Positions 1 through 64,000 of a DNA stretch of 64,000 nucleotides are shown here, piece after piece. Location of the stretch: IMG/VR virus record IMGVR_UViG_3300043786_000977, positions 1-64,000 of that record; one strand, written 5' to 3'. The position numbers and the translations under genes were made by a program. Below the pieces are notes generated by a model. That model made no database searches. It saw only the letters and a list, made by a program, of their open reading frames with translations, and had not been told where the DNA came from. Position 1 is the first letter of the stretch. Each line of letters starts with the position of its first letter.

Positions 1-1687
1 CGAAAAGCGCGGCGGACCTAAGGCAGTAAGTACGTTCCTGAATACGTTAACCAGGAATCCCAAGTACGCCAACGCCGCCCTTACATTTTACCCATCAGTC
101 GAGTCCCTGTACGTGCATCAGTTCGCGCCGGAACTGATGTCGAAGCGTGCCGCGCAGATCCGTGTGACGACGCAGGTTACGGACTATGTCGACGGGGAAG
201 CTAAGAAGCGTTTAGTGCGCGATGGTTTTACGATCGTGGATACACGTCCCGAGGCCAGTAAGAGTGAAGCCTACGACATCGACTATGAGCGTCGTTTCAG
301 TAATCCGGATGCATCAGGTACCTATCAGGTATTGCTCAAGGACGGCCGGACAACCAAGGCCTGGATCTTTATGCCGTCGAACGCGGCCAAGAACGGCGCT
401 GCGGTAGTCGTGGAACAAGACAAGCTGATGTACCGTCTGGCTGAGCCGGGCGCTGTATACGTCCGTGACACGGCTACGGGCGATACGGCTGATGCGTATT
501 CCAAGGCTGTCTCGATCGACGATATGGAAATGAATACGGAATACGTCTTGATCGACGACAAGGGCCACTCGACTGGTCCGGTTGAAGTACGTGCGATTAT
601 TGCGGAAGACGGGAAACGCACTAAGTTACGTGTCAACTGGCATGGTACCTACGATATTGTGAGACGGCCGACCTACGGCCATGATTTCGAGACGTTGCAC
701 AGTCGCGGTTTATCGTGTGCACCTTGTTGTGGTTCCTGTGATGCAGACTACATCGAATTGGCTGACCACAAGGGTTCGATTTCTAAGTCGGGTACCGACA
801 CGCTTATCCTTCCGTCGAACTGGAAGGCTCTAAAGCTGTACGACAAGAACAAGGGTGAAAAGGTGGATTCGTACGAGTCAGAGCGTATACTGCGTGATGC
901 GTTCCAGTTAGGGACACTCGTAGATGTAACCGAGGCGATGACAAAGAACTCGTTCCACAAGTTGACAGTAGCCTCAGACGACCAGGGTCTAGAGTACTAT
1001 TTCCGTGTTAACGACAACTTTGCGACACGGCCGATGGGTTATAAGCAGGCGTACGTGAACCTGGTGACCCGCTTCGGGTTGAGTGTACCGGATGCAGAGA
1101 CTATGCTGACTGAGGCAGCCTCACAGTTCAAGTGTCGGCGTCTCGTCAAGGTCGCACAGATGCCAGGAGGTCAGATGGTAGGCGTGGATATGCCACAACC
1201 CAACGATCCGTCCGCGCAGATGGATCCGAATACGGGTATGCCGATGTACCAGATGCCTTACGAGCAACAGATGACAGGTAGCATGACAGGTATGCCGCCT
1301 ACACCCGACGGGAATCAATTTGGAATCAATATCGGTGGTGAAGCCGAAATGGATTCGGGTGCTCAGAATCTTGCAGCACAGGCGGGTCAACTCGGCCAGA
1401 AACATATCTTCGATCATGCCTCTATCGGCGGTTTGTCAAAGGTGTATGACACTGGTGCCGTGCTTGATTCTTATGTACCTGAGTTGATGCAATCACTTGA
1501 TCGCCTGGGTCGTATCCTCTTCCTGTATTACTGGAAGAACGAGGATTTCGCTGAGCGTTACGGGACTAACGATATCGCTGAAATGGAAGACCTGATTCGC
1601 AGTGTCTTTAAGAGTTTCGGTGAACTGGTACTCCAGTTGCGTAAGAAGGCTATCGACAAGGATGATGCCAATACAGTTGAGATGTGA
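1..1687 (+). CDS. Head-module protein of unknown function, 5'-truncated; carries K-x-A motifs
   Basis: Frame 2 is open from base 2 (EKRGGPKAVSTF...) into the 113..1687 ORF, so the start is outside the window. SKRAA and VKVAQ motifs, a Met/Pro/Gln-rich linker after VKVAQ, and a helical C-terminus. Confidence 0.75.
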   Translation, partial: EKRGGPKAVSTFLNTLTRNPKYANAALTFYPSVESLYVHQFAPELMSKRAAQIRVTTQVTDYVDGEAKKRLVRDGFTIVDTRPEASKSEAYDIDYERRFSNPDASGTYQVLLKDGRTTKAWIFMPSNAAKNGAAVVVEQDKLMYRLAEPGAVYVRDTATGDTADAYSKAVSIDDMEMNTEYVLIDDKGHSTGPVEVRAIIAEDGKRTKLRVNWHGTYDIVRRPTYGHDFETLHSRGLSCAPCCGSCDADYIELADHKGSISKSGTDTLILPSNWKALKLYDKNKGEKVDSYESERILRDAFQLGTLVDVTEAMTKNSFHKLTVASDDQGLEYYFRVNDNFATRPMGYKQAYVNLVTRFGLSVPDAETMLTEAASQFKCRRLVKVAQMPGGQMVGVDMPQPNDPSAQMDPNTGMPMYQMPYEQQMTGSMTGMPPTPDGNQFGINIGGEAEMDSGAQNLAAQAGQLGQKHIFDHASIGGLSKVYDTGAVLDSYVPELMQSLDRLGRILFLYYWKNEDFAERYGTNDIAEMEDLIRSVFKSFGELVLQLRKKAIDKDDANTVEM

Positions 1688-1694
1688 GGGTAAT

Positions 1695-2360
1695 ATGACA
1701 ACATTTGAAGTATATATTTACGGCATGGTTAAGGCGTGCGAAGCACGTGGTGTAGACCCGGTCGAGGTCATAAAGACTGCTGCGCCTTTCAGTACGCCAG
1801 AATGGGAAGCGAAGCAACGGGATGCGGATGCACTTACCCGCGGTTGGAATAACCTAGGGCGCGGTATTTCGACTGCGTGGAATAGTGCGTCATGGCGTGG
1901 TGCCGGGCATGCCCGGGAATGGCAAGACAAAGTACAAAAGAGGGATACGATAGGGGCGGGAAATGACCAGATAGCAGTTGCTATGCGCGACAGAGAGTTC
2001 AGGGAGAACAGGGCTGCACAATTGCGCCAGCTTGCGGAATTGAAAAAGGAACCCAGCACGAATTCGTCATCTACCAGTGGATCTCGTATACCGGGTGGTG
2101 ACATATTCTATGATCCACAATACGGACGTGCTTCGGGTCGGTACGAGTATGCACCGACCCGTCCGTATATGACGCCCATGACTAATCTCGATGGCACTCC
2201 GCGGCCACCACCAGTACAGCGTCCGCCCGTGTCGCCCCTGCCGCCAGCGCAGCCCCCAGCACCAGCGGCACCTACGCCGCCAGCACCAGTGGCACCTACG
2301 CCGCCAGCACCAGCGGCACCTACGCCGCCAACACAGCTGCCTAAACCTGTGGTGCGCTAA
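1695..2360 (+). CDS. Putative internal virion protein with N-terminal leader (YGMVKAC...IKTAA) and Pro-rich tail
   Basis: ATG at 1695 follows a GAGGG RBS just after the upstream stop. The track start at 1602 overlaps the previous gene. Confidence 0.7.
   Translation: MTTFEVYIYGMVKACEARGVDPVEVIKTAAPFSTPEWEAKQRDADALTRGWNNLGRGISTAWNSASWRGAGHAREWQDKVQKRDTIGAGNDQIAVAMRDREFRENRAAQLRQLAELKKEPSTNSSSTSGSRIPGGDIFYDPQYGRASGRYEYAPTRPYMTPMTNLDGTPRPPPVQRPPVSPLPPAQPPAPAAPTPPAPVAPTPPAPAAPTPPTQLPKPVVR
2256..2327 (+). repeat. 3 x 24-bp tandem repeat encoding PAPAAPTP
   Basis: ccagcaccagyggcacctacgccg repeated three times. Confidence 0.9.
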
Positions 2361-2363
2361 TTT

Positions 2364-3341
2364 ATGCAAATTGGTAACACAATCATTACGACACCTGAGG
2401 ATCATCCTACACAGTTTGATCCTGCGTGGCGTAGTGCCGTGGCTGCGGCCTTAGCTGATAACCCAACAGCCGTTATCTCGGCCGATTATATGCAGTATAA
2501 GAGGGATGAGTGGATCAAGGAACATAAGGCGTACCTGATAGCGACGCGCACCCCGAATAGGGTGTTGTCCAAAGATCAGAAGGCGTTACGTCTGGCATCT
2601 CGGTTCTACCAAGGCAATCGGTCGAGTGATGTAAAGTTTAAACTCGAACCTCTTCTACTTACTGCGGTACCAGTCCCTATCATTTCACTGGATATCGGTG
2701 GTGGTCAGGTAGATCCCCAGGTGTTTGAGGCTTATGAGCGGTTATATTTCAACATACGATTGGACGACGGAAGTCTGCATCCTTCATTTCATATCAGGGA
2801 GTATTTTGCAATGCCACAAGGACAACCGAACCCGGAAACCCCAGATGAAGTTTTATGGCGTGTAATCGCAGCCCACATGGGTTATGATGTACTTGTTTCA
2901 ACATGGTTGTGGACAAAAGCGCACGGATTGAGTAAGTTATCTCCCAACGTATTGATGCAGTCGCTATGGACAGCGGCACAGGCGACACAATTTTTGGAGA
3001 TATTCGGAAAACGGGTTAGCCACTTCAACCTGGCAGCGTCTATGAAGTCATGGACCGATCAGGAACGAATGTTACGTGAAGCGGGTACTGTAGGTGTGGA
3101 GCAGAATGGTCAATCACAACTTTTGTTGAAATTCTTGAATCTATGCGCTCCGGAGATATTGCAGGTGGCACGCGATGTTGACGCGAATAAAGTTAGGACT
3201 ACCGAGATACAGAGCCGGCTTCTGTCTCAGCGTAACGTGACGAGTCAGTCAGTAGTTGACCACGGAGCAGATATCGGAATCGAGGGTCTCACGAAGTTGA
3301 TAGAAGGACAATTCAAATCAGGTAAGCAAATGGAGCAATAA
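2364..3341 (+). CDS. Hypothetical protein (head module)
   Basis: 325-aa ORF packed 2-3 bp from both neighbours. Confidence 0.75.
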   Translation: MQIGNTIITTPEDHPTQFDPAWRSAVAAALADNPTAVISADYMQYKRDEWIKEHKAYLIATRTPNRVLSKDQKALRLASRFYQGNRSSDVKFKLEPLLLTAVPVPIISLDIGGGQVDPQVFEAYERLYFNIRLDDGSLHPSFHIREYFAMPQGQPNPETPDEVLWRVIAAHMGYDVLVSTWLWTKAHGLSKLSPNVLMQSLWTAAQATQFLEIFGKRVSHFNLAASMKSWTDQERMLREAGTVGVEQNGQSQLLLKFLNLCAPEILQVARDVDANKVRTTEIQSRLLSQRNVTSQSVVDHGADIGIEGLTKLIEGQFKSGKQMEQ

Positions 3342-3343
3342 CC

Positions 3344-4825
3344 ATGACGACAAACGGACCATTTAAGGATAGACTGATGACGGCGCTGCACTCGGCAGTG
3401 GGCTACTTCAATCAGGACAACGACCCCAATGCTGCAGTGGTGAAGGCAGCCCACGATGCAGATTTTAACGTGGATCAGACAACGCGTCTGGTCGAAATGT
3501 TTAATACGGCACGTACCTTGTATCACTACAAGAACGCGTCAGACAGAACAGCGACCTTCACCCTGGCTGCTGCAGACGAGGTACTACCTATGTTGTTCGC
3601 GGTACCAGTAACTGTTGCAGAGAAGGCCGCGGCAGCGGATTATAGCACATACGAGCAGCGGGAACAGAGTTATCACGAAGCCGATTATATGGCTAAGGCG
3701 GCTGCGAGCATAAACGCACCGGTTGATGCGTCACTGTCTATGCAGGCTGTGGCTGATCAGGCTATGCGTGCGTTGCGTAATCTGCGACAGACGGCCAAGA
3801 TCGCTGAGGATGAGGCACGTATCGCCGGGCATAATGCGGCGCGTACGTTCCAGAAACTCGCTTCATTATTCGCTTACGGTGCAGATCGCCGCGTACTTGA
3901 AGATCGTTATGCACGACTTGTCGTAGGACACAAGGACGGCGAGTGGCAACCTGTGATTGTTAAACTTGGTGAATTCGTGCCCGCCCATAATAAAGCACCT
4001 GAAGCAATGTTCACCAAGTATGCACGGGTGTATGTCATTGACGATCGCGATCTGCACCCACACTTGGAACTTATGAAAGAGGCCCGGGACTGGATGCAGG
4101 CCGAAGCAGAGATGTTGGCTGCGTCCAGCCAGTTTACCAAGGAAGCCGATGACTTCGAACGTGAGTATCTCGTCGAACTATCCAGTTTTTTTCCACTCCC
4201 GGCCGCGCCCGGTCTCGCTTCGTTCATACGGCCTGAACTGATTAAAGCAGCCTTCGTACCGAACCCAGGCGGTGGACAGCAAGGCGGTGGACAGCAAGGC
4301 GGTGGACAGCAAGGCGGTGGAAAGCCAGGCGGTGGTCAGAAAGATAAGCCGGATAAGCCAGAAAGTGATAAACCCAATCGTTGGTTCACGACTGAACCCT
4401 ACGGCCTTGATGCTGTTCCGTCAGCGTTGTCTGACGGCATGAAACTGTCCCCTGGATCAATCAATGTCGAAGTGGAACGTGCATTCACGGAACCGATAGC
4501 ACGTAATAACCAGGCACTGAGCGAACGGTTAAAGAATGTCCAGCGATCCATTATGCTTCAGGACCTAATGGTGAACGATCCAGTATTATCTGAGGAAGCT
4601 CCCGAGGCTGTGGCGCAAGCGTATAGCGCGATGTTGCAGTTGGCCCCGGAGATGGCAGGTAACAAAGAAGTTGCGCGTGCCGTGTTGCGCCAGATGGTAC
4701 ACTCAGTTGCGGTCAGCCCGTACGATGCTGATATCTGGACGAAGCTGGAAGGCAATATCCGTAACCTACGCGGTAAGGGTGCGCCTATACCGCAACAACA
4801 GTCCGCTGGTGGAGGTAAACGATGA
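3344..4825 (+). CDS. K-x-A-rich putative prohead core/internal protein
   Basis: 493 aa, Ala-rich helical, about 11 K-x-A motifs, GGGQQ low-complexity linker after IKAAF. Confidence 0.7.
   Translation: MTTNGPFKDRLMTALHSAVGYFNQDNDPNAAVVKAAHDADFNVDQTTRLVEMFNTARTLYHYKNASDRTATFTLAAADEVLPMLFAVPVTVAEKAAAADYSTYEQREQSYHEADYMAKAAASINAPVDASLSMQAVADQAMRALRNLRQTAKIAEDEARIAGHNAARTFQKLASLFAYGADRRVLEDRYARLVVGHKDGEWQPVIVKLGEFVPAHNKAPEAMFTKYARVYVIDDRDLHPHLELMKEARDWMQAEAEMLAASSQFTKEADDFEREYLVELSSFFPLPAAPGLASFIRPELIKAAFVPNPGGGQQGGGQQGGGQQGGGKPGGGQKDKPDKPESDKPNRWFTTEPYGLDAVPSALSDGMKLSPGSINVEVERAFTEPIARNNQALSERLKNVQRSIMLQDLMVNDPVLSEEAPEAVAQAYSAMLQLAPEMAGNKEVARAVLRQMVHSVAVSPYDADIWTKLEGNIRNLRGKGAPIPQQQSAGGGKR
4268..4339 (+). 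repeat. 15-bp tandem repeat encoding GGGQQ
   Basis: ggcggtggacagcaa x3 plus two degenerate copies. Confidence 0.9.
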
Positions 4826-5178
4826 ACATACGTGTTTTTAAGAAACTGGACAACGGTGTTTACCAGATATCCGTGCATACGATGGATTGGAGTGAGGCTG
4901 ATAAAGCATTGATGGTAAAATACGGAGAACCCACGATAGACCTGGGCGGTTCATTCGTAGGTGAGACTCCGTATCTGGAATACATACTATCCACCAAACT
5001 CGTGCTTATCATGTCTGAATCCCCGTTTACGCAGCGTTTCGATTCCCGCGATGAAATCGATGCAGATGACCGGGCGACGTTGTGGAAGACCACCATAGTC
5101 GAACGTATCACATCTGAGTTGTTGAACTTACGGGCGAATGCTGATACATTTACAGGTGAAGAGGTAACGACCGTATGA
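4822..5178 (+). CDS. Hypothetical protein
   Basis: 118 aa, GGAGG RBS, ATGA overlaps at both ends. Confidence 0.75.
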   Translation: MNIRVFKKLDNGVYQISVHTMDWSEADKALMVKYGEPTIDLGGSFVGETPYLEYILSTKLVLIMSESPFTQRFDSRDEIDADDRATLWKTTIVERITSELLNLRANADTFTGEEVTTV

Positions 5179-5834
5179 TTAAACAAGCAGACATGAATCA
5201 ACTTCTTGCCGGCCTTAAAGATAAGGCATCACGTGGCGGTGCAGATATCAGTAAGTGGTATGCACGCTTGGATCCTGCAATGAAAGCTACGATCCAGCGC
5301 GGGCTTATCGGCGCTGCAGGTGGCGCGGCACTCACAGGCGGTATCGCGGCGGCTACACCACGCGACCCTGAGGATAAGGGCGGGGTAGTGGGACCGGCCC
5401 TGCTTGGTGCGTTGCTGGGCGGCGCTGGTGGTGCCCTGCTCCCGTATGGCGCGAAGATGCTTTCCGGCGGCGCTGGTGCGGGGGACACAAACAAACGGCC
5501 TATGGGTGCACGTGCGTTTGAGACCGTTACTGCGCCACTGGCTTGGCACCCGCTTATGTTCGGAGGCGGTATATATGGTGCCGCTAAGGCACGGCCTATC
5601 ATTTCCGAAGCAATGAAAGCCACGAAAGCATACAGGGCACAAGGTGGTAGTGGGCTGCGTGGTGCAAAAGAAGTCTTGTTCAACGGGTCCCATCCATTCT
5701 GGGCTAAGAAGCAGGTGATGGATGCCGCAGGTAAGGGCTGGTTAAAAGGTTCGCCGCGTGGCCGCTTGGCCATGCTCCCGTTGCTGGCCGGCCTGGGTTA
5801 CGCGGGCGATAAGTATTTGAAGGGGGAATGGTAA
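5175..5834 (+). CDS. Glycine-zipper membrane-type protein starting MIKQA
   Basis: Several GxxxG-rich hydrophobic segments (GLIGAAGGAALTGGIA; ALLGALLGGAGGALL), basic composition. Confidence 0.7.
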   Translation: MIKQADMNQLLAGLKDKASRGGADISKWYARLDPAMKATIQRGLIGAAGGAALTGGIAAATPRDPEDKGGVVGPALLGALLGGAGGALLPYGAKMLSGGAGAGDTNKRPMGARAFETVTAPLAWHPLMFGGGIYGAAKARPIISEAMKATKAYRAQGGSGLRGAKEVLFNGSHPFWAKKQVMDAAGKGWLKGSPRGRLAMLPLLAGLGYAGDKYLKGEW

Positions 5835-7249
5835 TGAGTGGCATGCTTAAACTCATCTACTCGTCAGCATTCGACAGCGGTGTTGACGTAGCAATGCGGA
5901 TCATCGAAGATCCTGCAGCACTGACTAAATCTGCTGGTACCGTATTCGGTCTCGACTACGATAAGCTACGTCCGGACGATCAGCATGTCGGTATCCACGT
6001 GACTGCATTAGGTGCGTTTGAGCGTTACGGTGCGAATCGTAATGGCGACTCATTCCCGAAGTTAGCGTGTGTCAGGTACCACGACACGTTCGTTAAACAC
6101 GGTGCGCTGTTCCGACATCATCGAAACAAGGATCGTGAAAAGAACCTGGGTTCGATTAAAGCGTCGGCTTGGAATCCAGTAATGGATCGTATCGAGTTAT
6201 TCGTTCATGCTAATAAGGAGCGGGCTGCAGATGAACTGACCCGGTTGGAGAAGGAAGGCGAGATACCTTTTTCCATGGCATGCAAAGTCGCGTTCGATCG
6301 TTGCAACCGCTGTAACACAGTACGTAAGAATGGCAGCGATCCACGCCAGTGTGATCACGTCAAGTACGAGTTGGGCAAGATGGCCGACGACGGTACTGTT
6401 ACGTGTACACATAACGATGAACCGGATTTCTTCGACATCAGTTTCGTAGGGCGGCCGGCCGATCGTATTGCGTGGCATCTTAAAGTTGCGGCAGGCGAAC
6501 TGATTGACTCGATAAAATTGGCTGATGCAGAAGGACTGTGGATACCTGATTATATCGCAATCGAGTCTTCAGCAGGGCAGGTTAAGTTAGCGCATTTGAA
6601 GCGCCTGGTCGCAGCACAGCAGATGTACTACGGATGGTTTACAAAACAGGCAGCAATACAAACACCAAAGGACCGCTATTTCTACGAGTTGAGGAAAGCG
6701 GCAGGAGTATCGTTAAGCGATGAAGTATTGACGAAGTTGCGTGAATACGAGCCTGCGGTTACGTTTAATGCTCTCGCACGGGCGGGTGTAATTTTGGACG
6801 TACCGTCATTCTTCAAGTATGCAATGGGTGATACGTATAGCGAAATCGCGTCATTAATCGATACGATAGCAGCGACAGTCCCTGTAGTTCTTGATACGGC
6901 GGTGAAGCAAGGTGACTGTCAGAGATTGTGTAACGACTGCACGTTTGATGTAGCAGCAGATAGGTCTACACAGATACCGAATGGCTTACTTACTAAATTG
7001 GCTGGGGCATCTTTGGTTGGTCCTTGTCGGGATGAACGGATTATCTCCGTTACCCTGGATGGAAATATACCAAAGTTTGCTGTTGACAAAGAACAACGAA
7101 TGGGGTTTAATATACCTGAAATAGTGGTGTTGGCGGAAAAGTATGCCGCCTACAAGTTATCAGCCCTAACGGCTGTGCTTGGATTCCACAAAGATACTGA
7201 TGTAGATTCACTGATAGCTATAACGGCTACACAGAATCTAGTGAGATAG
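5834..7249 (+). CDS. Prohead (capsid maturation) protease with Cys/His zinc-binding insert and K-x-A-rich C-terminal extension
   Basis: NRNGDSF, FRHH...LGSI, FSMACKV.FDRCNRC...CDH and FFDISFV..PAD motifs match HK97/assemblin-fold phage proteases. Lies upstream of scaffold and capsid. TAATG overlap gives start 5834. Confidence 0.7.
   Translation: MSGMLKLIYSSAFDSGVDVAMRIIEDPAALTKSAGTVFGLDYDKLRPDDQHVGIHVTALGAFERYGANRNGDSFPKLACVRYHDTFVKHGALFRHHRNKDREKNLGSIKASAWNPVMDRIELFVHANKERAADELTRLEKEGEIPFSMACKVAFDRCNRCNTVRKNGSDPRQCDHVKYELGKMADDGTVTCTHNDEPDFFDISFVGRPADRIAWHLKVAAGELIDSIKLADAEGLWIPDYIAIESSAGQVKLAHLKRLVAAQQMYYGWFTKQAAIQTPKDRYFYELRKAAGVSLSDEVLTKLREYEPAVTFNALARAGVILDVPSFFKYAMGDTYSEIASLIDTIAATVPVVLDTAVKQGDCQRLCNDCTFDVAADRSTQIPNGLLTKLAGASLVGPCRDERIISVTLDGNIPKFAVDKEQRMGFNIPEIVVLAEKYAAYKLSALTAVLGFHKDTDVDSLIAITATQNLVR
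7083..7111 (+). promoter_or_regulatory. Sigma-70-type promoter inside the 3' end of the protease gene, facing scaffold/capsid genes
   Basis: TTGACA-N17-TTTAAT. Confidence 0.6.
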
Positions 7250-7266
7250 TAACAGGAGCGACGATT

Positions 7267-8502
7267 ATGGCAAATCCAACATTGAAACAGATCCTCGATG
7301 ATACACGTCGGCTGGTAGCGTCGAAGCAGGCTAGCGCGACGAAGGCAGGAGAGATTGCAGGACAGGCGCCGAGTTCAATGCCTGGTTCAGAACATGACAG
7401 TGCGGTACCGGCTGAACACAAGAAGCCAGATGCCGAGACCCGCGACGGTACCATGGTACCCGCGTCTGGTTTAACGACAGCAGGAGCTGGTGATGACAGT
7501 ACGATAACACGCGGTCACGCCCTGGAATCTGACGAGGCGGCAGAGACACCCGTGAAGAAGCCAGCGATTACGGCGGACGCTAACGCAAAGACAGCAGAAG
7601 GTTCGGCGACATTAGCCAACGAAATTCTGTCGCTCGTGCGTTCAGTGCAGAAGACTGCAGCAGCCCCCAAGGTTGTCGAAACCCCCAAGGTTGTCGAAAC
7701 CCCCAAGGTAGCCGCAGCCCCCAAGGTCGTAGCCAAGCAGGTTACAGCGCCTGAGGTCACTGCAACACCGAAGGTCGCGGCAGACGACTTGAACATGGAA
7801 CTGACGACTGACGTTATGGCCAAGATCGCTGCAATCATCCTATCGACGGAAGAGGGTGCACGCGTGACCGAGAAGATCTTGCAAGAACAGGCCGGCGCCG
7901 AGATGGCCCGTGAGACACTTGGTTTCTTGGCAAAGCAGTCGGAACTTGCTGAGAAGCAGGCTGCGTTTGAACAGGGTCAGGCGGACGCCCAGGCAGCGAT
8001 CGATCGGGCGTTGTATGCAGCAGGATTACGTGCGGGACAACAGAAGCAAGCTTTCCGTAAGTTGGGTCAGGCTGCGGCCGACGCCAGCATGGGTGAGCTC
8101 ATGGGTGGCGCAGGCGGCGATGCAGGTGGCGATCCGATGGCGGGCGATCCTGCGGCCGGTGCAGCCGAGGGCGATCCTATGGCCGGCGGAGAAGGTGGAG
8201 AAGGCGGCGAGATCACGATGGAAGACATTGTGGCAGCCCTCGAGTCCATGGTCCAGGATGGTTCGTTAAAGCCTGAAGATGCACAGCAATTGCTGACCGA
8301 ACTCACGAACGGTGCAGGCGGAGACCCGGCGGCCGGTGCAGACCCGATGGCCGGTGCTGCGGGTGCGGAAGGTGCAGACCCGATGGCCGGTGCTGCGGGT
8401 GCGGAAGGTGCAGACCCGATGGCAGGCGCGGAGGGCGCTCCGGCCAATAAGGCAGCGGCCATGCTCGATGTAATTCGCCAGCTGCAGAAATCAAAGGCTT
8501 AA
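7267..8502 (+). CDS. Putative scaffolding/core protein
   Basis: Acidic, Ala/Gly-rich, low complexity, about 9 K-x-A motifs, between protease and capsid genes, AGGAG RBS. Confidence 0.6.
   Translation: MANPTLKQILDDTRRLVASKQASATKAGEIAGQAPSSMPGSEHDSAVPAEHKKPDAETRDGTMVPASGLTTAGAGDDSTITRGHALESDEAAETPVKKPAITADANAKTAEGSATLANEILSLVRSVQKTAAAPKVVETPKVVETPKVAAAPKVVAKQVTAPEVTATPKVAADDLNMELTTDVMAKIAAIILSTEEGARVTEKILQEQAGAEMARETLGFLAKQSELAEKQAAFEQGQADAQAAIDRALYAAGLRAGQQKQAFRKLGQAAADASMGELMGGAGGDAGGDPMAGDPAAGAAEGDPMAGGEGGEGGEITMEDIVAALESMVQDGSLKPEDAQQLLTELTNGAGGDPAAGADPMAGAAGAEGADPMAGAAGAEGADPMAGAEGAPANKAAAMLDVIRQLQKSKA
7666..7737 (+). repeat. 18-bp tandem repeat encoding PKVVET/PKVAAA
   Basis: Four cccaaggt-initiated 18-bp units. 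Confidence 0.8.
8335..8423 (+). repeat. 36-bp tandem repeat encoding GADPMAGAAGAE
   Basis: Two exact copies plus a partial third. Confidence 0.9.
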
Positions 8503-8545
8503 GGCCTGCGGTTCCTGTGGTGGCCCATGTAGTAGGAGGACCGCT

Positions 8546-8902
8546 ATGGATACAGTAACACAAGAATTGTTGGTCAAGACGGCGGCGTACATCGAACGTA
8601 CGCAGCCCTTGCTTGATTCACAAAACGAACAGCGAACAGCATTCACGAAACGAGCAACACAGGCAGCCGGTGTGCTAGCACACCGCGGTATCATTGATAC
8701 GCGCCGTGTCAACGAATTCGTTGACAAGGTAGCAGCAGATCCGACAGCTGTCTGGGAGTTCGTCGAGAAACTGGCAGCAGTAGTGCCAGCGGACACGTGG
8801 GGCGAAGCGGTGCGTCAAAAGGTCGCATCGAGTGGTAAAGTGGATCCATTCGAACGGATATTTTTCGGCATCGGTGCCGAGAGATCCGGAATGGTAGATT
8901 AA
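8546..8902 (+). CDS. Small K-x-A-rich head/core protein
   Basis: 118 aa; 5 of 6 lysines are in K-x-A; AGGAGG RBS. Confidence 0.75.
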   Translation: MDTVTQELLVKTAAYIERTQPLLDSQNEQRTAFTKRATQAAGVLAHRGIIDTRRVNEFVDKVAADPTAVWEFVEKLAAVVPADTWGEAVRQKVASSGKVDPFERIFFGIGAERSGMVD

Positions 8903-8915
8903 CAGGAGAAAGACT

Positions 8916-9458
8916 ATGGCATGGTTTAGTCCAATAAAGGGTGGGTATCCGGGATTGCAACAGATCGATAAGACTCTAGCAGTAGGGTCTGAAGAGACTG
9001 GCATTGTTCGCGGATCGTTGGTGTATGTGGATGGTAGCGGCACGGCGCCCGTGTTTAAGTTAGCGGGTGCAGCGCAGGCTACAGATCCTTCGGCCTATAT
9101 CTATTTCACGCTCGTCGGTCAGGATGATTTCCAGGCTGGCGCGGCGGGAACGATTGGGCAGGGTCCTGCAGGTGGGTCGGCGCGTATTACGGCATTGGCC
9201 GTCGGTCAGCCCATGGAGTTCCAGACAGATCAGTTCGATGCAGAGGGTGACTATGCAGTTGGCACGCTGTTGACAGTCGGCGCCGACGGCAAGTTGACAC
9301 CACAGACTACCGGACAGAACGTTGTAGCGCAGGTTACAGCCGTTCCGTTTGAACGCTGGGTGAATGATGCGGTAGCCGTGGCCGGCCGCCGTACTGGTGC
9401 GTTGCTTGAGGTTATCAACGCCAGTACAATGTGGATTCCGACATTGACCGTGTCGTAA
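8916..9458 (+). CDS. Putative capsid decoration/cement protein
   Basis: 180 aa, beta-rich, with a YAVGTLLTVGADGKL motif typical of decoration proteins; directly upstream of the capsid gene. Confidence 0.55.
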   Translation: MAWFSPIKGGYPGLQQIDKTLAVGSEETGIVRGSLVYVDGSGTAPVFKLAGAAQATDPSAYIYFTLVGQDDFQAGAAGTIGQGPAGGSARITALAVGQPMEFQTDQFDAEGDYAVGTLLTVGADGKLTPQTTGQNVVAQVTAVPFERWVNDAVAVAGRRTGALLEVINASTMWIPTLTVS

Positions 9459-9499
9459 TAGAACGAAATAGGAAATAATCTTTAAGGGAGAATGGACAT

Positions 9500-10456
9500 A
9501 TGGATACGACACAAAACATCCCGACCCCGGTAATGAATGCAAAGATCTTGGAAGCCTTGGATCGTGACAACGTGAAGATGGCCCAGGACGCTTCTACGGA
9601 TTACACCCGTACAGGCATTCGTGAAGAGTCATTCGCGTTTAAGATTCAGCCGCCCGAGAAGGCTACTGATGACATGCTCGATCGCGCTCTCGATGAACGC
9701 TTGCAGATCATCTGGGAGTTGGAACCCGATAGCCCTGGGGCTAAGTGGGTACCGTTGCAGACAGTGCCAGACGGTGAATACATCACCGGTTCGCGGTACA
9801 TCATTCCGTTTGCACGCGTATTGACCCCGAAGTTCGTGAAGGACATCGACGAACTTCGCACCACTCGTCAGGACATTCGCAAGATTCTGACCGACAACTC
9901 CATCAAGGACGCGTTGGGCGAAATCGATAGCAAGTGGATCTCGACGGTTAACTCGATCGTGTTCGACGCGCCTGCAGCGGGCGAAGCGAACAACGAGACA
10001 GGCAAGGTTCAGTGGGTTGACTTTGCGGACGGCATCACACGCGATACCTTCGCCGAAGCCAAGAAGCTATTGCCCCGTGGTAATGCACAGGGTAAGTTCC
10101 GTCTACGCAACTACATCGCGCTGATGAACGATGTATCTGCACAGGACCTGTTGAAGCGTCCTGCAACGGATGTCGGTGACGAGATCGCCGGCGACACGTG
10201 GAAGAACGGTCTGACGACTGATACAATCATGGGCGTGAAGTGCGTCTTCACGATCAAGAGCGATTTGGTCCCGGACAACTACGTGTACTTCTTCGCGGCC
10301 CCAGAGTTCCTGGGCAAGTGTTTCTACCTGACAGACTGGACAATGTACATGAAGAAGGAAGCGTACTTCATCGAGATGTTCAGCTACTGGCTGGGTGGTT
10401 TCGCCTTCGGTAACATCGCCGGTATGGCGTTGGCGCGGTTCAATCAGAACAGCTAA
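9500..10456 (+). CDS. Major capsid protein (HK97-fold, inferred)
   Basis: 318 aa, last in protease-scaffold-decoration order, strong C-ending codon bias, followed by a terminator; VKMAQ near the N-terminus. Confidence 0.7.
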   Translation: MDTTQNIPTPVMNAKILEALDRDNVKMAQDASTDYTRTGIREESFAFKIQPPEKATDDMLDRALDERLQIIWELEPDSPGAKWVPLQTVPDGEYITGSRYIIPFARVLTPKFVKDIDELRTTRQDIRKILTDNSIKDALGEIDSKWISTVNSIVFDAPAAGEANNETGKVQWVDFADGITRDTFAEAKKLLPRGNAQGKFRLRNYIALMNDVSAQDLLKRPATDVGDEIAGDTWKNGLTTDTIMGVKCVFTIKSDLVPDNYVYFFAAPEFLGKCFYLTDWTMYMKKEAYFIEMFSYWLGGFAFGNIAGMALARFNQNS

Positions 10457-10476
10457 CCGAGGTCTGCACACGAAAC

Positions 10477-10514
10477 GGGTGGCCATGGCCAGTAGGGTCT
10501 GGCCACCCTTTTTT
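10477..10514 (+). terminator. Rho-independent terminator after the capsid gene
   Basis: gggtggcca...tggccaccc stem followed by T6. Confidence 0.85.
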
Positions 10515-10533
10515 ATTATCGACGGGAGTGAAT

Positions 10534-10965
10534 ATGAACATGGAACTCAGAGTTTCAGAACACTGGTTGAATGGATTTAACAAGGCCGCAGAGGCCATGG
10601 GTTTGACACCTGAGCAGGTACCCAGCCTATTTAGGCTGGCACAACGACTTGAAACCAGGGCCGCAGATCCTGAGACCTTCGATAAGGGTGCTGAGGCTGT
10701 GCTAAAGATGGAGAAGGTCGCGATCAATATCAAGTCACTGTTACTTTTGGGACTCGGTGGTGGCGCGGCACTGGGTGGGAGTTCGTTGATGGGTTCGTTC
10801 GGCAGATCGATGGAAGATAAGGAGTTCGCTAAACGTATGCGCCAGGCGCGTGAAATCTATTCACGTAACAAGACCCACCAGCTTTCACTAGCTTCGTTGC
10901 CGGGTATGGGAGGCGGACAGCAAGGTGGTTACGGCATGGGCGGTTACGGTCAGTATCCGTACTGA
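10534..10965 (+). CDS. Putative internal virion protein: K-x-A leader plus one glycine-rich hydrophobic segment
   Basis: WLNGFNKAA...EKVA leader then LLLLGLGGGAALGG. Start is uncertain among 10528, 10534 and 10540. Confidence 0.65.
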   Translation: MNMELRVSEHWLNGFNKAAEAMGLTPEQVPSLFRLAQRLETRAADPETFDKGAEAVLKMEKVAINIKSLLLLGLGGGAALGGSSLMGSFGRSMEDKEFAKRMRQAREIYSRNKTHQLSLASLPGMGGGQQGGYGMGGYGQYPY

Positions 10966-10978
10966 GAGGTAGCATACT

Positions 10979-11413
10979 ATGGCAGCCGCTGTTGGTAATG
11001 ATAAATTCCTGACTGATCTCGATGTCCGTATCTGGTTACGCGACAACGATCCGAATGCCAATTTGCTTTTAGCAGATTACGAATTCTCACCCGAAGAAAT
11101 ACGCACAGCGATGACGCTGGCGGCTGACTACTGGAACGAACAACCACCCAACATCGGGTGTTATGACTATACGCATTTTCCATGGCGATCGAATCTGTTA
11201 AAGGGTACTTCAGCTAACCTGCTGTTCATCGCAGCACACCGTTTCCGGCGCAACGCACTCAAGTATAATGCTGGCGGTCTGTCTGTAGGCGATCAGGATA
11301 AGCATAAAGAGTACGATGAAGCAGGAGCGCGTTTATGGGAAGAATTCAAGGTCTGGGTGGCACAGATGAAACGTGCCATTAATATTGAACGTGGTTTTGC
11401 GGTGATATCGTGA
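10979..11413 (+). CDS. Putative head-tail adaptor/neck protein
   Basis: 144 aa, helical, positioned between capsid and tail genes, GAGG RBS. Confidence 0.45.
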   Translation: MAAAVGNDKFLTDLDVRIWLRDNDPNANLLLADYEFSPEEIRTAMTLAADYWNEQPPNIGCYDYTHFPWRSNLLKGTSANLLFIAAHRFRRNALKYNAGGLSVGDQDKHKEYDEAGARLWEEFKVWVAQMKRAINIERGFAVIS

Positions 11414-12183
11414 CGGTACCTTTCACACATGTAATGATCACGCCCAGCTATGCTTCAGGCTTTGCGTATAACTGGGAATTGAGTGGCGGTTTTGTAGATC
11501 CGGTGCCGTGGGAGTTTGTTGTTCAGCAGGCGCCGGCACCTACAGGCCCGTGGACAAGCATATCGCCCAGCACGCGTATGTACCGGTGGGCAGAGCCAGT
11601 ATCACGGCAGATCAATAAGGATGCAGTCCTATATTTCCGTATACAGTTGGTCACACCCAAGGGTACTTACGTATCGAATACCGTGATGCCTTACGGAGAC
11701 TTGAAGAAGCGTGAGTATCTTATAGCCCAGGATATAATGAGGCAGGAGATACTGCACGCACGCACGTTGGCTGGTACCCCGGGACAGATTTGGTTGGTGA
11801 GTACGTTTGGGCCGAGATGCACAGTGTGCGTCGATCCTATAACAGGAGGGGTCCGTGATGCGAATTGCAAGCTATGTTTCGGCACAGGGCGTTTACCAGC
11901 ATATCATGGACCTTACGAGACGTGGTGGACATTTAGTAATCCAACGAAAACAACACAGATGTCCCCAGACGGGTCAGGTACTTTAGAACCGCGGACGTTC
12001 ACTGTGCGCATGATCGGTACACCCATTATGAAGAAGAATGATTTGGTAGTCGACAGCGGTACCGGTAAACGCTATTATGTAGACAACGTTCAAGTTGTTG
12101 CAGAAATCAGGCGTATACCGATCGTGCAGATGTTGACTGTACACGAAGCACCGCTGTCTGATGTAGCCTACAAGGTCGTGTAA
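11410..12183 (+). CDS. Putative head-closure/neck protein with CxxC...CxxC.GTG zinc finger
   Basis: RCTVC...NCKLCFGTG and C-terminal NDLVVD...RYYV beta motif; synteny. Confidence 0.45.
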   Translation: MTVPFTHVMITPSYASGFAYNWELSGGFVDPVPWEFVVQQAPAPTGPWTSISPSTRMYRWAEPVSRQINKDAVLYFRIQLVTPKGTYVSNTVMPYGDLKKREYLIAQDIMRQEILHARTLAGTPGQIWLVSTFGPRCTVCVDPITGGVRDANCKLCFGTGRLPAYHGPYETWWTFSNPTKTTQMSPDGSGTLEPRTFTVRMIGTPIMKKNDLVVDSGTGKRYYVDNVQVVAEIRRIPIVQMLTVHEAPLSDVAYKVV

Positions 12184-12869
12184 TGAGTAATCTTCCAAAT
12201 GACATTCCGGCAAAGGAGTTAATGGATGACCACGCGTATTCCGGTCATGAACTCCTGCGTCATACACGCAAAACACCGACAGTGTTATACGGTATTTTTG
12301 TCGAGCTCGCTCGTCAGTTTTATATGAAAACGGAGAATCATATACTCGGTACGCCGCTTAAATTGTGGTCCCCGGATCCGAAGGAAACTGAGATCTGGAT
12401 TGATACCGAGTATCAATGGGAAGACGAACACCCTGAAAAGCGTCCCGCAATATACGTACAATTATCACCTATCGTTTATGCATCGTTTACGGGGCGCAAG
12501 GATGGACTGACAGGCATGAATACGCGTGACGGTCAATATCACTTTAGCCGCGGAGGCACAGGCACCGTGTCCTTTGTGCATTTGGGCGGCACTGCGAGTG
12601 AAGCGTGTGCGTTGGCTGATTCTACGCTGGACTACTTCGACGCATTTGGTATGGTGATACGTGATGATTTTTGTTTTCTCTCGTTCGAGGTTAAACAAAG
12701 GATACCCAGACGGCTTAGGCCGCAGGAAGCGAAAGAACGTTACGACAGCGTCGTGGCGTGCGAATTTACTTTCCAAGACAAGTGGTCTTTGAAGGTGGAG
12801 TCGAGAAAGATGAAGGCACTATTATTTAGTGCTGGACAACGACTCCTGGATACGACTATAGTACAGTAA
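12183..12869 (+). CDS. Putative tail completion/terminator protein
   Basis: KRPAIYV motif; directly upstream of the sheath gene. Confidence 0.45.
   Translation: MSNLPNDIPAKELMDDHAYSGHELLRHTRKTPTVLYGIFVELARQFYMKTENHILGTPLKLWSPDPKETEIWIDTEYQWEDEHPEKRPAIYVQLSPIVYASFTGRKDGLTGMNTRDGQYHFSRGGTGTVSFVHLGGTASEACALADSTLDYFDAFGMVIRDDFCFLSFEVKQRIPRRLRPQEAKERYDSVVACEFTFQDKWSLKVESRKMKALLFSAGQRLLDTTIVQ
12833..12862 (+). promoter_or_regulatory. Candidate sigma-70-type promoter for sheath/tube
   Basis: TGGACA-N18-TATAGT ending 48 bp before the sheath ATG. Confidence 0.4.
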
Positions 12870-12909
12870 TGATTGGGCCAGAAACCCAGGATAAAAGAAG
12901 GAGCAGAAT

Positions 12910-15900
12910 ATGTCATATACCCTACCGCAAGTGCAGGTGTTTCAGATCTTCCGGCAGTTGCCACAGAACGTAGTCAAGAATTTGAATGCGTTCGTCTTCG
13001 GACCGCATTATCAGTTATTCCGCTACGCTGTAGCAGCTGAGAAAGAACTGATCAGCCTCGGCGCGTACGCTAAGGATGCAGATGTAACCTATCCATGGCC
13101 CAATCAACCTACAAACAGTGTTGTGGACCTTGGCTATGTGAAGCTGTATGCCGAGAACGTATGGGCCGAGTATTTGGCGATCACGGCGGGCAATGAAGCC
13201 CAGATCGTCAGTGAAGAGGAACGCAATAAGGTTCGCGTTGACGATCTTGTTTTGAAGGAAGCAAATGGGTATACCCGTTCCGCGGGCATCCTGCGTGACG
13301 TGGCTGTAGGCGATCGTGTACGTTATTCGTATACCGATCTATACGACGTCGTGCATACAGGTACCACGAAGATTGTGGGACTCGAAGCAGACATGATAGC
13401 CGCGGTCGTCGGCGATGCAGCTGCAAAGGCCTCTAACCAGGCGGACGTGACTGGCACAGCCGATCTCGATTCCGGCGCAACCGCACCTGTAACAACGCCG
13501 GCTGGTGTCATGACACTGAGTGCGGTCTACGCATTGGCAGGTATCGGATCCGATGATCAGTTCCCTGGGTTACTATCTGCGGGTGTGGTTGAAGATACAA
13601 TCACGATCACGATTACCACCGGTGGTGCCAAGGGTACAGCGCGTGCAACCGTGGCCTACGCCTCTGGTATGTACACACGCGAAAACGCGTTGATCGAAAC
13701 TGCGGGGAGCCAGGAAGGCCAGATCTACCTCGGTAACAACGTGTACCTGGAATTCGAAGCGGATTCCGGCGAAGACACCGACTTTGTGGAAGACACCGAG
13801 TTTACAGTCGAATTGGCAGCTGTCTTCACGAAGCCTGATGCCGCGACATTCGGCGTTCCGAGTGCAGATTATACAGGGACAAGCAAGACAACGTACGTGC
13901 TCGAAGTCGTCCGCGGTGGTTTGTTCGATCGCACTGTTACAGTGTCGAAGGGTCTGACCAATGTCGCCGATAAGGTGCTGAAGGTCGGTCCCGGCGATTC
14001 TACTACACCTGACTGGACCACATGGCTGGGTGGTGACTATGATGACGAGTATATCCTACGCTGCACAGGCGCAGGTAGCGTAACCGTTGCCAAGTTCACA
14101 CTGGTATCGCAACGCGGGGATAACGAGAGCACCGTGATGTTCAGTGCTGCTGACACGGATGTAACCGTCGGTAATCGGGGTCTTGTGGCTCAGTTGCCCG
14201 CAGGCACCTACAGCGTAGGCGACTACTGGGTTATCCGTGTCAACGCGTCTCGTCCGCAGATCAAGATCACTGACACGGCAGGAATCGACGCTACGCAGTT
14301 TAAGACTGTGGCTGATGCCACGTTGATGGACATCGGCGCTTACGGTGTGGAATTCACACCGGCAGCCAATTCTAACGCGGAAGGTGGCGTAGATGCCCAG
14401 GGCGGTTTGCGTCGTGGCGATGTATACTACATCACCTGCACACCGGCCGTGGTTGACGCTGTTAAGACGATGGTGTTCGCTGACTCGCTGGCATCTGGAA
14501 TCCCTGCGGGTGTGGATATTGCACTATGGTTGTACATGGTAAAGAACGGCGTCGAAGTTACCGGGAAGCGTACGCAGGTTGCACCTGATTACAACTGGCA
14601 AGGTGACGTCGACGACGGTATTACCGTCTATCAGGATCTCCAGGTCCAGGATGATTCGTGGGCAACAGAAGAGGGTGAGCATCTGTGGTTGGACGTATAC
14701 AGCGCTACGTTGTATGTCGAGTACCGTGCGTTGTTGAACAGCTACACAGACACAATCCATGTGATGACTGATGTCAGTGATGTGGCAACCACATTGGGTA
14801 CCGTGCATCCGGATAACCCGTTGGCGCAAGGCGTGTATAACGCGTTGCTGAACAGCGGTGACCGGGCCGTATACTACATGGGTGTCGTATCTGTGGATGC
14901 TGCGGGTTGGAGCAGAGCCTTGGATAAGGCGACGCTGTCGGAAGACGTCTATGTGTTCGTACCACTAACCCAGGATGCAGCCATGCTTGACCTGGTTAAG
15001 GCACACATCGATACGCTGTCGACGGAGACTGAGAAGCACTGGCGTATCGGCTTCTTCGGCGCGACAACACCTACAGAGGATCCAATTTACACCAAGGTAT
15101 CCAACCCGGCAGGGGAAGACTTCTTGGCTCAGATCGCGTTGGACTCTGAGACCGCCGAATACACGCTGTTGACATTCGTCGACGCAGACGGTGATCCTTC
15201 GACCTATACGGAAGCGTTGGACGACCTGAAGGCCGGCGACAAGGTTCGTATTAACTTCGCTACTGATGCATGGGGCGATGCCACATACGCAGAATTCGAA
15301 GTGGCTACGGTACTCACCAACACGTCGTTGCGGTTGGAAGCAGGACCGGCGAGCGCGATCGATATGCCTACGAAGGTAGAAGTTATTCACCCGTACACGT
15401 TGGCTGAAATGGCCGACGCAGTGGCGGCACAGTCGAACGGGTACTTCAGTCGTCGTATCTATAACGTCTTCCCGTCACAGTTGGGTTCGAACGGTGTGGT
15501 AATGACAGGTGAATTCGGTGCAGCCGCTGTTGCTGGTCTAGCCAGCTCGGTGCCTCCGCAGCAGCCTATCACTAACATCGAAGTCAATGGTTTCGATGAC
15601 CTACCGTTGGTTTACCAGACGTACAATCGCACACAGTTGAACAAGATGGCGGAATACGGTACCATGATCCTCATGCAGGACACTGCAGGTGGGCGGATAT
15701 ACGTACGTCACCAGGTCTCAACCCAGGCGAAGGACGGTAATCTGAATACGACTGAGTTGAGCATCACGAAGAACCTCGACTCGATCTCGTACTTCTTCGC
15801 AGCTATGTTCGCGCCTTATATTGGCCGGTACAATATCACGCCGGAACTGATTGAGGTTCTACGGACACAGTTGGTGGCCGGTCTGAATTACCTAGGCTCG

Positions 15901-16059
15901 TTGACGAGCGTCGGTAATCTGGGGCCGCAACTCAATCTCACGCAGACCGAAATTGTTGAGATGCGCCAGCACCCGTTGCTGGAGGATCATGTGGTAGCTA
16001 CGGTAAACCTTGGAATGCCGAAGCCGTTCAACGTGTTCCAGTTGAAGTTAGTGGTGTAA
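12910..16059 (+). CDS. Contractile tail sheath protein (large, with inserted beta domains)
   Basis: 1049 aa; N-terminal YTLPQVQV; C-terminal ELSITKNLDSIS...YIGRYNIT...PKPFNVFQLKLVV sheath-type motifs. Confidence 0.8.
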   Translation: MSYTLPQVQVFQIFRQLPQNVVKNLNAFVFGPHYQLFRYAVAAEKELISLGAYAKDADVTYPWPNQPTNSVVDLGYVKLYAENVWAEYLAITAGNEAQIVSEEERNKVRVDDLVLKEANGYTRSAGILRDVAVGDRVRYSYTDLYDVVHTGTTKIVGLEADMIAAVVGDAAAKASNQADVTGTADLDSGATAPVTTPAGVMTLSAVYALAGIGSDDQFPGLLSAGVVEDTITITITTGGAKGTARATVAYASGMYTRENALIETAGSQEGQIYLGNNVYLEFEADSGEDTDFVEDTEFTVELAAVFTKPDAATFGVPSADYTGTSKTTYVLEVVRGGLFDRTVTVSKGLTNVADKVLKVGPGDSTTPDWTTWLGGDYDDEYILRCTGAGSVTVAKFTLVSQRGDNESTVMFSAADTDVTVGNRGLVAQLPAGTYSVGDYWVIRVNASRPQIKITDTAGIDATQFKTVADATLMDIGAYGVEFTPAANSNAEGGVDAQGGLRRGDVYYITCTPAVVDAVKTMVFADSLASGIPAGVDIALWLYMVKNGVEVTGKRTQVAPDYNWQGDVDDGITVYQDLQVQDDSWATEEGEHLWLDVYSATLYVEYRALLNSYTDTIHVMTDVSDVATTLGTVHPDNPLAQGVYNALLNSGDRAVYYMGVVSVDAAGWSRALDKATLSEDVYVFVPLTQDAAMLDLVKAHIDTLSTETEKHWRIGFFGATTPTEDPIYTKVSNPAGEDFLAQIALDSETAEYTLLTFVDADGDPSTYTEALDDLKAGDKVRINFATDAWGDATYAEFEVATVLTNTSLRLEAGPASAIDMPTKVEVIHPYTLAEMADAVAAQSNGYFSRRIYNVFPSQLGSNGVVMTGEFGAAAVAGLASSVPPQQPITNIEVNGFDDLPLVYQTYNRTQLNKMAEYGTMILMQDTAGGRIYVRHQVSTQAKDGNLNTTELSITKNLDSISYFFAAMFAPYIGRYNITPELIEVLRTQLVAGLNYLGSLTSVGNLGPQLNLTQTEIVEMRQHPLLEDHVVATVNLGMPKPFNVFQLKLVV

Positions 16060-16066
16060 CAAATAC

Positions 16067-16092
16067 GCGGGTGGTGTATAACCACCACCCGC
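16067..16092 (+). other. Perfect 10-bp GC-rich hairpin between sheath and tube genes
   Basis: gcgggtggtg-tataac-caccacccgc with no U-tract. Confidence 0.7.
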
Positions 16093-16110
16093 TTCACAAA
16101 GGAGAATACT

Positions 16111-16626
16111 ATGGCAGGCACAGATATTTTTGGATACCTTCGGAGTCCTAAACCAGAAGGTGTGTTTTCGAGCGAAGACTCGATGTTAGTCATCGGTTCG
16201 GTGAACGCGACGTCTAAGGCGTACCTCGTCCAGCAATGGAATGTAGAATACCAACAGCAAGTACAGGAGCTATTCGAGATCGGGTCAAACCGACTCTTCT
16301 GGCAGAAGGGTCGTCCAGTCGGTCAGGGTACGATCCAGCGCGTACTGGGTGGTGCGAGCGCGGATTCAGGGACAGCAGATGGTCTATTCCCTGTGGACGC
16401 CTACGATCTGTGTAAGGGTGGCGCTACAATGACGATTAAGGCTGTAGGCGGTCACTGCCGTGATGCCGTGGCTGGCGGTATTAAGCTGAATAGTGGCGTA
16501 CGCATCGAGATGGACGGCGTAGTTATTACGTCGATCGGTTTCTCAATGTCGGTACAGGACGTGAAGCTCATGGAGAATTACAACTGGCGTTTTGGTCACT
16601 TGAAACTGGCCTCAGAGACGGCATAA
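16111..16626 (+). CDS. Tail tube protein
   Basis: 171 aa directly after the sheath; QQVQELFEIGS motif; AAGGAG RBS. Confidence 0.7.
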   Translation: MAGTDIFGYLRSPKPEGVFSSEDSMLVIGSVNATSKAYLVQQWNVEYQQQVQELFEIGSNRLFWQKGRPVGQGTIQRVLGGASADSGTADGLFPVDAYDLCKGGATMTIKAVGGHCRDAVAGGIKLNSGVRIEMDGVVITSIGFSMSVQDVKLMENYNWRFGHLKLASETA

Positions 16627-16688
16627 GTATAGTCCAGCAATAATCTGATCGGCGCTGGGACGAAATACGAAATATTCTCCCACCACTT

Positions 16689-16747
16689 ACCCAGCCCGGA
16701 TGATACGCGGTGACACGCATCTATCGTCTGGGTTGGGTTTATTTTTA
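16689..16747 (+). terminator. Long-stem terminator after the tube gene
   Basis: acccagcccggatgata / tatcgtctgggttgggt 17-bp stem with G-U pairs, then ttattttt. Confidence 0.75.
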
Positions 16748-16760
16748 GGAGTAACGACGA

Positions 16761-19247
16761 ATGTTCAGGATATCGGCAGGTTTGGGTAAAGTATTCGGCC
16801 GCGGATCCGGTCGTTCCAAAGCAATCGCGCAGACAGGTAACACGGGCCAGGACGGCATGGTAGAAGCCTTCCACGGCAGCGAACCCACTTTTGTGATCGG
16901 CACTGTCAGTCGTTCAGGGCCTGAGTGGTACGATCTGACTGTTGTCTGTGGTACCCGGGGTGAGGTCGGCTGTATTCAACTCGCTCCGATCGTCAACAAC
17001 CTATACGGCGCGTCAGTGGGTACATTACCGCCTGAGGGCAGCCGTGTACTCGTCTACATGCCGAATCCACGTCAGCGTTACGGCATTGTGGTCGGCGTCA
17101 TTCCTAACGCTAGCTCGACGCCACAAACCGATGCGACGCGTACGAAGACTGATAAAGTCTTCATGAATTTCTGGGAACTTGAATCCAACGGCAGTGTAGG
17201 CAGTGAACTGGCCTACCATAAACCGATCAGTGATAAGACGTTCATCGCGAAGCGTAACTCGAACGCGTCGCGGGCACCCGATGTGTTACCAGGGATGTAC
17301 GTGATTCAGAACGAACAGCAAGTTGGATTCGCAGTAACGCCACTTGCCGTGACCATGAAGGCCACGAACAGGGCACAGATACGTGTAGGGCTGGTCGACG
17401 ATCAGGTGCGCATTGTATGCGGTCTGATGCAGTATTACAACTCGTTGGGCGTCCTGATGGCGTTCAACGACGGTGGGTATAACACGGAAGAGCGTGGGAT
17501 CACGAGTTATCAAGGCGAGCGTGCCGGCTGCACCGACATCGGGACTGACATCTTTGCCGACGACACGAATACGTCGGTGAAGGATGGGAGCCTGCATACG
17601 CGGTATAAGAACAGCAAAGCGCGGATCATTCCGAAGAAACGGCTCCAGTCGTTTATGGGTTTCCTCGGGGATATGTTCAATTTCTTTATCGCCAAACCGG
17701 ATCCTACATTCAATCCCGAGACGGAAGCGGATGACAATAAGGATCAAGGATTACTGCAGATACATACCGACGCATCCGGCCGTGCGCTCGTCCGGTCTGC
17801 AAACGGTATCTTGTTCCAGCGTTGGGATCGTATACCTATTCCCAAACGGAAACATCAACCATACGATCCGGAAGGGGACAAGGTCGAGGCAGAAGGGCCG
17901 CCGCCACCTAAGACGCCCTTTAACTGGAACACCACCCACAAGTATGCCCGTAACCTGGAACACCGTGACGGCAACGCCTGGCGGTACCTACAGGCTTATT
18001 GGCACCTACACAACCGAGCACAGTCAACGGGGAAGAAGGACTTCTATCTGCCCGAAGAACAAGATCTGAAGGTACCAGACGAACAATACGACGGCCCCGG
18101 CAAGGGTACGGAGAAGTATGCCGAGTACGATAAGCGGCAGGCGTGTATAGCGATCGAGGAGGACGGCAGCATCATACTGCGTGACGCCTGGGGTTCGGAG
18201 ATCCTCATGCGTGGCGGTAACATCATTATCAGCGCCCATGCCCAGGCGGAAGTGCGCTCAGGTAAGAACACTGTGATCCTGGGTGGGCACGACTTGGTGT
18301 TGAAGGGCCGGCAGAGCATAGACATGACAGCCACAGAGAAAGACGTGCGCATCAAGGCGGACGGTAACCTGCACATGTTGGCCGAGGCCCGGAATGGTGG
18401 CGGTGGTGTACTGATCGAAAGCAATTCAGACGGGGATGGCGGAACCTGGGATAAGAAGGGCGAGCAGTCTCGGGGTAAAGGTATTGTGTTGAAGGCGAAG
18501 AACTCCCGGGTCTTTGCACAGGGGCGTAAGGTACATCTATCAGGGGAACGTAGTGTCATGGTTGAGACCTTCGGTGAAGACAGTGGGAAAAATGAAGGTC
18601 GTATCGAACTCAGTTCCACACGCATCAACGCCAACTCCGAGAAACAGACGATTTTAACAAGCGGTGACGAGGCAATGTTCATGCTTACGAAGTCATCTGC
18701 GTACGTCTGCGGCCGTGCAGCTTACTTGATTGCGGGTAAGAGCGCCGGCATCATTAAGAATTCCAAGTTTGCGGTGCCGTTGATGTGGGCGCCGATAGGG
18801 AGTGACCCCTATACCAATATACAACCGTCGATAGAACAAATCCACGACTACCTACAAGCTATAACGTGGTTGGCGCCTTATCAACCGACTGATCGTAAGG
18901 ATGTACGTTTCACCTATCGCACTTCGGCCGAGTATGGTACTGTAAAACCTAGTGAGATATCAGGGGCGACGAAGTTTTATGTGTACGAGGGCTTCTGGTC
19001 TTATATGGCGCGTGCTGGTGACCCGCTAGCGCCTGTGAAACCGGAACCGTGGCCTGAGTATGAGATTGACGGGACGAAGCCTTGGCCGGGCGTAGAAGCC
19101 TGGTCTGGATCGTTCGTGACACTGGACAACGAGGTCAATGTAGAGGCAGCTACAGGGATAGCGAATAAGCGGAGTGGTCTCAAGGACCATGGTGGTACCT
19201 TGACTCCGCATGAGTTCTCCGAATACGCAGTAATACCACACAGTTAA
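16761..19247 (+). CDS. Putative baseplate central spike/hub protein (gp5/VgrG-like)
   Basis: N-terminal LPPEGSRVLV OB-fold-like motif; C-terminal beta-helix-like repeats (DGSIILRDAWGSEILMRGGNIII). Confidence 0.5.
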   Translation: MFRISAGLGKVFGRGSGRSKAIAQTGNTGQDGMVEAFHGSEPTFVIGTVSRSGPEWYDLTVVCGTRGEVGCIQLAPIVNNLYGASVGTLPPEGSRVLVYMPNPRQRYGIVVGVIPNASSTPQTDATRTKTDKVFMNFWELESNGSVGSELAYHKPISDKTFIAKRNSNASRAPDVLPGMYVIQNEQQVGFAVTPLAVTMKATNRAQIRVGLVDDQVRIVCGLMQYYNSLGVLMAFNDGGYNTEERGITSYQGERAGCTDIGTDIFADDTNTSVKDGSLHTRYKNSKARIIPKKRLQSFMGFLGDMFNFFIAKPDPTFNPETEADDNKDQGLLQIHTDASGRALVRSANGILFQRWDRIPIPKRKHQPYDPEGDKVEAEGPPPPKTPFNWNTTHKYARNLEHRDGNAWRYLQAYWHLHNRAQSTGKKDFYLPEEQDLKVPDEQYDGPGKGTEKYAEYDKRQACIAIEEDGSIILRDAWGSEILMRGGNIIISAHAQAEVRSGKNTVILGGHDLVLKGRQSIDMTATEKDVRIKADGNLHMLAEARNGGGGVLIESNSDGDGGTWDKKGEQSRGKGIVLKAKNSRVFAQGRKVHLSGERSVMVETFGEDSGKNEGRIELSSTRINANSEKQTILTSGDEAMFMLTKSSAYVCGRAAYLIAGKSAGIIKNSKFAVPLMWAPIGSDPYTNIQPSIEQIHDYLQAITWLAPYQPTDRKDVRFTYRTSAEYGTVKPSEISGATKFYVYEGFWSYMARAGDPLAPVKPEPWPEYEIDGTKPWPGVEAWSGSFVTLDNEVNVEAATGIANKRSGLKDHGGTLTPHEFSEYAVIPHS

Positions 19248-19258
19248 CGAGGTATAAA

Positions 19259-20038
19259 ATGGAATCACCAATCGAACACAAGTTGAAGGATAGACTACGT
19301 GAAGCGCAGGACAGCGGTAAGCTGTCATTACGCAGCAGTGATCTGGGTAGCGCGAAAGCGACTACATCAGACGCGGGCGCGCCATTGGGTCCGGTAACGA
19401 CCGCGGTACCGCCCCAGGCCAACAACGATCCGTTGATCAATAGAGCAATCCAGTCCGGTGGTCAGGCGTTGACCGAGGCAAACGCCGTCGTGGATGGCGT
19501 CATCAAGGATTCGAATCCTAGTGACATCGCGACCACGATGCTAGGCGACGATATGCAGGTAACAATAACCGACGAGGACCGTAACACCTTTCTCGATGCA
19601 CTCGTCTCCGGTGAACGCTATATCCGCAGGTTCAGTCTCTTTGACGGGCGCGTGAAGGGTAAACTGCGCTGCCGGTCTACGGAAGAGAGCGAGGCGATTG
19701 CGTCCTGGTTTAATCACGGTTTGCGTGAAGCCAAATGGAAGTCACCGCTGGAGTATGCGATCGCACTGCGTAACGGGTTACTCGCTTCACAGGTGCTTGA
19801 GTTGAATGGTGTACGTTACCCTACGTTGGCAACGCCACTTTATCGGACACCAGATCCTGCTGCGCCTGATAAGTATATCGACCCAGGTTGGTTGGCTACG
19901 GCTGCAGTGTGGTCACAGAAACCAGAGCCCGTAGTTGCCGCGATATACGAAGAGTTACGGCGCTTCGAACGTAAATACTGGACGATGGTCTCTAACGCAA
20001 CTGATCAAAATTTCTGGCATCCCGCAGAATCTACTTAA
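19259..20038 (+). CDS. Tail assembly chaperone (gpG-like)
   Basis: Lies two ORFs before the tape measure gene; slippery heptamer near its 3' end. Confidence 0.6.
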   Translation: MESPIEHKLKDRLREAQDSGKLSLRSSDLGSAKATTSDAGAPLGPVTTAVPPQANNDPLINRAIQSGGQALTEANAVVDGVIKDSNPSDIATTMLGDDMQVTITDEDRNTFLDALVSGERYIRRFSLFDGRVKGKLRCRSTEESEAIASWFNHGLREAKWKSPLEYAIALRNGLLASQVLELNGVRYPTLATPLYRTPDPAAPDKYIDPGWLATAAVWSQKPEPVVAAIYEELRRFERKYWTMVSNATDQNFWHPAEST

Positions 20039-20436
20039 CGGTAGCGACTCGTCTGCGGGGTGGGTACCCGATCGACAATAACGAATATCCGCATACGGTC
20101 TTAACGGAAGCGTTGCGGATGGATGTTCTGGAGTCTGAGCATCTGTTGCAGGCCCGGTTAGCCAATACCGTGGCCATGGCCGCATTGCATGCCAGCCCGG
20201 AGGCTGATGTAAGAAAGGGTGCAGAAATAGTCGGGAGGTTGTATACTACAGCGTTGGATTCAATTCCGTATATTCAGACAGGGAGCAGTGAAGGTCAGAC
20301 GCAGGGTACCAATGATCGGGAAGCTGCTATCAATAGATATAAGGAATTGCGCGATACGTTGGAGCAGGAGCGCCAGAAGATAGATCAGGACATGCGGAGT
20401 AAGTCGCAGAAGAAACCAGGTAAATTAGACGTGTGA
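20005..20436 (+). CDS. Frameshift extension of the tail chaperone (gpT-like part of gpGT)
   Basis: The -1 frame is open from 20005 to 20436 (KFLASRRIYLTVATRLRGGYP...) and has no convincing own RBS/start. Confidence 0.65.
   Translation, partial: SKFLASRRIYLTVATRLRGGYPIDNNEYPHTVLTEALRMDVLESEHLLQARLANTVAMAALHASPEADVRKGAEIVGRLYTTALDSIPYIQTGSSEGQTQGTNDREAAINRYKELRDTLEQERQKIDQDMRSKSQKKPGKLDV
20008..20062 (+). promoter_or_regulatory. Programmed -1 ribosomal frameshift signal
   Basis: A_AAT_TTC (X_XXY_YYZ) in the chaperone frame at 20008-20014, followed by hairpin catcccgcaga...tctgcggggtg (20018-20062). Confidence 0.7.
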
Positions 20437-20452
20437 TTGGTGGAAATAAGCA

Positions 20453-23400
20453 ATGAATGAGGGATCTAACAATCAACTAGTGGGGGCCTTAGCACAACTG
20501 CTGGGCGTTGCTGCACCCATATCGGTTATGCCGCGTCTTGGTAATACGATGCATACGGCCGTAACACAACCAGCGGGCCTGCCCGAACAAATACGCGCCA
20601 TGGCAGGTCCGCTGCTGGCCTCCCAGGTACTGGGGATGCGTAACCCGACTACACTCATGCGCGTTGCCCCGGGGCAGGGCGTCGGTGAAGCTTATTACGC
20701 ACATGAGTCGACTACAAAAGCGTGGCAGATGGTACAGAATGAAGCCATGTACAATATGTCCAGGGGATTCGGGAAAGAGTTCAGCCGTACTGCCGAACGC
20801 ATGGGTATTCCGCAGATGCTCGGTATCGATCCTCGAGCGTTCCATGATACTATCAACAAAGGAACATCAACATCAGCAGGTGCCATGCTTGCCTCACAGA
20901 TGATGTCCCTTCCCGGGGTTAATGCACTTATGGGCGGTAATCCGATGGCCGCTTACCAGCAGGTCTTTGCTAAACGGTCGGCGTTCGCCGATCAGTGGGG
21001 TTCTATGGCAAACCCAGCTGACAAAGGTCGCCAGGAGTATGCCCGTCAGATATCGACGGATATAACGAACTCGTTGGAAATGGCGATTCGTGGAACGCCC
21101 GGCGGTGGGTTTGGCTTAAGTCAGAACTTCGGGTTCACCCGTGGAATGCGCGACGAAGACATGGCAGCGGTCATGGTGCGTATGAGTGAGGGCGGTGCCT
21201 TTGGTGATACTGGTTTACGCATGCGGATAGCCCAGGAAGCAGATATGCAGGAAGCCATTGACAATGGGGTGAGTCCTGAGGACGCAGTAGCACGCCACGG
21301 TCCCCGTTACATGCAGGAACAGGAACGTATAACCCAACATGTCGGCACGGCTAATAAAGTATTTGAGACACTGGGTGATATTATGGGTTCGCGTGATATG
21401 GCGCAACTCATGCAGACGATGGACGACCTTACGGGTAGCCAGTGGGAGTCAATGGATCCCCAAACGCTCAGCAAACTGAATGCCAACTTGCGTGATATGC
21501 AGGCAACGGCCCAGGTACTAAACGTAAGCAACACAGAGATGCTCGGGGCGGTACAGTCCATGCAACGGACGATGCAAGGTGCCACAGGGGTCACCGCCAA
21601 CCAGATTGCCATGGGTATGACTGGTGGTGGGTATGGGGATGCAGCCGCAGCGATCAATATGACACAACACGCGTATGCGGTTGCACAGGCGAATGGCGTG
21701 CGCAGTGCGGCTGGGATTGACCGCGTTGCCACGCAGCAGGCCGGGTTAATGGCGATTGGGCTAGACTCAAGCGCGGGCAAATCGGCGCGACTTGTTGAGT
21801 ATCTGAATCAGCAAGGTATGATTGATCCCGAACTGTATAAGCAGGCTGTCGGTGCGCTATCTACAGGGACGCAAGGACAACGCAACGGTATGGTCAATGC
21901 AGTGTTGGAACGTGCTTTCGGTAGTGTTGCCGAAGGTAGAAAGATGATCGACGATCCATACTTTATGCAGATGATGCGTGAGAACACGAGTTCCGAGTCT
22001 GCACAGAGAGCTATGACAACGATTCGTGACGGACAAGCGACTGAATGGGGTCAGCGTGTGCTTACACAACAATGGCGTGGTCTGGGTCGTTATGTTACAG
22101 GTATGCAGAAACAGGCCGGAATGTCTCACGCAGTAGACCCGCAAATTGTTGCCAAAGAATCGTACGAGATAACGAAAGGTTTCCTAGCGCGGCAATCTAT
22201 GGAGGATGTGCCCGACTCAGCAAGACGGTTGGCACAAAAGGTGTATGATGACGCCATTGCCTCCGATAAGACACCACAACAGGCTTACGCAGCAATGCGT
22301 AGTTACATTAAAAGTGACCCCGGTCTGAGTCGGTATGCCCAAGATATTGCAAACGAAGTAAGCATGGCGACCACGGCGCTCGGCGTGACCAATATGAATA
22401 ATCAGTTAACACCTGGTAAGCAATTGGTGACTACGTTGAGCCAACTGAGTAACTGGGACTTCGAGAAACGGCTGACGGATAGTCAGAAACAAGAACTTGG
22501 AGCGATTCGTAAACTAGGCCGGACGGATCCGAACGCGGCAGCACCACAACTAGAGGCTTTCCTAGAACGATCAGAAATTAAGAGTAAGTTAGATACTGAT
22601 GAACAGGACCAGATCAAGGCGCAACGTGACAAGGTCAAACTTGATACCGATAAGACCGTGGCTTTTGCAGGTGCAAAACATGCAGCAATAACACGTATCA
22701 CAGCCGGGTTAGACACGGGTATGAATATCTCTGACATTCAGACTGCAAATACACGCTACGGTGCAGCGCTTGATACTTACATGCAGGATATAAAGGAGAA
22801 TAACAAGGCTCAGGGTGAAGCTAAGTTCAAAGCTACATTAGGCAGTGTCGCAGGTATGTTCGATCCCGCAGAGTTACAGACCGCAGTACAGATGGCAGCT
22901 AGCGGTAATTTAGCGCAACTAGAGGAAGCACGGAAGCGTCAGAGTGTGATCGAAGCGCATGATATGATCAGTGTTGCGGCCGCGGCTAAGGATCGTAATC
23001 TACAAATCGACTTAACGAGGGGCGTCGGTGACAAGGACCGTGCTCAGCTGGCTCCGGAGCGTCTACGCGCACAGACCTACAGTGTGGGACTGTGGAATCA
23101 AAGGATGGCTGATAACCCTGCTTTACAGAATTTACGGAAAACTTTTTCGCAGACAGCCGTAGACTTTGCACAAGGCAAGACGGGCCTTGCTGGTCTGTTT
23201 GGTGTTAGAGAAGGTGCCCCGTTGGTGCAGGATGAGGCGGTAAACAAGGAGCTCGCCGCATACCGTAAGCAGATGGGCCTGGATGAGTTCGAGCAAGGTA
23301 TAGAGGCGGCGCAGAAGAAGACTGGGGCGGCCATTGCCGCGTTTGATGCACTAAAAATGACGGATACTGCTAATGTTGCAATAACTGAGCGTATGCAGCG

Positions 23401-24136
23401 GGACTTCGACGCAGCAGCACAACAAGGTAAACTTAAGACACAGGCGGATTTCGATCAGTTCCTCGCACATGATGCATATAAAGGGGTCAGTGACGAGGCC
23501 AAGAACGCACTCGGCGGGGTGTGGCAAGGGTACAGCGACGAGGGCAAGTTACACGACGAGTACGCGAAACGTATGTCCGATGTCGTGGATACCAAGAATT
23601 TTAAGGCATTCGAGAAACGCCTTACGGCAACCCGCACACGGGAAGCGAGGCAGGCCGCCCGTGAAGTCCAAGATGTCATGACCAATGCCACGGATGCCGG
23701 ACTCGAAGGTTTGTTCGATATTAAGAAAGGTGAACTCAGTAGTAGCCAGCAGAGAGTGTTGGATAAAGCATTACCTGCTTTCGCACCCAAATCATCCGGT
23801 GTGTACAATAGCAAAGAACTCCTGGAGGCAGCCGTACAAGAGTTTACGGATCCGGTGACCGGTAAACCCATGACGCGTGAAGAGGTGGCGGATAAGTACC
23901 GTAAAGGTAAGATGTCCAAGGAGCAATTTGAGGCTTACGGACGTGTAAACGATGTACTAGAATCTGTAGATCGGAAGCGGCGTGACACACGTGAAGCCGC
24001 GGTTGACAAGATGGCCGGTCGTGAACCCGGGCAGGGTAGAGGTGGTCGCGGTGACAGTATTAAAGGTACCCTGCAACTCGTAGATAAGAAGGGTCAACCT
24101 CTCGGTAACGTGAATATGGATGCTGAATATGAATAG
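20453..24136 (+). CDS. Tape measure protein (inferred)
   Basis: 1227 aa, Ala/Gln/Met-rich helical, directly after the chaperone pair. Confidence 0.7.
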   Translation: MNEGSNNQLVGALAQLLGVAAPISVMPRLGNTMHTAVTQPAGLPEQIRAMAGPLLASQVLGMRNPTTLMRVAPGQGVGEAYYAHESTTKAWQMVQNEAMYNMSRGFGKEFSRTAERMGIPQMLGIDPRAFHDTINKGTSTSAGAMLASQMMSLPGVNALMGGNPMAAYQQVFAKRSAFADQWGSMANPADKGRQEYARQISTDITNSLEMAIRGTPGGGFGLSQNFGFTRGMRDEDMAAVMVRMSEGGAFGDTGLRMRIAQEADMQEAIDNGVSPEDAVARHGPRYMQEQERITQHVGTANKVFETLGDIMGSRDMAQLMQTMDDLTGSQWESMDPQTLSKLNANLRDMQATAQVLNVSNTEMLGAVQSMQRTMQGATGVTANQIAMGMTGGGYGDAAAAINMTQHAYAVAQANGVRSAAGIDRVATQQAGLMAIGLDSSAGKSARLVEYLNQQGMIDPELYKQAVGALSTGTQGQRNGMVNAVLERAFGSVAEGRKMIDDPYFMQMMRENTSSESAQRAMTTIRDGQATEWGQRVLTQQWRGLGRYVTGMQKQAGMSHAVDPQIVAKESYEITKGFLARQSMEDVPDSARRLAQKVYDDAIASDKTPQQAYAAMRSYIKSDPGLSRYAQDIANEVSMATTALGVTNMNNQLTPGKQLVTTLSQLSNWDFEKRLTDSQKQELGAIRKLGRTDPNAAAPQLEAFLERSEIKSKLDTDEQDQIKAQRDKVKLDTDKTVAFAGAKHAAITRITAGLDTGMNISDIQTANTRYGAALDTYMQDIKENNKAQGEAKFKATLGSVAGMFDPAELQTAVQMAASGNLAQLEEARKRQSVIEAHDMISVAAAAKDRNLQIDLTRGVGDKDRAQLAPERLRAQTYSVGLWNQRMADNPALQNLRKTFSQTAVDFAQGKTGLAGLFGVREGAPLVQDEAVNKELAAYRKQMGLDEFEQGIEAAQKKTGAAIAAFDALKMTDTANVAITERMQRDFDAAAQQGKLKTQADFDQFLAHDAYKGVSDEAKNALGGVWQGYSDEGKLHDEYAKRMSDVVDTKNFKAFEKRLTATRTREARQAAREVQDVMTNATDAGLEGLFDIKKGELSSSQQRVLDKALPAFAPKSSGVYNSKELLEAAVQEFTDPVTGKPMTREEVADKYRKGKMSKEQFEAYGRVNDVLESVDRKRRDTREAAVDKMAGREPGQGRGGRGDSIKGTLQLVDKKGQPLGNVNMDAEYE

Positions 24137-24145
24137 GAGCCAGTT

Positions 24146-24688
24146 ATGTTAGTGTTTGGTACAGGAACCACATCCCGCGGCTGTCATCGTGAATGGATGC
24201 AGGGCTACGTCATTGGGCGTGGTGCGTTCCTTTCGTTACCTGACGGTCAGATATACCCAACGGTTGCTGGCAGCGGGAGCGGGAGTGGCAGCAGCGGCGT
24301 GGGTCCGTGGGCAGTTGACACGGGCTCAGAGTTCTTCATCACCGGCGTAACGTTCGCACAGAAGGAAAAGTACCATATCGTGCAGTGTTTCAACGATCGC
24401 AACTATACCTATGCATTTGGGCATGATCCGCTAGCCAGTTTGGTTGAAGTACAGTTTACTGTATTCCTGGTTAACGGTGATAATGATTTCGGTTCTGCGG
24501 TTCAAACACTTGTGGCAGCCTATAAGGCGAATCGACTGAGTGCAAGGCCAGAGTACGCTACTCTAACACTTGGCAAACTGTGCGTGCAAGGTTTCGTCGT
24601 AGGTATGCAAACGGGTACCATGGACCCACACTTCCAGACACAGTCATACACCGTATTTTTACTACTTGTCGAGGCCCAAGATGGTTAA
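24146..24688 (+). CDS. Putative tail-tube initiator/baseplate protein
   Basis: 180 aa after the tape measure gene; tube-like beta pattern; AGGAG RBS. Confidence 0.4.
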   Translation: MLVFGTGTTSRGCHREWMQGYVIGRGAFLSLPDGQIYPTVAGSGSGSGSSGVGPWAVDTGSEFFITGVTFAQKEKYHIVQCFNDRNYTYAFGHDPLASLVEVQFTVFLVNGDNDFGSAVQTLVAAYKANRLSARPEYATLTLGKLCVQGFVVGMQTGTMDPHFQTQSYTVFLLLVEAQDG

Positions 24689-25187
24689 TCACATTCGCAC
24701 ACTACTTCTAAATCGCCGAGCTAATGCTGTCACGTCTACGATATTCATTCCGCCTACGTTTCGCCAGATCGTGATACCGAGTCAGTTTGTAGCGTTGGAA
24801 TCAATACTGTATCCAGGCGGTTTGACCGTGACAGAACGTGGCGCCGTGACAGATAACTATGTAACCCTTTTGCATATGGGTGAACTGGAGCCGTACACAT
24901 GTCGCTTCGATGCGCGGGTCACTTATCGTGATACGCCTGATGGGACTTTGATGACATTATGCCGTACAACGGTACCTGATCGTGTAACGATCACGTCGGC
25001 ATTGGCACGACTCAACAGATTACCTCTGGTGACGGGTGCAACACTATTCGCGTGGCCGGAGTATGAACAGGATATGTTGGATTTTGCATCGATATGGAAC
25101 CGCTCGACGGAGGGCGCCTTGCGTCTCGGGGCATTACTGTTGAGTTTCGCATACCAATTAGAACGAGTACGGCGAGGTAACACCTAA
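24681..25187 (+). CDS. Hypothetical protein (baseplate module)
   Basis: ATG at 24681 after GAGG; TAATG coupling to the next gene. Confidence 0.65.
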   Translation: MVNHIRTLLLNRRANAVTSTIFIPPTFRQIVIPSQFVALESILYPGGLTVTERGAVTDNYVTLLHMGELEPYTCRFDARVTYRDTPDGTLMTLCRTTVPDRVTITSALARLNRLPLVTGATLFAWPEYEQDMLDFASIWNRSTEGALRLGALLLSFAYQLERVRRGNT

Positions 25188-27004
25188 TGCCTATACCATC
25201 CACACCGGCTGCAGTACTACGCGACACATATGTGTGTCGTGATATTACACTATCCCTTACCAGAACTGGTGATGGTTGGATGCCACCAGTTGCGTCCGTG
25301 ACTATTGAGTTGACGGAGCAGGCGATCCCGCGTGCATTTCTTACCGTGGATCCGTCACACACTGAGCTGGTTAGCGGTGTCACACCGGCTGGCCTAGGTA
25401 CAATGTATAATTTAAAACAGGATCACGACCGTGCGCAGCAATTTGCATCGGATCCGACTGCGCGGGCTATTGTATCTATTAGTCTGACTAACACTGCCGG
25501 TGGCTTGGAACAAAAAGTAAAACTAGAGGATTGGTTAGTCGTAGCTGTTGGAATTACGGGACTGGCTGCAACAGGTCAGTTTGCGCTGGAAGTCGAACTG
25601 CAACATCCGGTTGGTTTGTTAGATCGTTCGACAGCGGCGTTGGGTAATCAACATGCGGAACCCAAATGGGAACACGCCAACTACGGTAACATTGTTACTG
25701 GATTATCAGAGGCATTAAGTGCCCACGCTAAAGAAGATCGCGTAGGCCCTGTTAACAAGGATACGGCGTGCATCGACGCCGATGGTTCGGTCACTGAAGC
25801 GTACGAAAGAGTCCAGACGAATTTAGAGGCCCAAGCAAAGCTAATACCAGAGTATCTGGAGTGGGTCGACAGTTGGCCTGCGAATGATCCTGGTTATTCA
25901 AAGTGGCCTTTTGAAGACACCTGTTATAAGAATGAATCAGATCTTAAGGACTGTGTGAAATATGCGCTGACTGCTTATTCCCAATCCCTAGAACGGATGA
26001 GCATATGGAACATATTCGCTGGTGCTGTACTCCCTGATTATCAGTTGACTATCATGCCGACATATTGGAAGAAACAACTGCAAGTAACGCCCTATACGCC
26101 CTGGGGTAAGCCGGCGATCGTCATATATGACGACGAGATATCTGATATCAGTTTCCCCGGTGTGGATGCAGCCCCTATAGGCGGTGTTCGTATGAGCTAT
26201 ACCGGGGATCAGGAGTCACCTGATTTAACGTTCTATCGGAAAGACCCAGAATGGGAAAACGCGCAGATATCGACAGAGGTTGTGTATATACCGCCTAGAG
26301 GACGTAAGTGTGAAGAAGCTCTTGGTCGAATACTCCCGGAACGGGCGCCGTCATGGTTCATCACTGCGATGTATTGTGCTGCGGGGAAAACAGGTGACGT
26401 CGAGGGCGCCCACGATACAACAGCACTACAGTCATCCGAGACGAGTGAGGAAGGTGAGAGTCCGAATTCGGGGGCATTACCTCCATTGACTGAGCAACAA
26501 GCAACGGCACTCTACGGAATCTGTAAACAGTATTTCTTGGCCAAGGCGAAGGCGCAAGTAGAGGCTAGTTTCGCTACTCCGTTACTTATCAAGGCCGAAG
26601 GTAGTGCATGGCTTGATAGTGTCAGCACCAGTGGTGGCGGTGGCTGGACTTTACCAGGTTGTGTTGTACGAGTAAAAACGCGTGCGAAGGCCACAAGTAA
26701 CGGGCAGACACCTGAAGTTGTTGTTTTCGATATGTACGTAATGAAGGTGACTCACACGTTGAGCGTGGGTGGACGAACAGCGCGTACAGAGTGGTCAGGG
26801 GGCTATTGTCGTCCGGAGAATGCATTCGATGGGCGCGCTGTTAACGGTACCTGGAATCCGATGTACGATCCGAACCCCACAGGCGCAGATGCTATCGTAG
26901 GTGACGGAGGTTGCGTGCTTGCTGGTGGCGGTGGCGGTGGTGGCGGTCAACAAGGGGGTACCCAACCCCCACAAGGCGGAGCTGTAATACCGATCCTTAT
27001 TTAA
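25187..27004 (+). CDS. Putative baseplate hub protein
   Basis: 605 aa; C-terminal PGCVVRV...MYVMKVTHTL pattern resembles gp27/gpD-type hub proteins; synteny. Confidence 0.4.
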   Translation: MPIPSTPAAVLRDTYVCRDITLSLTRTGDGWMPPVASVTIELTEQAIPRAFLTVDPSHTELVSGVTPAGLGTMYNLKQDHDRAQQFASDPTARAIVSISLTNTAGGLEQKVKLEDWLVVAVGITGLAATGQFALEVELQHPVGLLDRSTAALGNQHAEPKWEHANYGNIVTGLSEALSAHAKEDRVGPVNKDTACIDADGSVTEAYERVQTNLEAQAKLIPEYLEWVDSWPANDPGYSKWPFEDTCYKNESDLKDCVKYALTAYSQSLERMSIWNIFAGAVLPDYQLTIMPTYWKKQLQVTPYTPWGKPAIVIYDDEISDISFPGVDAAPIGGVRMSYTGDQESPDLTFYRKDPEWENAQISTEVVYIPPRGRKCEEALGRILPERAPSWFITAMYCAAGKTGDVEGAHDTTALQSSETSEEGESPNSGALPPLTEQQATALYGICKQYFLAKAKAQVEASFATPLLIKAEGSAWLDSVSTSGGGGWTLPGCVVRVKTRAKATSNGQTPEVVVFDMYVMKVTHTLSVGGRTARTEWSGGYCRPENAFDGRAVNGTWNPMYDPNPTGADAIVGDGGCVLAGGGGGGGGQQGGTQPPQGGAVIPILI

Positions 27005-27022
27005 TTGACGATAGGAGCATTT

Positions 27023-27724
27023 ATGCTTGAATATGACACATGGCAACAATCTCAGACACCTCAAAACCTTGCGCCGCTCATGCAAGCCTTGGATCCCGTG
27101 ATCAACGCTGAGATCCAGCGTTTCACCGGCCCGAAACCACTGCTGCGTGGGCGAGCGCGGGCCTTAGCAGTCAAGGCAATACGCTCGTACGATCCGACAG
27201 CCGGTGCACAATTGAAATCCTGGGTCGTTACCCAACTGCAACCCCTGTCACGTTATACACAGCAACTCAAACCCGTGCACGCGCCTGAGGTAGCCATTCG
27301 TCAGGCAGCTGAGGTGAATAGACAGAGACAGGAACTCAGCGAGGAACTGGGTTACGATCCGAGCTCTGAAGAGTTGGCAGATCAAACAGGATTGTCAGTC
27401 AAACGGATCAATTACGTTCAGAAGATCGTGCGGCCGACGATCGCAGAGGGTAGTATGTCTGAGACGGCCGAAGAGGACAACACGTCCACAGCGCCGGGTG
27501 TGTCTCAGCTGCATAAACTCTCGGTTGTGGAAGAAGCTGTCTTTGATTCGTTAAGTCCACGTGACCAGATGATCTTCGAGTGGAAAACAGGTAAACACGG
27601 TAAAGTGCAGTTAAGCAATCAGGAGATCGCGAAACGCCTGGGCGTAACGCCGGCACTCATAAGCCAACGCAGTCAGCAGATCGCATTACAGATTCAAGCG
27701 TTACATGAGAGAGGGATACTATAA
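27023..27724 (+). CDS. Phage-encoded sigma-70-family RNA polymerase sigma factor (regions 2-4)
   Basis: KAIRSYDPTAGAQLKSWV (region 2), ELSEELGYDPSSEELADQTG (region 3), LSPRDQMIF...SNQEIAKRLGVTPALISQ (region 4 HTH); ATG after AGGAG. Confidence 0.85.
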   Translation: MLEYDTWQQSQTPQNLAPLMQALDPVINAEIQRFTGPKPLLRGRARALAVKAIRSYDPTAGAQLKSWVVTQLQPLSRYTQQLKPVHAPEVAIRQAAEVNRQRQELSEELGYDPSSEELADQTGLSVKRINYVQKIVRPTIAEGSMSETAEEDNTSTAPGVSQLHKLSVVEEAVFDSLSPRDQMIFEWKTGKHGKVQLSNQEIAKRLGVTPALISQRSQQIALQIQALHERGIL

Positions 27725-28107
27725 TGGCCTTCAACAAAGCAATAGGTTGGTTCAAGGCTTATCGACAGAATCGACGTAAGGCATTACGGAACCTGGCCGT
27801 GATGCAATGGTCTACAGCAAATGTCGCGACGTACACCGAGTTGATGCAGGATACCTTCGGTAGTGATACCGAGAATACCGACTGGGACACACGGAAGACC
27901 GGAAACCAATCACACGCCAGCGTACAGAAGGCACGGCTCAAGATTGCATTCCTGGCCGGATGCCGGCATGATCTGCGTAATCAGTTTGCGGTAGCCCGAC
28001 TCCATGAACCTAAGACAATTATCGACTTTGATCGCCACGCGTTTAGTGATACAATCGCTTGCGATTATCGGTTGGCAATGTTAGAACAGGGTGTCGACGA
28101 CACGTAG
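27724..28107 (+). CDS. Hypothetical protein
   Basis: 127 aa, TAATG coupled. Confidence 0.65.
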   Translation: MAFNKAIGWFKAYRQNRRKALRNLAVMQWSTANVATYTELMQDTFGSDTENTDWDTRKTGNQSHASVQKARLKIAFLAGCRHDLRNQFAVARLHEPKTIIDFDRHAFSDTIACDYRLAMLEQGVDDT

Positions 28108-28117
28108 GAGTATTATC

Positions 28118-28612
28118 ATGGGTTTCGTACCAGCTACTGTTGATTATGCATCGCGTCAGGTAGACGTTGAATTGCTGCAGACGATACCGCAGCCCGTCGC
28201 TGAACAACAGGTGTACCTAGGTACTGTAGGGCGCACACCCAAAATTGTGACAGGGATCGAAAAGGTTGTTCAACGGTACGCGTCGCTCTTACTGACGACA
28301 CAAGGCGACGTACGGTTTGACGCCCAAGCTGGTGGTACGATGATTCGGGCGGTCACACAAGGTCTGGTTTCCGATGCAGGTTATCTTACACACCTGTTCA
28401 ATGTAGTTAGTCTGAATACGGTACGCCTGATGCGGCGTGATGACAATGATGAGCGTTTCGGAATACCACCGAATGATGAACGGATCGTAGATGCGTGGTT
28501 AACTAACGTGACTGTTGACTATGATACACTGACCGCGAATTTGACCGTGTTAATCTCAACAGTCGCGGGCGACGCATTCACGTATATCATCCCAGTAAGT
28601 ACAGCGAGGTAA
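28118..28612 (+). CDS. Baseplate wedge protein, gp25/gpW-like
   Basis: VTGIEKVVQR...LLTTQGD..F..GG motif; precedes a J-like gene; ATG 28118 after AGGAG. Confidence 0.6.
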   Translation: MGFVPATVDYASRQVDVELLQTIPQPVAEQQVYLGTVGRTPKIVTGIEKVVQRYASLLLTTQGDVRFDAQAGGTMIRAVTQGLVSDAGYLTHLFNVVSLNTVRLMRRDDNDERFGIPPNDERIVDAWLTNVTVDYDTLTANLTVLISTVAGDAFTYIIPVSTAR

Positions 28613-28614
28613 GT

Positions 28615-30222
28615 ATGGCAGACCAATTGACTTTAGCAGACGTGACCCAAGAACAGTTCGATGTCGCAGAACGGATTGTTATCGATCTATTGCGGTCAGC
28701 CTATCCTACGTTGGATCAACGGCGCGGTACAGTAATCCGTGATACCCTCGTGCGGCCCGATGCATCGCTGACGGCACTGAGCCAGGAACGTGTTGAACGC
28801 CTACGTCGGTTGATTTCGTTGTCAACGATGGCTGAGGACGGTACTGCATCTGTTGAGGATGTAAATAAAATACTGGTTAACTTCAATATGCAAAGACAGA
28901 CGGGGACAGCAAGTACCGGTGTAATCAGAGTGAAGGTAAACGCTGCACGTACTTATACCATTCCTGTCGGTTTCACGTTCGCTGCCCTGACTGGCCTGCG
29001 TTATCGTACCCAGGTATTGACTGTAGTCAAACTGGATGCTACGGAGTCGTTGGGTGAAATACCGTTATTCACTGGTACAGATAACAGTTACTACTTCTTA
29101 TTGCCCGTGACAGCGGACGGTGTTGGTTCAGTGTTCAATATCCCGCAGGGTACCGCCATGGAGCCACGGACTCAGCTTTATGGGTTTGTGTCGGCGGTTG
29201 CATATACCAATTTCTCGGACGGGCACGACGCCGAATCAATAGCGTCAGCGATCTCACGTATTCCGGCAGCGATTTCGCACCGCGGTCTAACCAACAGGAC
29301 TGCGATTGAAGCACAATTACTCGATCGCTTCAACGGTACTGCTATCGTGCTGGAGGCCGTAAGCGTCCTCGGGTATGGCGACGCGGGGCAGTTGCGGGAT
29401 AAGCATAATGTATTTGGTGTTGCTGTAGGTGGTCGTGTCGACGTCTATCCACGCACGTTCGGTCTACCTGTGGTCCGTGTGCTGGAGAAAACCGGAACGC
29501 GTAGTGCGCAAGGTATTTATACGTTCGACATCGACGTGGCGGAAGCACCCGGGTACTACGCTATACGTACGATAACTGATAAAGACAGTGTGGCATTGAG
29601 TTCGTATGCGTACACGGAGAGCAGAGGTGCAAGTGGGTTGGATCAGACCTGGCATGATATTGATGCCGCTGATCCCGTGATTGAGACTGCGTATACTGTT
29701 TTTCAGACGTCAACGATTACACTAACAGAAGTACCAGATAACGCAGCAACACACGTATTTAAGGTGGAACTATACTGTGCCCCGGGCTTGACGGAGCTTC
29801 AGGCCTACATGGACGATCCTGCCGTGCGTAATATCACCGCAGACCTATTGGTGCGTAGTCCGCTAATCTGCTTGGTTACGTGTACCGCGGCACTGTACTA
29901 CGACCTACACACGCCGCTGGATTTAGCTGACCTTCAGCGTAAGATTGCAGCATATATCAATAGTCGCAGCTTCGTTTCACGGCTCACGCGTTCAGAGATC
30001 GTGTCAGTACTACTGGCGAATGGAGTAAAGCGCGTGGACCTGGATAGCGCGGGACTGCGGCTTGAAGGTCGTATTCGTGACGCCTCTGGTGTGTGGCATA
30101 CATTGACTGGGGATAGTCTGGATCTCACCAGTATCCAGGATGCCGATGTATTGCTCGTACCTGAGACGTGTGTCTTCGCAGCTGAGATACAGAACATACA
30201 CTTGGTAGGGGTGGCTGAATAA
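28615..30222 (+). CDS. Baseplate J-like (gp6-like) wedge protein
   Basis: GTVIRDTLVRP, ASTGVIRV, TIPVGFTF, GSVFNIPQG, FSDGHDAES and GGRVDVY motifs. Confidence 0.8.
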   Translation: MADQLTLADVTQEQFDVAERIVIDLLRSAYPTLDQRRGTVIRDTLVRPDASLTALSQERVERLRRLISLSTMAEDGTASVEDVNKILVNFNMQRQTGTASTGVIRVKVNAARTYTIPVGFTFAALTGLRYRTQVLTVVKLDATESLGEIPLFTGTDNSYYFLLPVTADGVGSVFNIPQGTAMEPRTQLYGFVSAVAYTNFSDGHDAESIASAISRIPAAISHRGLTNRTAIEAQLLDRFNGTAIVLEAVSVLGYGDAGQLRDKHNVFGVAVGGRVDVYPRTFGLPVVRVLEKTGTRSAQGIYTFDIDVAEAPGYYAIRTITDKDSVALSSYAYTESRGASGLDQTWHDIDAADPVIETAYTVFQTSTITLTEVPDNAATHVFKVELYCAPGLTELQAYMDDPAVRNITADLLVRSPLICLVTCTAALYYDLHTPLDLADLQRKIAAYINSRSFVSRLTRSEIVSVLLANGVKRVDLDSAGLRLEGRIRDASGVWHTLTGDSLDLTSIQDADVLLVPETCVFAAEIQNIHLVGVAE

Positions 30223-31913
30223 TGCAACCAACTATTCCGGTCCGTAATTTCGTGTCGGATGGCGACACACTGTTTCAATGGATGGGTTCATTGTGGACTA
30301 CGCTCTACAGTGATCCAACATTCCTGCGTCGGCTCCAGCATGGGCGTGCGCTCGGTGCTGCACAGACGTATCTGGATTTAATGGAGGTCGCAGGCCTGTT
30401 GGACCGAAAAGCAGCACCTGTATTTCACCGTGAACGCTGGTATCCGTTAGTGATCCGAAAGTCACAGCAGGGGCAGGGCGATGCTGCGGCACTGACACTG
30501 AACATGGAACCCACACCTGTTTTAGGCCCACAAACTGATCCTGCGTTTCCGCCACGTACCGTATTCCAACTTGGCAGTAATGCAGCTTTTTCGCAGCTCG
30601 TGACATACCCATTAACCGTAACGCCGGCCCGTGTCGTGACGTGTTTAGTTGATAACCTGGTCGCACCGAACGTGCTGTTGATTAAGGACAGAGATTTCGT
30701 GATTCAAAACGGTACGGTCGTACTCTATAAGAAGAACGATCCTTTCGGTGAGGATTCTTCATTCCCGCTAACGGTCGTAACAACAGATACAACCACGGAT
30801 CAAGAGACCGTTTTATGGGCCTGTGACGTATTATTCGATCGTGATTACGTATACGATCACATCGGTTATGTGTTCGGTGTACGGATGAGTTCATCTGATT
30901 ATTTCAAGACACTACTCAACAGCATTTGGGATCTCACAACGTCTGGTGCGTCGCCCCGGTTATTCGCGGCAGCCATGGGCGCGCTCTGTAATGTACCTAC
31001 GGTCTTGACGGCTACGGAGACAGTCGAGACGCTTACGACGGATACCAACGGTGATCAGCTGGTTATCACAGATAAACAGGTTTACCGTATACCGGCCGAC
31101 GCGATACTGCGTACAGGGGTCGTGCCCGGCGCCGTCCTCGAGTACGGGGATTATCTCGATCAGGCTATAAAGATCTATCCAGCTATTTGTGATCCACGTC
31201 CGACGAAGTTGGCAGGTATCATCGAGTACGCGACTGATATACGGCACGATGTTCCGGTTGTCACATTACCCCCGGCCTTCTTTAAGACACCCCTGGCATA
31301 TGGCCTCAGCTTCTCCTGGGAGGCGGTACCGATCTATTGTTCAGGCTCGGATGCCAACGGTAATCCAAAGTTGTGGTTCCCGATCGAAGGTCTTGCAGCG
31401 GATGTCACTGCGTTCTGGGCAGACGTATGGACACGTTGTGAAACACAGGGCGTTTCACTTGAAGCTTGTTTTGATGGGTACTTAGATGATAGAGTACCTT
31501 ATCAGGAAATGGAAGGTACCTGGGGGCATATAGAGCCACTGGCTTTTATGTTGAAGAATCTGATTGGCGCGAATACAGTTATTGTGACACTGGATGTGAC
31601 GCAGTTGCGCACAGGAGCAAGGAAGCAACTAGTCCCGTTATTTGTGGATCTATTACAGGGTACATTACCGGCGTATGTACACCTGTGCTTTGTCGAACGA
31701 CGAACAACACCGGTGGAGCCGTATGAGGCGGGCGATAACGTGCGTGATGGTGTGACCTACACAGGTGCAACCTCAAGTGCGATCAGTGCCAAATACGTGA
31801 GCTTAAGTAGGGCGAGTTTAGGGCAGGTAGGCGGTCCGCATCCCGCACGTTTGACATACAAGGATCGGCCGCCAAGGATACGATGGATTCCAATTTGTAA
31901 GGATCAACTATGA
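30222..31913 (+). CDS. Baseplate wedge protein (gpI/gp7-like, inferred)
   Basis: Follows the J-like gene; LPAYVH C-terminal motif typical of gpI-type proteins. Confidence 0.45.
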   Translation: MQPTIPVRNFVSDGDTLFQWMGSLWTTLYSDPTFLRRLQHGRALGAAQTYLDLMEVAGLLDRKAAPVFHRERWYPLVIRKSQQGQGDAAALTLNMEPTPVLGPQTDPAFPPRTVFQLGSNAAFSQLVTYPLTVTPARVVTCLVDNLVAPNVLLIKDRDFVIQNGTVVLYKKNDPFGEDSSFPLTVVTTDTTTDQETVLWACDVLFDRDYVYDHIGYVFGVRMSSSDYFKTLLNSIWDLTTSGASPRLFAAAMGALCNVPTVLTATETVETLTTDTNGDQLVITDKQVYRIPADAILRTGVVPGAVLEYGDYLDQAIKIYPAICDPRPTKLAGIIEYATDIRHDVPVVTLPPAFFKTPLAYGLSFSWEAVPIYCSGSDANGNPKLWFPIEGLAADVTAFWADVWTRCETQGVSLEACFDGYLDDRVPYQEMEGTWGHIEPLAFMLKNLIGANTVIVTLDVTQLRTGARKQLVPLFVDLLQGTLPAYVHLCFVERRTTPVEPYEAGDNVRDGVTYTGATSSAISAKYVSLSRASLGQVGGPHPARLTYKDRPPRIRWIPICKDQL

Positions 31914-32518
31914 AAAAGATCAAGGACGCACAGAAAGGTATGCGCGGGTTCGTTCGCGGATACTGGTTCAATCCGGTAACGAACGAAATTAGGCATCGTT
32001 TCGAGCATCGAAACCAGTTGTCCTATGCGTGTTCTGACGCGCTGGCACAACTGATGGGTGGGAACGGGGCTTATGCACCTAGGTACATGGGGTTTATCTA
32101 CGGTGAACTAGAGACACCAACAATCGTGGCGCCAACGTCACGCAGTCAGACATGGACTGGTTTGAGTGAGGAATTGGCGGATCCCGGCGTAGTCGGGAAC
32201 ATCCAGATATCACCGATCACGTTGACACCTACCATAACGGTCGACGGGACCGCAGGGTATAGCGGGAACAGTGTGACATATAGCGCGCACACGCGCAGCG
32301 GCGGTTCTGGGAGTTATGGGTTCCCGTTAGTAAGTCCCTATGCCGACGCACTTGCAACGGGTGACTACCTCTACCACGCGATGCTAATCACACGGCTGAC
32401 TACTAGCGGGCTCGTGTATATCCCCATCGCTCGAGTCACACTGGCTGAGGATGATGCCTTCTTGGCAAAGCCAGACGGTTTCGAACTGGCCCTGGATTGG
32501 CAAATATCGTTCTTCTAA
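31910..32518 (+). CDS. Hypothetical baseplate/fibre-attachment protein
   Basis: 202 aa; HRNQL...YMGF...LDWQISF pattern seen in fibre-attachment genes; synteny. Confidence 0.4.
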   Translation: MKKIKDAQKGMRGFVRGYWFNPVTNEIRHRFEHRNQLSYACSDALAQLMGGNGAYAPRYMGFIYGELETPTIVAPTSRSQTWTGLSEELADPGVVGNIQISPITLTPTITVDGTAGYSGNSVTYSAHTRSGGSGSYGFPLVSPYADALATGDYLYHAMLITRLTTSGLVYIPIARVTLAEDDAFLAKPDGFELALDWQISFF

Positions 32519-32530
32519 GTGGAGGTCAAC

Positions 32531-35500
32531 ATGTCACTATGGGTTGCAGTTCATGGGTTACGAGACGGCGTCGATGTTTCGGCAGATACGTTCAATACGC
32601 CGATCTTCGAACTTGCCGAGCGTACGAACTATCTCTATAACCGCTTACAGGACCTGGCTGGACTATCGACTTTCGAGTCAGTACGTCTGTACAACGTCCC
32701 GCTAACCACAACGGGAGCACTAGCTCCCGAGATCAAGGACGTGGTATGTCTCGACAACGAGACCGGGTTGTACGTTAAAGCACAGGCGTCGATGAGTTTG
32801 CTGGACGAGTTCGTCGCCGCCGATTCAGCCTTTGCAATTGGTATCTTGATCAGTAAGACGGGAACAACAGGTACAGTGTTGATTCAAGGGCGCTTGCCGT
32901 TAACCACCAGTGGTGTTGCCTGGACATTGACAGATCTACTGGAGACCGACGAGGTCTTCCGGAATGGGCAGTATTATCTGTCGTCAATCGAACCTGGTAA
33001 ACTGACCTCTACACCGTCCGGACCTCTGATCTATCTCGGTTCCTTCATGCGTAGCGCGACGGACGCCACTAAGGGCGATTATGCCGTACTGAATCCACAG
33101 CATCGCGATACCGGTGAAAGCCACGTGCACCGTAGTTTCAAGTTGTACTCTCAGCCGGCTGGACGTCAATATGTCACGGGTACCACACCTGAGGATAAAC
33201 ATTATGTTATCGGGTTCCGTACCGCGGCCGTAGAAGCTGGGGCCGTGGATCCAGAAGACCGTATACCGCGCCTCGTTTGTGGTGGACGCTGGACGGGTAC
33301 TGCACCCGTCAATTATACGTTCTGGCTGTCCAACGACGGCCTATTGAGTACACCTTCGGAACTCTCGACCGCACCGACCGGTTTCAATGACGCGTATTTG
33401 CACTGGCAGTCGAGCGATCTGACAGAGGGTACCGGCGGACGCGGTGCGACGCGCATATGGTCATTTGAGTCCCCTGTCTCGATTGGTTCTTACGGTACCA
33501 CTGTAAGCCTGGAAAATCCGACGGGCGTCGTACCGCTTGAGGGCGATCAGTGGGATATACTATACGCCGTCGTCACGGACACTCCAGACAAACGTACATG
33601 GACCGTAGAGGTACCGACAGAAACTGTTGGTTGGCGCCCACGTCTGTGGCGTCAATACTTTGCTGATCATCCGGCTGTAGACGGCAAGTTCTCTATGATC
33701 CTTATGGGCGGACCCCACGTGCAGGCCGATAAACGCCTGGCAGATACGATCACAGTCGTGTGTGCAGAAATACACGCGTTTGACATGCTTTATCCTGCTG
33801 TGTGGGATACTACTGTCATTGGTGCGTACACGTTCGAGTACGTTGACGCAGGCGACACTGTAACAGACGGCAATATCGCAGTGCTACGCGCCGGCGACAT
33901 ATACGATCCGACGGGTACGTACGACAACCTGTTAACGGCTATTCGTGCCCTGGATGACAGCACGATAACGCCAGTTATCGACGTGACCGAAGCTACGTTC
34001 CTTGTAGGCACGCCGACATCGACCACCGTGACCCATCGTGGCGTTGTTGCATCAGCATTAACGGCGGGTGAAGGTACGGTGACTGTAGGCGCCGGTGACG
34101 CAGCCTTCCTGGTCTACGACCAGTACAATCACAACCTTGTTGCGAATTACGGTACCCTCTACTGGAACAATGCAGAGTTGTGGCAGTTCGCGGCATTGAC
34201 CAACGGACTGCAGATATTACTCGTGCCTTATGACAGTGACGGTACGGCAAGTACCAGTGCCACTGTTGAGGTCGGTGACTACTGGGCGTGCGACTTGGCT
34301 GATACGGCGCCCGGCGCCAACTTCGTCTATACAGTCGAGATGCATCAATCGTTGGTTGCCTACTACCCACCAATTCCGGCGAAGGTGGCGGCACTGGTAC
34401 TCAACGGTGTCGAGCTGGACAGTGCTGAATTCTTCGGGGACGCTGCAGTCTATAACCTGGCACCTGATTCGATTCACTGGTATTCTGATGCGTATAACAC
34501 GGTACCGTGGGCTACCGATTGGACCAGTATATCTGAACCGGGATCTGAACAACTGCAGCCACGCATGCTCCTGCATTTCGTGCGCGGTACCATCGGCAAT
34601 AGTGGTTACGTGACATCGTTACGCGCCGCACCTGATGCACCGATTCGTGTGCTACAGTGTGGTACTAACGAACCAGGCACAGTCGGCGATCTGATGTTGG
34701 ACCTTGACCTGGAACTGAGTACTCAGGACGCTAATGTCGTTGGTTACCAGGTGGTGAAGGCTACTGACGGCAGTAAACTGCGTCGTGGTCCCGTGGTCGA
34801 GCGTATCCGTGTCGGTGCTGGTTTGACGATGACCCAGTCGGGTAATGCGCCCGCCGGGCAGGGTATTGTGACACTCGGACTGTCGGCAGACGGCAGCGGT
34901 TTCGCCGGTGACTTTGAGGAAGTCGCGCTGGAGAATGCCAAGCAGGAATTGATTGGCATGTTCCCATATATACGGTTGCTCGGTTGGGAAACAGGCGGTA
35001 ACAATACACCTACTGGTTTCACTGCGAAGTTCCGTGTCCCGCATACACTTGATGAAACGGCCACGTACCGTGTTATCATATTTGCAACAATGTTCGGGGA
35101 AGAGGATGTGACGCTCGTAGCAGACATGCAGCTACCGCGTGCAGGATTACAGTTCACGTATTCAGTATTACCTGATGTGTTCGCACTTGCAGGGTCTGAT
35201 GTGAGTGATCCCCGTGGTACAGCATACGGCAACCTACAGGAAAATCTGATCGAACCTGATAACCCGCGAATGGCGGCAGTGGCTATGGGCGACCTAACCA
35301 TGGACCCCGTTTACAAATCATACGATCCTATGCTTCTGCATAACAACCCGTTACTGGCTTCTGTTCCGCGCCGCATGCTCAACGTCTTCGGAAACCCATT
35401 CCCGTCACCCGACGATCTGGAGTTGGATCCGGTTACAACAAGTATGCTCGGCGTGCGCGCAGGTAGTTTAGTTGCTATTCGTATCAGTCGTGCTGATCTC

Positions 35501-35578
35501 CTGGATCCGACTGACGAGTATACGGGCGCGCTCGGGTTCATCAGTTTGAGGTGGTCGTTAATCCGGGTCGAGGAATGA
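32531..35578 (+). CDS. Large tail fibre/baseplate protein
   Basis: N-terminal NTPIFELAERTNYL fibre motif and YYLSSIEPGKLT domain; ATG 32531 after GGAGG. Confidence 0.55.
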   Translation: MSLWVAVHGLRDGVDVSADTFNTPIFELAERTNYLYNRLQDLAGLSTFESVRLYNVPLTTTGALAPEIKDVVCLDNETGLYVKAQASMSLLDEFVAADSAFAIGILISKTGTTGTVLIQGRLPLTTSGVAWTLTDLLETDEVFRNGQYYLSSIEPGKLTSTPSGPLIYLGSFMRSATDATKGDYAVLNPQHRDTGESHVHRSFKLYSQPAGRQYVTGTTPEDKHYVIGFRTAAVEAGAVDPEDRIPRLVCGGRWTGTAPVNYTFWLSNDGLLSTPSELSTAPTGFNDAYLHWQSSDLTEGTGGRGATRIWSFESPVSIGSYGTTVSLENPTGVVPLEGDQWDILYAVVTDTPDKRTWTVEVPTETVGWRPRLWRQYFADHPAVDGKFSMILMGGPHVQADKRLADTITVVCAEIHAFDMLYPAVWDTTVIGAYTFEYVDAGDTVTDGNIAVLRAGDIYDPTGTYDNLLTAIRALDDSTITPVIDVTEATFLVGTPTSTTVTHRGVVASALTAGEGTVTVGAGDAAFLVYDQYNHNLVANYGTLYWNNAELWQFAALTNGLQILLVPYDSDGTASTSATVEVGDYWACDLADTAPGANFVYTVEMHQSLVAYYPPIPAKVAALVLNGVELDSAEFFGDAAVYNLAPDSIHWYSDAYNTVPWATDWTSISEPGSEQLQPRMLLHFVRGTIGNSGYVTSLRAAPDAPIRVLQCGTNEPGTVGDLMLDLDLELSTQDANVVGYQVVKATDGSKLRRGPVVERIRVGAGLTMTQSGNAPAGQGIVTLGLSADGSGFAGDFEEVALENAKQELIGMFPYIRLLGWETGGNNTPTGFTAKFRVPHTLDETATYRVIIFATMFGEEDVTLVADMQLPRAGLQFTYSVLPDVFALAGSDVSDPRGTAYGNLQENLIEPDNPRMAAVAMGDLTMDPVYKSYDPMLLHNNPLLASVPRRMLNVFGNPFPSPDDLELDPVTTSMLGVRAGSLVAIRISRADLLDPTDEYTGALGFISLRWSLIRVEE

Positions 35579-35593
35579 TACCAAAGGGGTTAA

Positions 35594-36508
35594 ATGCCAG
35601 CTATTTTACAACAAGAATGGTTGAATCAGAACGCAGGTCGTGCATATCCTTTTCAGGAGAACGCGACCCGCTACCCGCATGATGTTAACGGGCGCCAGTT
35701 GACATCGCTGGCATTGCCTAACTATGTCATCGTCGATATGATCTTTACGATGCCAGGACCGAGTGACCTACGGATGTACCTGGCACAGTTTGCACGGGCC
35801 GGTAATCTTTTGACCTGTGTCTTCCGTGAGACGGGTACAAACGCCATCGTAACCACGGTAACGTTTGATGCTAATACGCATGTACCAGGTACGGGGTATA
35901 GTCTGGCAGGTACCGCGGATTGGTTTGATGCCCGTGGCTGGTTGACGATCGGTGATCTACGGAAGTTAGCTGCTGACATACCCGAGGGGCTGTATAACTA
36001 CGAACCTGAGCAGACCCTGTTGGAAACGCGGGTTGTACGGCCGGCATTACGGGGTATCCGTAGTCTACGCGTAGTTAATCAGGATAACACGTCTGACTAT
36101 TTGTACGGCCACGTTAAGCTACTGGCAGGGGATAACGTGCGGCTCCAGTACGATCGAGAGCTAAACGGCGTATGGATTAATGCAGAGCCCAATGCGGGGT
36201 ACCGGGAAACATGTGACTGTGAATCACCAGCACAAACGAACCTGGTAAATACGGTCAACGGTATACCCGCCGAACACTTAACCATTGTCGGCGACGGAGA
36301 ATGTGTTGAAGTACGTACTGAAGGTGATAAGATCATCATTTCGGACAAATGCTCGGAACCGTGTTGCGGGTGTCCTGAACTGGAGTTCCTCACTGAGTCC
36401 GTGAAGGTGTTAGATGCAAGCCTGTCGCGGTTGGAATACTATTCGGAACAATTGGCCGAACGCATCTCAACGTTTGTAACTAACTTCGTGTTAACGGTGT
36501 CACGCTAA
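35594..36508 (+). CDS. Tail-associated paralogue 1 (EWLNQNAGRAYPF family)
   Basis: Shared N-terminal motif; CSEPCCGCPEL followed by a coiled coil. Confidence 0.6.
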   Translation: MPAILQQEWLNQNAGRAYPFQENATRYPHDVNGRQLTSLALPNYVIVDMIFTMPGPSDLRMYLAQFARAGNLLTCVFRETGTNAIVTTVTFDANTHVPGTGYSLAGTADWFDARGWLTIGDLRKLAADIPEGLYNYEPEQTLLETRVVRPALRGIRSLRVVNQDNTSDYLYGHVKLLAGDNVRLQYDRELNGVWINAEPNAGYRETCDCESPAQTNLVNTVNGIPAEHLTIVGDGECVEVRTEGDKIIISDKCSEPCCGCPELEFLTESVKVLDASLSRLEYYSEQLAERISTFVTNFVLTVSR

Positions 36509-37821
36509 TGGCAATCCAGGTTGAATATCTTAATTCAAACACAGCGATCGCCTTCCCATTCTGTGAGAACGCGACCGGTTTGAAGCGGTCTGTCGATGAT
36601 CTGTTCGCGATGCCTTTGGATGTTTTCGTTGACGCAGCCTTTGAAGTACCACATGACTTTGCAGCGACCAAGCGCCTCTATCTGATGGGCTGCTATTACG
36701 TGGACGCTGATACGCTCCTGGCATCGATTGGAGATGGCACATCGGCTGTCGTCGATGTGACGATTGTCGCTGCCGGCGTTTTTACTGCTGCGACAGCCGT
36801 GGATAATGGTGTAACGGCACGGTTGGTTGTCGACTCTGTTGCCTTGCGTACGTACTTGGCAGCCATGGAATCACCAATCGCTTACGGGACATCCCTGCCC
36901 TTCGAGCCTGGTACGCAGGCTGTTATTAATCCGCAGGTACTGTCGTTCGCGCTGTATAACAACGGCCCGCTACAACCACCAGAAGAAGGTACGTTGTCTG
37001 GTGATGTGCGCATCTTGAGTGGGTATAATGTCGGGGTCAATATCGACGTTATTGAAGACGATACAGTACCGATCGATATCAATGCACTCCCGGGTCTAGG
37101 TCTAGGTACCTTACCCTGCACAGAAGCTGATCCTCCGTTTACAAACGTACCGCCGGGCATGGTACCCAATAAAGGCAATATTCGGTTTGTGCCTGGAGAA
37201 GAGGGTTGTTACGTCGTGGTCGTTAACCCGACGAGCAATCTGATTCAGATTCAAGGACGGTGTCAGGCGTGCTGTACGTGTGAAGACATGACTGATATGC
37301 TCGGCGTTCTTAATGTGATCGGAACACGTATCCTGGCCGTGCAAACGTTACTGAACAGTGGGCGCGCTACTTATGAAGATGGGGTCACACGGTTCAACAA
37401 GTTTATCTCTACAGACTATACCACAGTGACAATGAAGGCAAATGGGATGCGTGGTTCAGATTGGGATACCGGGGATACCAATCGCGGTTCGCCTAATTGG
37501 GCGCGTGTTGTAATGAGTGTCAACAACCGCCGACCGAACCCTGCCGAGATTACATCGTGGAAGATGACGTTCTATAACCCAGCTGATGTTACTTATGAAG
37601 ACGTCTCGTGGTCGTACGCGGGTACAGGCGGCAAGACAGCGATGGGCGGTGCACTCCCCATACTCGCCGTTGATCGGAGTCTGGCAGTCACGTTACTGGT
37701 AAGTGTGACATTTCAACAGTGGCGGCAGAATCCACGGTGGTCTGCCCTGATTGAGGTCGAGGCGACCGACACGGTGACAGGTGTCAAAGACGTCATGACA
37801 CAGACGTTGGAGTTTTCATGA
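36508..37821 (+). CDS. Tail-associated paralogue 2 (EYLNSNTAIAFPF)
   Basis: Shared motif; CQACCTCED followed by a coiled coil and a beta domain. Confidence 0.6.
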   Translation: MAIQVEYLNSNTAIAFPFCENATGLKRSVDDLFAMPLDVFVDAAFEVPHDFAATKRLYLMGCYYVDADTLLASIGDGTSAVVDVTIVAAGVFTAATAVDNGVTARLVVDSVALRTYLAAMESPIAYGTSLPFEPGTQAVINPQVLSFALYNNGPLQPPEEGTLSGDVRILSGYNVGVNIDVIEDDTVPIDINALPGLGLGTLPCTEADPPFTNVPPGMVPNKGNIRFVPGEEGCYVVVVNPTSNLIQIQGRCQACCTCEDMTDMLGVLNVIGTRILAVQTLLNSGRATYEDGVTRFNKFISTDYTTVTMKANGMRGSDWDTGDTNRGSPNWARVVMSVNNRRPNPAEITSWKMTFYNPADVTYEDVSWSYAGTGGKTAMGGALPILAVDRSLAVTLLVSVTFQQWRQNPRWSALIEVEATDTVTGVKDVMTQTLEFS

Positions 37822-38513
37822 GCGCAAGTTATATCGAGTGGTGTAACGAGAATGAGGGACGTGGTTATCCAATCGCGGAAGCGGCCTCCCGTGTGGACGA
37901 TAACGGTACCCAGTTGCCGAGTGATATCTTGGCTGACCTGGGGTTGCTGTTACCATCAAACTACACGGGGTTGCGGCTTAGTTCATTGTATATCTCGTCC
38001 ACGCTCATATCGTTATCGATCAGTGCTGACGTCGGTGGTTTACTGACAGCAACATTCGCTAAGGCGTCCGTAGTACCCTATACTGCGTATGCGTTGACGC
38101 CGTACCCTGGCGTGGACGATGTTAGTGGTTGGGTGGTGTTCGGTAATTACAAACACCACGGTTCGGTGCCATTGTATGTGCGTTTCACTACCGCGGTACA
38201 GAGTGGTTTAGAGTTACGTACGGTCCGTGTTATACCGCCGCCCGGCGTGAAGCGTTTCCAGCGTGTTAATAATGATCCTAGCATCTACGCTACCGGGATT
38301 GTAGACTTCTTGCCCGGATCACAGTTTGTTGTCGAGGTAGATCCCGACAATCCGCAGAACATCATTGTACGCTTGCACGGGGACGTAAAGTCGCGGTATA
38401 TTGAACCTTGTACACGGCCGGCGGCAGCCGGGACATGTGCGGTACCGCCCTTGAGACGTATAAACGGGGTACCCCCAGATGCAGACGGGGTCATTACATT
38501 GAGGTTCGAATAA
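37818..38513 (+). CDS. Tail-associated paralogue 3 (EWCNENEGRGYPI)
   Basis: Shared motif; C-terminal INGVPPDADGVITL. Confidence 0.6.
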   Translation: MSASYIEWCNENEGRGYPIAEAASRVDDNGTQLPSDILADLGLLLPSNYTGLRLSSLYISSTLISLSISADVGGLLTATFAKASVVPYTAYALTPYPGVDDVSGWVVFGNYKHHGSVPLYVRFTTAVQSGLELRTVRVIPPPGVKRFQRVNNDPSIYATGIVDFLPGSQFVVEVDPDNPQNIIVRLHGDVKSRYIEPCTRPAAAGTCAVPPLRRINGVPPDADGVITLRFE

Positions 38514-39553
38514 TGCCAGTGGTACTATTAACCGAGTATGAGAACCAGAATCAGCGTCGCCATTACCCATTCGTCGATAACGCAACGATGAAGGATGATG
38601 ACGGGATGGCGCTACCCGCTGACTTCTTGGTTGATGCACACCTCTATCCACTGGATCCTATCGGGGGCGTCTACATTGCCAAGATTGAAGGCGGGACGAC
38701 GATTCAGTTTGCAGATACAGCGACGCGTAAGGTCTTTGGTGAGGCTGTCTACACCCCAGGCGCGCCTACTGCAGAGGTTGTGGAGACAGGGCTGTACGGA
38801 CGACAGGTAGGCTTGCTCGTCTTCGGTCCGGGGGTTGCTGATATCATTCGGGGACGTGGACAACGTACCTTTCGACCCGAAGCAACAACACTGACACCGA
38901 CGGCATATACTCCGATCAAACAGGTCGGCGTTCGTGGCGTACGGTTAGCTGACGGTACTCTGATAACAGGTGATATCAGTTTCGAGGGTCGGGACGGTGT
39001 GTTGATAACCAGTCGTATCGACGACGGCAAACATATGCTGCGTTTCGATGTGTTAGGGGTACCGCCGAATATGGAAGATTGCGGTGAAGATCCATTGATC
39101 TGTACCGTTGTCGTTGAACGGGTCCCCGGTAGTTGTTTCGTAACGAGCAAGTATGACGACTACACACTGGCCCTGACAGCAAATGGGTTGACCCTGGATG
39201 ATATCTGTGCAGCAGGCAAGGCACGCCGGCGCCCTAGTGACACGGATCCGTGCGCCGAGCCTGGACCCCCGCCGGTACCTACGCCACCAGGCGACGCAGC
39301 AACACAGCGGTTTGAGATTTGTGATATGCGGGTGGGTACGTTCATGATCGTAACGCCGTCAACGATCGGGAACCGTAATCCGATCTTTGTGAGTCCGTTG
39401 GAGGTTGCGACGATGCCTAATCGCCTGACACTACCCCCGATTACGACCGTAGACGACGCGACGGCCGCGGCTGAACGGTTCCGTTCACCAGAAGTAATGT
39501 CAGGCGGTCTGATTATTGGATTCCAAGGTATTGGAAAGGGCCAATTACCATGA
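38513..39553 (+). CDS. Tail-associated paralogue 4 (EYENQNQRRHYPF)
   Basis: Start at the TAATG overlap (38513) places the motif at the N-terminus, as in its neighbours. Confidence 0.6.
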   Translation: MPVVLLTEYENQNQRRHYPFVDNATMKDDDGMALPADFLVDAHLYPLDPIGGVYIAKIEGGTTIQFADTATRKVFGEAVYTPGAPTAEVVETGLYGRQVGLLVFGPGVADIIRGRGQRTFRPEATTLTPTAYTPIKQVGVRGVRLADGTLITGDISFEGRDGVLITSRIDDGKHMLRFDVLGVPPNMEDCGEDPLICTVVVERVPGSCFVTSKYDDYTLALTANGLTLDDICAAGKARRRPSDTDPCAEPGPPPVPTPPGDAATQRFEICDMRVGTFMIVTPSTIGNRNPIFVSPLEVATMPNRLTLPPITTVDDATAAAERFRSPEVMSGGLIIGFQGIGKGQLP

Positions 39554-40302
39554 TGACACGTACGCCAGAGTGGTTAAACGCAAACCGATACCGCCGGTAC
39601 CCATTCCGTGACGACACGAACTTGACCTGTACCGGGAGCCGGGCGTTGTCGAACGATGTGCTCCTAGATTGTCGCCTGGTCAGTTGTACGCGTGCACAGG
39701 CTGCGTTGTCGTTATTGGATGTTGAAGTTACGACCGGTCAGGCCTCTTTACTGTTTGCTTTCGGTTATGACAATTGCCTGTTCTGTGTGACTGTACCCGC
39801 CGCAGCTAGTTACCCGTATACGGTAACAGGTAGTTCGCTCGGACTGCAGTATACCCTTATCTTCGGCGAGGGCTGTAAGACGTTACTGGCATGGCCTGTG
39901 GGTATGTACAACCTGATAGAGTCGCCAGTCTTGCAGCCGGCCCTTACCGTGGTCCAGGACCGCCATCGTGTCGATACCGTGCGTGCCACGGGTGAAGGAC
40001 AAACAACGTTGTCCGGGCTTGTGTACATCGAACCGGGATATAACTGCGAACCAGTGGTCATGCCCAACAAGATCCGGTTATCGGCTGGTTTAGGTTACGG
40101 TGCAGGTCGTTATTGTAATTCACTCAGCGATGCTGTAAGATCTTGTGCTGAAGCCATCCTTTGGGTAAACGGACAGAACGCAGATGAAGCCGGTAACTTG
40201 CCCCTTGTCGGTGGCCCTGGTGTTGAGGTTGAAAGCCAACCTGATCAGAATCGAGTCGTGATACGTGGTAATACGTTACTAGAACAGACGAAGTGTGGAT
40301 AA
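39550..40302 (+). CDS. Tail-associated paralogue 5 (EWLNANRYRRYPF)
   Basis: Shared motif; C-terminal VNGQNADEAGNLPL. Confidence 0.6.
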   Translation: MMTRTPEWLNANRYRRYPFRDDTNLTCTGSRALSNDVLLDCRLVSCTRAQAALSLLDVEVTTGQASLLFAFGYDNCLFCVTVPAAASYPYTVTGSSLGLQYTLIFGEGCKTLLAWPVGMYNLIESPVLQPALTVVQDRHRVDTVRATGEGQTTLSGLVYIEPGYNCEPVVMPNKIRLSAGLGYGAGRYCNSLSDAVRSCAEAILWVNGQNADEAGNLPLVGGPGVEVESQPDQNRVVIRGNTLLEQTKCG

Positions 40303-42898
40303 TATGCGTGATCCTTTTCAAATGTCAGGTGATTGCCCGGTACTGGTCGTCGATCTCGGTATCCTGGAGAATCTGCCGATTTGCAGTATTCCTGGGTTCA
40401 CGAGTCCAACACACGCGATTCGGTTACCCGAACTAAACCCACCAGATATTGCAGCGCCGGATATCTGTTTCTGTATTAGTGTGGACGTACAAACCTCGAA
40501 GAACTATTTGGTTAATTCCTTCAGTGGACGCTGGTCACGTAAGACTGATGACTGTTGCGACGCGCAGTACAACCTGTCACTCAATCTAGATGTACCCTGT
40601 ATGCCGTTGAGCGTAGCAGCATCCCAAGCTGTCAAGATCACAACTGACACAGTGCCATATTTGAACGTCACACTCGGCAAGACTGCCACTGCCCCGGAGT
40701 GCGCCCTGAGTTTGTTCGTTTCGCTCGACATCCCTTGCATGCCCTTGAGTGTCAGGGTTTCCCATACAGTTGCGTTGAAAGATACCGCCGTACCACATCT
40801 TAAGGTTGACTTTGGCAAGACGGGTACTGCTTCTGTATGTGCTTTAAGCCTGTTCGTCTCTCTTGACATTCCGTGTATGCCCCTGAGTGTCAGGGTTTCC
40901 CATACAGTTGCGTTGAAAGACACCACCGTACCACATCTGCGGGTAGACTTCGGTAAGACCGCAACTGCCTCTGAGTGTGCTTTAAGCTTGTTTGTCTCGT
41001 TGGATATACCTTGCATGCCCTTGAGCGTCAGGGTATCGAAGACTGTCGCACTGACAGACGACATAGAACCACACCTCCGGGTGGACTTCGGGAAAACAGG
41101 CACTGCGTCGGAATGTGCGTTGAGTTTGTTTGTCTCGTTGGATATACCTTGCATGCCCTTGAGCGTTAGGGTCTCGAAGACCGTTGCGTTAACAGATGAC
41201 GCGGCGCCACATCTTAAGGTTGACTTCGGCAAGACTGGAACAGCTTCTGAATGTGCTCTGAGTTTGTTTGTCTCGCTCGACATTCCGTGTATGCCTTTAA
41301 GCGTCAAGGTCTCACATAATGTGGCGTTGACAGACGACGTAGAACCACATCTGCGGGTAGACTTCGGCAAGACTGGTACTGCCTCGGAGTGCGCGCTGAG
41401 TTTGTTTATTTCCCTAGACATCCCTTGTATGCCTTTAAGCGTCAGGGTATCGCACACCGTCGCATTGAAAGATACCGACGAGCCGCACCTACGTGTAGAC
41501 TTCGGTAAGACCGCAACTGCCTCAGAGTGTGCGCTGAGTTTGTTTATCTCCCTAGACATCCCCTGCATGCCTCTGAGCGTCAAGGTCTCACATAATGTGG
41601 CGTTGACAGACGACGTAGAACCGCATCTTCGGATTGACTTCGGGAAAACCGGAACAGCCTCTGAATGTGCGCTTAGTCTGTTCGTCTCGCTCGACATTCC
41701 GTGTATGCCCCTGAGCGTCCGGGTCTCGAAGACCGTCGTACTGACGGATGCCGTCGAACCGCACCTCCGGGTAGACTTCGGGAAGACCGGAACAGCTTCC
41801 GAATGTGCTCTCAGCCTGTTCGTCTCTCTCGACATTCCGTGTATGCCTTTAAGTGTCAGGGTCTCCCACACTATAGGGTTAACAGACGACGCAGAACCGC
41901 ACCTCCGGGTAGACTTCGGGAAGACCGGAACAGCTTCCGAATGTGCTCTCAGCCTGTTCGTCTCTCTCGACATTCCGTGTATGCCGCTGAGTGTCAGGGT
42001 ATCGAAGACTGTCACGTTGACCAATGACACCGAACCGCATCTGCAGGTAGACTTCGGGAAAACAGGTACTGCCTCGGAGTGCACGTTGAGCCTGTTCATT
42101 TCCCTAGACATACCCTGTATGCCCTTGAGTGTTACCGTATCACACACTGTTGCGTTGACCAATGACACTGAACCGCACCTACGGGTGGACTTCGGTAAAA
42201 CAGGTACTGCCTCGGAGTGTAAGTTGAGTCTGTTCGTCTCGCTCGACATCCCTTGCATGCCGTTGAGTATTACAGCAGATCAGGCCGTACAGATTACGAA
42301 CAGTGTAGCACCGTATTTGAACGTCGCACTCGGTAAGACTGGAACTGCTTCTGACTGCACGTTGAGTTTGTTCGTCTCGCTTGATATACCCTGTATGCCG
42401 TTCAGCATCGGTCCCGCGTGGGATCAGACAGATGTCCCGTTCGGTAGCAACGGCCTATTCAACATTAACCTCCAATTGGTTAAGACCAATAAGCAACTGC
42501 GCATATCTGGTACCCTGGGTATTACCGAGGACGACTGTTGCACGCCAACCCCATGGGCGCCCTCAATCATCGGCAGTACCCTTACTATTGCCAACCCTAT
42601 CTACCTCCGTTCGCCGAAATATTTTGTCCCTGCAGATCTTACCTATAGTTTGGTGGTGAGTGATGGTGCTGGCGATTACTACTGTGGCGTCAAGATCAAT
42701 GTCATTAACGGCACTATCGATCCCACGCTTCTCATATCCAAGACGCTTTCTGACGTCGTCTACACTAGTCTCGCTGCGGCTCACGCTGACGCCGACTACA
42801 TGCGACTGCTCGTCTGTGTCGTTACTTACGATGCAGTAAACTTTACAATTAAACTACGCTGCATCAACAGCGTACCGGAGTTGGGTAACTACGCTTAA
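40295..42898 (+). CDS. Cys-containing repeat protein, putative fibre shaft
   Basis: 867 aa with 13 tandem 46-aa units; start at 40295 (GTG) or 40304 (ATG). Confidence 0.7.
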   Translation: MDNMRDPFQMSGDCPVLVVDLGILENLPICSIPGFTSPTHAIRLPELNPPDIAAPDICFCISVDVQTSKNYLVNSFSGRWSRKTDDCCDAQYNLSLNLDVPCMPLSVAASQAVKITTDTVPYLNVTLGKTATAPECALSLFVSLDIPCMPLSVRVSHTVALKDTAVPHLKVDFGKTGTASVCALSLFVSLDIPCMPLSVRVSHTVALKDTTVPHLRVDFGKTATASECALSLFVSLDIPCMPLSVRVSKTVALTDDIEPHLRVDFGKTGTASECALSLFVSLDIPCMPLSVRVSKTVALTDDAAPHLKVDFGKTGTASECALSLFVSLDIPCMPLSVKVSHNVALTDDVEPHLRVDFGKTGTASECALSLFISLDIPCMPLSVRVSHTVALKDTDEPHLRVDFGKTATASECALSLFISLDIPCMPLSVKVSHNVALTDDVEPHLRIDFGKTGTASECALSLFVSLDIPCMPLSVRVSKTVVLTDAVEPHLRVDFGKTGTASECALSLFVSLDIPCMPLSVRVSHTIGLTDDAEPHLRVDFGKTGTASECALSLFVSLDIPCMPLSVRVSKTVTLTNDTEPHLQVDFGKTGTASECTLSLFISLDIPCMPLSVTVSHTVALTNDTEPHLRVDFGKTGTASECKLSLFVSLDIPCMPLSITADQAVQITNSVAPYLNVALGKTGTASDCTLSLFVSLDIPCMPFSIGPAWDQTDVPFGSNGLFNINLQLVKTNKQLRISGTLGITEDDCCTPTPWAPSIIGSTLTIANPIYLRSPKYFVPADLTYSLVVSDGAGDYYCGVKINVINGTIDPTLLISKTLSDVVYTSLAAAHADADYMRLLVCVVTYDAVNFTIKLRCINSVPELGNYA
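40586..42400 (+). repeat. 13 full plus 1 partial tandem 138-bp coding repeats
   Basis: Unit LDIPCMPLSVRVSxTVALxDxxEPHLRVDFGKTGTASECALSLFVS; variation is mostly synonymous. Confidence 0.95.
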
Positions 42899-42910
42899 CA
42901 AGGGGATATT

Positions 42911-44818
42911 ATGACTGTTCGACAATATGCCGCAAGTGTGGTGATCAGTGCGGGTATCGCAATAACTGGCGTTATGTGGTATCAGAACCGTATGCCTTAT
43001 ATAGCTGGTGAGGATATTGCGGCACTAACTGCTGATGCCTATACTGTGCGTAGTGTTGTGATAAGCCCTGCTATTCGACAAGGTTATATGAGAGATGCAT
43101 GGACATACGGGAATGAAGATTATTGGTATCCCGGTGCTCCCGGTACTTGGGACTGGGTTTACAAACAGGTAGGCGAGACAACTATTACTGTGTTCAGAGC
43201 GTCATCTGATATTCAGAATTTATGTGCATTGGTGCAAGATTGTTTCATAGACGCAGATGCACCGGGCGCCCTTTTGGGAGGGACTTATCAGCGTTATTAT
43301 CTAGACCCCCGTTGCCTAAGCGGGGCGGCTGACGAATTGACAATGAAAATAACCCCACAATGGTCTAACACCCCAACATATACGTTATACATACCCGCCG
43401 GGAATTATAAGACAAACATAGTATTTTCAGGGACTATAACCAACATTGATGCTGATGGCGTAACACTATTAGATAGGATGACTACAGGGACTAATAAGTT
43501 TGGTGCACCGTCCGTTTATCTTTTTAGCGCCGCAGTAAATACGCCAATAAGCAGACTAGGCAGTATTTACAGGACGCCTCCACCCGTTTGGCCAGATATG
43601 ACGAGGTTTGATGGAAGGCAGAACTACACCGCATTTACAAACCGCCTGAATGGTTGCGCATCGTGGTGGACGTATGCAGGTATCTCACCTATATCCTATA
43701 TGCTGGAGCCACTCGAAGTATTGCGAGTTACTGATTGTAATCCTGTAAATCTGTCCTACGCATATATTGACTGGCGCAGTTACGAACTAGGGAAGAGTCC
43801 AGATAAAACGTTTACAGACCCCGGGGTTGGTGTCAGTGTGCGTCCAACTGCGTTTATAACGACAAACGGACTCAATGTTATCAGAAAAGTTCTGACGAAT
43901 ATGGTTAGAACTGTTGAATTCTCGCCAGTGTGTGTTGGCACAAATATAACATTCACGCATACAGCAACATACGGTGTAGAGTCTACCAATGGGTTTAGTA
44001 ATTCAGACCCAATCAACTACATTCCATTGGTGACTAATACACTTACTGCAAGCACAAATGCGTTGACTACCACGCTAACTGGGTATCAATTTTATTCTGC
44101 GGAGGAACGGTTATACAATCGACTTTACAAATATCCGTGGGCACCGACAAATTATGTGAGTTCTGCAGATTCGTCTGTGATCTGGACGCATTATAGTTTC
44201 TCACCTACTAATATCCCAATCTCGATGTATACGAACGGATTTGTTAAACGTGTTAGATTTTATGTTACCTGTGACTCGACTACTCCGATGCTCTGGTATC
44301 CACGGCTTAGTGTGTATTCCGACGCTGAAGTTACTTTAACTGGATTAACAGCGTATACCCGTGCAAGGCTGAACGAATACGAGTCCTATACTAATGACTA
44401 TCCGATAGTTGTAAATAATATGTTGGCTGATATAATGCCTGTTGGTGTCCCTAGTGACAATTACCGTTCTTGGGTATGGGTTACAGCTTTGAGTAATAGG
44501 GGGAAAAGTTTTGACAACTTCGCAACCAACCAGATATGGAACCTAATTGGTGATACGACTAACACACTGACAACCCCTGTATTTACGTTTACTAATGGGA
44601 AGTCCCAACTAGGTGATGTATCATTCAGAACGCCTACACAAATGGTAGAGGCGACAGGCCCAGAGATTGATCTTAAGTATCTAAAGGCTTATTGGCTATA
44701 CCACAAAATGCAAATAATGAAGACTATGATGGTAGTTGACTGGAATATCCCATTAATGAGCAATGGGGGCACGAATGTGTATACCCCTGCGTGGGCTACA
44801 ACCAACTCGGTGCCCTGA
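42911..44818 (+). CDS. T-N-rich, aromatic-rich protein with N-terminal hydrophobic segment (putative exported or receptor-binding protein)
   Basis: 635 aa; AASVVISAGIAITGVMWY at the N-terminus; about 19 TN dipeptides; visibly more AT-rich than flanking genes. Confidence 0.6.
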   Translation: MTVRQYAASVVISAGIAITGVMWYQNRMPYIAGEDIAALTADAYTVRSVVISPAIRQGYMRDAWTYGNEDYWYPGAPGTWDWVYKQVGETTITVFRASSDIQNLCALVQDCFIDADAPGALLGGTYQRYYLDPRCLSGAADELTMKITPQWSNTPTYTLYIPAGNYKTNIVFSGTITNIDADGVTLLDRMTTGTNKFGAPSVYLFSAAVNTPISRLGSIYRTPPPVWPDMTRFDGRQNYTAFTNRLNGCASWWTYAGISPISYMLEPLEVLRVTDCNPVNLSYAYIDWRSYELGKSPDKTFTDPGVGVSVRPTAFITTNGLNVIRKVLTNMVRTVEFSPVCVGTNITFTHTATYGVESTNGFSNSDPINYIPLVTNTLTASTNALTTTLTGYQFYSAEERLYNRLYKYPWAPTNYVSSADSSVIWTHYSFSPTNIPISMYTNGFVKRVRFYVTCDSTTPMLWYPRLSVYSDAEVTLTGLTAYTRARLNEYESYTNDYPIVVNNMLADIMPVGVPSDNYRSWVWVTALSNRGKSFDNFATNQIWNLIGDTTNTLTTPVFTFTNGKSQLGDVSFRTPTQMVEATGPEIDLKYLKAYWLYHKMQIMKTMMVVDWNIPLMSNGGTNVYTPAWATTNSVP

Positions 44819-44824
44819 ATGCGG

Positions 44825-44852
44825 TTGCAAGATCCAGAGAATCATGTATAAT
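44825..44852 (+). promoter_or_regulatory. Candidate sigma-70-type promoter
   Basis: TTGCAA-N16-TATAAT in the intergenic gap. Confidence 0.5.
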
Positions 44853-44875
44853 TAGAGTCGTAACTAGGAGACTTG

Positions 44876-45274
44876 ATGAGTGCAACACTGACAGTTGAGT
44901 ATCATAAATCATCAGAACAAAAGTCGTTGTTCGGCTTTGCTCTGCGTGTTGTCGTTACCAATGCAGTCGATATGCCTGCAGAGGTCTTCATCTTCCAACG
45001 TGGTGCCACGCCGGCACCCGCTATTGGTGAAACCGTGCGCGACGGGTTCGTTGCCATCGCCGATCCTGTTGATCTGGAGGAGTTACCTGTGGGCGCCCCG
45101 GACCTGGCGAATGAGATTCCCTACTATCGGCTAGCGGAAGTCACACTGGCATTCCGCAGTATGCTCGATCTGGAAGACACGCGACAGTTGATCGCTAACG
45201 ATCTACAGATGCTTGTGCATTCGCTACAGGCAATGGATACATTTGAACTGACTGATACTGTAACGTACGAATGA
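44876..45274 (+). CDS. Hypothetical protein
   Basis: AGGAG RBS, 132 aa. Confidence 0.7.
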   Translation: MSATLTVEYHKSSEQKSLFGFALRVVVTNAVDMPAEVFIFQRGATPAPAIGETVRDGFVAIADPVDLEELPVGAPDLANEIPYYRLAEVTLAFRSMLDLEDTRQLIANDLQMLVHSLQAMDTFELTDTVTYE

Positions 45275-45281
45275 GGTACCC

Positions 45282-45617
45282 ATGTCGACTGAAGTTACTG
45301 CCGTGAGACCTACGATATTGAGTCAGAGCCACGTGAGTCGTGCGATAAGCGATTCACGCTTCTACGAACTGCTGCCTGAGTTTCGCAGTCTACAGGTCAA
45401 ACTCCAGACTATGAAGGTCAATCTGTCAGCATCAGGTGGTTGCGGTGGTTGCCGTCAAAGACGGGCAGTCTCCAATCTATTCAACGATTTCCTAACAATC
45501 GCGTTTGCATTGAGCGATGACGGGAAGGCGCGGCTCAAGACGTACCTTGGAGCGCAGCAGCTAATGGTCAATCGTACGGATCCCGTAACACGACAAGTAC
45601 AACTACGTACTCTGTAG
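45282..45617 (+). CDS. Hypothetical protein with CxxC (GCGGC)
   Basis: GAGG RBS, 111 aa. Confidence 0.7.
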   Translation: MSTEVTAVRPTILSQSHVSRAISDSRFYELLPEFRSLQVKLQTMKVNLSASGGCGGCRQRRAVSNLFNDFLTIAFALSDDGKARLKTYLGAQQLMVNRTDPVTRQVQLRTL

Positions 45618-45625
45618 GAGGTTTC

Positions 45626-46618
45626 ATGAATACAAGTGATCGCATACCACTGATCCCGCCCACGCGGGTTAAGATTGCCGTCTCGATTCTGTCCGAGACA
45701 CAAGACTATAATCACCGTCTAATGAACATTCCGGCGATGTGGCGTAGTACACGCGGCGCTGGCGTCAAGGTCGCTATTCTGGATACAGGTCTGCCTAAGC
45801 ATGTCGATCTGTTACCCTCCGGTGGTAAGAGTTTTATTGAAGGGTATCTGCTCGATACAAACGGGCATAGTACACACTGCGGTGGTATTATCGCAGCAAC
45901 CGCCAATAACAATATGGGTGTGATGGGCATTGCACCGGACGTTGAAGACTGGTACGGGGCAGTCCTGGATGGTGATGGTCAAGGTAGTATTGATTCCATT
46001 ATCAACGGCATTCGGTGGGCTGTAGACGTTGTTGGCGCCGACATCATCAGTATGAGTCTAGGTATACCGGCCAATGCACGCTACGAACGAGCACTGGAAG
46101 CAGTGTGCCAGTATGCTGTGAACCAGGGCGTCGCAATATTTGCCGCGGCTGGCAACGAGTACGGTGCTGTGGGTCAGCCCGCGCAATACGATTGCGTATA
46201 CGCGGTTGCCGCAATCGATAAGAACTTCACACCAGCAGATTTCTCGAATCGGGGACAGTCAGTCGACTTTGCGGCCGGCGGTGTAGACGTCTTTTCGACC
46301 TACCTTAACGATACGTACGCCAAGTTGAGTGGTACGTCTATGGCTACTCCTGCACTCGTGGGTGTCGCAGCACTCATTCTCAGCGACGCCAGGCAGGGCG
46401 CACAGCCCCGTAAACTGACACCGGCTGAGTTGGGCGCCAAACTACGGAAGATAGCATTTGACGTCGGGCCTGCTGGCGTAGACGATGCGACAGGTATCGG
46501 AATTCCTGTCTTCCAGTCGTCAGGTACCGAACCCGTCGTACCACCTGTGGTAGTCCCGGGCTATCCGACTCACCGGCCCTGGTGGCAATACCTGTGGCCT
46601 GGTTATTGGTGTCTCTGA
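45626..46618 (+). CDS. Subtilisin-family (S8) serine protease
   Basis: Catalytic motifs VAILDTG, NGHSTHCGG and SGTSMATP; oxyanion AAAGN; AGGAGG RBS. Confidence 0.92.
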   Translation: MNTSDRIPLIPPTRVKIAVSILSETQDYNHRLMNIPAMWRSTRGAGVKVAILDTGLPKHVDLLPSGGKSFIEGYLLDTNGHSTHCGGIIAATANNNMGVMGIAPDVEDWYGAVLDGDGQGSIDSIINGIRWAVDVVGADIISMSLGIPANARYERALEAVCQYAVNQGVAIFAAAGNEYGAVGQPAQYDCVYAVAAIDKNFTPADFSNRGQSVDFAAGGVDVFSTYLNDTYAKLSGTSMATPALVGVAALILSDARQGAQPRKLTPAELGAKLRKIAFDVGPAGVDDATGIGIPVFQSSGTEPVVPPVVVPGYPTHRPWWQYLWPGYWCL

Positions 46619-46626
46619 GAAGGTAC

Positions 46627-46655
46627 TTGACACAAGTGCGACATTATGTCACAGT
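46627..46655 (+). promoter_or_regulatory. Candidate promoter with overlapping palindromic operator
   Basis: TTGACA-N17-CACAGT with extended TG; inverted repeat tgcgacat-t-atgtcaca at 46637-46653. Confidence 0.4.
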
Positions 46656-46660
46656 ACATA

Positions 46661-46765
46661 ACCAGATGAAAGCCGCGAAGGATCTTCCGGCCGAGTCTGG
46701 TCTTGCCCGAGGCCTGATACTCCTTCTTGCGAGGGGTGGTAGTAACCCTGCCACCCCTTCTTAAT
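46661..46765 (+). ncRNA. Candidate small structured RNA (about 100 nt)
   Basis: Long hairpin accaga..gccg..gaag/cttc..cggc..tctggt at the expected start site, ending in a terminator-like hairpin. Confidence 0.3.
46731..46765 (+). terminator. Terminator-like hairpin
   Basis: gaggggtggtag-taacc-ctgccaccccttc then ttaatt. Confidence 0.6.
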
Positions 46766-46839
46766 TCCCTGGGTGTTTGTGTTATAACATAATAGTTGAT
46801 CAGGGTATTTAGTATCTAAACGTAACAGGGAGGAATCAA

Positions 46840-47205
46840 ATGGGTATCGGCAGTGTGTTCCGCGGGTTGTCGAAATTCTTCAACGCACAGCATCGGCGCG
46901 CAGTGACTGGGCCGGAGGCACGGTATCTGCCCGCATCCGAGCCTCAACCGGCGCTGCCCGCGCATCTGGTGTCGCAGGTCGCACCAGAAGATGGTGCGCC
47001 GCCGCTCGCCGCGCAACAGGAGGCTGCGACGCCTGTCAAGAAGCGGCACTCGGGCCGGCGGAGCGCGAAGGGCGTACAGACCCTCCGCGGCTGGTTCAGC
47101 CCGTTCGACGTGTTCATTGCACACAAGATGGGCATGCGTAAGGACGCCATCCGTGCTCTCTGGGGAGAGCAGGCTGCCGGGTGGGCAACGAGTGGTGGAC
47201 GATAA
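46840..47205 (+). CDS. Small basic hypothetical protein, GC-rich gene
   Basis: GGGAGG RBS, 121 aa, flanked by non-coding structured regions. Confidence 0.6.
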   Translation: MGIGSVFRGLSKFFNAQHRRAVTGPEARYLPASEPQPALPAHLVSQVAPEDGAPPLAAQQEAATPVKKRHSGRRSAKGVQTLRGWFSPFDVFIAHKMGMRKDAIRALWGEQAAGWATSGGR

Positions 47206-47298
47206 CGACGTGTATCTGGCTCACGCGTTAACCGATAAGCTGTGGACACGATCTGCAACGACTTACCGGGGGCTGGGGGCTGCTCCGCTGCATGAGTA

Positions 47299-47390
47299 CC
47301 CGAAATAAAATCGGGGCTGTGCACTCGACAGCAAGCGCTGACCTCTTCGGGGGTTAGTGCGGGAGAATCCCCGCGTGGGAATTCTCTTTA
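47299..47390 (+). other. Cluster of four consecutive hairpins, including a cUUCGg tetraloop stem
   Basis: cccga/tcggg; gctgt/acagc; gcgctgacctc-ttcg-ggggttagtgc; gagaatccc/gggaattctc followed by ttt. Confidence 0.55.
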
Positions 47391-47394
47391 GCTA

Positions 47395-47424
47395 TTGCAG
47401 TCGTATGGCACGATAAGCTATACT
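47395..47424 (+). promoter_or_regulatory. Candidate sigma-70-type promoter
   Basis: TTGCAG-N18-TATACT ending 24 bp before ATG 47448. Confidence 0.5.
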
Positions 47425-47447
47425 AGGTTTGAAAGTGGAGGTGTGTT

Positions 47448-47888
47448 ATGTTTTTACCCATAAGACCGATAGGCGTGAACACGCCGAATCCGGAGGATCG
47501 CATGCCGATATGGCAGGTGATCAATGGTGATGATTGGTCGCTTAACACACGGGTCTATATTCCACCTGCACTAACCACACCCGCAACGCCAGACAACAGT
47601 CGTGTGATCTTTGTCTTGGCCCAGGATCGTTTTAGCAAGACACCTATCTGGACCGCCCGTTGGTTGGACGGTATTCTTGAAGCAGACAAAATCAATCATC
47701 CCGGTTTGATCAGCGTACGTATCCCAGATGATATTACGAGTACACTGCGGCGTGGTGCGTACGCCTTTTCGCTGACTGTGGCAGACAGTTTCGGACGGCA
47801 CACGGTGACAGTGTTGACTGGCGCCATTCAAGTGGAATACGAGCCCACGTCACCTTTGCATAACATCCCGTATAGGAGAGATTCATGA
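47448..47888 (+). CDS. Hypothetical beta-rich (Ig-like?) protein
   Basis: GGAGG RBS; GDDW...GLISVRIP..T..L..GAY.F pattern. Confidence 0.6.
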   Translation: MFLPIRPIGVNTPNPEDRMPIWQVINGDDWSLNTRVYIPPALTTPATPDNSRVIFVLAQDRFSKTPIWTARWLDGILEADKINHPGLISVRIPDDITSTLRRGAYAFSLTVADSFGRHTVTVLTGAIQVEYEPTSPLHNIPYRRDS

Positions 47889-48883
47889 GTGATAAGGTAG
47901 CCCAGGAAATTGAACAAAAAAGGAAGGCGCCACCACGCCATAAACCGCGGGATGTAGCCTATCCTGATTATAACAAGTCACTCGTCACTCAACGGCATCG
48001 ATCACCGTTACGCGCTGGTGGGGAGCGTGCTGCTCAGACCGGTTTAACAGGGGCGGTACTCGGTGCACTCATCGCTCGCATTATGAGCAACAAGCCTCAG
48101 AATGTGGTTGGCGGTGCATTGGCTGGTGGTGCGTTGGGTGCAGTCCCGGGATTCGTTTCAGGTGCACGGGAAGCGAACAGTGAGAACAGTCGACTCCTCT
48201 TCCTACGTCGGCGCATGGGGATCAACGAACCAGGTGAACTGGATGCCCTGTTACAACATCCCGAGCTCATGCCATCGTTGAGTCAGAAGAAGGCCGCTGC
48301 ACCCAGCGCTATTTTGCAGGCTTTACAGAAGTTGCATCCGGTCAATAAAGGGTTGTTAACAGCAGGTGCTGCTGGTTTAGGCTGGGTCGGCGGTACGGAG
48401 GGTACATCGCGACTGGTGGGTTATCACGATGACCCGAGTGCACGGCATGTAGGCGGTTATGTCAATGCCGCGCAGGCGGCAGGGATCGTCGCGGCTATCT
48501 TGAGTAAGAAACCGCAGGCCCTTCATTTTCTAAAGAAACCAGGAACCTTAGCAGGTATGGCAAGTATGGAAGTAATTCCTGCAGGACTACGTTCCATGAA
48601 CCGTATGTCAGATGCTTCAGCAGCACAAGCAACGGGTCAGGTTTCACCGTCGATCTCTCGTGTCTTGAATACGTCTACTGCCCGGGGCGCAGGAATCGGC
48701 GCCGGTGCTGCAGGGTTGGCTGCCATTGTCTCTGGACTCTCAAGGTCCAAGCGTGACAAAGAGATCCAAGAGGGCCACGGCCGCGCTGGAATGGTCACCA
48801 GTGACTTCCTTAAATACTTGTTGCCTGCCATGATCGGTGGCGGTGTCGTCGGTTCTTTAACTGGGAAAAAGCCTTCTGCATAA
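47885..48883 (+). CDS. Glycine-zipper membrane-type protein with K-x-A motifs
   Basis: MSDKVAQ start, internal QKKAAA, about six GxxxG hydrophobic segments. Confidence 0.65.
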   Translation: MSDKVAQEIEQKRKAPPRHKPRDVAYPDYNKSLVTQRHRSPLRAGGERAAQTGLTGAVLGALIARIMSNKPQNVVGGALAGGALGAVPGFVSGAREANSENSRLLFLRRRMGINEPGELDALLQHPELMPSLSQKKAAAPSAILQALQKLHPVNKGLLTAGAAGLGWVGGTEGTSRLVGYHDDPSARHVGGYVNAAQAAGIVAAILSKKPQALHFLKKPGTLAGMASMEVIPAGLRSMNRMSDASAAQATGQVSPSISRVLNTSTARGAGIGAGAAGLAAIVSGLSRSKRDKEIQEGHGRAGMVTSDFLKYLLPAMIGGGVVGSLTGKKPSA

Positions 48884-49419
48884 TGAAAGAACTCATCATA
48901 CCGCAGCCAGCAAACGGTCGTTTCGGGTTTCCTGAATGGGGTTCACACATCCCCGTTATCACGAAAGTCCTGGACCGTCTCCAACCCAAGACCATTCTGG
49001 AATTGGGTAGTGGTGATCATTCTACAATCGTGTTTCATAGTTACGTGACCGGTGTCCCCGGCCGTTCATTGGTGACTCTGGATAATGATCTGACGTGGAT
49101 TGAGGGATTAGCGTGGCAACGGAACGCACAGCATGAAATACGTTATGTACCTGACTGGGATCCAAAGCATCACGATGGTTACTATGATCTGATCTTCATT
49201 GACCAGGCCCCCGAAGAAACACGTTGGCAGATATCGTTAGAGTGGGCGGCAACGCACTGTACCGTGGCAATGGTACATGACGAAAACTACGTAGATCGTT
49301 ACGGTCACCTTTATCCACTTTTCGCTTCCCGTGTCAACTATGGTGCCTACAAGTTCCATACCGGTGTCTTTGGGCGCGAAATCGATGTGACCGAATGGTG
49401 GCCTGACGGGGGCATCTGA
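48883..49419 (+). CDS. Class I SAM-dependent methyltransferase-like protein
   Basis: ILELGSG motif I, YDLIFID and VHD motifs. Confidence 0.7.
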   Translation: MKELIIPQPANGRFGFPEWGSHIPVITKVLDRLQPKTILELGSGDHSTIVFHSYVTGVPGRSLVTLDNDLTWIEGLAWQRNAQHEIRYVPDWDPKHHDGYYDLIFIDQAPEETRWQISLEWAATHCTVAMVHDENYVDRYGHLYPLFASRVNYGAYKFHTGVFGREIDVTEWWPDGGI

Positions 49420-50522
49420 TGAATCCGACACCGGATTATCTTGTCGTCGGCGCCGGTCCCTCCGGTTGTGTTATTGCGGAACGGCTGGCCGGCCGCGGCT
49501 GTTCTGTATGTCTGGTTGATAAACGAGACCATATCGGGGGTAACTGTCACGATGCGTATGACGATGCAGGCATCTTGGTGCACAGGTACGGGCCACACTA
49601 CTTCCGTACAAACGATGATGCGTTGCTGCAGTACCTATCTCAATTCACCGGTTGGTTACCTGCACAGTATATCGTGCAGAGCAAAGTAGGTGAGATATAC
49701 TATCCGCTGCCGATCAACCTGACGACATTGGAGATGTTCTTCAACCGAACGTTTGACGAGACGTCTGCCCGTGAATTCATTAAGTCCCGTTGTGAACCCA
49801 TAGCACAACCGACGAATGCGGAAGAGTACGTGCTGGCCAACATGGGCCGGGAACTCTATGAGACATTCTACCGGCCGTACACATTGAAACAATGGGGTTG
49901 TTCACCGCGGGAAATTGATGTCGCCGTATGTGGGCGGGTACCTATACGGTTCAACCGTGATTGCCGTTACGTGACACACAGGCATCAGTGTATGCCGGCC
50001 GACGGATACACGGCTCTGTTTACCCGTATGGTGACAGCGCGTGGTATCGTGGTACATTTGAACACGGATTACACGGCCATCAAAGAGTACTGCAAACCGA
50101 AGATTGCAACCGTGTATACCGGGCCTGTAGACACATATTTCGGTCACTGTTACGGTGCGTTACCGTGGCGTTCATTACGTTTCGAACCGCGGTATTATGC
50201 CACGGTTTTTAAGCAACCCTGTGTCCAGGTCAACTATCCGGATGAACAACCCTTTACACGTTCCGTCGAGATCAAACATGTCACGGGACAGGTACATCCC
50301 GCGACGACTGTGATATACGAGTACCCGGTAGCGACGGGTGAGCCTTACTATCCGGTACCCTCACAGGCATCGCGTGAACAGTATGCCCGGTATCAGGAAC
50401 TAGCAGAGCGTGAGACTGCACTACACCGTGTTCATTTTATCGGTCGCCTGGCCCAGTATACCTATATTGACATGGACCAGGCGATACTGGCTGCACTTAA
50501 AGCAGCGGACACGCTCATTTAA
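49419..50522 (+). CDS. glf: UDP-galactopyranose mutase
   Basis: VVGAGPSG FAD motif, RDHIGGNCHD, HRYGPHYFRT, YTLKQWG, LPWRSLRF, EPYYPV and GRLAQYTYIDMDQ. Confidence 0.93.
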   Translation: MNPTPDYLVVGAGPSGCVIAERLAGRGCSVCLVDKRDHIGGNCHDAYDDAGILVHRYGPHYFRTNDDALLQYLSQFTGWLPAQYIVQSKVGEIYYPLPINLTTLEMFFNRTFDETSAREFIKSRCEPIAQPTNAEEYVLANMGRELYETFYRPYTLKQWGCSPREIDVAVCGRVPIRFNRDCRYVTHRHQCMPADGYTALFTRMVTARGIVVHLNTDYTAIKEYCKPKIATVYTGPVDTYFGHCYGALPWRSLRFEPRYYATVFKQPCVQVNYPDEQPFTRSVEIKHVTGQVHPATTVIYEYPVATGEPYYPVPSQASREQYARYQELAERETALHRVHFIGRLAQYTYIDMDQAILAALKAADTLI

Positions 50523-52029
50523 GCCAGCTGTTCGCCAGCGAGTTACCGAGGTCCAGTACCACTTTGCCTGTGGCCTGGGCCAGCCGCACAGCAAGGCCTT
50601 TACCTGGCGCCCCTCCACTGAGAAGCACAAGGCCCGCGTGGTGCTGCTCTACGACGTCTGTGATGCGCTTGTGATCACGCCAGCCAGTCATTACCACGCC
50701 TGTAATGTCAGGGTGCTTATAACGCTTTTGCAGACTCGTGGCTAACCGTTCAGCGTCACCGTGTAGAATGAGCACACCACCCTGGTTGAGCACAGGACCC
50801 ACACGTCCTGTCGCCTGCCACAGTTCAGGGTAAAACTGATCAATGAAACGATCACGTTCAGGGAAGTACGGGTGTACCAGGAAATCGGCCCAGAAGATAC
50901 CCGAGATTGTGCAGGCCAGGAAGTCCGCATGGTTGCCGGCCCAGAGCAGATCACTACCCAACGCCTTCAAATCACAATCAACCAATCCGATACGTTTCAA
51001 GTAGGCCGGGTCTTTAAGGAAATGCTTAGGTGCTTCCTCACCGCGACTGTAGGCAATAATCGCCCGTTCACCGTCCGACATACGTACCACCGATGTCGGT
51101 ACTTTGTGTTTAAGGCGGTGTACGATCATGGCGGCTAATGCGTCGGATGAAAGTATCTTGTTGCAGAAGGCTTCGGTTTCGGCTGACAAGACGATTTTAC
51201 TGAAGTCCGGTCCTTGAACCTGTGGTATTTGTGCCCGTGGTTTTTGTACCTGCTGCTTTATTACGGTTGCTTTTGCCACAACGGGTACTGCGGGTAGACT
51301 CGGGATCGTCCACTTAGGCCACGCCTTCAACTTCTTATCTGACTCTCTGATATAATTCGCACGTCGGTGTAACGGATCCTTTATCCATTCTTTGGGATTT
51401 GGCAGTATCCATTTGTTAGCGCCACGCAAACGGATTAACGGGGTATGTGTGCGTTGCGCCCATACCGCGATATCTTCGTCGTCGCCTGAATGGATTGGCC
51501 CAGTACAAACGTCACGGGTTAAACCGAGCGCCTGTGGGTACGAGGCCATTACACCCGCACCGAGAATGTGTACACCGATATCGCGACTGATAGCATGATC
51601 GTAACCGTACAGGACGCGATTATCTTTCGCCAAGTTACGTGCGGGCATCGGTGCACCATTGCGTATACGATAAACACCACCATGTAGACCTACGATCGCT
51701 TTACGCTGGTAACGGTCAACGGCCTCGACAAGGTATTTAGCGTAGTCTGGTGGGTAGAGTATATCATCATCAACGGATAGATAATAACCGGCTTCGGCGC
51801 CTAACCAATGGAACTTACCGTGACTACCGACATCGGGCGCCGTGCACTCGGGGCCGGCCAGGATCACATCAAGTTTGGCGTCGTTTGGTAGCTCAGGCGG
51901 TCGTTCCGAATACCCGTTCAGATATAAACGCAGTACGTCGCATTGGGGTAGTAGGTCAGCAACTGCACGCAACATACCTGCTTTACGAGGCGGAAACGAC
52001 GCCATGGCAACAATGATTGGATCACTCAT
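50515..52029 (-). CDS. Two-domain glycosyltransferase: GT-A (GT2-like) plus GT-D-fold-like domain
   Basis: ASFPPR...YLSVDDDILYPPDY (DxD) in the N-half; SVVRMSDGE and GKVVLDLG in the C-half. Confidence 0.75.
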   Translation of the reverse strand: MSDPIIVAMASFPPRKAGMLRAVADLLPQCDVLRLYLNGYSERPPELPNDAKLDVILAGPECTAPDVGSHGKFHWLGAEAGYYLSVDDDILYPPDYAKYLVEAVDRYQRKAIVGLHGGVYRIRNGAPMPARNLAKDNRVLYGYDHAISRDIGVHILGAGVMASYPQALGLTRDVCTGPIHSGDDEDIAVWAQRTHTPLIRLRGANKWILPNPKEWIKDPLHRRANYIRESDKKLKAWPKWTIPSLPAVPVVAKATVIKQQVQKPRAQIPQVQGPDFSKIVLSAETEAFCNKILSSDALAAMIVHRLKHKVPTSVVRMSDGERAIIAYSRGEEAPKHFLKDPAYLKRIGLVDCDLKALGSDLLWAGNHADFLACTISGIFWADFLVHPYFPERDRFIDQFYPELWQATGRVGPVLNQGGVLILHGDAERLATSLQKRYKHPDITGVVMTGWRDHKRITDVVEQHHAGLVLLSGGAPGKGLAVRLAQATGKVVLDLGNSLANSWLK

Positions 52030-52059
52030 TCACTCACTCCATTCGTAGTATAAAGATTT

Positions 52060-54846
52060 CTACGCTATATTGCGTAACGGTATTATCCTGTCAGCTGCCA
52101 CAACCCGCGGAAGCCAGAGCAGTTTCCGTTCGATCTGTGTATTCCATGTTTCCTTACGGATGATCCAGCAACGGTTCTTATCGACTTCGAGTTCTTCAGG
52201 ACCGTCAACGAGCAAGTTACGCTCCTTCAGTTCCTGCGTCAAGCCTTTGACGTCAAATGATAACTGCGCCGTCAGTTCCTTGTTCATACGATTTACGACT
52301 GCATGACTGATGATGACGTAATCATCCAATACGAAGATGTGTTGGTTACGAGCCGTGAAGCTGGTGGCAGTCGGCATCGCATTGTAGACGGTACAGATGA
52401 TAGGTGACTTGAATGACGCAAAGATGATTCGGTGCAGACTATCGAAGAACGAGTTAACGCCTGCGCCCATGTTATAGTAACTGTGTTTCATGATCTGCTG
52501 CATCATAGGCTGTGTGTCTAGTCCGAGCATAGTACAGATTGCACTGTAGGTACTCCAGGCCGGGTGCTGGCCGGTAGCATATACGTCAGTCGTTTTTGCG
52601 TGCACGATATACTCAAGTACGAAGGACGCAAACGACTCACGCAACTCAGCCAACGCTGCGGGATCGATGACACTCGTGGGTTCTGGTTTATCCGACACTG
52701 GTAATATGTAGGTCGTCCTCAGATCGCCGCCGTACATACCCGCCGTACTGCCGTCGGTTAGGGCGACCAGACTTATGGGACTGTTGAGGATCACTTGTTG
52801 CATACGGTCGCCACGCAGCGGAGGCAGGCAACCAATGAGGGGTAACGTACCTAGTTGTTCGTAAGCCTCAAGACTCTTGATTGGATTGGCAGGATCGATA
52901 ACGGGGATGAAATCATTGTCCGAGAAGAAGGCGCTGAGTTGACGGAATAACGGTTGCCATATACCAGCTTCCGACTCTACATAGAAAAGGTGACGTGGGC
53001 GTTGGTTATGTCCATGCTTCGCGTGGTGTAGTTCCTGTGTCATTTGGTGTACGACGTGCAGCAAACCACTGGTGAATGCTGCCACGTACATATTGTCACA
53101 ACTCTGCAACAGGTAGCGGTAGGGCTCCACCGCGCTTATTACGCTTTGCCCGGGGATTCCAGAGTATACTTGTGTTGCTGCAGCCGGCAACGTATGGATC
53201 TGTTTTTGTGGTGCAATGACAAGTTGATCCGTTCTGATGACAAAATTCGGTAAGTGTAGATCGTGGGCCTGGTCACAGCCCAGTCGTTGAACCTCACGAT
53301 GGAGTTCGCACTTTTCACCCAATTTACATAGGATGTCACGCCAGTCGTAACCCGGGTGCTCGTAGAACGCAATATACGGGGCTTGATTGCGTTCGCCGAA
53401 TGCACGGATGACGTGACGTTGTAATTCCTTTGCCTTGCCCCATATCGGTTCTGGTATACGTACGACTAACGGTAATGTGGCAGTATCTGTAGGTGTCACC
53501 GTGACGATGAGTTCTTCCTCACCTGTGTATGTACGGATTTTATGGTTAACAGTGATGCCGACGTTGCACAAGACTGATTCGTTACCTCGACGATCGAGTG
53601 CTTTGAGTGCCGTAGTCGTGCGATAGAGTCCGCATCCGTTTCCGAGGATCAGGCGATTTGTGGATTCGGCAACAGCTGTTTGTAGAATCTCTAGCCCTTC
53701 TTTCGAGATCTTCAGACGTTGTGCTGCGCTTATTAGTTCTAGACGTACATTGTCAGGTAACGTAACGGAGTAGAATGCCTTGTATACCTCTTCGGTACCG
53801 TTATGACTTAAAAGGCGATCCATTGTTCGGAGTGTCCACGTGTCTAATGCGAGTGTGCCATCCGCACTACTCAGACGATGCCTAAGCTGTTCCGCTGTAA
53901 TCTGTGTAGCGTCGTGGGCCTCCCACACCTTGATCCGTGGTTGTAGGGCGGCGCCACTTACGTAATGCTGGACGGCTAGTGTTTGCAGTGCGTTGAACAG
54001 CGTGAGAGGCTGTGCCTGCGTAGCTAGTAGAAAAAGAATGTCCAATGAGGCGAAACGTTCAGGCAGCGGGAACCCGGCTAGCGCGATGATGGGTGGTCGC
54101 TTACTGGATTCGGCCGTGTAGGTCCCATATAGTAAACTGGCTGCATGTGGATCGAATGTCGCGATCACGGAACGTGGCATATCATCGAACCGCTCCATGT
54201 AGACACCGATATCGTCCCGCGTAATCGTTATCGTTGTAGTCGTCAGTGGTGATGCTGCATCTTCCACGCGAATATGGGTGACCTCGCCGTTGTACGTGAA
54301 TGGGTAGATGATATGATTCGTGCGTTGGTACTTGGTCTTGTTAAATTCCTGGAACGGTCGTGGAATCTCGTCACCCCGAACGAGCAAGCCGATCTCGGGC
54401 GGTAGGACTCGTAGGTTATTCTGCGACAGGCCGGCACGCAGTTGTAACTTATTGGGTGTTTGGCGACAGGCTTGTTGGCATTGGCTTACGTACGCCTGGA
54501 TACGACTTTGTGTGGTGCGCCCTTCCGTATAGGCGGCAGCCTCGCTATCCAATAAGGGTTCTGTCAACAGGTGAGCGTAGGTGCCGCCTGGACGGAATTG
54601 GGCTACGGCTTCTGTAATCGTGAGGCGTTTTACCGCACTGAGTAGACTGACTGCGTCACCATAGAAGCGACAGGCAGGGTCCGCACACTCGAAGAACGTA
54701 TTACCCGTATACGGATTGGCATGAACACGCAAGGTGTCGGCCGCACTAGCGTGCAGGGGACAGCTATACTTGGCGTTGACATTATCCCCCGGATGGGGTA
54801 ATGTACATCCTAAAGCAGATAAGAAGTTGTGGTTATGCAGTTGCAT
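52060..54846 (-). CDS. Primase-like protein with N-terminal CHC2-type zinc finger, apparently degenerate
   Basis: CPLH...FECADPACRFYGDAVSLL...LTITEAV zinc-binding domain; no clear TOPRIM acidic motifs or Walker A. Confidence 0.5.
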   Translation of the reverse strand: MQLHNHNFLSALGCTLPHPGDNVNAKYSCPLHASAADTLRVHANPYTGNTFFECADPACRFYGDAVSLLSAVKRLTITEAVAQFRPGGTYAHLLTEPLLDSEAAAYTEGRTTQSRIQAYVSQCQQACRQTPNKLQLRAGLSQNNLRVLPPEIGLLVRGDEIPRPFQEFNKTKYQRTNHIIYPFTYNGEVTHIRVEDAASPLTTTTITITRDDIGVYMERFDDMPRSVIATFDPHAASLLYGTYTAESSKRPPIIALAGFPLPERFASLDILFLLATQAQPLTLFNALQTLAVQHYVSGAALQPRIKVWEAHDATQITAEQLRHRLSSADGTLALDTWTLRTMDRLLSHNGTEEVYKAFYSVTLPDNVRLELISAAQRLKISKEGLEILQTAVAESTNRLILGNGCGLYRTTTALKALDRRGNESVLCNVGITVNHKIRTYTGEEELIVTVTPTDTATLPLVVRIPEPIWGKAKELQRHVIRAFGERNQAPYIAFYEHPGYDWRDILCKLGEKCELHREVQRLGCDQAHDLHLPNFVIRTDQLVIAPQKQIHTLPAAATQVYSGIPGQSVISAVEPYRYLLQSCDNMYVAAFTSGLLHVVHQMTQELHHAKHGHNQRPRHLFYVESEAGIWQPLFRQLSAFFSDNDFIPVIDPANPIKSLEAYEQLGTLPLIGCLPPLRGDRMQQVILNSPISLVALTDGSTAGMYGGDLRTTYILPVSDKPEPTSVIDPAALAELRESFASFVLEYIVHAKTTDVYATGQHPAWSTYSAICTMLGLDTQPMMQQIMKHSYYNMGAGVNSFFDSLHRIIFASFKSPIICTVYNAMPTATSFTARNQHIFVLDDYVIISHAVVNRMNKELTAQLSFDVKGLTQELKERNLLVDGPEELEVDKNRCWIIRKETWNTQIERKLLWLPRVVAADRIIPLRNIA

Positions 54847-54869
54847 TTCAGTTCGATATGCTCCATACT
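54841..54869 (+). promoter_or_regulatory. Candidate sigma-70-type promoter in the divergent gap
   Basis: TTGCAT-N17-CATACT. Confidence 0.45.
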
Positions 54870-54904
54870 ACACATGTTGGAGTCTGAAAGTAAAGGAGAT
54901 TTCT

Positions 54905-55957
54905 ATGGATATAATTCATGACCTTAGTCACCGCACCTGGTACCACATCGGCACGCAGCACGCGGCGTTGATTCCGTCCTATGTCTTGGATGCCACACTG
55001 CCTGAGAAAACGGCGGCAGACGCGCTTCCAGACCGAGCGTACGCTGACGATGTCAGACGCTTGTTCCCGATCGTAACACCGGTTGATACTTGGTTGTCTG
55101 CAGCTTATTTTGCTAAACATGCTGAAGAAGTATACACATCTGCGCTGCGAAGTCACGTAGAATCGCGTATCAAGGAAGCTGCGGCTGTTTTCGGTATTGC
55201 TGATGATGTGGCAACAATCATGACCGCTATACGGCAAGTACCCGAGGTGAAACAGGCTTCGGATAGTGGCTACGGTTGGGTGAATGGTACAGAGCGTAAG
55301 TACCCCATGTTCGACGCCAAGGGGGTCCATAAGGCTGCTGAGTACTTCATGGAGAATCGGTATCAATACCCGCCGGCGATGCGTAAGACAATTGCAGCAG
55401 CCATCATGCGTAAGGCCGGTGAATACAAGGTCGATGTACCCACGTCTATTCGTAAGGAAGCAGGACACGGGATGCCGCGGCGTGACACGTTGATGGCGGA
55501 ACTGCTGGCTCGTGCCCAGATGACTAAGGACGCCGAGATCAGCGCGGCCATTGCCAATCTCAATGAAATAATCCCCAACGTGGACATGGCTGAATTGGGT
55601 GGGGTGCTGGATAAGTTCGCGGAAATCGTCGATGCTTTAGATAACGCAGAGAACCTGCGTTGCGGTTACGGTAAACGACTCCTGGCACCGGCCGAATTCA
55701 TTTATGACCTAGATCCCAAGGAGGCTCAAGCCCTAGCTGAAGATTCTGTGGAATTGAATCATTGGGTCTTTAGCATCACCAAGCTTGCAGCACTATCCCC
55801 GGACATATACAGTGGTGTACTCGGGGACGATTTTGCAATACGGATTAAAGCCGCGGACGGCAAGATCGATAAGACAAAACTGGCCGACGAGCTATTTTCT
55901 CTGCCGCGTCCGGATCGTGCAGCGTTGGAATCGCATTTAAAAACCGTGTTTTCGTGA
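54905..55957 (+). CDS. K-x-A-rich helical protein, putative head core protein
   Basis: ATG 54905 after AAGGAG; 12 of 21 lysines are in K-x-A. Confidence 0.7.
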   Translation: MDIIHDLSHRTWYHIGTQHAALIPSYVLDATLPEKTAADALPDRAYADDVRRLFPIVTPVDTWLSAAYFAKHAEEVYTSALRSHVESRIKEAAAVFGIADDVATIMTAIRQVPEVKQASDSGYGWVNGTERKYPMFDAKGVHKAAEYFMENRYQYPPAMRKTIAAAIMRKAGEYKVDVPTSIRKEAGHGMPRRDTLMAELLARAQMTKDAEISAAIANLNEIIPNVDMAELGGVLDKFAEIVDALDNAENLRCGYGKRLLAPAEFIYDLDPKEAQALAEDSVELNHWVFSITKLAALSPDIYSGVLGDDFAIRIKAADGKIDKTKLADELFSLPRPDRAALESHLKTVFS

Positions 55958-56013
55958 GGCGTCAACGATAGCGATACATTCAGCCGAATATTGTCGAACA
56001 CAGTGGGAGGATC

Positions 56014-56670
56014 GTGGTGAATCTAAGTTATCCCCGCCAACAAGCACTACAGTCCCCTGAGACACTAGCCACAGTCATTCACACGATCTTGCGTGAACAG
56101 TACGGTGAAGAGGTGTATGACTGGGACCCGGTAACAGTCTACCTGGAGACACAGGCAGATTTCCGTGCAGATATGTGTTCGGAGGCGATCGATCGCTGGT
56201 GTGCCATTCAGGTGGTTATGACCAGCGACGCGTTCTTCAAGCGTTTAGATGCCTTCCTGGGTATCTGTAACACAATAGCGGATGGTCAGCCCTTCTTCGG
56301 TACATTCGACCCTGTAACAGTGGAGGAGGCTGCCTGGACGATCGCAGAGGTCGCGTTCAATCGGGAACTGCTCCCATTCTCATATGCTATCAAGCAGTAT
56401 CTGCGGACGATACTGAAACAAGAGGGTTACACAGAATCGACATACCCTGCAATCTTTGCAGAGGTCTTTGATAAACAACCTGACGGCGACACCGTGCGCG
56501 CCGGTCTGGCTGCTGTAAACAATAATACAAACCTCGATACGTACCTGGACGACCAGATAGCCGACATGGTCTCCCAGTTCAACCGTATACCCGATTTGAA
56601 GGGTATGGATGACATCATCCTTCGACGGGGCTTAGAAGAAGCACTACAGTCGGCAGGAGAGAAGAAATGA
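56014..56670 (+). CDS. Hypothetical acidic protein
   Basis: GGGAGG RBS, GTG start (56014 or 56017). Confidence 0.7.
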   Translation: MVNLSYPRQQALQSPETLATVIHTILREQYGEEVYDWDPVTVYLETQADFRADMCSEAIDRWCAIQVVMTSDAFFKRLDAFLGICNTIADGQPFFGTFDPVTVEEAAWTIAEVAFNRELLPFSYAIKQYLRTILKQEGYTESTYPAIFAEVFDKQPDGDTVRAGLAAVNNNTNLDTYLDDQIADMVSQFNRIPDLKGMDDIILRRGLEEALQSAGEKK

Positions 56671-56972
56671 GATCAGCATTACTAACAGTGGAGTTCTGGG
56701 TGACGATGGTAACGAACGTCGTCGGTTTAGTTGTCCTGTTCGGTGGACTATCCGCGGATAAAGCAGATTCGCTGAAGTCGACCCTGACAGTGATCATAGG
56801 TGCCGTACTACCGCTGGTCGCGTCGACAGTATACGCCAAGTCGCGTAGTGATCTGAAACGCACAATTGCAGATGCAACACTTTATCGTCTAACGCCTACG
56901 GATGCAGACGGTAAGGTACGCACTGCTTCAGTGGACGACGCGACAGCTGTTTTAAAACGTCTGGGCATCTAA
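56667..56972 (+). CDS. Holin-like small membrane protein
   Basis: 101 aa, two hydrophobic helices, TVEFW N-terminal motif, charged C-terminal tail. Confidence 0.45.
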   Translation: MRSALLTVEFWVTMVTNVVGLVVLFGGLSADKADSLKSTLTVIIGAVLPLVASTVYAKSRSDLKRTIADATLYRLTPTDADGKVRTASVDDATAVLKRLGI

Positions 56973-58708
56973 TGACCAACGTACGTCCAGAAAAACCGAC
57001 AGGCCCCGGTAATCGGGGTCTGTCGACTACCGTTACCCGTGAGCTCGGAACCAAGACCGGTGCTTATGCAGGGCTTGTCAAGATCGCACAAGGAGTGTTA
57101 GGCGCTGTCCGAAGCGGGGTGCTTTCGCCTTTGTCTAAAGCCAGAAGTATTACGAGTGTAGGTAACGCGGTCACCCAAGGTCTGCCCAGTTCTACTTCAA
57201 ATAGTCTGCCAGGACGCGCCATCGAGACTGCGGATACGGTACTAGGCACTACTGCAAGTGGTGTCGGTTTGACCGGTTACGGTGCTGAGTTGACGGGTGC
57301 TGCACTTCGGGGAATACCTCTTGCCGCTAACACGGTGGCGACTACAAAAGGCATAGCGGGAGCCGCGGGTCGTGTTGCCGTACCCTTGGCGCTCGCAGGG
57401 CATGCGATTGATACAGCCCGCTTAATTAACGATCCACGGGGAGTGACTGATGCGGCTGCCGCCAATATTCAGGATTACGGTGACAGCTTCGGCAGTGCGA
57501 TGAAAGCAGTTGGGCATAATACGCTGCAAGCAGTAGGCTCATCTATTCCAACAATCGCAGCTACAGTTCGTGGTGTAGGCGAATTAGGTTCACAACTCGT
57601 GGAAAACAGACGCCTCGCTGCTCGAGATCGACAGCTTGCACCGCGGTATCGTATACTTCAATTACAACAACAGCAACGGCAACGGTTAAAACAACTGCAG
57701 CCACCACAACAGGCCGGGACGTTCGTACAGAAGACTAGTATGTTCTCAGGCCTCGTCAAGATCGCCCAGCAGAACTTTGCTCCAGGTATCGTCGACAAGG
57801 CAGTCTACGGCGATGTGTTGGGTACCCTGAAACCCGGCGACATCACTGACTTCGTATTGCAACACCACAGTACAGTACGTAACCCCAAGTATCCACATTA
57901 CGACATGCGTCTAGGTACCAAGGATACGAATCTTTTCAGTTGGGCCATACCCAAGGCAGAATTGCCGCGTCCAGGCACATCCAAGATGCCGATCCCGCAG
58001 ACTCAATTGCATACGTACCAGTACGGTAGCTTCGAAGGTAAGATCCCACACGGATATGGCGCCGGCGTAGTAAGAATGGCCGACAAGGGTAAGGCAGTCA
58101 TCACCCGTGTCACGCCAAACACGCTCCATTTTACCCTGGGGCATACCAAGGTACCTACACGTTACGTGCTTGTCCATATCGGTGGACGGGACGGTAAGAT
58201 GTGGCAGTTAATCGCGAAACCCGAACCAGGTAAGGTACCGGGCGCGGACGAGGAACCCATCTACGCACGGATAAACGCCGTCGACCAGGACGATGCGATC
58301 CAACAGGCAACCCAGGTCCAGGCGAAAATTGACAAGGCTGCGTCGCTTATTCCGTTGCGCTTCATCAACAAGAAGGGCGGGGTGAAAGCATCAGCGGCTG
58401 TTGAGATTGCAGATACCGCTGAACTGCGTCGCATTGGTTTATCCAAACGTGCATCGCTACCTGCCAATCACGGTATGTTCTTCGATAAGGTCGGTGCCTT
58501 CTGGATGAAGGATGTTCACTTTCCTTTAGACTTGGTATTTGTCGATCGACATGGTACGGTACTCGAGAAGCACGCGATGCCAGTAGACAAGGGCGGACGT
58601 AAGTTATATAGACCATCTAGCGCTGACGTTGCGCATGCGATTGAACTCCCGCACGGTTGGTGTGACCGTTATGGGATAACGACGGGTGACATTGTAAAGG
58701 CGGGTTAA
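56972..58708 (+). CDS. Multidomain protein: Gly/Ala hydrophobic domain, LigD-type DNA 3'-phosphoesterase domain and DUF192 domain
   Basis: FVLQHH..HYDMRL..LFSWAIPK..H...Y..FEG.IP.GYGAGVV...DKG (LigD PE); VEIADT...GL..R..LP...GMFF...FWMKDVHFPLDLVF...IELP.G (DUF192). Confidence 0.85.
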   Translation: MTNVRPEKPTGPGNRGLSTTVTRELGTKTGAYAGLVKIAQGVLGAVRSGVLSPLSKARSITSVGNAVTQGLPSSTSNSLPGRAIETADTVLGTTASGVGLTGYGAELTGAALRGIPLAANTVATTKGIAGAAGRVAVPLALAGHAIDTARLINDPRGVTDAAAANIQDYGDSFGSAMKAVGHNTLQAVGSSIPTIAATVRGVGELGSQLVENRRLAARDRQLAPRYRILQLQQQQRQRLKQLQPPQQAGTFVQKTSMFSGLVKIAQQNFAPGIVDKAVYGDVLGTLKPGDITDFVLQHHSTVRNPKYPHYDMRLGTKDTNLFSWAIPKAELPRPGTSKMPIPQTQLHTYQYGSFEGKIPHGYGAGVVRMADKGKAVITRVTPNTLHFTLGHTKVPTRYVLVHIGGRDGKMWQLIAKPEPGKVPGADEEPIYARINAVDQDDAIQQATQVQAKIDKAASLIPLRFINKKGGVKASAAVEIADTAELRRIGLSKRASLPANHGMFFDKVGAFWMKDVHFPLDLVFVDRHGTVLEKHAMPVDKGGRKLYRPSSADVAHAIELPHGWCDRYGITTGDIVKAG

Positions 58709-58773
58709 TAACGTTGCTATTAACGTTATAACTGATTGTGTATACACACCGCCATTTTAAGGTGGAGGATACG

Positions 58774-61700
58774 ATGCGATTTTTAGGTATAGTACTTGTA
58801 GCATTACTTGGTTTGATCCCGGTATCTCACGGGCAGAACGCTACGCTTGCTCAACTCGGTGCCCGTGGTGTAACCGAGGTTGGCGGGTCCAGCATATACG
58901 CCCATTATATGCTACGTCTCGGACCTGACGGGCGTATCACAATGGCCGTGTTACCTGCTGGTCTCGGCGTACCTGTTCCTGGGTCACAGATCGCTTATCT
59001 CGATCCTGTCACCGGTGTCGATGATCCGTTGCGTGTAGGCGGACCGACAACGCCTTACAAGACGTTAAATTACGCTACGACCACGTACCCGAGTAACGCC
59101 GTGTCCGGAGTCATTTACGTTTTGGCACCAGGTACATATGCATCTACCCTGATTGATACGACAACTACTACGGGTAGACGCACGCTTACGTTGTTAGGTT
59201 ATGAGACCCGACGTACGTATATACCAGAGGTGAAGTACTACGGAAGCAGCGGCGGTGACGTGACCGTCACGTTACACGGTGTGCATGTTGGTAAACTCTG
59301 GCAAGCCAACAACAAAGCGATGACGGTATACCTGACCGGGAATGCCCGGATTGATTCGTTGGAAATGAACGGTGCCAAGCCCTGTACTGTGTATCGTGAA
59401 TCCGGGACTGTCATTGGATCATTCACAGGGTCATTGATGTACACGAACCAATGGCTCGACACAGCGACGCAGATGGGGTATACGCCGACCAATACGGCGC
59501 ACTGGTATGGTAGTGAGCCTCTGACGATTGCAGACGCGTTACACGCGCTGGCCGGCCGGTGCCCTGTTCCGTACGGGACGGTACCTGGCGATATGTTGAC
59601 CTGGGATGGATCCAACTGGGTACGTGTTGCGAACGGTACTACAAACGATTTCCTCATCGGAGGCACCATGCCGTCATTCCAACCGCGTTATATCTGGCCT
59701 GGCACTTCGGCTGGCGCTGTACCTTATTGGGATATCGGGACAACCAACTGGTTATCAGTCACGGGTACCACGAATAGCCAACATGTCCTGTTCGGTGGTG
59801 TGACACCGGCTTTCGGTAGGTTACAGGCGACACATATGGATTACATCAACGGTACGACAACCACGGTACATGCTGTACTTGGTGATTATGCAGTACGCCT
59901 TAATAACCTGGAACTTGTCAGTAACCTGGTCGTATGGGCCGCGAACAGCTGGAGCAATAGTGCTGCCCGCGGCATTACAAATAATCAGGTTGCATTATGG
60001 GATTGGGCCGCGAACAGCTGGAGCAATAGTCCCGCATTCGGAATCACGAGCAACAACATCACGTTATGGACAACCGCGGCAACAAATTGGGTCGGTAGTG
60101 CTGCTTTTGGTATCACGTTAGAGGATACGGGTCGCTGGAACACGTACATGACCAACAGTATACCGATACGTTACTTACGCCGTGAGGGCGCTCTGTTAGG
60201 TCAAACCATAGTCTTCGACGGTACCAACTGGGTTTCTGCCGTCGCGGATTGGTGGATCACGAACGGTCCGGAACGTATGGTAACAGTCGAGGGGTATACC
60301 AACACAGTTGACAAAGCCTTCTTGACTGATGGAACACGACCGATGACAGCTCGAATTCCAATCTTCGTGGATGATGGCGTTGCTGCCATCTCAATCGGGG
60401 CGTGGCAAGGTACAAGTTACGTTTACAACGTATTCGGTGAACTCTATTTGCGAGATAACACAAGGCCCGGTTATAGAATTACCACAGCTAAAGAGTTGGA
60501 CGATTATGCGCGAACCAATTACGTGACAGACATCGTGGTCGCTTCCACCAACCCAATCCCTAACTGGATTATATCTTCCACCAACCCAATCCCTAACTGG
60601 ATTATATCTTCCACCAACCCAATCCCTAGCTGGATCATGTCCGCTACCAACCCCATCCCCTCGTGGATAGCCTCTGCGACCAGCCCCATTCCTAGTTGGA
60701 TCACAGCCTCCACCTCAGGTCTCGTGAGAGCGACCATTACAAATGGTCTTGCTTCCACCAATTACGTGATTGCGTCAACTAACCCTATTCCCTTATGGAT
60801 AACTTCTGCTACAAACCCGATCCCTAGCTGGATAACTTCTGCAACAAACCCCATTCCTAGCTGGATCATATCCGCCACAAACCCTATCCCTAGCTGGATA
60901 ACTGCTTCGACATCAGGTCTTGTTAGAGCAACAATCACGAACGGGCTGGCTTCAACCAATTACGTGATTGCTGCAACCAACCCTATCCCTGGCTGGATAA
61001 CTTCTGCAACCAACCCTATCCCTGGCTGGATAACTTCTGCGACCAACCCTATCCCTAGCTGGATAACCTCTGCAACTTCGGGTCTCGTAAGAGCAACAAT
61101 CACGAACGGGCTGGCTTCCACCAATTACGTGATCGCTGCAACCAATGGACTTGTAACGAAGACTATTACTAACGGCCTTGCTTCGATCTCGTATGTGAAC
61201 GGTGTTACAAGTGGCATACCTGCAATGATAACTGCTGCTACTAACAGTCTTGTAACAAAGGCTATCACGAATGGTTTGGCCTCTATCGACTACGTGACTG
61301 GAGCAATCTCCGGTATCCCTATTTATGCAACAGGGAACAATATCTATGTGGACAATCAGAGAACAGATCCATTCACACCAGACGGCACAATCATGCGTCC
61401 GTATGCAACAGTGTCCGCAGCTATGGCCGTAATCGGCAGTTCACAACCGGCAGACTGGGAGAATGTCACGCTCCGTTTCTACGCCGTGAAGGTGATGCCT
61501 GGAACATACGTCGAAGATGTGACGGTCCCGTGGAAGCCTTTCGTTTCAATAGACCTGTCATCTGCGGTCATTGTGGGTAACATTACTCGTTCAATTCCCG
61601 ACGGCGACTTTTCTACCAGGGTCTCGACTCTGGTTATCAAGGGTGATTCGTTACGTCCCGCATATCTGGACGGACAGCATACGGTGATTGGTATTGCTGG

Positions 61701-62895
61701 TAAGGTCATATTTGAAGCGGCTTCGTCGAGTCTTGGAATGTCTCCTTTCCACGAACTACATGTAATTGATGCCGGTATATCGGGAGGAGTTGAGTACAAG
61801 GGAACCAGCAATACAAACTCTGGTCAATCTGGACACATCTTCTTGCGTGATTCACAAGTGGGTACGATCCAATCCATAGAAGGTTGGGCTGGCGTTACTC
61901 TGTTCTCATACGGCTGGGGTGGTGGTCATACAGGCGGTGGATACGCAGGTAGTGGCATAGGTTCACTGATCGGTAGCGTTCTGCCTTATAATCTTCAATC
62001 GACGATGATCAGCGGCGGCATGAACCTCACAGACGCTTATCCCGGAACCAGTCCAGAGATGTTGTGGCACAACGTCAGATTTGAAACTAATTTCATATAT
62101 GTCGTTACCAATGTTACTTATGGAGTTAAACTCGATACAGCCTCTTACAATTCTTGGCTAGAAGCATCGTTGCCGTCTGAGCGTGGAGTTTGGACCACCG
62201 ACGGTAAGATGGTGCTGACTGATTACGGTTCAGGGTCGTTTGGTAATGCCACGAATATGTTCCGTGGTGTCGGCACAACGGGAGCAGTGACCAGCGTATC
62301 TGCGGACACCAACAAGTACCTGAGGGGTGATGGTAACTGGATAGCAGTTCCGATGGGTCCTGCTGGAACTAACGGAGTTAATGGAACTAACGGCTCTAAC
62401 GGTGTGGCCTTCGTGACTATTTCCAATGTGGTAACACTCGCCTCCGGCTCTTCTGCTTATGTGAGCAACGTGGTGGTCGGAACCACGAACCGCCTGACGT
62501 TCGGCATCCCTGCCGGTAGGGATGGTGTAATTACTAACAGCGGGTACATGGCCATCACCAACTGGCCGACCGCTGCTGGCATCACCAACATCATCACCTT
62601 GGTTCCCGGGTACACCATCTATAACTTAACCGTTACAAATCAACCAACGGTGATTAATTTTGCTTTTTCTAATTCACCAATAGCGAGTCAGGCAGTCAAC
62701 TTCGAGTTGGTCTTGAAGCAGACAACCACCAACACGTATATCTATTTACCAGGAACGAATCGGGTGTATTACTTCTCGACCCCCACCACCAACGCAACGG
62801 TAGCAAACCAAAGGCATTACTCAAGCTGGCGTGTGTGGATGGAAGGCTCAACCACAAATATCTTCTGCAACCAATGGCTGACGAGGAACCCATGA
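58774..62895 (+). CDS. Large T-N-rich fibre/adhesin-like protein with Sec-type signal peptide
   Basis: ATG 58774 after GGAGG; MRFLGIVLVALLGLIPVSHG|Q; GDMLTWDGSNW and KYLRGDGNW fibre motifs; two GxxxxPYxT beta-helix-entry motifs; short collagen-like GxN run. Confidence 0.75.
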   Translation: MRFLGIVLVALLGLIPVSHGQNATLAQLGARGVTEVGGSSIYAHYMLRLGPDGRITMAVLPAGLGVPVPGSQIAYLDPVTGVDDPLRVGGPTTPYKTLNYATTTYPSNAVSGVIYVLAPGTYASTLIDTTTTTGRRTLTLLGYETRRTYIPEVKYYGSSGGDVTVTLHGVHVGKLWQANNKAMTVYLTGNARIDSLEMNGAKPCTVYRESGTVIGSFTGSLMYTNQWLDTATQMGYTPTNTAHWYGSEPLTIADALHALAGRCPVPYGTVPGDMLTWDGSNWVRVANGTTNDFLIGGTMPSFQPRYIWPGTSAGAVPYWDIGTTNWLSVTGTTNSQHVLFGGVTPAFGRLQATHMDYINGTTTTVHAVLGDYAVRLNNLELVSNLVVWAANSWSNSAARGITNNQVALWDWAANSWSNSPAFGITSNNITLWTTAATNWVGSAAFGITLEDTGRWNTYMTNSIPIRYLRREGALLGQTIVFDGTNWVSAVADWWITNGPERMVTVEGYTNTVDKAFLTDGTRPMTARIPIFVDDGVAAISIGAWQGTSYVYNVFGELYLRDNTRPGYRITTAKELDDYARTNYVTDIVVASTNPIPNWIISSTNPIPNWIISSTNPIPSWIMSATNPIPSWIASATSPIPSWITASTSGLVRATITNGLASTNYVIASTNPIPLWITSATNPIPSWITSATNPIPSWIISATNPIPSWITASTSGLVRATITNGLASTNYVIAATNPIPGWITSATNPIPGWITSATNPIPSWITSATSGLVRATITNGLASTNYVIAATNGLVTKTITNGLASISYVNGVTSGIPAMITAATNSLVTKAITNGLASIDYVTGAISGIPIYATGNNIYVDNQRTDPFTPDGTIMRPYATVSAAMAVIGSSQPADWENVTLRFYAVKVMPGTYVEDVTVPWKPFVSIDLSSAVIVGNITRSIPDGDFSTRVSTLVIKGDSLRPAYLDGQHTVIGIAGKVIFEAASSSLGMSPFHELHVIDAGISGGVEYKGTSNTNSGQSGHIFLRDSQVGTIQSIEGWAGVTLFSYGWGGGHTGGGYAGSGIGSLIGSVLPYNLQSTMISGGMNLTDAYPGTSPEMLWHNVRFETNFIYVVTNVTYGVKLDTASYNSWLEASLPSERGVWTTDGKMVLTDYGSGSFGNATNMFRGVGTTGAVTSVSADTNKYLRGDGNWIAVPMGPAGTNGVNGTNGSNGVAFVTISNVVTLASGSSAYVSNVVVGTTNRLTFGIPAGRDGVITNSGYMAITNWPTAAGITNIITLVPGYTIYNLTVTNQPTVINFAFSNSPIASQAVNFELVLKQTTTNTYIYLPGTNRVYYFSTPTTNATVANQRHYSSWRVWMEGSTTNIFCNQWLTRNP
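60541..61143 (+). repeat. 33-bp coding repeats (S/A-TNPIPSWITS) punctuated by three GLVRATITNGLASTNYV units
   Basis: About 12 copies of the 11-aa unit in three blocks. Confidence 0.9.
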
Positions 62896-64000
62896 TAAAG
62901 AAATTCATAGCTCTGGCTTGTTTAACTGCATCTTCGGTGATGGCTGGTTTGCCGTTTAGTCTCGATCCGTTTGGACGGTTGGGCACTTCGGCTTATGTCG
63001 GTGCTACTGGTGGAAGTATCTCGTATAGTTATACAAATGGCACTTACTACAAGATTCACACTTTCACAAGCTCTGGAACTCTGACAGTTACTTCGGGCGG
63101 AACTGTTGATGCTTTGGTCGTGGCCGGCGGTGGAGGTAGTGGGGAAAACGGTGGAGGTGGAGGTGGTGCTGGAGGTTTGGTCTATACTACTACAAATGTC
63201 GTGATGCAGAACTACACCGTAACTGTTGGAGCAGGAGGATTGGTAAACCAGAATGGTAATCAATCTGCATTTGCTTCAATTGCTGCTATTGGCGGTGGTA
63301 GGGGTGGTGGTTTGAATGGTTATGGTGTTAGTGGCGGATCAGGCGGTGGTGGCGGTTCAGCTTACCAGAACACAAATAATTTTATTGGAGGATCAGGATC
63401 GCAAGGAAGCAGTGGCGGAAATGGCAGAATGGGACAATCATCTGCGTCTCAAATCGCAGGTGGAGGCGGAGGAGGTTTCAACAGCGCTGGACTAACACCA
63501 ACAACTGCTCAAGGTGGAAGAGGAGGAGATGGGACAAACTATGTTATAAGTGGTGCCAATGTTTATTATGCGGGTGGTGGTGGTGGTGGTTCTGGCACTG
63601 CAGTTGGAACTGCGGGAGTGGGCGGAGGAGGAACTGGCGGAGGAGGACTGACTAAACCAACTGCAGGCGTGAATGGTACAGGTGGTGGAGCCGGAGGTGG
63701 TGGTAATCCATGGGTAGCTGGAACCAACGGCGGCTCCGGCATAGTCATCGTAAGGTATCCACTTTCAACTCCATCGTATGTGTTCCCATCCGAAATCTCA
63801 GGACTAACTCTATGGCTAGACTCGGCGGATGCAACGACATTAACCACTTCTGGAATTAATGTGACTGAGTGGCGTGACAAATCGGCTACGGCGGCTATCT
63901 TCTCACCCGTAGCGCCTTATTACCCGACCAAGGACGCAAACTTGATCAACAACATAAGTCCGATACTTTTTTACACGGACAATGCGCACCAGATAAAATT
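62892..64000 (+). CDS. Signal-peptide-bearing glycine-rich fibre-domain protein followed by a LamG/ConA-like domain start; 3'-truncated and absent from the ORF track
   Basis: ATGA overlap; MIKKFIALACLTASSVMA|G; IHTFTSSGT..LVVAGGGG..GGSGIVIVRY glycine-rich domain; LWLDSAD...VTEWRDKS; open to the window end. Confidence 0.8.
   Translation, partial: MIKKFIALACLTASSVMAGLPFSLDPFGRLGTSAYVGATGGSISYSYTNGTYYKIHTFTSSGTLTVTSGGTVDALVVAGGGGSGENGGGGGGAGGLVYTTTNVVMQNYTVTVGAGGLVNQNGNQSAFASIAAIGGGRGGGLNGYGVSGGSGGGGGSAYQNTNNFIGGSGSQGSSGGNGRMGQSSASQIAGGGGGGFNSAGLTPTTAQGGRGGDGTNYVISGANVYYAGGGGGGSGTAVGTAGVGGGGTGGGGLTKPTAGVNGTGGGAGGGGNPWVAGTNGGSGIVIVRYPLSTPSYVFPSEISGLTLWLDSADATTLTTSGINVTEWRDKSATAAIFSPVAPYYPTKDANLINNISPILFYTDNAHQIK

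What the first reader, a model, noticed from the sequence alone, without database searches (positions are those of the whole stretch)
40586..42400. Thirteen 46-aa repeats, each with two invariant cysteines: unusual fibre shaft
Seen: 138-bp units with alternating hydrophobic beta strands and invariant PCMP and xC. Units 1 and 13 resemble each other (AVxIT..V.PYLNV.LGK) more than the inner units. Inner units are mosaics of a few variants with mainly synonymous changes. Inference: an extensible beta-fibre whose length varies by recombination, stabilised by Cys-Cys or metal links. It does not resemble collagen or T4/adenovirus shaft repeats that I know.
Basis: partly seen in the sequence, partly recalled or inferred. 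Interest (0 to 1): 0.6.

Follow-up and report, generated by a model that had tools for sequence, protein, structure and literature searches.

The report
New cysteine-bracketed phage tail-fibre repeat
A lake-water giant phage encodes what is most likely a tail fibre, whose shaft is built from 13-14 copies of a previously undescribed 46-residue beta module bracketed by two conserved cysteines; it belongs to an unstudied metagenome-only protein family.

Summary
ORF 40304-42898 (+) carries 14 PCMP motifs at exactly 46-aa spacing. That gives 13 full units plus a truncated 14th, each unit with two invariant Cys.

Synonymous sites between the inner units are saturated (pS 0.72) while pN is 0.086, so this is a real, selected coding repeat.

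The window is the start of a 209-kb terminally redundant jumbo myovirus from lakes. The gene lies just after the baseplate genes and five paralogous peripheral proteins.

No Pfam, PHROG, NCBIfam, PDB or GenBank-phage match exists. An exhaustive search found 95 metagenomic relatives. About 75 share a Cys-rich N-terminal domain followed by 1-12 such modules and then varied C-termini. Six of 60 carry collagen repeats, which implies trimers.

Across the family the conserved core is C-x11-C-x-P. This is an amphipathic strand with both Cys on its hydrophobic face.

The C-terminal domain (aa 750-867) folds confidently into a beta-sandwich like phage RBP-shoulder, TssK and tail-fibre domains.

Assemblies carry 13, 12 or 10 units, and the breaks fall exactly at the two longest exact repeats (92 and 47 nt). 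Real recombinants and assembly collapse could not be fully told apart.

Verdict: a tail-fibre-like protein with a new shaft repeat, of moderate interest.

The parts
40304..42898 (+). Gene for the repeat protein. It is 864 aa from ATG 40304; the ORF listing starts it at GTG 40295, giving 867 aa = P0001.
   Evidence: ORF. All homologues begin M-R-x-P-F, aligned to the ATG at 40304, one base after the upstream stop. 95 relatives found.
40304..40567 (+). Conserved Cys-rich N-terminal domain (P0001 aa 4-91), with motifs MRxPF, PxC(S/T)xP, PPDIAPP, CxC and DCC. Inferred to be the anchor to the baseplate or adaptor.
   Evidence: About 75 of the 95 hits align from residue 4-30 of the query. Invariant and near-invariant columns are listed.
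40568..42361 (+). Thirteen full 138-nt (46-aa) units. Each is a C-x11-C-x-P amphipathic core strand plus a connector of about 30 aa predicted as a beta hairpin.
42362..42406 (+). Truncated 14th unit. It keeps only the core strand and the last PCMP, so there are 14 Cys-bracketed core strands in all.
42542..42895 (+). C-terminal beta-sandwich domain (aa 750-867). It is exchangeable across the family and also occurs at the end of short proteins of 176-294 aa.
   Evidence: AF2 pLDDT is about 90 over this part. VIA Z 6.9-4.5 to cyanophage A-1(L) tail fibre, SPP1 gp22, phage 1358 and p2 RBP (N-terminal part), TssK, HFTV1 fibre and Mtd, with unrelated rows at 3.5 or below. BFVD hits are proteins named 'Receptor Binding Protein' or tail fibre. 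13 hits cover the C-terminal part only.
41756..41985 (+). Two copies of a 92-nt exact repeat (41756-41847 and 41894-41985), spanning the junctions of units 9/10 and 10/11. This is the site of the 138-nt (one-unit) difference.
   Evidence: A Logan contig of run X3 skips 41755->41894, and L004 has the same skip.
41300..41622 (+). Two copies of a 47-nt exact repeat (41300-41346 and 41576-41622), in units 6 and 8. This is the site of the 276-nt (two-unit) difference in L004.
35594..40302 (+). Five tandem paralogous genes (304, 437, 231, 346 and 250 aa) sharing an N-terminal E-W-L-N-x-N-x-x-R-x-Y-P-F motif. They are conserved upstream neighbours and presumably peripheral baseplate or fibre proteins.
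   Evidence: Gene sizes and order are the same in the P0013 contig. A profile comparison found no relation to the repeat family.
42911..44818 (+). A 635-aa ORF directly downstream. It is absent at this position in the P0013 and P0004 contigs, so it is a variable accessory gene.
   Evidence: No Pfam, PHROG, NCBIfam or PDB match.
44873..45617 (+). A conserved pair of small genes (133 and 111 aa) that follows the fibre gene in every syntenic contig. They are candidates for assembly factors (inference).
45626..46618 (+). Subtilisin-like S8 peptidase that closes the conserved block. In the P0004 contig a C1 peptidase sits in its place.
   Evidence: PF00082, E 1e-42. Synteny.

Best explanation
The gene at 40304-42898 most likely encodes a homotrimeric tail fibre, or baseplate-attached fibre, of an uncultured freshwater jumbo myovirus. 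It has three parts.

(1) A conserved Cys-rich N-terminal domain of about 90 aa. I infer that it docks the fibre on the baseplate or on the neighbouring adaptor proteins.

(2) A shaft of 14 core strands. Each is an 11-residue amphipathic beta strand bracketed by two cysteines that lie on the strand's hydrophobic face (C-x11-C-x-P). The strands are joined by 13 connectors of about 30 aa, predicted as long beta hairpins. Together these make the 13 x 46-aa repeat.

(3) A C-terminal beta-sandwich of the kind found in phage receptor-binding proteins (shoulder domain), tail fibres and TssK. Relatives carry other tips in its place, so it is the candidate for the part that binds the host or an adaptor protein.

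Module number sets the fibre's length. It differs between related phages (1-14) and possibly within this phage's population (13, 12 or 10), through in-register recombination at the longest exact repeats.

The paired cysteines are structural. My preferred reading is that, once the virion is in oxygenated lake water, the Cys ending one core strand and the Cys starting the next form disulfides at each module junction. Axial metal sites are the alternative.

Shown: the repeat, the purifying selection on it, the family, the synteny and the C-terminal fold class. Inferred: the trimer, the fibre geometry, the Cys chemistry, the roles of the two end domains and the role of length.
For: Genomic setting: the record is a 208,908-bp virus with direct terminal repeats. 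A tail sheath (12910-16056) and a baseplate wedge protein (28615-30219) lie upstream on the same strand. The order of five paralogues, the repeat protein, genes of 133 and about 106 aa, and a peptidase is conserved in independent contigs.

Coding and selection: pS 0.72 against pN 0.086, and third-position variation in the + frame.

Family architecture: a constant N-terminus, a variable number of modules and variable C-termini, which is the usual layout of fibres. There are 95 relatives, about 75 of them with the N-domain, and 1-12 modules per protein.

Trimer: collagen triple-helix repeats lie C-terminal to the modules in 6 of 60 members. The structural relatives of the C-terminal domain are phage RBP, tail-fibre and TssK proteins; established knowledge has the p2 RBP and TssK as trimers.

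Shaft: AF2 predicts only long beta strands, three per unit. Across the family the even positions between the two Cys are 90-99 % hydrophobic, the odd positions are polar and P11 is 97 % conserved.

Cysteine: both Cys are invariant in 13 of 13 units and in 60 aligned relatives. The protein has the highest Cys content in the window, 4.4 % against 0.2 % for the sheath.

Length variation: L004 is identical to the window over 4.6 kb with no substitutions, apart from in-frame losses of 2 units and 1 unit at the 47-nt and 92-nt repeats. Run X3 has a contig with the same one-unit loss and no contig for the skipped part, while X1 and X2 carry it.
Against: There is no direct evidence that the protein is in the virion or that it is trimeric.

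The monomer model is poor (pLDDT 61) and resembles only generic beta meanders. The ESM Atlas model of a homologue is unfolded (pLDDT 0.29).

The C-terminal domain matches the N-terminal 'shoulder' part of siphophage RBPs rather than their receptor-binding heads, and Z of 5-7 is only moderate. A receptor-binding role is therefore not established.

Phage assembly takes place in a reducing cytoplasm, so any disulfides would have to form after release. Nothing here separates disulfide, metal and plain hydrophobic packing.

The 12- and 10-unit forms carry no substitutions relative to the window, and their breaks are where a de Bruijn assembler would collapse a repeat. They may be artefacts.

The saturated synonymous divergence leaves little substrate for ongoing recombination.
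Confidence: 0.65

Rival explanations
1. The copy-number differences (12 and 10 units) are short-read assembly collapses. The array is static at 13 units in this phage, and length variation is only a slow, between-lineage process.
For: L004 has zero substitutions over 4.6 kb, and both of its gaps sit exactly in the two longest exact repeats. Logan contigs of X1 and X2 fragment at these same repeats. pS of 0.72 means most unit pairs cannot recombine easily.
Against: In X3 a 3.5-kb contig runs straight through the 92-nt repeat without branching. No contig covers the skipped 46 unique bases in that run, although the depth is about 7x. The one-unit loss is shared by X3 and L004, and L004 has an additional loss, a nested pattern expected of real lineages.
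Confidence: 0.45
2. The paired cysteines bind metal ions rather than forming disulfides, for example three thiolates on the three-fold axis at each end of every core strand. This would be analogous in principle to the His-coordinated Fe/Zn sites on the axis of T4 gp37 and gp12 fibres.
For: Both Cys lie on the buried face of the strand. In a parallel trimer, three equivalent Cys would meet at the axis, and an odd number cannot all pair as disulfides (inference). Assembly happens in a reducing cytoplasm, which favours metal over disulfide (established knowledge).
Against: There is no second ligand motif. The residue after the Cys (M, L or V) is not conserved as a ligand. Structural Cys3 sites are rare in natural fibres (my own knowledge). 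No computation here addresses metals.
Confidence: 0.2
3. It is not an intertwined trimeric shaft. Instead it is a single-chain string, or accordion, of small beta modules: a surface adhesin or decoration attached to the tail, with each consecutive pair of core strands stapled by one intrachain disulfide.
For: AF2 places all strands of one chain in a continuous antiparallel meander. One Cys pair per unit of about 46 aa is typical of small extracellular disulfide-stabilised repeats (my own knowledge).
Against: The monomer model has low confidence (pLDDT 61, pTM 0.39), and single-chain predictors fail on homologues, as is common for obligate oligomers. Relatives continue directly into collagen triple-helix repeats, which require three parallel chains. 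No Ig-like, Big or other bead-domain family matches.
Confidence: 0.15
4. The repeat is not a real protein feature. It would be an assembly artefact, or the true gene is the 584-aa ORF on the opposite strand (40504-42258).
For: A long antisense ORF exists.
Against: Variation is concentrated at third positions of the + frame (16, 11 and 42 variable columns by codon position). 95 protein relatives match the + frame. Every unit has a unique DNA sequence, recovered identically in four runs. The antisense ORF is simply a stop-free frame repeated 12 times.
Confidence: 0.02

Closest known systems
Modular phage tail fibres and receptor-binding proteins in general (conserved N-terminal anchor, repetitive shaft, exchangeable distal domain), e.g. 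T4 gp34-gp37 and T7 gp17
   Same: The position after the baseplate genes, a constant N-terminus with variable C-termini across relatives, a repetitive beta-rich middle, and collagen-containing relatives.
   Different: There is no sequence or profile similarity to any described fibre family. The 46-aa unit with two bracketing Cys is undescribed.
T4 gp37 needle and gp12 (trimeric beta fibres stabilised by metal ions on the three-fold axis through HxH motifs)
   Same: A possible functional analogy: periodic, inward-facing, potentially ligand-capable residues along a beta fibre (inferred).
   Different: The ligand type is Cys, not HxH. There is no homology, and no metal evidence was obtained. Membership is not supported.
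Adenovirus fibre and reovirus sigma1 triple beta-spiral repeats; T4 gp5 and endosialidase triple beta-helix
   Same: They are repetitive all-beta trimeric shafts whose length is set by repeat number.
   Different: Their period is 15-20 aa (or 8 aa), against 46 aa here. They lack Cys brackets, and Pfam gives no match even at E<=10.
N-terminal 'shoulder' beta-sandwich of lactococcal phage p2 and 1358 RBPs, SPP1 gp22, T6SS TssK, and the cyanophage A-1(L) and HFTV1 tail fibres
   Same: The C-terminal domain (aa 750-867) has this fold class: Z 6.9-5.0 over 93-101 aligned residues. All eleven top rows are phage tail or T6SS baseplate proteins. BFVD hits agree.
   Different: Here the domain is at the C-terminus, not the N-terminus. 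Sequence identity is 5-11 % for the named proteins (up to 16 % for Mtd), Z is below 8, and no family model matches.
Collagen-like phage tail fibres (PF01391)
   Same: Six of 60 relatives carry G-X-Y repeats after the Cys modules, for example P0002.
   Different: The window's protein has no G-X-Y repeat at all.

Membership tests
Phage tail fibre / baseplate-attached fibre (functional class) | Encoded in the tail/baseplate gene module | tested here: met
   The sheath (phrog_279) and baseplate wedge (phrog_6) genes lie upstream on the same strand. The synteny is conserved in three other contigs.
Phage tail fibre / baseplate-attached fibre (functional class) | Conserved N-terminal attachment domain with an exchangeable distal part among relatives | tested here: met
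   About 75 of 95 relatives share residues 4-90, while the C-termini differ (collagen, other domains). The C-terminal domain also occurs on unrelated short proteins.
Phage tail fibre / baseplate-attached fibre (functional class) | Homotrimeric, elongated assembly | tested here: inconclusive
The only indirect support is collagen repeats in 6 of 60 relatives and failure of monomer models.
Phage tail fibre / baseplate-attached fibre (functional class) | Present in the virion and needed for adsorption | not testable with these tools
   The phage is uncultured and known only from metagenomes.
Collagen triple-helix repeat (PF01391) | Runs of G-X-Y triplets | tested here: not met
   No Pfam hit for P0001 even at E<=10. 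The repeat is present only in some relatives.
Known fibre shaft repeats in Pfam/PDB (adenovirus shaft, T4-type fibre repeats, triple beta-helix, Ig-like/Big beads) | A profile or sequence match of the unit to the family model or to a solved chain | tested here: not met
   Pfam at E<=10 on the whole protein, a 3-unit piece and the N-domain gave nothing. The best PHROG hit was a 26-residue match to a family of unknown function. NCBIfam gave nothing. A PDB search with the unit profile gave one hit at E 0.06 with no passing stretch, and a phmmer search of the whole protein gave none.
Metal-stabilised fibres of the T4 gp37/gp12 type | Periodic HxH motifs coordinating Fe/Zn on the trimer axis | tested here: not met
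   The unit has no HxH motif and there is no sequence similarity. Whether the Cys bind metal cannot be tested here.
RBP-shoulder / TssK N-terminal / SPP1 gp22-like beta-sandwich (C-terminal domain only) | Shared fold with clear separation from unrelated folds | tested here: met
   Z runs from 6.9 to 4.5 for 11 phage or T6SS baseplate proteins, and the next rows are at 3.5 or below. Foldseek probabilities are about 1.0 against p2 RBP and BFVD RBPs. Z below 8 means this shows fold class only, not homology.
RBP-shoulder / TssK N-terminal / SPP1 gp22-like beta-sandwich (C-terminal domain only) | N-terminal position in the protein, docking the trimer to the baseplate | tested here: not met
   Here the domain is C-terminal, at aa 750-867 of 867.

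The most novel reading that the evidence does not exclude
The family would define a new structural class of trimeric phage fibre. Each 46-aa module contributes one buried amphipathic strand capped at both ends by cysteines. These would form a regular ladder of inter-module or inter-chain disulfides (or axial Cys3 metal sites) along a shaft tens of nanometres long. In natural lake populations, fibre length would be tuned in whole-module steps (13, 12, 10) by recombination at the few stretches of the array that have escaped synonymous scrambling.
Probability: 0.25. Interest if true: 0.65.

Novelty: new variant of a known kind. Interest (0 to 1): 0.45.

Why it matters
Tail fibres decide which hosts a phage can reach, and their shafts are a source of self-assembling, very stable protein rods. 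This is a shaft module with no relative in Pfam, PHROGs, NCBIfam or the PDB. It occurs in about 80 sequence clusters of uncultured, mostly large, phages.

It has an unusually clean signature: a perfectly amphipathic strand bracketed by two conserved cysteines. It also has an unusually regular 13-14-copy array that would suit structure determination.

If the cysteines form a disulfide or metal ladder, that would be a new way of rigidifying a fibre outside the cell. If the 13/12/10-unit forms are real, the phage offers a natural example of fibre-length polymorphism in one population.

If neither holds, it is one more uncharacterised tail fibre from a metagenomic phage.

Tried and rejected

Monomer AF2 of the N-domain plus 5 units gave pLDDT 61 and pTM 0.39. 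Its best PDB matches are outer-membrane barrels and other generic meanders, with Z of 5.7 or less and mostly rmsd 8-14 A. I take this as no fold assignment, not as evidence for a barrel.

ESM Atlas searches gave nothing above the noise. The feature score for the repeat was 0.78. The Atlas model of homologue P0028 has pLDDT 0.29, and its nearest feature clusters are viral collagen-like proteins at 0.83, below the reliable range.

No relatives were found in GenBank phages, by megablast of 8 kb or by tblastn of the protein. IMG/VR was scanned with the protein and with alignment A2, without result. Alignment A4 was too divergent to seed a scan.

The profile comparison of the family with the five upstream paralogues showed no relation. 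I therefore dropped the idea that the MRxPF start is a shortened version of their RxYPF motif.

An iterated HMM collection of units drifted and was abandoned in favour of a fixed motif count. Covariation or contact analysis was not attempted because there are too few independent units.

Literature searches for Cys-rich repeats in tail fibres, and for the most similar isolated phage (Salmonella phage Arash, sheath about 30 % identical), gave nothing relevant.

Higher-order repeat structure was considered because TRF also reports periods of 276 and 414. The identity matrix shows no consistent 2- or 3-unit periodicity, so I rejected it.

No alternative genetic code was used.
Full report
**What is there.** The window is the first 64 kb of a 208,908-bp virus record with direct terminal repeats, judged complete. 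Nearly all genes are on the + strand. PHROG profiles identify a tail sheath (12910-16056) and a baseplate wedge protein (28615-30219). The only similar isolated phages are very distant: the sheath is 28-30 % identical to those of Salmonella phage Arash and three Vibrio phages. Sequencing runs that hold the stretch are lake-water and freshwater metagenomes from 23 studies, 2016-2025. The finding lies in ORF 40295..42898 (+), 867 aa, P0001. Homologues all start M-R-x-P-F at the ATG at 40304, one base after the upstream stop, so that is the likely start.

**Checking the observation.** PCMP occurs 14 times at exactly 46-residue spacing, and TRF finds the 138-nt period. There are 13 full units (40568-42361) and a truncated 14th (42362-42406). 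Seventeen of 46 columns are invariant, including both cysteines. Inner units 2-12 are 78-96 % identical as protein but only 69-86 % as DNA, and 42 of 46 third codon positions vary. By Nei-Gojobori, pS is 0.72, which is saturation, against pN of 0.086, giving dN/dS near 0.03.

The array is therefore a genuine coding repeat, with every unit held under strong purifying selection. It cannot be a recent duplication or an assembly artefact. Each unit has its own DNA sequence, and contig pieces from four runs of different studies match with no differences. The 584-aa antisense ORF is a by-product of a stop-free frame repeated twelve times.

The 'mosaic' remark also holds. Exact in-register runs of 92, 47, 41 and 37 nt link particular units, more than any of 300 column shuffles gave.

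Units 1 and 13 do share a distinct variant, but only in the middle of the unit (positions 15-38). There they are 62 % identical to each other against 34-44 % to the inner units. The core of unit 13 is 89 % like the inner units.

**The family.** Pfam (even at E<=10), PHROGs, NCBIfam, PDB sequences and GenBank phages gave nothing for the protein, a three-unit piece, the N-terminal domain or a profile of the unit. Because the family scans left the protein open, I used the word search and then the exhaustive search. These gave 3 and then 95 relatives with E<=1e-3 among 1.84 billion representatives. Those checked are metagenomic and at best labelled 'hypothetical protein'.

About 75 of them share a Cys-rich N-terminal domain of about 90 aa, with the motifs MRxPF, PxC(S/T)xP, PPDIAPP, CxC and DCC. 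This is followed by 1-12 modules of the same kind with periods of 42-61 aa, and then by unrelated C-termini. The window's protein has the most modules and the only strictly regular array.

Six of 60 aligned members carry collagen G-X-Y repeats after the modules. Thirteen hits share only the C-terminal 120 aa, at the end of short proteins.

Synteny is conserved. In a 57-kb contig the order is genes of 296, 449, 232, 346 and 272 aa, then the repeat protein (685 aa), then 133 aa, 104 aa and an S8 peptidase. This mirrors the window's 304, 437, 231, 346 and 250 aa, then 867, (635), 133 and 111 aa and S8. Two further contigs agree, one of them with a C1 peptidase in place of S8.

**Anatomy of the unit.** Across 100 modules in 38 other proteins the constant element is not the 46-aa period. 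It is C-x11-C-x-P. Positions 2, 4, 6, 8 and 10 between the cysteines are 90-99 % hydrophobic, the odd positions are polar, and position 11 is Pro in 97 %. Both cysteines are in phase with the hydrophobic positions, so they cap the buried face of one long amphipathic strand. This follows directly from the sequence pattern.

The first module uses the N-terminal DCC as its leading Cys (spacing x13/x14). The protein therefore has 14 complete Cys-bracketed strands joined by 13 connectors. AF2 predicts three strands of about 10 residues per unit: the core strand plus a hairpin made by the connector. Amino-acid variation among inner units is concentrated around positions 25-29, which fall in the gap between the two connector strands in that model.

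The protein has the highest cysteine content in the window, 4.4 %. Its upstream neighbour has 4.0 %, the sheath 0.2 %.

**The two ends.** The C-terminal construct folded with pLDDT around 90 over aa 750-867. Without relying on Foldseek, its eleven best PDB representatives are all phage tail or T6SS baseplate proteins:
- cyanophage A-1(L) tail fibre, Z 6.9;
- SPP1 gp22, Z 6.0;
- RBP of phage 1358, Z 5.7;
- TssK, Z 5.7;
- HFTV1 tail fibre, Z 5.5;
- p2 RBP residues 41-142, Z 5.0;
- Mtd, Z 4.5.

Unrelated proteins follow at 3.5 or below. Foldseek against PDB and BFVD points to the same group, including many proteins named receptor-binding protein.

The aligned parts of the siphophage RBPs are their N-terminal shoulder domains, not their heads. 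I therefore claim the fold class and the tail-periphery context, not receptor binding itself. The role of the N-terminal domain as anchor is inferred from its conservation.

**Oligomer and shaft fold.** The monomer model is weak (pLDDT 61) and resembles only generic beta meanders. The ESM Atlas model of a homologue is unfolded. This is the usual behaviour for obligate oligomeric fibres, but it is not evidence in itself. The best indirect argument for a trimer is that relatives run from the same modules straight into collagen triple-helix repeats.

**Length variation.** A JGI metagenome contig (L004, 4,617 bp) is identical to window 40145-45175 with no substitutions, except for two in-frame gaps. 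One gap is 276 nt (two units) and the other 138 nt (one unit), giving a 729-aa protein with 10 full units. The gaps lie exactly in the 47-nt and 92-nt exact repeats.

A Logan contig of run X3 shows the same 138-nt skip and runs unbranched through the 92-nt repeat. That run has no contig for the skipped segment at about 7x depth, whereas runs X1 and X2 contain it.

This pattern is what homologous recombination would leave, and it is nested (X3 has one loss, L004 has that loss plus another). A de Bruijn assembler could collapse the same places, so I rate real polymorphism at roughly even odds.

Saturated synonymous divergence means that only four unit pairs offer an exact run of 30 nt or more in register. 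The array is largely protected from recombination rather than built for it.

**Mechanism I commit to.** It is a homotrimeric tail or baseplate fibre. The conserved N-domain anchors it, 14 stacked Cys-bracketed strands with hairpin connectors form the shaft, and the exchangeable C-terminal sandwich forms the distal or adaptor-binding end. Module number sets the reach. The cysteines at each module junction cross-link after release into oxic water, or alternatively bind metal on the axis.

My probabilities are about 0.8 for a fibre of the tail periphery, about 0.7 for a trimer, 0.4-0.5 for disulfides, about 0.2 for metal and about 0.3 for neither.

**Comparison and novelty.** It works like other modular phage fibres, but it fails every membership test for known shaft repeats (collagen, beta-spiral, beta-helix, T4-type, Ig-like). 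Only its C-terminal domain has a recognisable fold class. I rate it a new variant of a known kind: an uncharacterised, metagenome-only tail-fibre family with a new Cys-bracketed shaft module.

Interest is moderate (0.45), because novel fibre repeats are common in uncultured phages. This one, however, is unusually regular, widely sampled in lakes and experimentally tractable.

Noticed in passing
window 35594-40302 (+): Five consecutive paralogous genes (304, 437, 231, 346 and 250 aa) share an N-terminal E-W-L-N-x-N-x-x-R-x-Y-P-F motif and a later N-G-x-x-x-D-x-x-G-N-I-like motif. The first two carry Cys clusters (CSEPCCGCPE, CQACCTCED). They have no Pfam, PHROG or NCBIfam match, the same five-gene series recurs in a 57-kb relative contig, and they are unrelated to the repeat family by hhalign.
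   Followed up: partly
window 45626-46618 (+); contigs of P0013 and P0004: An S8 subtilase closes the conserved fibre block. A relative has an S8 at the same place and another has a papain-like C1 peptidase instead. This looks like a non-orthologous replacement, which suggests that a protease activity is wanted next to the fibre genes, for maturation or for attacking the host surface.
   Followed up: partly
window 42911-44818 (+): A 635-aa ORF with no detectable relatives in Pfam, PHROGs, NCBIfam or the PDB sits between the fibre gene and the conserved 133/111-aa pair. Relatives have nothing, a 222-aa gene or a gene of more than 534 aa at this position, so it may be a variable accessory gene paired with the fibre's C-terminal domain.
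   Followed up: partly
window 40504-42258 (-): A 584-aa open frame lies antisense to the repeat. It is a stop-free frame repeated with the unit, and the codon-position pattern shows that the + frame is the coding one.
   Followed up: yes
window 27005-27721 (+): A 239-aa product inside the tail/baseplate block matches the C-terminal part of a PHROG annotated as an RNA polymerase sigma factor (phrog_351, E 2e-12), which is an odd place for such a gene. I did not examine it further.
   Followed up: no
window 12910-16056 (+): The tail sheath homologue is 1,049 aa. Only its last 150-450 residues match known sheaths, so it has a very large N-terminal extension of unknown nature.
   Followed up: no
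window 39550-40302 (+): The gene immediately upstream of the fibre (250 aa) is almost as Cys-rich (4.0 %) as the fibre itself (4.4 %), and a gene of similar size (238-272 aa) precedes the fibre in four relative contigs. That makes it a candidate adaptor for the fibre's Cys-rich N-terminal domain.
   Followed up: no
window 39600-43400; runs X1-X5: Contig pieces from lake metagenomes of different studies and years (2016-2024) match this stretch with zero nucleotide differences. This suggests a very stable, widely distributed phage genotype, or repeated sampling of related lakes.
   Followed up: partly

What the first reader, a model, noticed from the sequence alone, without database searches (positions are those of the whole stretch)
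48883..52029. Galactofuranose glycosylation cassette: methyltransferase, UDP-galactopyranose mutase and GT-A/GT-D fusion
Seen: MTase and glf are coupled to a K-x-A membrane-type gene and converge, with an 8-bp overlap, on a two-domain glycosyltransferase. Known: Glf makes UDP-Galf for surface glycans, and the GT-D fold was defined in enzymes that glycosylate serine-rich adhesins. Inference: the phage builds a methylated Galf-containing glycan on virion proteins or remodels host surface glycans. DNA modification is possible but less supported.
Basis: partly seen in the sequence, partly recalled or inferred. Interest (0 to 1): 0.6.

Follow-up and report, generated by a model that had tools for sequence, protein, structure and literature searches.

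The report
Swappable sugar-coating gene island in phage
A 209-kb freshwater jumbo phage carries a conserved two-domain glycosyltransferase next to a swappable set of sugar-tailoring genes (here a galactofuranose-forming mutase and an O-methyltransferase). It most likely decorates the phage's own particle proteins with a strain-specific glycan, something so far shown for only a few phages.

Summary
Window 48883-52029 encodes a 178-aa SAM-methyltransferase-fold protein, a bona fide UDP-galactopyranose mutase (Glf), and a convergent 504-aa glycosyltransferase that overlaps glf by 8 bp. The transferase has an N-terminal KfiA/PmHS2-like (GT45-type) GT-A domain and a C-terminal GT-D (DUF1792-like) domain.

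- **Island structure.** In related jumbo phages the fusion and its flanks are conserved. The genes between them are swapped for pyruvyl-, acetyl- and methyl-transferases and extra GTs. Glf plus the methyltransferase is one allele of a variable glycan-tailoring slot, shared with one sister phage and under purifying selection.
- **Sugar supply.** The genome also encodes GalE, completing UDP-Glc to UDP-Galf.
- **Target.** In small phages the same fusion, followed by the same methyltransferase family, sits directly after the portal gene and the presumed capsid gene. Wider GT45-like relatives also cluster with capsid and prohead-protease genes. No ThyA homologue or TET enzyme exists to create a DNA hydroxyl handle. 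No GtrB-type GT2 and no serine-rich acceptor was found.

Best reading (about 0.45): virion-protein glycosylation with a methylated, Galf-containing glycan. DNA and host-envelope targets remain possible. Which enzyme uses UDP-Galf is unresolved.

The parts
48883..49419 (+). 178-aa class I SAM-dependent methyltransferase-fold protein. It resembles cation-dependent (COMT/TrmR-type) O-methyltransferases and is the putative sugar O-methyltransferase. It occupies the variable slot.
   Evidence: There is no Pfam or PDB sequence hit and no word-search relative. The exhaustive search found 524 relatives. The family profile weakly hits family-3 OMTs (8k1f, E 0.005). AF2 gives pLDDT 93.8, and Foldseek gives E 1e-6 to putative and catechol O-MTs and TrmR. 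Invariant residues are E40, G42, G44, S47, D107, R114, H132 and D133. dN/dS is 0.10 against the sister phage. Its closest relatives lie directly downstream of GT-D-like fusions in small phages.
49419..50522 (+). UDP-galactopyranose mutase (Glf), which converts UDP-Galp to UDP-Galf. It occupies the variable slot.
   Evidence: PF03275 scores E 1e-63 with an N-terminal FAD/NAD Rossmann domain. The TIGR00031 equivalog scores 309.1 bits against a 303.75 cut-off. It aligns to 3hdq at E 3.6e-106 over residues 6-361. It is 85% identical to the sister phage, at most 59% to bacterial Glf and at most 40% to other phage Glf. dN/dS is 0.17. It is absent from relatives L003 and L004.
50515..52029 (-). 504-aa bifunctional glycosyltransferase, the conserved core of the island. 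It is convergent with glf and overlaps it by 8 bp.
   Evidence: There are 23 full-length orthologues at 37-59% identity. dN/dS is 0.076.
51277..52029 (-). GT-A domain (residues 1-251) of KfiA / PmHS2 GlcNAc-transferase type (GT45-like). It carries DDD 87-89 and GDDED 182-186.
   Evidence: phmmer gives E 5e-17 to PmHS2 residues 300-456 and 3e-13 to KfiA, with the DDD motif aligned. VIA gives Z 28.8 (rmsd 2.6 A, 238 aligned) and 24.2. The motifs are invariant in 24 sequences. The domain also occurs duplicated or fused to other modules.
50518..51201 (-). GT-D (DUF1792-like) domain (residues 277-504). S318-D-G-E-R322, SGG 471-473 and K477 are invariant or nearly so. It follows a Pro-rich linker of variable length.
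   Evidence: PF22882 GT-D-like scores 55.3 bits against a 27 cut-off. NF040628 scores 45.2 bits, below its 75 cut-off. VIA gives Z 14.9 to 4phr, 14.7 to 4pfx and 14.2 to 5v4a over 277-504. A sequence profile alone does not reach DUF1792 in the PDB.
47885..48883 (+). 332-aa Gly/Ala-rich glycine-zipper protein. It is the conserved left flank of the island and is translationally coupled to the MTase. Function is unknown.
   Evidence: Gly-zipper Pfam hits are weak and below cut-off. It has five moderately hydrophobic segments. It is about 52% identical in L003 and L004, always at the island border. The Atlas search adds nothing.
47448..47888 (+). 146-aa conserved protein upstream of the Gly-zipper gene, part of the flank. 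Function is unknown.
   Evidence: It is 49-55% identical in L003 and L004 and 96% identical in the sister phage. No family hit was found.
52060..54846 (-). 928-aa DnaG-type primase (Zn-ribbon/Toprim, DUF927-like C-terminal part). It lies immediately upstream of the GT fusion, on the same strand, in all jumbo relatives.
   Evidence: A CHC2 zinc-finger pattern is visible in the translation. Atlas feature score is 0.96 to Zn_ribbon_DnaG/Toprim_2/DUF927 clusters. Synteny holds in L003, L004, L005, L019 and L020.

Best explanation
This is a phage-encoded glycan-building island whose likeliest target is the phage's own structural (capsid or other virion) proteins.

**Shown.** The island has a conserved core, a cytoplasmic two-domain glycosyltransferase made of a GT45-like GT-A domain plus a GT-D domain. 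Beside it lies a slot in which related phages carry different sugar-tailoring genes.

**Inferred pathway in this phage.**
1. The phage GalE (genome 129341-130324) makes UDP-Galp from host UDP-Glc.
2. Glf contracts it to UDP-Galf.
3. The two GT domains add two successive sugars to an acceptor. One domain may use UDP-Galf, or a further GT-B-like enzyme at genome 113231-114256 may do so.
4. The COMT-like methyltransferase O-methylates a sugar hydroxyl and so caps the glycan.

**Inferred consequence.** The result would be a lineage-specific, methylated, Galf-containing glycan on virions. Relatives would instead make pyruvylated, acetylated or differently methylated glycans.
For: **Enzyme identities.**

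**Sugar supply.** GalE passes its equivalog model at 397.5 bits against a 262.3 cut-off, which completes the UDP-Galf route.

**Island structure.** The order LigD-like ... primase -> (optional stand-alone GT45-like) -> GT fusion -> variable genes <- Gly-zipper <- 146 aa is conserved in five or more jumbo-phage contigs. The slot holds:
- PS_pyruv_trans, three Methyltransf_24-like genes and an RXYLT1-like GT in L004;
- a methyltransferase-like and a hexapeptide acetyltransferase-like gene in L003 (by eye only; Pfam found nothing in either);
- a pyruvyl-transferase-like gene, Glyco_transf_15 and Methyltransf_21 in L005;
- only one gene in the P0016 contig.

Pyruvyl ketals, O-acetyl and O-methyl groups and Galf are typical decorations of protein- or lipid-linked glycans.

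**The fusion and the methyltransferase travel together.** The closest MTase relatives (44% identity) lie directly after a fusion of about 500 aa.

**Head-module context.**
- In three small-phage contigs the order is terminase - portal - a 476-530 aa gene (weak Peptidase_S78 hit, read as a protease/capsid gene) - GT fusion (- MTase) - small head/tail genes.
- In L024, a split GT45 gene and GT-D gene follow two PF05065 capsid genes.
- Among 25 non-redundant IMG/VR loci with GT45-like relatives, the commonest neighbours after GT2 (7) are Phage_capsid (6) and Peptidase_S78 (5).
- In all 5 records where a PF05065 capsid is recognisable, it lies 2-3 genes from the GT.

**Precedent and negatives.**
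- Mycobacteriophage Che8-type capsid glycosylation by phage GTs is a precedent (PMC11256854, citing Freeman 2023).
- The genome has no ThyA homologue and no TET/JBP enzyme.
- No strongly hydrophobic (membrane-type) segment was found in the GT, MTase or Glf; the GT's best window (residues 367-389) scores only 1.27.
- All three genes are under purifying selection.
Against: - No acceptor is identified.
- The jumbo phage's capsid gene is not recognised, and here the island is not next to head genes. It sits at the border between the tail-side structural genes and the replication genes. The GT is co-oriented with a primase, which fits an early or middle, DNA-related role equally well.
- The small-phage contigs with the full fusion come from closely numbered assemblies and may be one lineage. 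The '476-530 aa capsid' call rests on gene order and one weak S78 hit, and no DNA was available for these contigs.
- The neighbour tally for the wider GT45-like family is only a modest enrichment (about 7 of 25 loci).
- The same fusion exists in relatives without glf, so its use of UDP-Galf is unproven.
- The only published functional link for a phage Glf is to DNA glycosylation (PMC13326640).
- The methyl acceptor of the MTase is inferred from fold and context only.
Confidence: 0.45

Rival explanations
1. DNA sugar hypermodification. The GT fusion would glycosylate a modified base in phage DNA, using UDP-Galf made by GalE and Glf, and the methyltransferase would tailor the DNA-linked sugar. 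The varied cassettes would then diversify DNA glycans to evade restriction and CRISPR.
For: - The GT fusion is always co-oriented with, and immediately downstream of, the primase. It adjoins LigD-like and other replication or repair genes.
- In Rhizobium phage RL38J1 a phage Glf is proposed to feed galactosylation of 5-hydroxycytosine in DNA (PMC13326640).
- GT-A-fold DNA glycosyltransferases exist in phages (bioRxiv 10.1101/2023.12.21.572611).
- One fusion homologue (P0035) lies near a faint dNMP-kinase-like gene.
- The GT is mildly basic, with pI 9.0.
Against: - The complete 209-kb genome has no ThyA-family hydroxymethylase or hydroxylase and no TET/JBP dioxygenase. Its only thymidylate synthase is ThyX. 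All known sugar hypermodifications start from one of those two routes.
- The fusion and MTase sit in head modules of small phages.
- Pyruvyl, acetyl and multiple methyl tailoring enzymes are not known for DNA glycans.
- The phage may already use another DNA chemistry, since it has PurA-like and MazZ-like genes.
- This Glf is only about 36% identical to RL38J1's and is closer to bacterial Glf.
Confidence: 0.15
2. Host-envelope or sugar-pool manipulation. During infection the enzymes would alter host surface polysaccharide (LPS, EPS, capsule), or divert UDP-Gal, for example to mask receptors against superinfection or to stop progeny from being trapped on debris.
For: - Glf, GalE, KfiA-like GTs and pyruvyl, acetyl and methyl transferases are all classic cell-surface polysaccharide enzymes.
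- KfiA and PmHS2 build capsular heparosan.
- The Glf is most similar to bacterial Glfs at 55-59% identity, which suggests capture from a host-like genome.
- Earlier phage papers read glf as a host-benefit gene (PMC6630229).
- A conserved glycine-zipper, membrane-like protein abuts the island.
Against: - There is no GtrB-type GT2, and no strongly hydrophobic (membrane-type) segment in the GT, MTase or Glf. Flippases and polytopic GT-C enzymes were not searched for specifically.
- The phage looks lytic and jumbo-sized with its own RNAP genes, so lasting serotype conversion is unlikely.
- Placement of the fusion and MTase inside head modules of small phages is hard to explain on this view.
- The Gly-zipper gene is conserved whatever the cassette holds.
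Confidence: 0.15
3. Another acceptor. The island would glycosylate a non-virion protein (a host defence or receptor protein, or a phage non-structural protein), or make a soluble methylated oligosaccharide or small-molecule glycoside.
For: - GT-A enzymes of this structural neighbourhood include protein O-glycosyltransferases such as ppGalNAc-Ts and collagen GTs.
- The MTase's nearest folds are small-molecule and tRNA O-methyltransferases.
- No acceptor was found.
Against: No positive context evidence exists. The repeated association with capsid and prohead-protease genes and with several glycan-tailoring enzymes favours a polymeric glycan on a structural target.
Confidence: 0.1

Closest known systems
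Mycobacteriophage virion glycosylation (Che8 and other cluster F1 phages; Freeman et al. 2023, as cited in PMC11256854)
   Same: Phage-encoded cytoplasmic glycosyltransferases that decorate the phage's own capsid proteins with glycans. In my recollection methyltransferases are also present. Gene content varies between related phages.
   Different: The hosts are actinobacteria and the GT families differ. The genes lie near the right genome end, not next to the capsid gene. No Glf, GT45-like or GT-D domain is reported there. Glycosylation was shown by experiment in those phages, whereas here it is inferred.
Streptococcus parasanguinis dGT1 (DUF1792 GT-D domain plus a GT-A domain) acting on the serine-rich adhesin Fap1 (PDB 4pfx/4phr; S. 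sanguinis 5v4a)
   Same: It is the only solved GT-D fold, matched at Z 14-15 over residues 277-504. It is also a bifunctional GT-D/GT-A protein that adds consecutive sugars to a protein-linked glycan (function from my knowledge of the 2014 and 2016 papers).
   Different: The domain order is reversed and the GT-A partner belongs to another family. Sequence similarity is too low for a profile hit. No serine-rich repeat acceptor exists in this phage.
KfiA (E. coli K5) and the GlcNAc-transferase domain of Pasteurella PmHS2, CAZy GT45 (PDB 5z8b, 8vh7, 8viw)
   Same: There is clear sequence and fold homology of residues 1-251 (E 5e-17, Z 28.8). The DxD (DDD) motif aligns. Both occur in two-domain transferases.
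   Different: Those enzymes polymerise capsular heparosan together with a GT2 GlcA-transferase. Here the partner is a GT-D domain, identity is only about 23%, and donor and acceptor are unknown.
Rhizobium phage RL38J1 / Pootjesviridae DNA glycosylation cluster with Glf (PMC13326640)
   Same: A phage-encoded UDP-galactopyranose mutase is coupled to phage glycosyltransferases.
   Different: RL38J1 has a 5-hydroxy-dCMP-forming ThyA homologue and GT-B / other DNA GTs. This genome has no ThyA homologue. The two Glfs are about 36% identical. The GTs here belong to other families and associate with head genes elsewhere.
Giant-virus glycan machineries (chlorovirus A064R-type multidomain GT plus methyltransferase; mimivirus fibril glycan clusters with pyruvyl transferase). 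This comparison is from my own knowledge and was not tested.
   Same: The viruses encode multi-domain GTs, sugar methyltransferases and pyruvyl transferases, plus nucleotide-sugar enzymes, to build lineage-specific glycans on capsid proteins. The best BFVD structural matches of the fusion include multi-domain GTs of Homavirus, Pithovirus and megaviruses.
   Different: These are eukaryotic viruses. No specific homology beyond fold level was shown, and the architectures differ.

Membership tests
UDP-galactopyranose mutase (Glf, EC 5.4.99.9) | GLF domain plus an N-terminal FAD-binding Rossmann motif. Passes the curated equivalog model and aligns over full length to solved UGMs. | tested here: met
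   PF03275 E 1e-63 and NAD_binding_8. TIGR00031 scores 309.1 against a 303.75 cut-off. 3hdq E 3.6e-106 over residues 6-361.
UDP-galactopyranose mutase (Glf, EC 5.4.99.9) | Catalytic interconversion of UDP-Galp and UDP-Galf. | not testable with these tools
   This needs an enzyme assay. Purifying selection (dN/dS 0.17) and a co-resident GalE are consistent with activity.
CAZy GT45-type GT-A (KfiA / PmHS2 GlcNAc-T) | Sequence homology to KfiA/PmHS2, a GT-A fold, and a DxD metal/nucleotide-sugar motif. | tested here: met
   phmmer E 5e-17 and 3e-13 with DDD aligned. Z 28.8 and 24.2. DDD 87-89 is invariant.
CAZy GT45-type GT-A (KfiA / PmHS2 GlcNAc-T) | Formal CAZy family assignment and retaining alpha-GlcNAc transfer from UDP-GlcNAc. 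| not testable with these tools
   No dbCAN/CAZy HMMs were on hand. Identity is about 23%, so donor and linkage cannot be inferred.
GT-D fold glycosyltransferases (DUF1792 / GT-D-like) | GT-D fold. | tested here: met
   PF22882 scores 55.3 bits against a 27 cut-off. Z 14.9, 14.7 and 14.2 to 4phr, 4pfx and 5v4a over residues 277-504.
GT-D fold glycosyltransferases (DUF1792 / GT-D-like) | The metal-binding DxE motif at the position seen in DUF1792. | tested here: inconclusive
   D319-G320-E321 are invariant in 24 sequences. Residue-level equivalence to the Mn site of 4phr was not checked. NF040628 scored below its cut-off (45.2 against 75), and the sequence profile does not reach DUF1792.
Class I SAM-dependent, cation-dependent O-methyltransferases (COMT / family 3) | Rossmann-type MTase fold with the glycine-rich SAM motif I and an acidic residue after strand 2. 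| tested here: met
   AF2 pLDDT 93.8. Foldseek E 1e-6, TM about 0.6, to 3tfw, 7cvu and 5zw3. E40-x-G42-x-G44 is invariant. D67 aligns with the family's E in the SxEND consensus.
Class I SAM-dependent, cation-dependent O-methyltransferases (COMT / family 3) | Membership of a curated sequence family (Pfam Methyltransf_3/24) and a D...D-N type metal triad. | tested here: not met
   No Pfam family matches the protein itself even at E 10. Only 1 of 60 relatives touches Methyltransf_24, at E 0.006. Invariant D107 and H132-D133 may play the metal role, but that is inference.
Phage DNA sugar hypermodification systems | An enzyme that creates the hydroxyl handle: a ThyA-family dNMP hydroxymethylase/hydroxylase or a TET/JBP (5mYOX) dioxygenase. 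| tested here: not met
   PF00303 and PF12851 gave no match in the complete genome, while control genomes gave matches. Only ThyX is present.
Gtr-type serotype-converting phage systems | GtrB-type GT2 bactoprenol glucosyltransferase with membrane GtrA/GtrC. | tested here: not met
   No PF00535 match in the genome. No strongly hydrophobic segment in the island's enzymes; the GT's best window scores 1.27. GtrA and GtrC were not searched for specifically.
Serine-rich-repeat adhesin glycosylation (context in which GT-D was defined) | A Ser/Thr-rich repeat acceptor protein. | tested here: not met
   The highest Ser+Thr share in any 30-residue window of the 296 predicted proteins is 47%, and none is a repeat tract.
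Phage virion glycosylation systems (Che8-type) | Glycans covalently attached to capsid or tail proteins by phage-encoded GTs. | not testable with these tools
   Only context evidence exists: head-module placement of the fusion and MTase and of GT45-like relatives.

The most novel reading that the evidence does not exclude
Freshwater jumbo phages and unrelated small phages share a mobile 'virion serotype' system. It has a conserved GT45-like/GT-D bifunctional transferase plus a hypervariable slot of tailoring genes (Glf, O-methyl-, pyruvyl- and acetyl-transferases, extra GTs), exchanged much as O-antigen loci are. Each lineage would then coat its particles with a different glycan, here a methylated galactofuranose-containing one. 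If true, this would be the first Galf glycan on a virus particle. It would also show that virion glycan diversity is under diversifying selection in nature, for example against grazers, lectin-like traps, non-productive adsorption or host enzymes.
Probability: 0.3. Interest if true: 0.75.

Novelty: new variant of a known kind. Interest (0 to 1): 0.6.

Why it matters
Virus-encoded glycosylation of virions is well established for giant viruses. Among phages it has been shown for only a few actinobacteriophages.

This locus suggests a widespread, modular version in environmental phages. One conserved two-domain transferase sits beside a slot where tailoring genes are swapped. The locus could be tested directly, because the enzymes are soluble and compact.

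It also gives a context test for the many 'orphan' glycosyltransferases and glf genes in phage genomes, which are currently read either as host-benefit genes or as DNA-modification genes. In addition, it points to a previously unnamed methyltransferase family of more than 500 members that travels with the transferase. If Galf is on the particle, it would be a rare, non-mammalian sugar epitope on a virus.

Tried and rejected
- **Nucleotide search.** Megablast of the locus against deposited phages found no match.
- **PHROGs.** Only the protease, Glf (an unnamed family) and the tail sheath were recognised.
- **Related loci.** The search for related loci with the single protein found nothing. The alignment-based scan was needed.
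- **Methyltransferase sequence searches.** Pfam, NCBIfam, PDB sequence search and the word search were all blank. That justified the one exhaustive search.
- **GT-D profile.** The GT-D domain profile against PDB sequences gave only chance-level hits, so the link to DUF1792 is by fold and Pfam only.
- **Relatives' full records.** A search of these records for GalE and Glf could not be run because the records are not held. Whether GalE tracks Glf is therefore unknown.
- **Paralogues.** Local HMMs found no paralogue of either GT domain or of the MTase elsewhere in the genome.
- **Promoters and terminators.** The scan gave counts no higher than shuffled sequence, so transcription units were not defined.
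- **Other unproductive look-ups.** The Gly-zipper protein has no informative relative. The L024 neighbours have no PDB relatives. The capsid gene of this phage was not recognised by PF05065.
- **Rejected readings.**
  - A SRRP-type acceptor.
  - A Gtr-type conversion system.
  - The minus-strand ORF 54848-55468, read as a likely shadow ORF of the plus-strand gene 54734-55957.
- **Not used.** Complex prediction was not used because there is no candidate pair.

Full report
**Setting.** The window is the first 64 kb of a complete IMG/VR virus record of 208,908 bp with direct terminal repeats.
- Almost all of the roughly 296 predicted genes lie on the + strand.
- The upstream 47 kb holds structural genes, including a 1049-aa tail-sheath-like protein and a subtilase.
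- From about 55 kb onward come replication and repair genes: a protein with a LigD 3'-phosphoesterase domain and, further on, DNA polymerase A, ligase, ThyX, dCMP deaminase and multisubunit RNA-polymerase genes.
- Near-identical sequence occurs in lake and freshwater metagenomes from many studies.
- No deposited phage is similar at the nucleotide level.

**Observation.** The coordinates and junctions are exactly as reported.
- The 332-aa ORF and the 178-aa ORF share one base (TAATG).
- The 178-aa ORF and glf share one base (TGATG).
- glf and the minus-strand 504-aa ORF overlap tail to tail by 8 bp (50515-50522).

**Glf.** Glf is unambiguous.
- It has a GLF domain, an FAD Rossmann motif and a TIGR00031 score above the equivalog cut-off.
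- It aligns collinearly with the D. radiodurans enzyme at E 3.6e-106.

**The 178-aa protein.** Pfam, NCBIfam, PDB sequence search and the word search left this protein open, so I spent the one exhaustive search on it.
- It belongs to an unnamed family with 524 detectable members.
- E-x-G-x-G, D107, R114 and H132-D133 are invariant in that family.
- The family profile touches family-3 O-methyltransferases weakly.
- The AF2 model (pLDDT 93.8) matches cation-dependent O-methyltransferases (putative bacterial OMTs, catechol OMTs, TrmR) at E about 1e-6.
- 'Methyltransferase' is therefore supported at fold and motif level. 'O-methyltransferase acting on a sugar' is inference.

**The 504-aa transferase.** It has 23 full-length orthologues at 37-59% identity, and AF2 gives pLDDT 90.
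- Residues 1-251 are homologous to the GlcNAc-transferase domain of PmHS2 and to KfiA. Sequence E is 5e-17 with the DDD motif aligned, and Z is 28.8 and 24.2.
- Residues 277-504 adopt the GT-D fold of DUF1792, with Z 14.9 over 201 aligned residues, and pass Pfam GT-D-like.
- An invariant S-D-G-E-R stretch is the likely DxE metal site. Its positional equivalence was not verified.
- The two domains are joined by a Pro-rich linker of variable length.

**What the comparison adds.** Orthologues of the fusion lie in related jumbo phages with the same flanks. The order is LigD-like gene, a 218-aa gene and a 355-407-aa gene on one strand, then on the other strand the primase, sometimes a stand-alone GT45-like gene of about 230 aa, and the fusion. 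The Gly-zipper gene and the 146-aa gene converge on this block from the other side.

The genes between the fusion and the Gly-zipper gene differ in every lineage:
- L004 has a polysaccharide pyruvyl transferase, an RXYLT1-like GT and three Methyltransf_24-like genes.
- L003 has a methyltransferase-like and a hexapeptide acetyltransferase-like gene, both judged by eye only, since Pfam found nothing in either.
- L005 and the P0009 contig have a pyruvyl-transferase-like gene, Glyco_transf_15, and Methyltransf_21 or Methyltransf_24.
- The P0016 contig has a single gene.

Glf and the 178-aa gene are absent from L003 and L004. They are present, in identical arrangement including the 8-bp overlap, in a sister phage (L019/L020). 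There dN/dS is 0.10 for the MTase, 0.17 for Glf and 0.08 for the GT.

The reported 'cassette' is therefore one allele of a variable tailoring slot attached to a conserved transferase. The Gly-zipper gene belongs to the conserved frame.

The Glf is 55-59% identical to bacterial enzymes but at most 40% identical to other phage Glfs. This points to a separate capture from a bacterial genome.

**Supply and other enzymes.** Scanning the rest of the genome found the following.
- A GalE equivalog at 129341-130324, scoring 397.5 bits against a 262.3 cut-off. The phage can therefore make UDP-Galf from UDP-Glc by itself.
- A weak GT-B-type transferase at 113231-114256 (PF13524, 32 bits).
- No GT2.
- No paralogue of the island's domains.

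**Target.** Three lines of evidence favour virion proteins.
1. The closest relatives of the methyltransferase (44% identity) lie directly downstream of a GT-D-like fusion of about 500 aa. The two genes therefore travel together across unrelated phage backbones.
2. In small phages that pair, or the fusion alone, sits in the head module. The order is terminase, portal, a 476-530-aa gene with a weak prohead-protease signature (read as a protease/capsid gene), then the fusion, then small head-tail genes.
3. An alignment-driven scan of IMG/VR found 67 loci with GT45-like relatives.
   - One (L024) has separate GT45 and GT-D genes just after two capsid genes.
   - In 25 non-redundant loci the commonest neighbours within four genes were GT2 (7), Phage_capsid (6), prohead protease S78 (5) and hexapeptide acetyltransferases (3).
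   - In all five records where a PF05065 capsid is recognisable, it lies two or three genes from the GT.

Capsid glycosylation by phage GTs is established in mycobacteriophages (PMC11256854, citing Freeman 2023).

Caveats apply.
- The small-phage contigs may be one lineage and had no DNA available.
- The enrichment in the wider family is modest.
- In the jumbo phage itself the island is next to tail-side and replication genes, not head genes.
- This phage's capsid gene was not recognised.

**Rivals.**
- *DNA glycosylation.* This is the main rival because of the primase linkage and the RL38J1 precedent for Glf (PMC13326640). Against it, the genome lacks both known routes to a hydroxylated pyrimidine, ThyA homologues and TET/JBP (with positive controls). 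Published surveys tie DNA GTs to those enzymes. Pyruvyl and acetyl tailoring is unknown on DNA. The phage also carries a PurA-like and a MazZ-like gene, which hints at a different DNA chemistry.
- *Host-envelope remodelling.* It fits the enzyme families but lacks a GtrB-type GT2 and strongly hydrophobic (membrane-type) segments in the enzymes. It also does not explain the head-module placement.
- *Serine-rich-repeat type acceptor.* This is excluded by the proteome.

**Unresolved.**
- Which enzyme uses UDP-Galf. The fusion also exists without glf, so either its donor preference shifted in this lineage, or the GT-B-like enzyme or a host enzyme is involved.
- The methyl acceptor.
- The timing of expression. 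The promoter and terminator scan was uninformative.

**Novelty.** No paper in the held library links DUF1792/GT-D domains to phages or Galf to virions.
- Structural relatives in the viral model library are unannotated GTs of uncultured phages and giant viruses.
- I rate this a new variant of a known kind (virus-encoded virion glycosylation), with moderate confidence in the target and high confidence in the enzyme identities and the island structure.

Noticed in passing
outside the window: genome 126426-127691 (+) and 96422-96865 (+): A divergent adenylosuccinate-synthetase homologue scores far below the purA cut-off, and the PurZ model scores only 45.9 bits. A MazZ-type dATP/dGTP diphosphohydrolase domain (PF18909, 59.5 bits) is also present. 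Together they hint at a 2-aminoadenine (Z) genome, but this is not established.
   Followed up: partly
outside the window: genome 129341-130324 (+): A phage-encoded UDP-glucose 4-epimerase GalE (TIGR01179, 397.5 bits) lies 80 kb from glf. It completes the UDP-Galf route.
   Followed up: yes
outside the window: genome 113231-116408 (+): A weak GT-B-type glycosyltransferase (PF13524, 32 bits; best PDB hit Alr3699) lies next to a GP88-domain protein and a faint MptE/Maf-like protein. This may be a second glyco-related cluster.
   Followed up: partly
window 50515-54846 (-): The GT fusion and primase form one of very few long minus-strand units in an otherwise almost unidirectional 209-kb genome. 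The inversion is conserved in all jumbo relatives.
   Followed up: partly
window 54848-55468 (-) versus 54734-55957 (+): The 206-aa minus-strand ORF has an odd Cys-rich translation and overlaps a plus-strand gene that is conserved in L003 and L004. It is probably a shadow ORF.
   Followed up: partly
window 45626-46618 (+): A subtilisin-type S8 protease gene sits at the end of the structural block. It is conserved in the sister phage and matches a PHROG in which the domain lies inside an 1125-position profile.
   Followed up: no
window 56972-58708 (+): A 578-aa protein carries a LigD 3'-phosphoesterase domain. In relatives the orthologue is fused to DUF192, MazG, HD or ligase domains of varying make-up.
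   Followed up: no
outside the window: genome 134985-136016 (+): An Anti-Pycsar Apyc1-like metallo-beta-lactamase-fold protein (PF23023, 71.9 bits) is a likely counter-defence nuclease for cyclic nucleotides.
   Followed up: no
outside the window: genome 134-209 kb: This region holds multisubunit RNA-polymerase domains (Rpb2_6, Rpb1_2/5), a caspase-like Peptidase_C14, a radical SAM protein, a class II RNR and RlaP, a gene set typical of jumbo phages.
   Followed up: no
L024 10001-11817 (+): In this IMG/VR phage the GT45-like gene (243 aa) and the GT-D gene (374 aa) are separate ORFs overlapping by 40 nt, just after two capsid-family genes. This is either a split form of the fusion or a frameshift.
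   Followed up: partly
proteins P0020, P0024, P0026, P0027, P0029, P0038-P0042, P0060, P0063: The GT45-like domain is a promiscuous module. It occurs duplicated in tandem, fused to GT2 or Methyltransf_21 domains, or placed behind an unknown N-terminal domain of about 180 aa.
   Followed up: partly
window 62835-64000 and beyond (genome 62835-64433, +): A 532-aa protein has a Gly_rich_2 domain (PF21722) and the most Ser/Thr-rich 30-residue window in the proteome (47%). It may be a fibre or surface protein.
   Followed up: no

What the first reader, a model, noticed from the sequence alone, without database searches (positions are those of the whole stretch)
56972..58708. Polyprotein of unrelated domains joined at K-x-A sites, including a LigD 3'-phosphoesterase
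Seen: GLVKIAQ occurs twice with near-identical DNA (about 57071 and 57749), once before a Gly/Ala hydrophobic domain and once before the LigD PE domain (about 57848-58220). IDKAAS precedes the DUF192 domain (about 58400-58708). PE catalytic residues look intact (QHH, HYDMR, H-x3-Y). Known: LigD PE heals 3'-phosphate DNA ends in bacterial NHEJ. Inference: a head-packaged polyprotein cut into separate enzymes and injected with the genome to repair ends or counter host nucleases, so new cargo could be added by fusing it behind a K-x-A tag.
Basis: partly seen in the sequence, partly recalled or inferred. Interest (0 to 1): 0.8.

Follow-up and report, generated by a model that had tools for sequence, protein, structure and literature searches.

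The report
Phage cargo polyprotein, K-x-A cut sites
A giant lake-water phage encodes a modular protein (a DNA-end 3'-phosphatase plus a domain of unknown function, with its ligase deleted) whose modules are separated by a K-x-A motif that is also heavily over-represented in the phage's own head-maturation protease, which suggests a cut-and-load code for packing enzymes into the capsid.

Summary
ORF 56972..58708 (578 aa) contains GLVKIAQ twice, an intact LigD-type 3'-phosphoesterase (PE) and a DUF192 domain, joined by low-confidence linkers.

Three findings change the picture.
1. The "IDKAAS junction" is largely a deletion scar. Relatives carry PE, then ATP-DNA-ligase, then DUF192. The window protein has lost about 265 aa of ligase and keeps only the K-I-D of motif I. 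Independent assemblies confirm this.
2. The protein belongs to a large, phage-borne, shuffled family (626 representatives at E<=1e-10, up to 2,587 aa). Its members also carry SNF2, InPase, 2H, GNAT and HD domains, which are hallmarks of "polyvalent" proteins.
3. K-x-[AS] precedes the PE module in 68% of internal boundaries (background 4%). It also precedes DUF192 and sits in N-terminal leaders.

K-x-A is also the top spaced-pair outlier (z=8.4) in four window proteins. One of them (5828..7249) I identify as the prohead protease-scaffold fusion; another lies in the PE operon.

Best reading (about 0.55): a head-loaded precursor cut after K-x-A by the prohead protease, analogous to T4 L-x-E and SPN3US A-x-E. 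Cleavage, packaging and enzyme activity are all untested.

Verdict: a new variant of a known kind, and interesting.

The parts
56972..58708 (+). 578-aa modular precursor gene. Its start overlaps the stop of the upstream gene (TAATG).
   Evidence: The N-terminal aa 17-39 are conserved with P0002, which supports the ATG start over the database's GTG at aa 50.
56972..57088 (+). N-terminal leader, aa 1-39, ending in L-V-K-I-A (candidate site 1; GLVKIAQ copy 1 at 57071-57091).
   Evidence: The same leader motif sits 4-17 aa from the start in P0002, P0004, P0009, P0010, P0018, P0019 and P0020.
57089..57766 (+). Gly/Ala/Thr-rich helical module plus Gln-rich spacer, aa 40-265. It is either cargo or a long propeptide. 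It ends in GLVKIAQ copy 2 (57749-57769; candidate site 2).
   Evidence: Low-confidence helices. aa 103-225 are 35% identical to P0005 79-199. Absent from P0002, where the leader abuts PE.
57767..58231 (+). LigD-type 3'-phosphoesterase module, aa 266-420. It includes the N-terminal arm NFAPGIVD and the catalytic residues H299, H309, D311, R313, H347 and Y351.
58286..58333 (+). Remnant of the deleted ATP-dependent ligase: the first helix plus K452-I-D454 of motif I. The deletion junction lies between nt 58333 and 58334.
   Evidence: BLASTP vs P0002. Q450, K452 and D454 are invariant. Independent contigs span the junction with 0 differences.
58334..58342 (+). K455-A-A457, the native pre-DUF192 junction (candidate site 3), in a linker with pLDDT below 50.
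58343..58705 (+). DUF192 (UPF0127/COG1430) module, aa 458-578.
56667..56972 (+). 101-aa two-TM protein (weak holin-family hit). Its adjacency to the PE gene is conserved in related phages.
54905..55957 (+). 350-aa protein, first gene of the same rightward gene block, with 12 K-x-A sites (4.2 expected). A candidate protease substrate.
   Evidence: In 8 of 12 sites K and A are invariant in orthologues while x varies.
5828..7249 (+). Prohead protease (aa ~1-208) fused to a helical scaffold-like tail (aa ~240-473). It has 13-15 K-x-A/S sites, two of them in the inter-domain linker.
3344..4825 (+). 493-aa K-x-A-rich protein in the presumptive head module (11-12 sites vs 3.7-5.0 expected). Identity unknown.
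   Evidence: The Atlas search was uninformative.
7267..8502 (+). 411-aa Ala/Lys/Pro-rich protein directly after the protease gene, moderately K-x-A-enriched.

Best explanation
The gene encodes a modular precursor of the 'polyvalent' or internal-head-protein type, in an uncultivated contractile-tailed jumbo phage (208.9-kb contig) from lakes.

Shown:
- The layout is a 39-aa leader, a Gly/Ala-rich helical module, an intact LigD-type 3'-phosphoesterase, a stub of a deleted ATP-dependent DNA ligase, and DUF192.
- The three boundaries lie in flexible linkers and each carries K-x-A preceded by a hydrophobic residue (LVKIA, LVKIA, IDKAA).
- The same motif marks module boundaries and N-terminal leaders across a large shuffled family.
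- The motif is about 3-4-fold over-represented in the phage's prohead protease-scaffold fusion and three other proteins. One of these is encoded in the same gene block as the PE gene.

Inferred:
- The prohead protease cuts after the Ala of K-x-A (P3-P2-P1), by analogy with T4 gp21 (L/I-x-E) and SPN3US gp245 (A-x-E).
- The leader or the Gly/Ala region targets the precursor to the prohead core.
- Cleavage releases PE (starting QQNFAPGI...) and DUF192 (starting SLIPLRF...) as separate proteins that leave the capsid with the DNA.
- PE then removes 3'-phosphates or 3'-ribonucleotides from broken nucleic-acid ends early in infection.

In full-length relatives the fused ligase would seal the healed ends. 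This phage has lost that step and must rely on another ligase.
For: Domains and catalytic residues.
Linkers with pLDDT below 50 at aa 245-267, 421-433 and 453-457.
Ligase deletion: confirmed in independent metagenome assemblies.
Family size and shuffling. SNF2, InPase, 2H, GNAT, HD and kinase domains co-occur, and these are hallmark polyvalent-protein domains in PMC5512222.
Boundary motif statistics: 52/77 vs 4.1% (p 3e-53, not phylogeny-corrected); DUF192 23/49 vs 12.3%; leaders 28/63 vs 16%. 47 representatives start right at the PE arm (MP|EYAPGI), which is the predicted mature N-terminus.
K-x-A enrichment: z=8.4, the top of 1,600 spaced pairs; 46 of 101 Lys in four proteins vs 14 of 156 in tail and baseplate proteins. 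It is conserved in orthologues.
Protease identity of 5828..7249: T4 gp21 is the top PDB hit (prob 1.0, E 4e-3; the next hit is E 0.68); dozens of prohead proteases in BFVD; Atlas leads to S78/S77.
Structural context: sheath and Baseplate_J in the window, and conserved synteny.
Generality: K-x-A-rich ORFs lie near the PE gene in 10 of 46 other viral loci.
Precedent: a tripeptide-motif protease with auto-cleavage and 20-254-aa propeptides holding several motif copies (PMC10052503).
Against: - There is no direct evidence of cleavage, packaging or ejection.
- The strict GLVKIA motif occurs in no other protein of the 64-kb window.
- The PE protein itself is not K-x-A-enriched.
- The domain-avoidance test was mixed. 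The PE core is depleted (z -6.8), but DUF192 is enriched through intrinsic motifs, and the rest is neutral.
- Some relatives (P0014, P0007, P0011, P0012) have no leader.
- The gene sits about 12 kb beyond the tail-fibre region, after a minus-strand block of glycosyltransferase and primase-like genes. It follows a holin-like gene rather than lying among head genes.
- The major capsid protein and portal were not identified, so classical substrates could not be checked.
- The boundary statistics are not corrected for shared ancestry.
- The Lys upstream of PE might partly reflect the 'KRDF' N-terminal arm of bacterial LigD PE (recalled from memory, untested).
- An S8 subtilase in the same region is an alternative protease.
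Confidence: 0.55

Rival explanations
1. The protein is an uncleaved, non-virion, multidomain end-healing enzyme made in the infected cell. On this reading K-x-A at the boundaries is a linker or N-terminal-arm feature, and the K-x-A richness of the head proteins is an unrelated structural or DNA-binding property.
For: No cleavage data exist. The PE protein is not K-x-A-enriched. DUF192 carries intrinsic K-x-A motifs. Leaderless relatives exist. The gene lies away from the head module. Bacterial LigD works as one fused polypeptide (established knowledge).
Against: The motif also precedes non-PE modules (2H, unknown modules, the Gly/Ala module) and occurs in N-terminal leaders. 47 proteins start exactly after the motif position. 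The spacing- and direction-specific K-x-A enrichment (gap 1 only, z 8.4) sits in the protease-scaffold protein and in an operon partner, with K and A conserved and x free. Simple helix composition does not predict that.
Confidence: 0.25
2. The precursor is processed at K-x-A, but by a protease other than the prohead protease, either the conserved S8 subtilase (45626..46618) or a host enzyme. The products then act in the cytoplasm or envelope rather than being capsid cargo.
For: The S8 peptidase is syntenic in related phages. Its own N-terminus reads PPTRVKIA|VSIL. A C39-like peptidase follows the PE gene in L001, and a C39 domain is embedded in one family member. A holin-like two-TM gene is directly upstream.
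Against: The strongest K-x-A enrichment is in the prohead protease-scaffold fusion itself, including its inter-domain linker. That matches the known auto-cleavage of gp21 and gp245 (PMC10052503). The S8 protein is only weakly enriched (z 2.1).
Confidence: 0.12
3. Whatever its route, the cassette repairs RNA (for example tRNA cut by host anticodon nucleases) rather than phage DNA. PE would act as a 2',3'-cyclic or 3'-phosphate healing enzyme alongside 2H and HD phosphoesterases and the ligase.
For: Relatives fuse 2H/LigT, 2H-SAK, HD, P-loop kinase and in one case an RNA_ligase-type hit to PE-ligase. Phage RNA-repair systems combine end-healing and sealing (PMC7824862).
Against: The ligase module matches ATP-dependent DNA ligase families and OB_2. 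PE is characterised in DNA end repair (established knowledge). SNF2, UDG and InPase partners point to DNA.
Confidence: 0.2

Closest known systems
Internal head / ejection proteins matured by a tripeptide-specific prohead protease (T4 gp21 with L/I-x-E and capsid-targeting leaders; phiKZ and SPN3US gp245 with A-x-E)
   Same: The protease has the gp21/HK97-type fold. A three-residue motif with a free middle position is present. Substrates and the protease itself hold many copies. N-terminal leaders or propeptides of about 10-260 aa are present. The phage is a jumbo phage (PMC10052503).
   Different: The motif would be K-x-A (basic P3, Ala P1), whereas the sites read or recalled here all end in Glu. 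Several cargo modules are strung on one polypeptide with a site at each junction. Cleavage is not shown here.
Polyvalent proteins of phages and conjugative elements (Iyer et al. 2017, PMC5512222)
   Same: The proteins are large and shuffled. They combine SNF2, InPase, 2H, GNAT, peptidase and other conflict domains, lie near virion genes, and are proposed to travel with the DNA.
   Different: That catalogue does not mention LigD-PE, DUF192 or DNA ligase; its only ligase mentions concern RNA ligases. It invokes embedded peptidase domains (MPTase) for processing, not a prohead-protease junction code. The window protein has only two recognisable enzymatic or globular modules.
Bacterial LigD (NHEJ ligase with PE, ligase and polymerase domains)
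   Same: It has the PE fold and all catalytic residues. In relatives, PE is fused to an ATP-dependent ligase with an OB domain.
   Different: There is no polymerase/primase domain and no Ku was seen. PE comes first and DUF192 last. The protein is phage-borne. In the window protein the ligase is deleted. The equivalent of the Glu two residues before the H-x3-Y histidine is Gln (QTQLH).
Phage P1 Dar antirestriction system (DarA, DarB, DdrB head proteins)
   Same: These are head-packaged, proteolytically processed proteins that protect incoming DNA (as summarised in PMC5512222).
   Different: The domains differ, there is no sequence relationship, and the processing logic is unknown or different.

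Membership tests
LigD 3'-phosphoesterase (PF13298, LigD_N) | Sequence match above the curated threshold | tested here: met
   54.9 bits vs cutoff 31.1, aa 303-401. PDB sequence hits 3p4h, 3p43 and 3n9b.
LigD 3'-phosphoesterase (PF13298, LigD_N) | PE beta-barrel fold | tested here: met
   AF2 pLDDT about 90 for aa 280-420. Foldseek TM 0.83-0.87 to 3p43 and 3p4h and 0.70 to 3n9b.
LigD 3'-phosphoesterase (PF13298, LigD_N) | Metal-binding and catalytic His, His, Asp, Arg, His, Tyr | tested here: met
   H299, H309, D311, R313, H347 and Y351 are invariant in 16 and 12 sequences. The mapping to P. aeruginosa residue numbers is from memory.
LigD 3'-phosphoesterase (PF13298, LigD_N) | Mn-dependent 3'-phosphatase / 3'-ribonucleotide resection activity | not testable with these tools
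   Needs an enzyme assay.
DUF192 / UPF0127 (PF02643) | Sequence match above threshold, and fold | tested here: met
   75.4 bits vs cutoff 27. TM 0.79 to 3pjy. The papers found assign no function.
ATP-dependent DNA ligase (PF01068 + OB) | Nucleotidyltransferase and OB domains with motif I KxDG | tested here: not met
   The window protein keeps only Q450-x-K452-I-D454, with Lys in place of the motif's Gly. About 265 aa present in P0002 are missing. Relatives do meet the criterion.
Polyvalent proteins (Iyer et al. 2017) | Multiple conflict-related domains in one polypeptide, with shuffled architectures among homologues | tested here: met
   The window protein itself is a small member (PE + DUF192 + Gly/Ala module).
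Polyvalent proteins (Iyer et al. 2017) | Encoded by a phage or conjugative element, next to virion or transfer genes | tested here: inconclusive
   Phage origin is clear (IMG/VR contig; sheath, baseplate and prohead protease). The immediate neighbours are unannotated, a holin-like gene lies upstream, and the head module is about 50 kb away.
Polyvalent proteins (Iyer et al. 2017) | Delivered into the host with the DNA | not testable with these tools
   Needs virion proteomics or ejection assays.
Prohead-protease-processed head cargo (T4 IP / SPN3US E-protein type) | N-terminal leader or propeptide ending in the protease's motif | tested here: met
   Leader aa 1-39 ends in LVKIA. The same leader occurs in 7 close relatives. 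Leaders are enriched 28/63 vs 16%.
Prohead-protease-processed head cargo (T4 IP / SPN3US E-protein type) | The same motif is shared with the protease's other substrates, including the protease itself | tested here: met
   K-x-A z=8.4 in four proteins including the protease-scaffold fusion. All 40 homologues have 11-20 sites vs 3.6 expected. The capsid protein and portal were not identified.
Prohead-protease-processed head cargo (T4 IP / SPN3US E-protein type) | Actual cleavage and presence in the capsid | not testable with these tools
   No proteomic data were available.
Prohead serine protease (S78/S77, gp21-like), for gene 5828..7249 | Assemblin/gp21-like fold and family resemblance | tested here: met
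   5jbl is the top hit (prob 1.0, TM 0.55 on the target). BFVD lists prohead proteases. Atlas gives S78/S77 leads. There is no Pfam or PHROG sequence hit.
Prohead serine protease (S78/S77, gp21-like), for gene 5828..7249 | Catalytic Ser/His identified | tested here: inconclusive
   Invariant H57, H85, H98, S149 and D157 exist but were not mapped onto the gp21 active site.

The most novel reading that the evidence does not exclude
K-x-A is the recognition code of a clade of gp21/HK97-type prohead proteases in freshwater jumbo phages. It doubles as a portable junction tag: any enzyme module placed behind a leader or K-x-A linker is loaded into the prohead, cut free and delivered with the genome. 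This would be a natural plug-in system for capsid cargo. The PE, ligase and DUF192 end-repair cassette is its commonest payload, and payloads are gained (the Gly/Ala module here) and lost (the ligase here) in the wild.
Probability: 0.4. Interest if true: 0.8.

Novelty: new variant of a known kind. Interest (0 to 1): 0.68.

Why it matters
If the reading is right, three things follow.
1. Head-maturation proteases would have a new specificity (Lys at P3, Ala at P1).
2. A widespread, previously uncatalogued end-repair cargo (LigD-type phosphoesterase, DNA ligase and DUF192) would join the set of proteins that phages bring into the cell. This points to host defences that leave 3'-phosphate ends. 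It also gives DUF192 its first functional context.
3. The modular 'tag plus cut site' logic makes testable predictions about which proteins of uncultivated jumbo phages are capsid cargo, from sequence alone. It could also be borrowed to load chosen proteins into phage heads.

Even if cleavage is disproved, two results stand: the ligase-deleted allele persisting in lakes across runs dated 2016-2024, and the directional K-x-A bias in a prohead protease family. The second would then need another explanation.

Tried and rejected
- PHROGs on the protein gave no hit.
- Megablast and tblastn against 50,697 phage records found no close relative, only one weak DUF192 match.
- A word-indexed search restricted to the N-terminal 262 aa found only the protein itself.
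- The strict GLVKIA-type motif scanned over the window and loci occurs only in this gene family. I therefore could not show it in other substrates and moved to the shorter K-x-A core.
- Generic K-x-A counts within the protein are not enriched.
- The depletion-in-domains test gave opposite results for PE and DUF192, so it is not used as support.
- The genome-contig scan found only two short MAG contigs, so there is no host assignment.
- Atlas searches of the 350-aa and 493-aa K-x-A-rich proteins were uninformative.
- A PDB profile search with the protease alignment gave no sequence-level hit.
- Pfam and PHROGs on about 30 other window proteins gave almost nothing beyond sheath, Baseplate_J, S8, GLF and GT-D. 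The capsid protein and portal remain unidentified.
- The 2016 paper that coined the 'Swiss Army Knife' RNA-repair proteins is not held, so I could not check whether it lists PE-ligase fusions.
- A lysis-cassette reading (holin-like neighbour, periplasmic-type DUF192) was considered. I set it aside because PE and ligase have no plausible envelope role and the holin hit is weak (E 6e-5).
- Assembly artefact as the cause of the ligase loss is rejected by independent contigs.
Full report
WHAT IS THERE. The window is the first 64 kb of IMG/VR contig IMGVR_UViG_3300043786_000977 (208,908 bp). It carries a tail sheath gene (12910..16059, PHROG 279) and a Baseplate_J gene (28615..30222). Almost all its proteins lack Pfam or PHROG matches, and no cultured phage is close. 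So this is a very divergent contractile-tailed jumbo phage. Near-identical sequence occurs in lake and freshwater metagenome runs dated 2016, 2020 and 2024.

The ORF 56972..58708 exists as described (578 aa). GLVKIAQ occurs at aa 34-40 and aa 260-266. The two DNA copies share 17 of 21 bases, and all four differences are synonymous. That argues for selection on the peptide rather than a recent duplication.

Pfam finds LigD_N (aa 303-401, E 1e-14) and DUF192 (aa 476-576, E 4e-21). PDB sequence and fold searches confirm both. An AlphaFold model built on 16 sequences gives confident PE and DUF192 domains and a low-confidence helical N-terminal 267 residues. It gives pLDDT below 50 at exactly the three proposed junctions (aa 245-267, 421-433, 453-457). 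The PE metal and catalytic residues are invariant.

THE 'IDKAAS JUNCTION' IS A DELETION SCAR. The closest relative, P0002 (841 aa), aligns with window aa 233-457 at its own residues 227-449 (77% identity). It then aligns with window aa 450-578 at residues 714-841 (88%). The skipped ~265 residues are an ATP-dependent DNA ligase: nucleotidyltransferase plus OB domain. P0002 reads QVQEKIDGAHG...AKYKAASLIPLRF where the window reads QVQAKIDKAASLIPLRF. The window protein therefore keeps the first ligase helix and the Lys and Asp of motif I (Q450, K452 and D454 are invariant columns) and nothing else of the enzyme.

The deletion is not an assembly error. Contigs from independent runs span it with no differences (X2: 57535-58845; X4: 58273-58746). 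P0009 shows an independent partial ligase loss. P0036, P0054 and P0055 are PE-DUF192 fusions without any ligase remnant.

Window aa 17-39 match the segment that directly precedes PE in P0002. Relative to that architecture, the Gly/Ala-rich module (aa 40-265, related to the N-terminus of P0005) is an insertion bracketed by the duplicated motif.

THE FAMILY. The close clade has this layout: a variable N-terminus, then PE, then ligase, then a variable middle, then DUF192. In P0014 InPase replaces DUF192, which there moves to a neighbouring gene. An exhaustive search finds 10,954 representatives at E<=1e-3, 626 at E<=1e-10 and 60 at E<=1e-30. The PE module sits at the start, middle or end of proteins of up to 2,587 aa.

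Among 37 large representatives the co-occurring families are DUF192 (15), SNF2 plus Helicase_C (10), DNA ligase (9), InPase (8), 2H phosphoesterases including '2H-SAK' and Acb1, GNAT, HD, P-loop kinases, UDG, C39 peptidase, LysM and inteins. SNF2, InPase, 2H and GNAT are hallmark domains of the 'polyvalent proteins' of phages and conjugative elements. Those proteins are proposed to travel with the DNA (PMC5512222). That paper does not mention LigD-PE, DUF192 or DNA ligase.

The module is found in 47 IMG/VR contigs, many of 100-440 kb. Synteny around the gene is conserved in related phages: a ~350-aa protein, a ~215-aa protein, a 76-101-aa two-TM protein, the PE gene, then a giant repeat protein.

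THE JUNCTION MOTIF IS REAL. K-x-A as a bare tripeptide is not enriched in the protein (5 vs 3.9 expected). Its positions are what matter.
- I anchored 124 representatives on the conserved start of the PE arm ([DE][FY]APGIPD). Of 77 internal boundaries, 52 have K-x-[AS] within the last 7 residues, against 4.1% of background windows (p 3e-53, not corrected for shared ancestry). A further 47 proteins start exactly there (MP|EYAPGI, MA|EFAPGI).
- DUF192 is preceded by K-x-[AGS] about 8-11 residues before its first strand (23/49 vs 12.3%).
- Where the first module is not PE, the first 25 residues contain the motif in 28 of 63 proteins, against 16% background.
- In the close clade the leader is the longer [FY]-x-G-L-[LV]-K-[IV]-A. 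It sits 4-17 residues from the start whatever module follows (2H, unknown, PE, or Gly/Ala).

AN INDEPENDENT LINK TO THE HEAD PROTEASE. I scanned all 43 larger window proteins. K-x-A is strongly over-represented in three of them and moderately in a fourth.
- 5828..7249: 15 K-x-[AS] sites vs 5.0 expected.
- 54905..55957: 12 vs 4.2.
- 3344..4825: 12 vs 5.0.
- 7267..8502: moderate enrichment.

Pooled over these four, K-x-A is the top outlier among all 1,600 residue pairs at spacings 0-3 (z 8.4; next best 4.7). In them 46 of 101 lysines lie in K-x-A, against 14 of 156 in five tail and baseplate proteins. The site context is roughly [F/L]-x-K-x-A-[A/E/D/S]-D. All three candidate sites of the PE protein fit it.

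In orthologues of the 350-aa protein, 8 of 12 sites keep K and A invariant while the middle residue varies. The 473-aa protein has more than 469 homologues of constant length. All 40 that I examined have 11-20 sites, against 3.6 expected.

Its N-terminal ~208 residues are highly conserved. The model (pLDDT 79) matches the T4 capsid assembly protease gp21 as the top two PDB hits (probability 1.0, E 4e-3; the next hit is E 0.68). It also matches dozens of annotated prohead proteases among viral models, in line with language-model leads to Peptidase_S78 and S77. The C-terminal half is helical and more variable, like a scaffold. The low-confidence linker between the halves holds two conserved K-x-A sites.

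So the phage's own head-maturation protease is its most K-x-A-rich protein, and a second K-x-A-rich protein heads the gene block that contains the PE gene. K-x-A-rich ORFs also lie within 10 kb of the PE gene in 10 of 46 other viral loci.

HOW IT MOST LIKELY WORKS. The precedent is direct. In SPN3US the prohead protease gp245 cuts after the tripeptide A-X-E and cleaves itself. It removes N-terminal propeptides of 20-254 residues from capsid, portal and ejection proteins, and those propeptides contain several motif copies. In T4, propeptides target proteins into the prohead core (PMC10052503).

By analogy I propose that the protease encoded at 5828..7249 cuts after the Ala of K-x-A. The 578-aa precursor would enter the prohead through its leader or its Gly/Ala region. 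It would be cut after A39, A265 and A457. PE (with a 35-aa ligase stub) and DUF192 would then be released as separate capsid cargo and leave with the DNA. PE would heal 3'-phosphate or 3'-ribonucleotide ends. In full-length relatives the fused DNA-type ligase would seal them.

Every step after the sequence statistics is inference. I put the whole chain at about 0.55. The domain architecture, the ligase deletion and family membership are above 0.9.

WHAT SPEAKS AGAINST IT.
- There are no proteomic data.
- The strict GLVKIA motif is unique to this gene in the window.
- The capsid protein and portal were not identified.
- Some relatives lack any leader.
- The gene lies far from the head module, behind a minus-strand block (glycosyltransferase and a 928-aa protein with a CHC2-like zinc finger), and directly after a weakly holin-like two-TM gene.
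- The test for motif avoidance inside folded cargo was mixed: PE is depleted, DUF192 is enriched through intrinsic motifs, and the rest is neutral.
- A conserved S8 subtilase whose own N-terminus reads RVKIA is an alternative protease.
- The boundary statistics are inflated by relatedness.

The rivals are listed with the results that would separate them: an uncleaved cytoplasmic enzyme, processing by another protease, and RNA rather than DNA as substrate.

COMPARISON AND NOVELTY. It works like a T4 or SPN3US internal-head or ejection protein, and like a polyvalent protein. It contains a true member of the LigD-PE family (sequence, fold and catalytic residues all met) and of DUF192. It is not a DNA ligase, because that defining domain was tested and is absent. 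Membership among capsid cargo cannot be tested here.

Three things are new relative to what I could read:
1. the PE, ligase and DUF192 cassette as a widespread phage module;
2. a junction and leader motif shared with a prohead protease, with a proposed specificity (Lys P3, Ala P1) unlike the Glu-ending sites read or recalled here;
3. natural gain and loss of modules at those junctions.

I rate it a new variant of a known kind, with interest 0.68.

Noticed in passing
window 58774..62895: This 1,373-aa protein follows a strong Shine-Dalgarno (AAGGTGGAGGA). It has a Sec-signal-like N-terminus (MRFLGIVLVALLGLIPVSHG|Q), many tandem ATNPIPSWI and GLVRATITNGLASTNYV repeats, and no K-x-[AS] site at all. 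It has no Pfam or PHROG hit. A signal peptide is unusual for a phage fibre.
   Followed up: partly
window 52060..54846 (-): This 928-aa protein is divergently transcribed from the PE gene block. Its N-terminus resembles a CHC2 primase zinc finger (CPLH...C..C). It has no family hit, and it is conserved in synteny (874-946 aa in L001-L005).
   Followed up: no
window 45626..46618: An S8 subtilase (Pfam E 1e-42; phrog_3677 'protease') lies in the structural region and is syntenic in L001. Its N-terminus, PPTRVKIA|VSIL, resembles the PE leader motif. It could be a substrate, an alternative processing enzyme, or cargo.
   Followed up: partly
window 47885..48883: A glycine-zipper protein (weak Gly-zipper/Rick_17kDa hits) starts MSDKVA|QEIE. 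A homologue lies at the edge of L002. It may be related in kind to the Gly/Ala module of the PE protein and to the C-termini of P0011 and P0012.
   Followed up: no
window 49419..52029: A UDP-galactopyranose mutase (+) and a GT-D-like glycosyltransferase (-) are embedded between structural genes. L001 and L002 carry different glycosyltransferases at the same place, which suggests a variable glycan-modification cassette.
   Followed up: no
window 56667..56972: A 101-aa two-TM protein (weak holin phrog_526, E 6e-5) has a stop codon that overlaps the PE start (TAATG). The adjacency is conserved in all five related loci. Its role is unexplained (holin, membrane tether or assembly factor).
   Followed up: partly
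L001 12607..14736: In a related phage the PE-ligase-InPase gene is followed by a C39-like peptidase gene (172 aa) and a separate 523-aa DUF192 protein. So DUF192 stays linked to the cassette even when it is not fused.
   Followed up: no
window 58709..58730: A perfect 8-bp hairpin (ATAACGTT-GCTATT-AACGTTAT) lies right after the PE stop codon. It has no T-run, so it is a weak terminator at best.
   Followed up: no
representatives P0018-P0156: Some giant PE-containing proteins carry inteins and LAGLIDADG endonucleases, plus SET, UDG, LysM and GerD domains. P0143 (2,457 aa) matches the Gly/Ala region in 20 repeated stretches.
   Followed up: no
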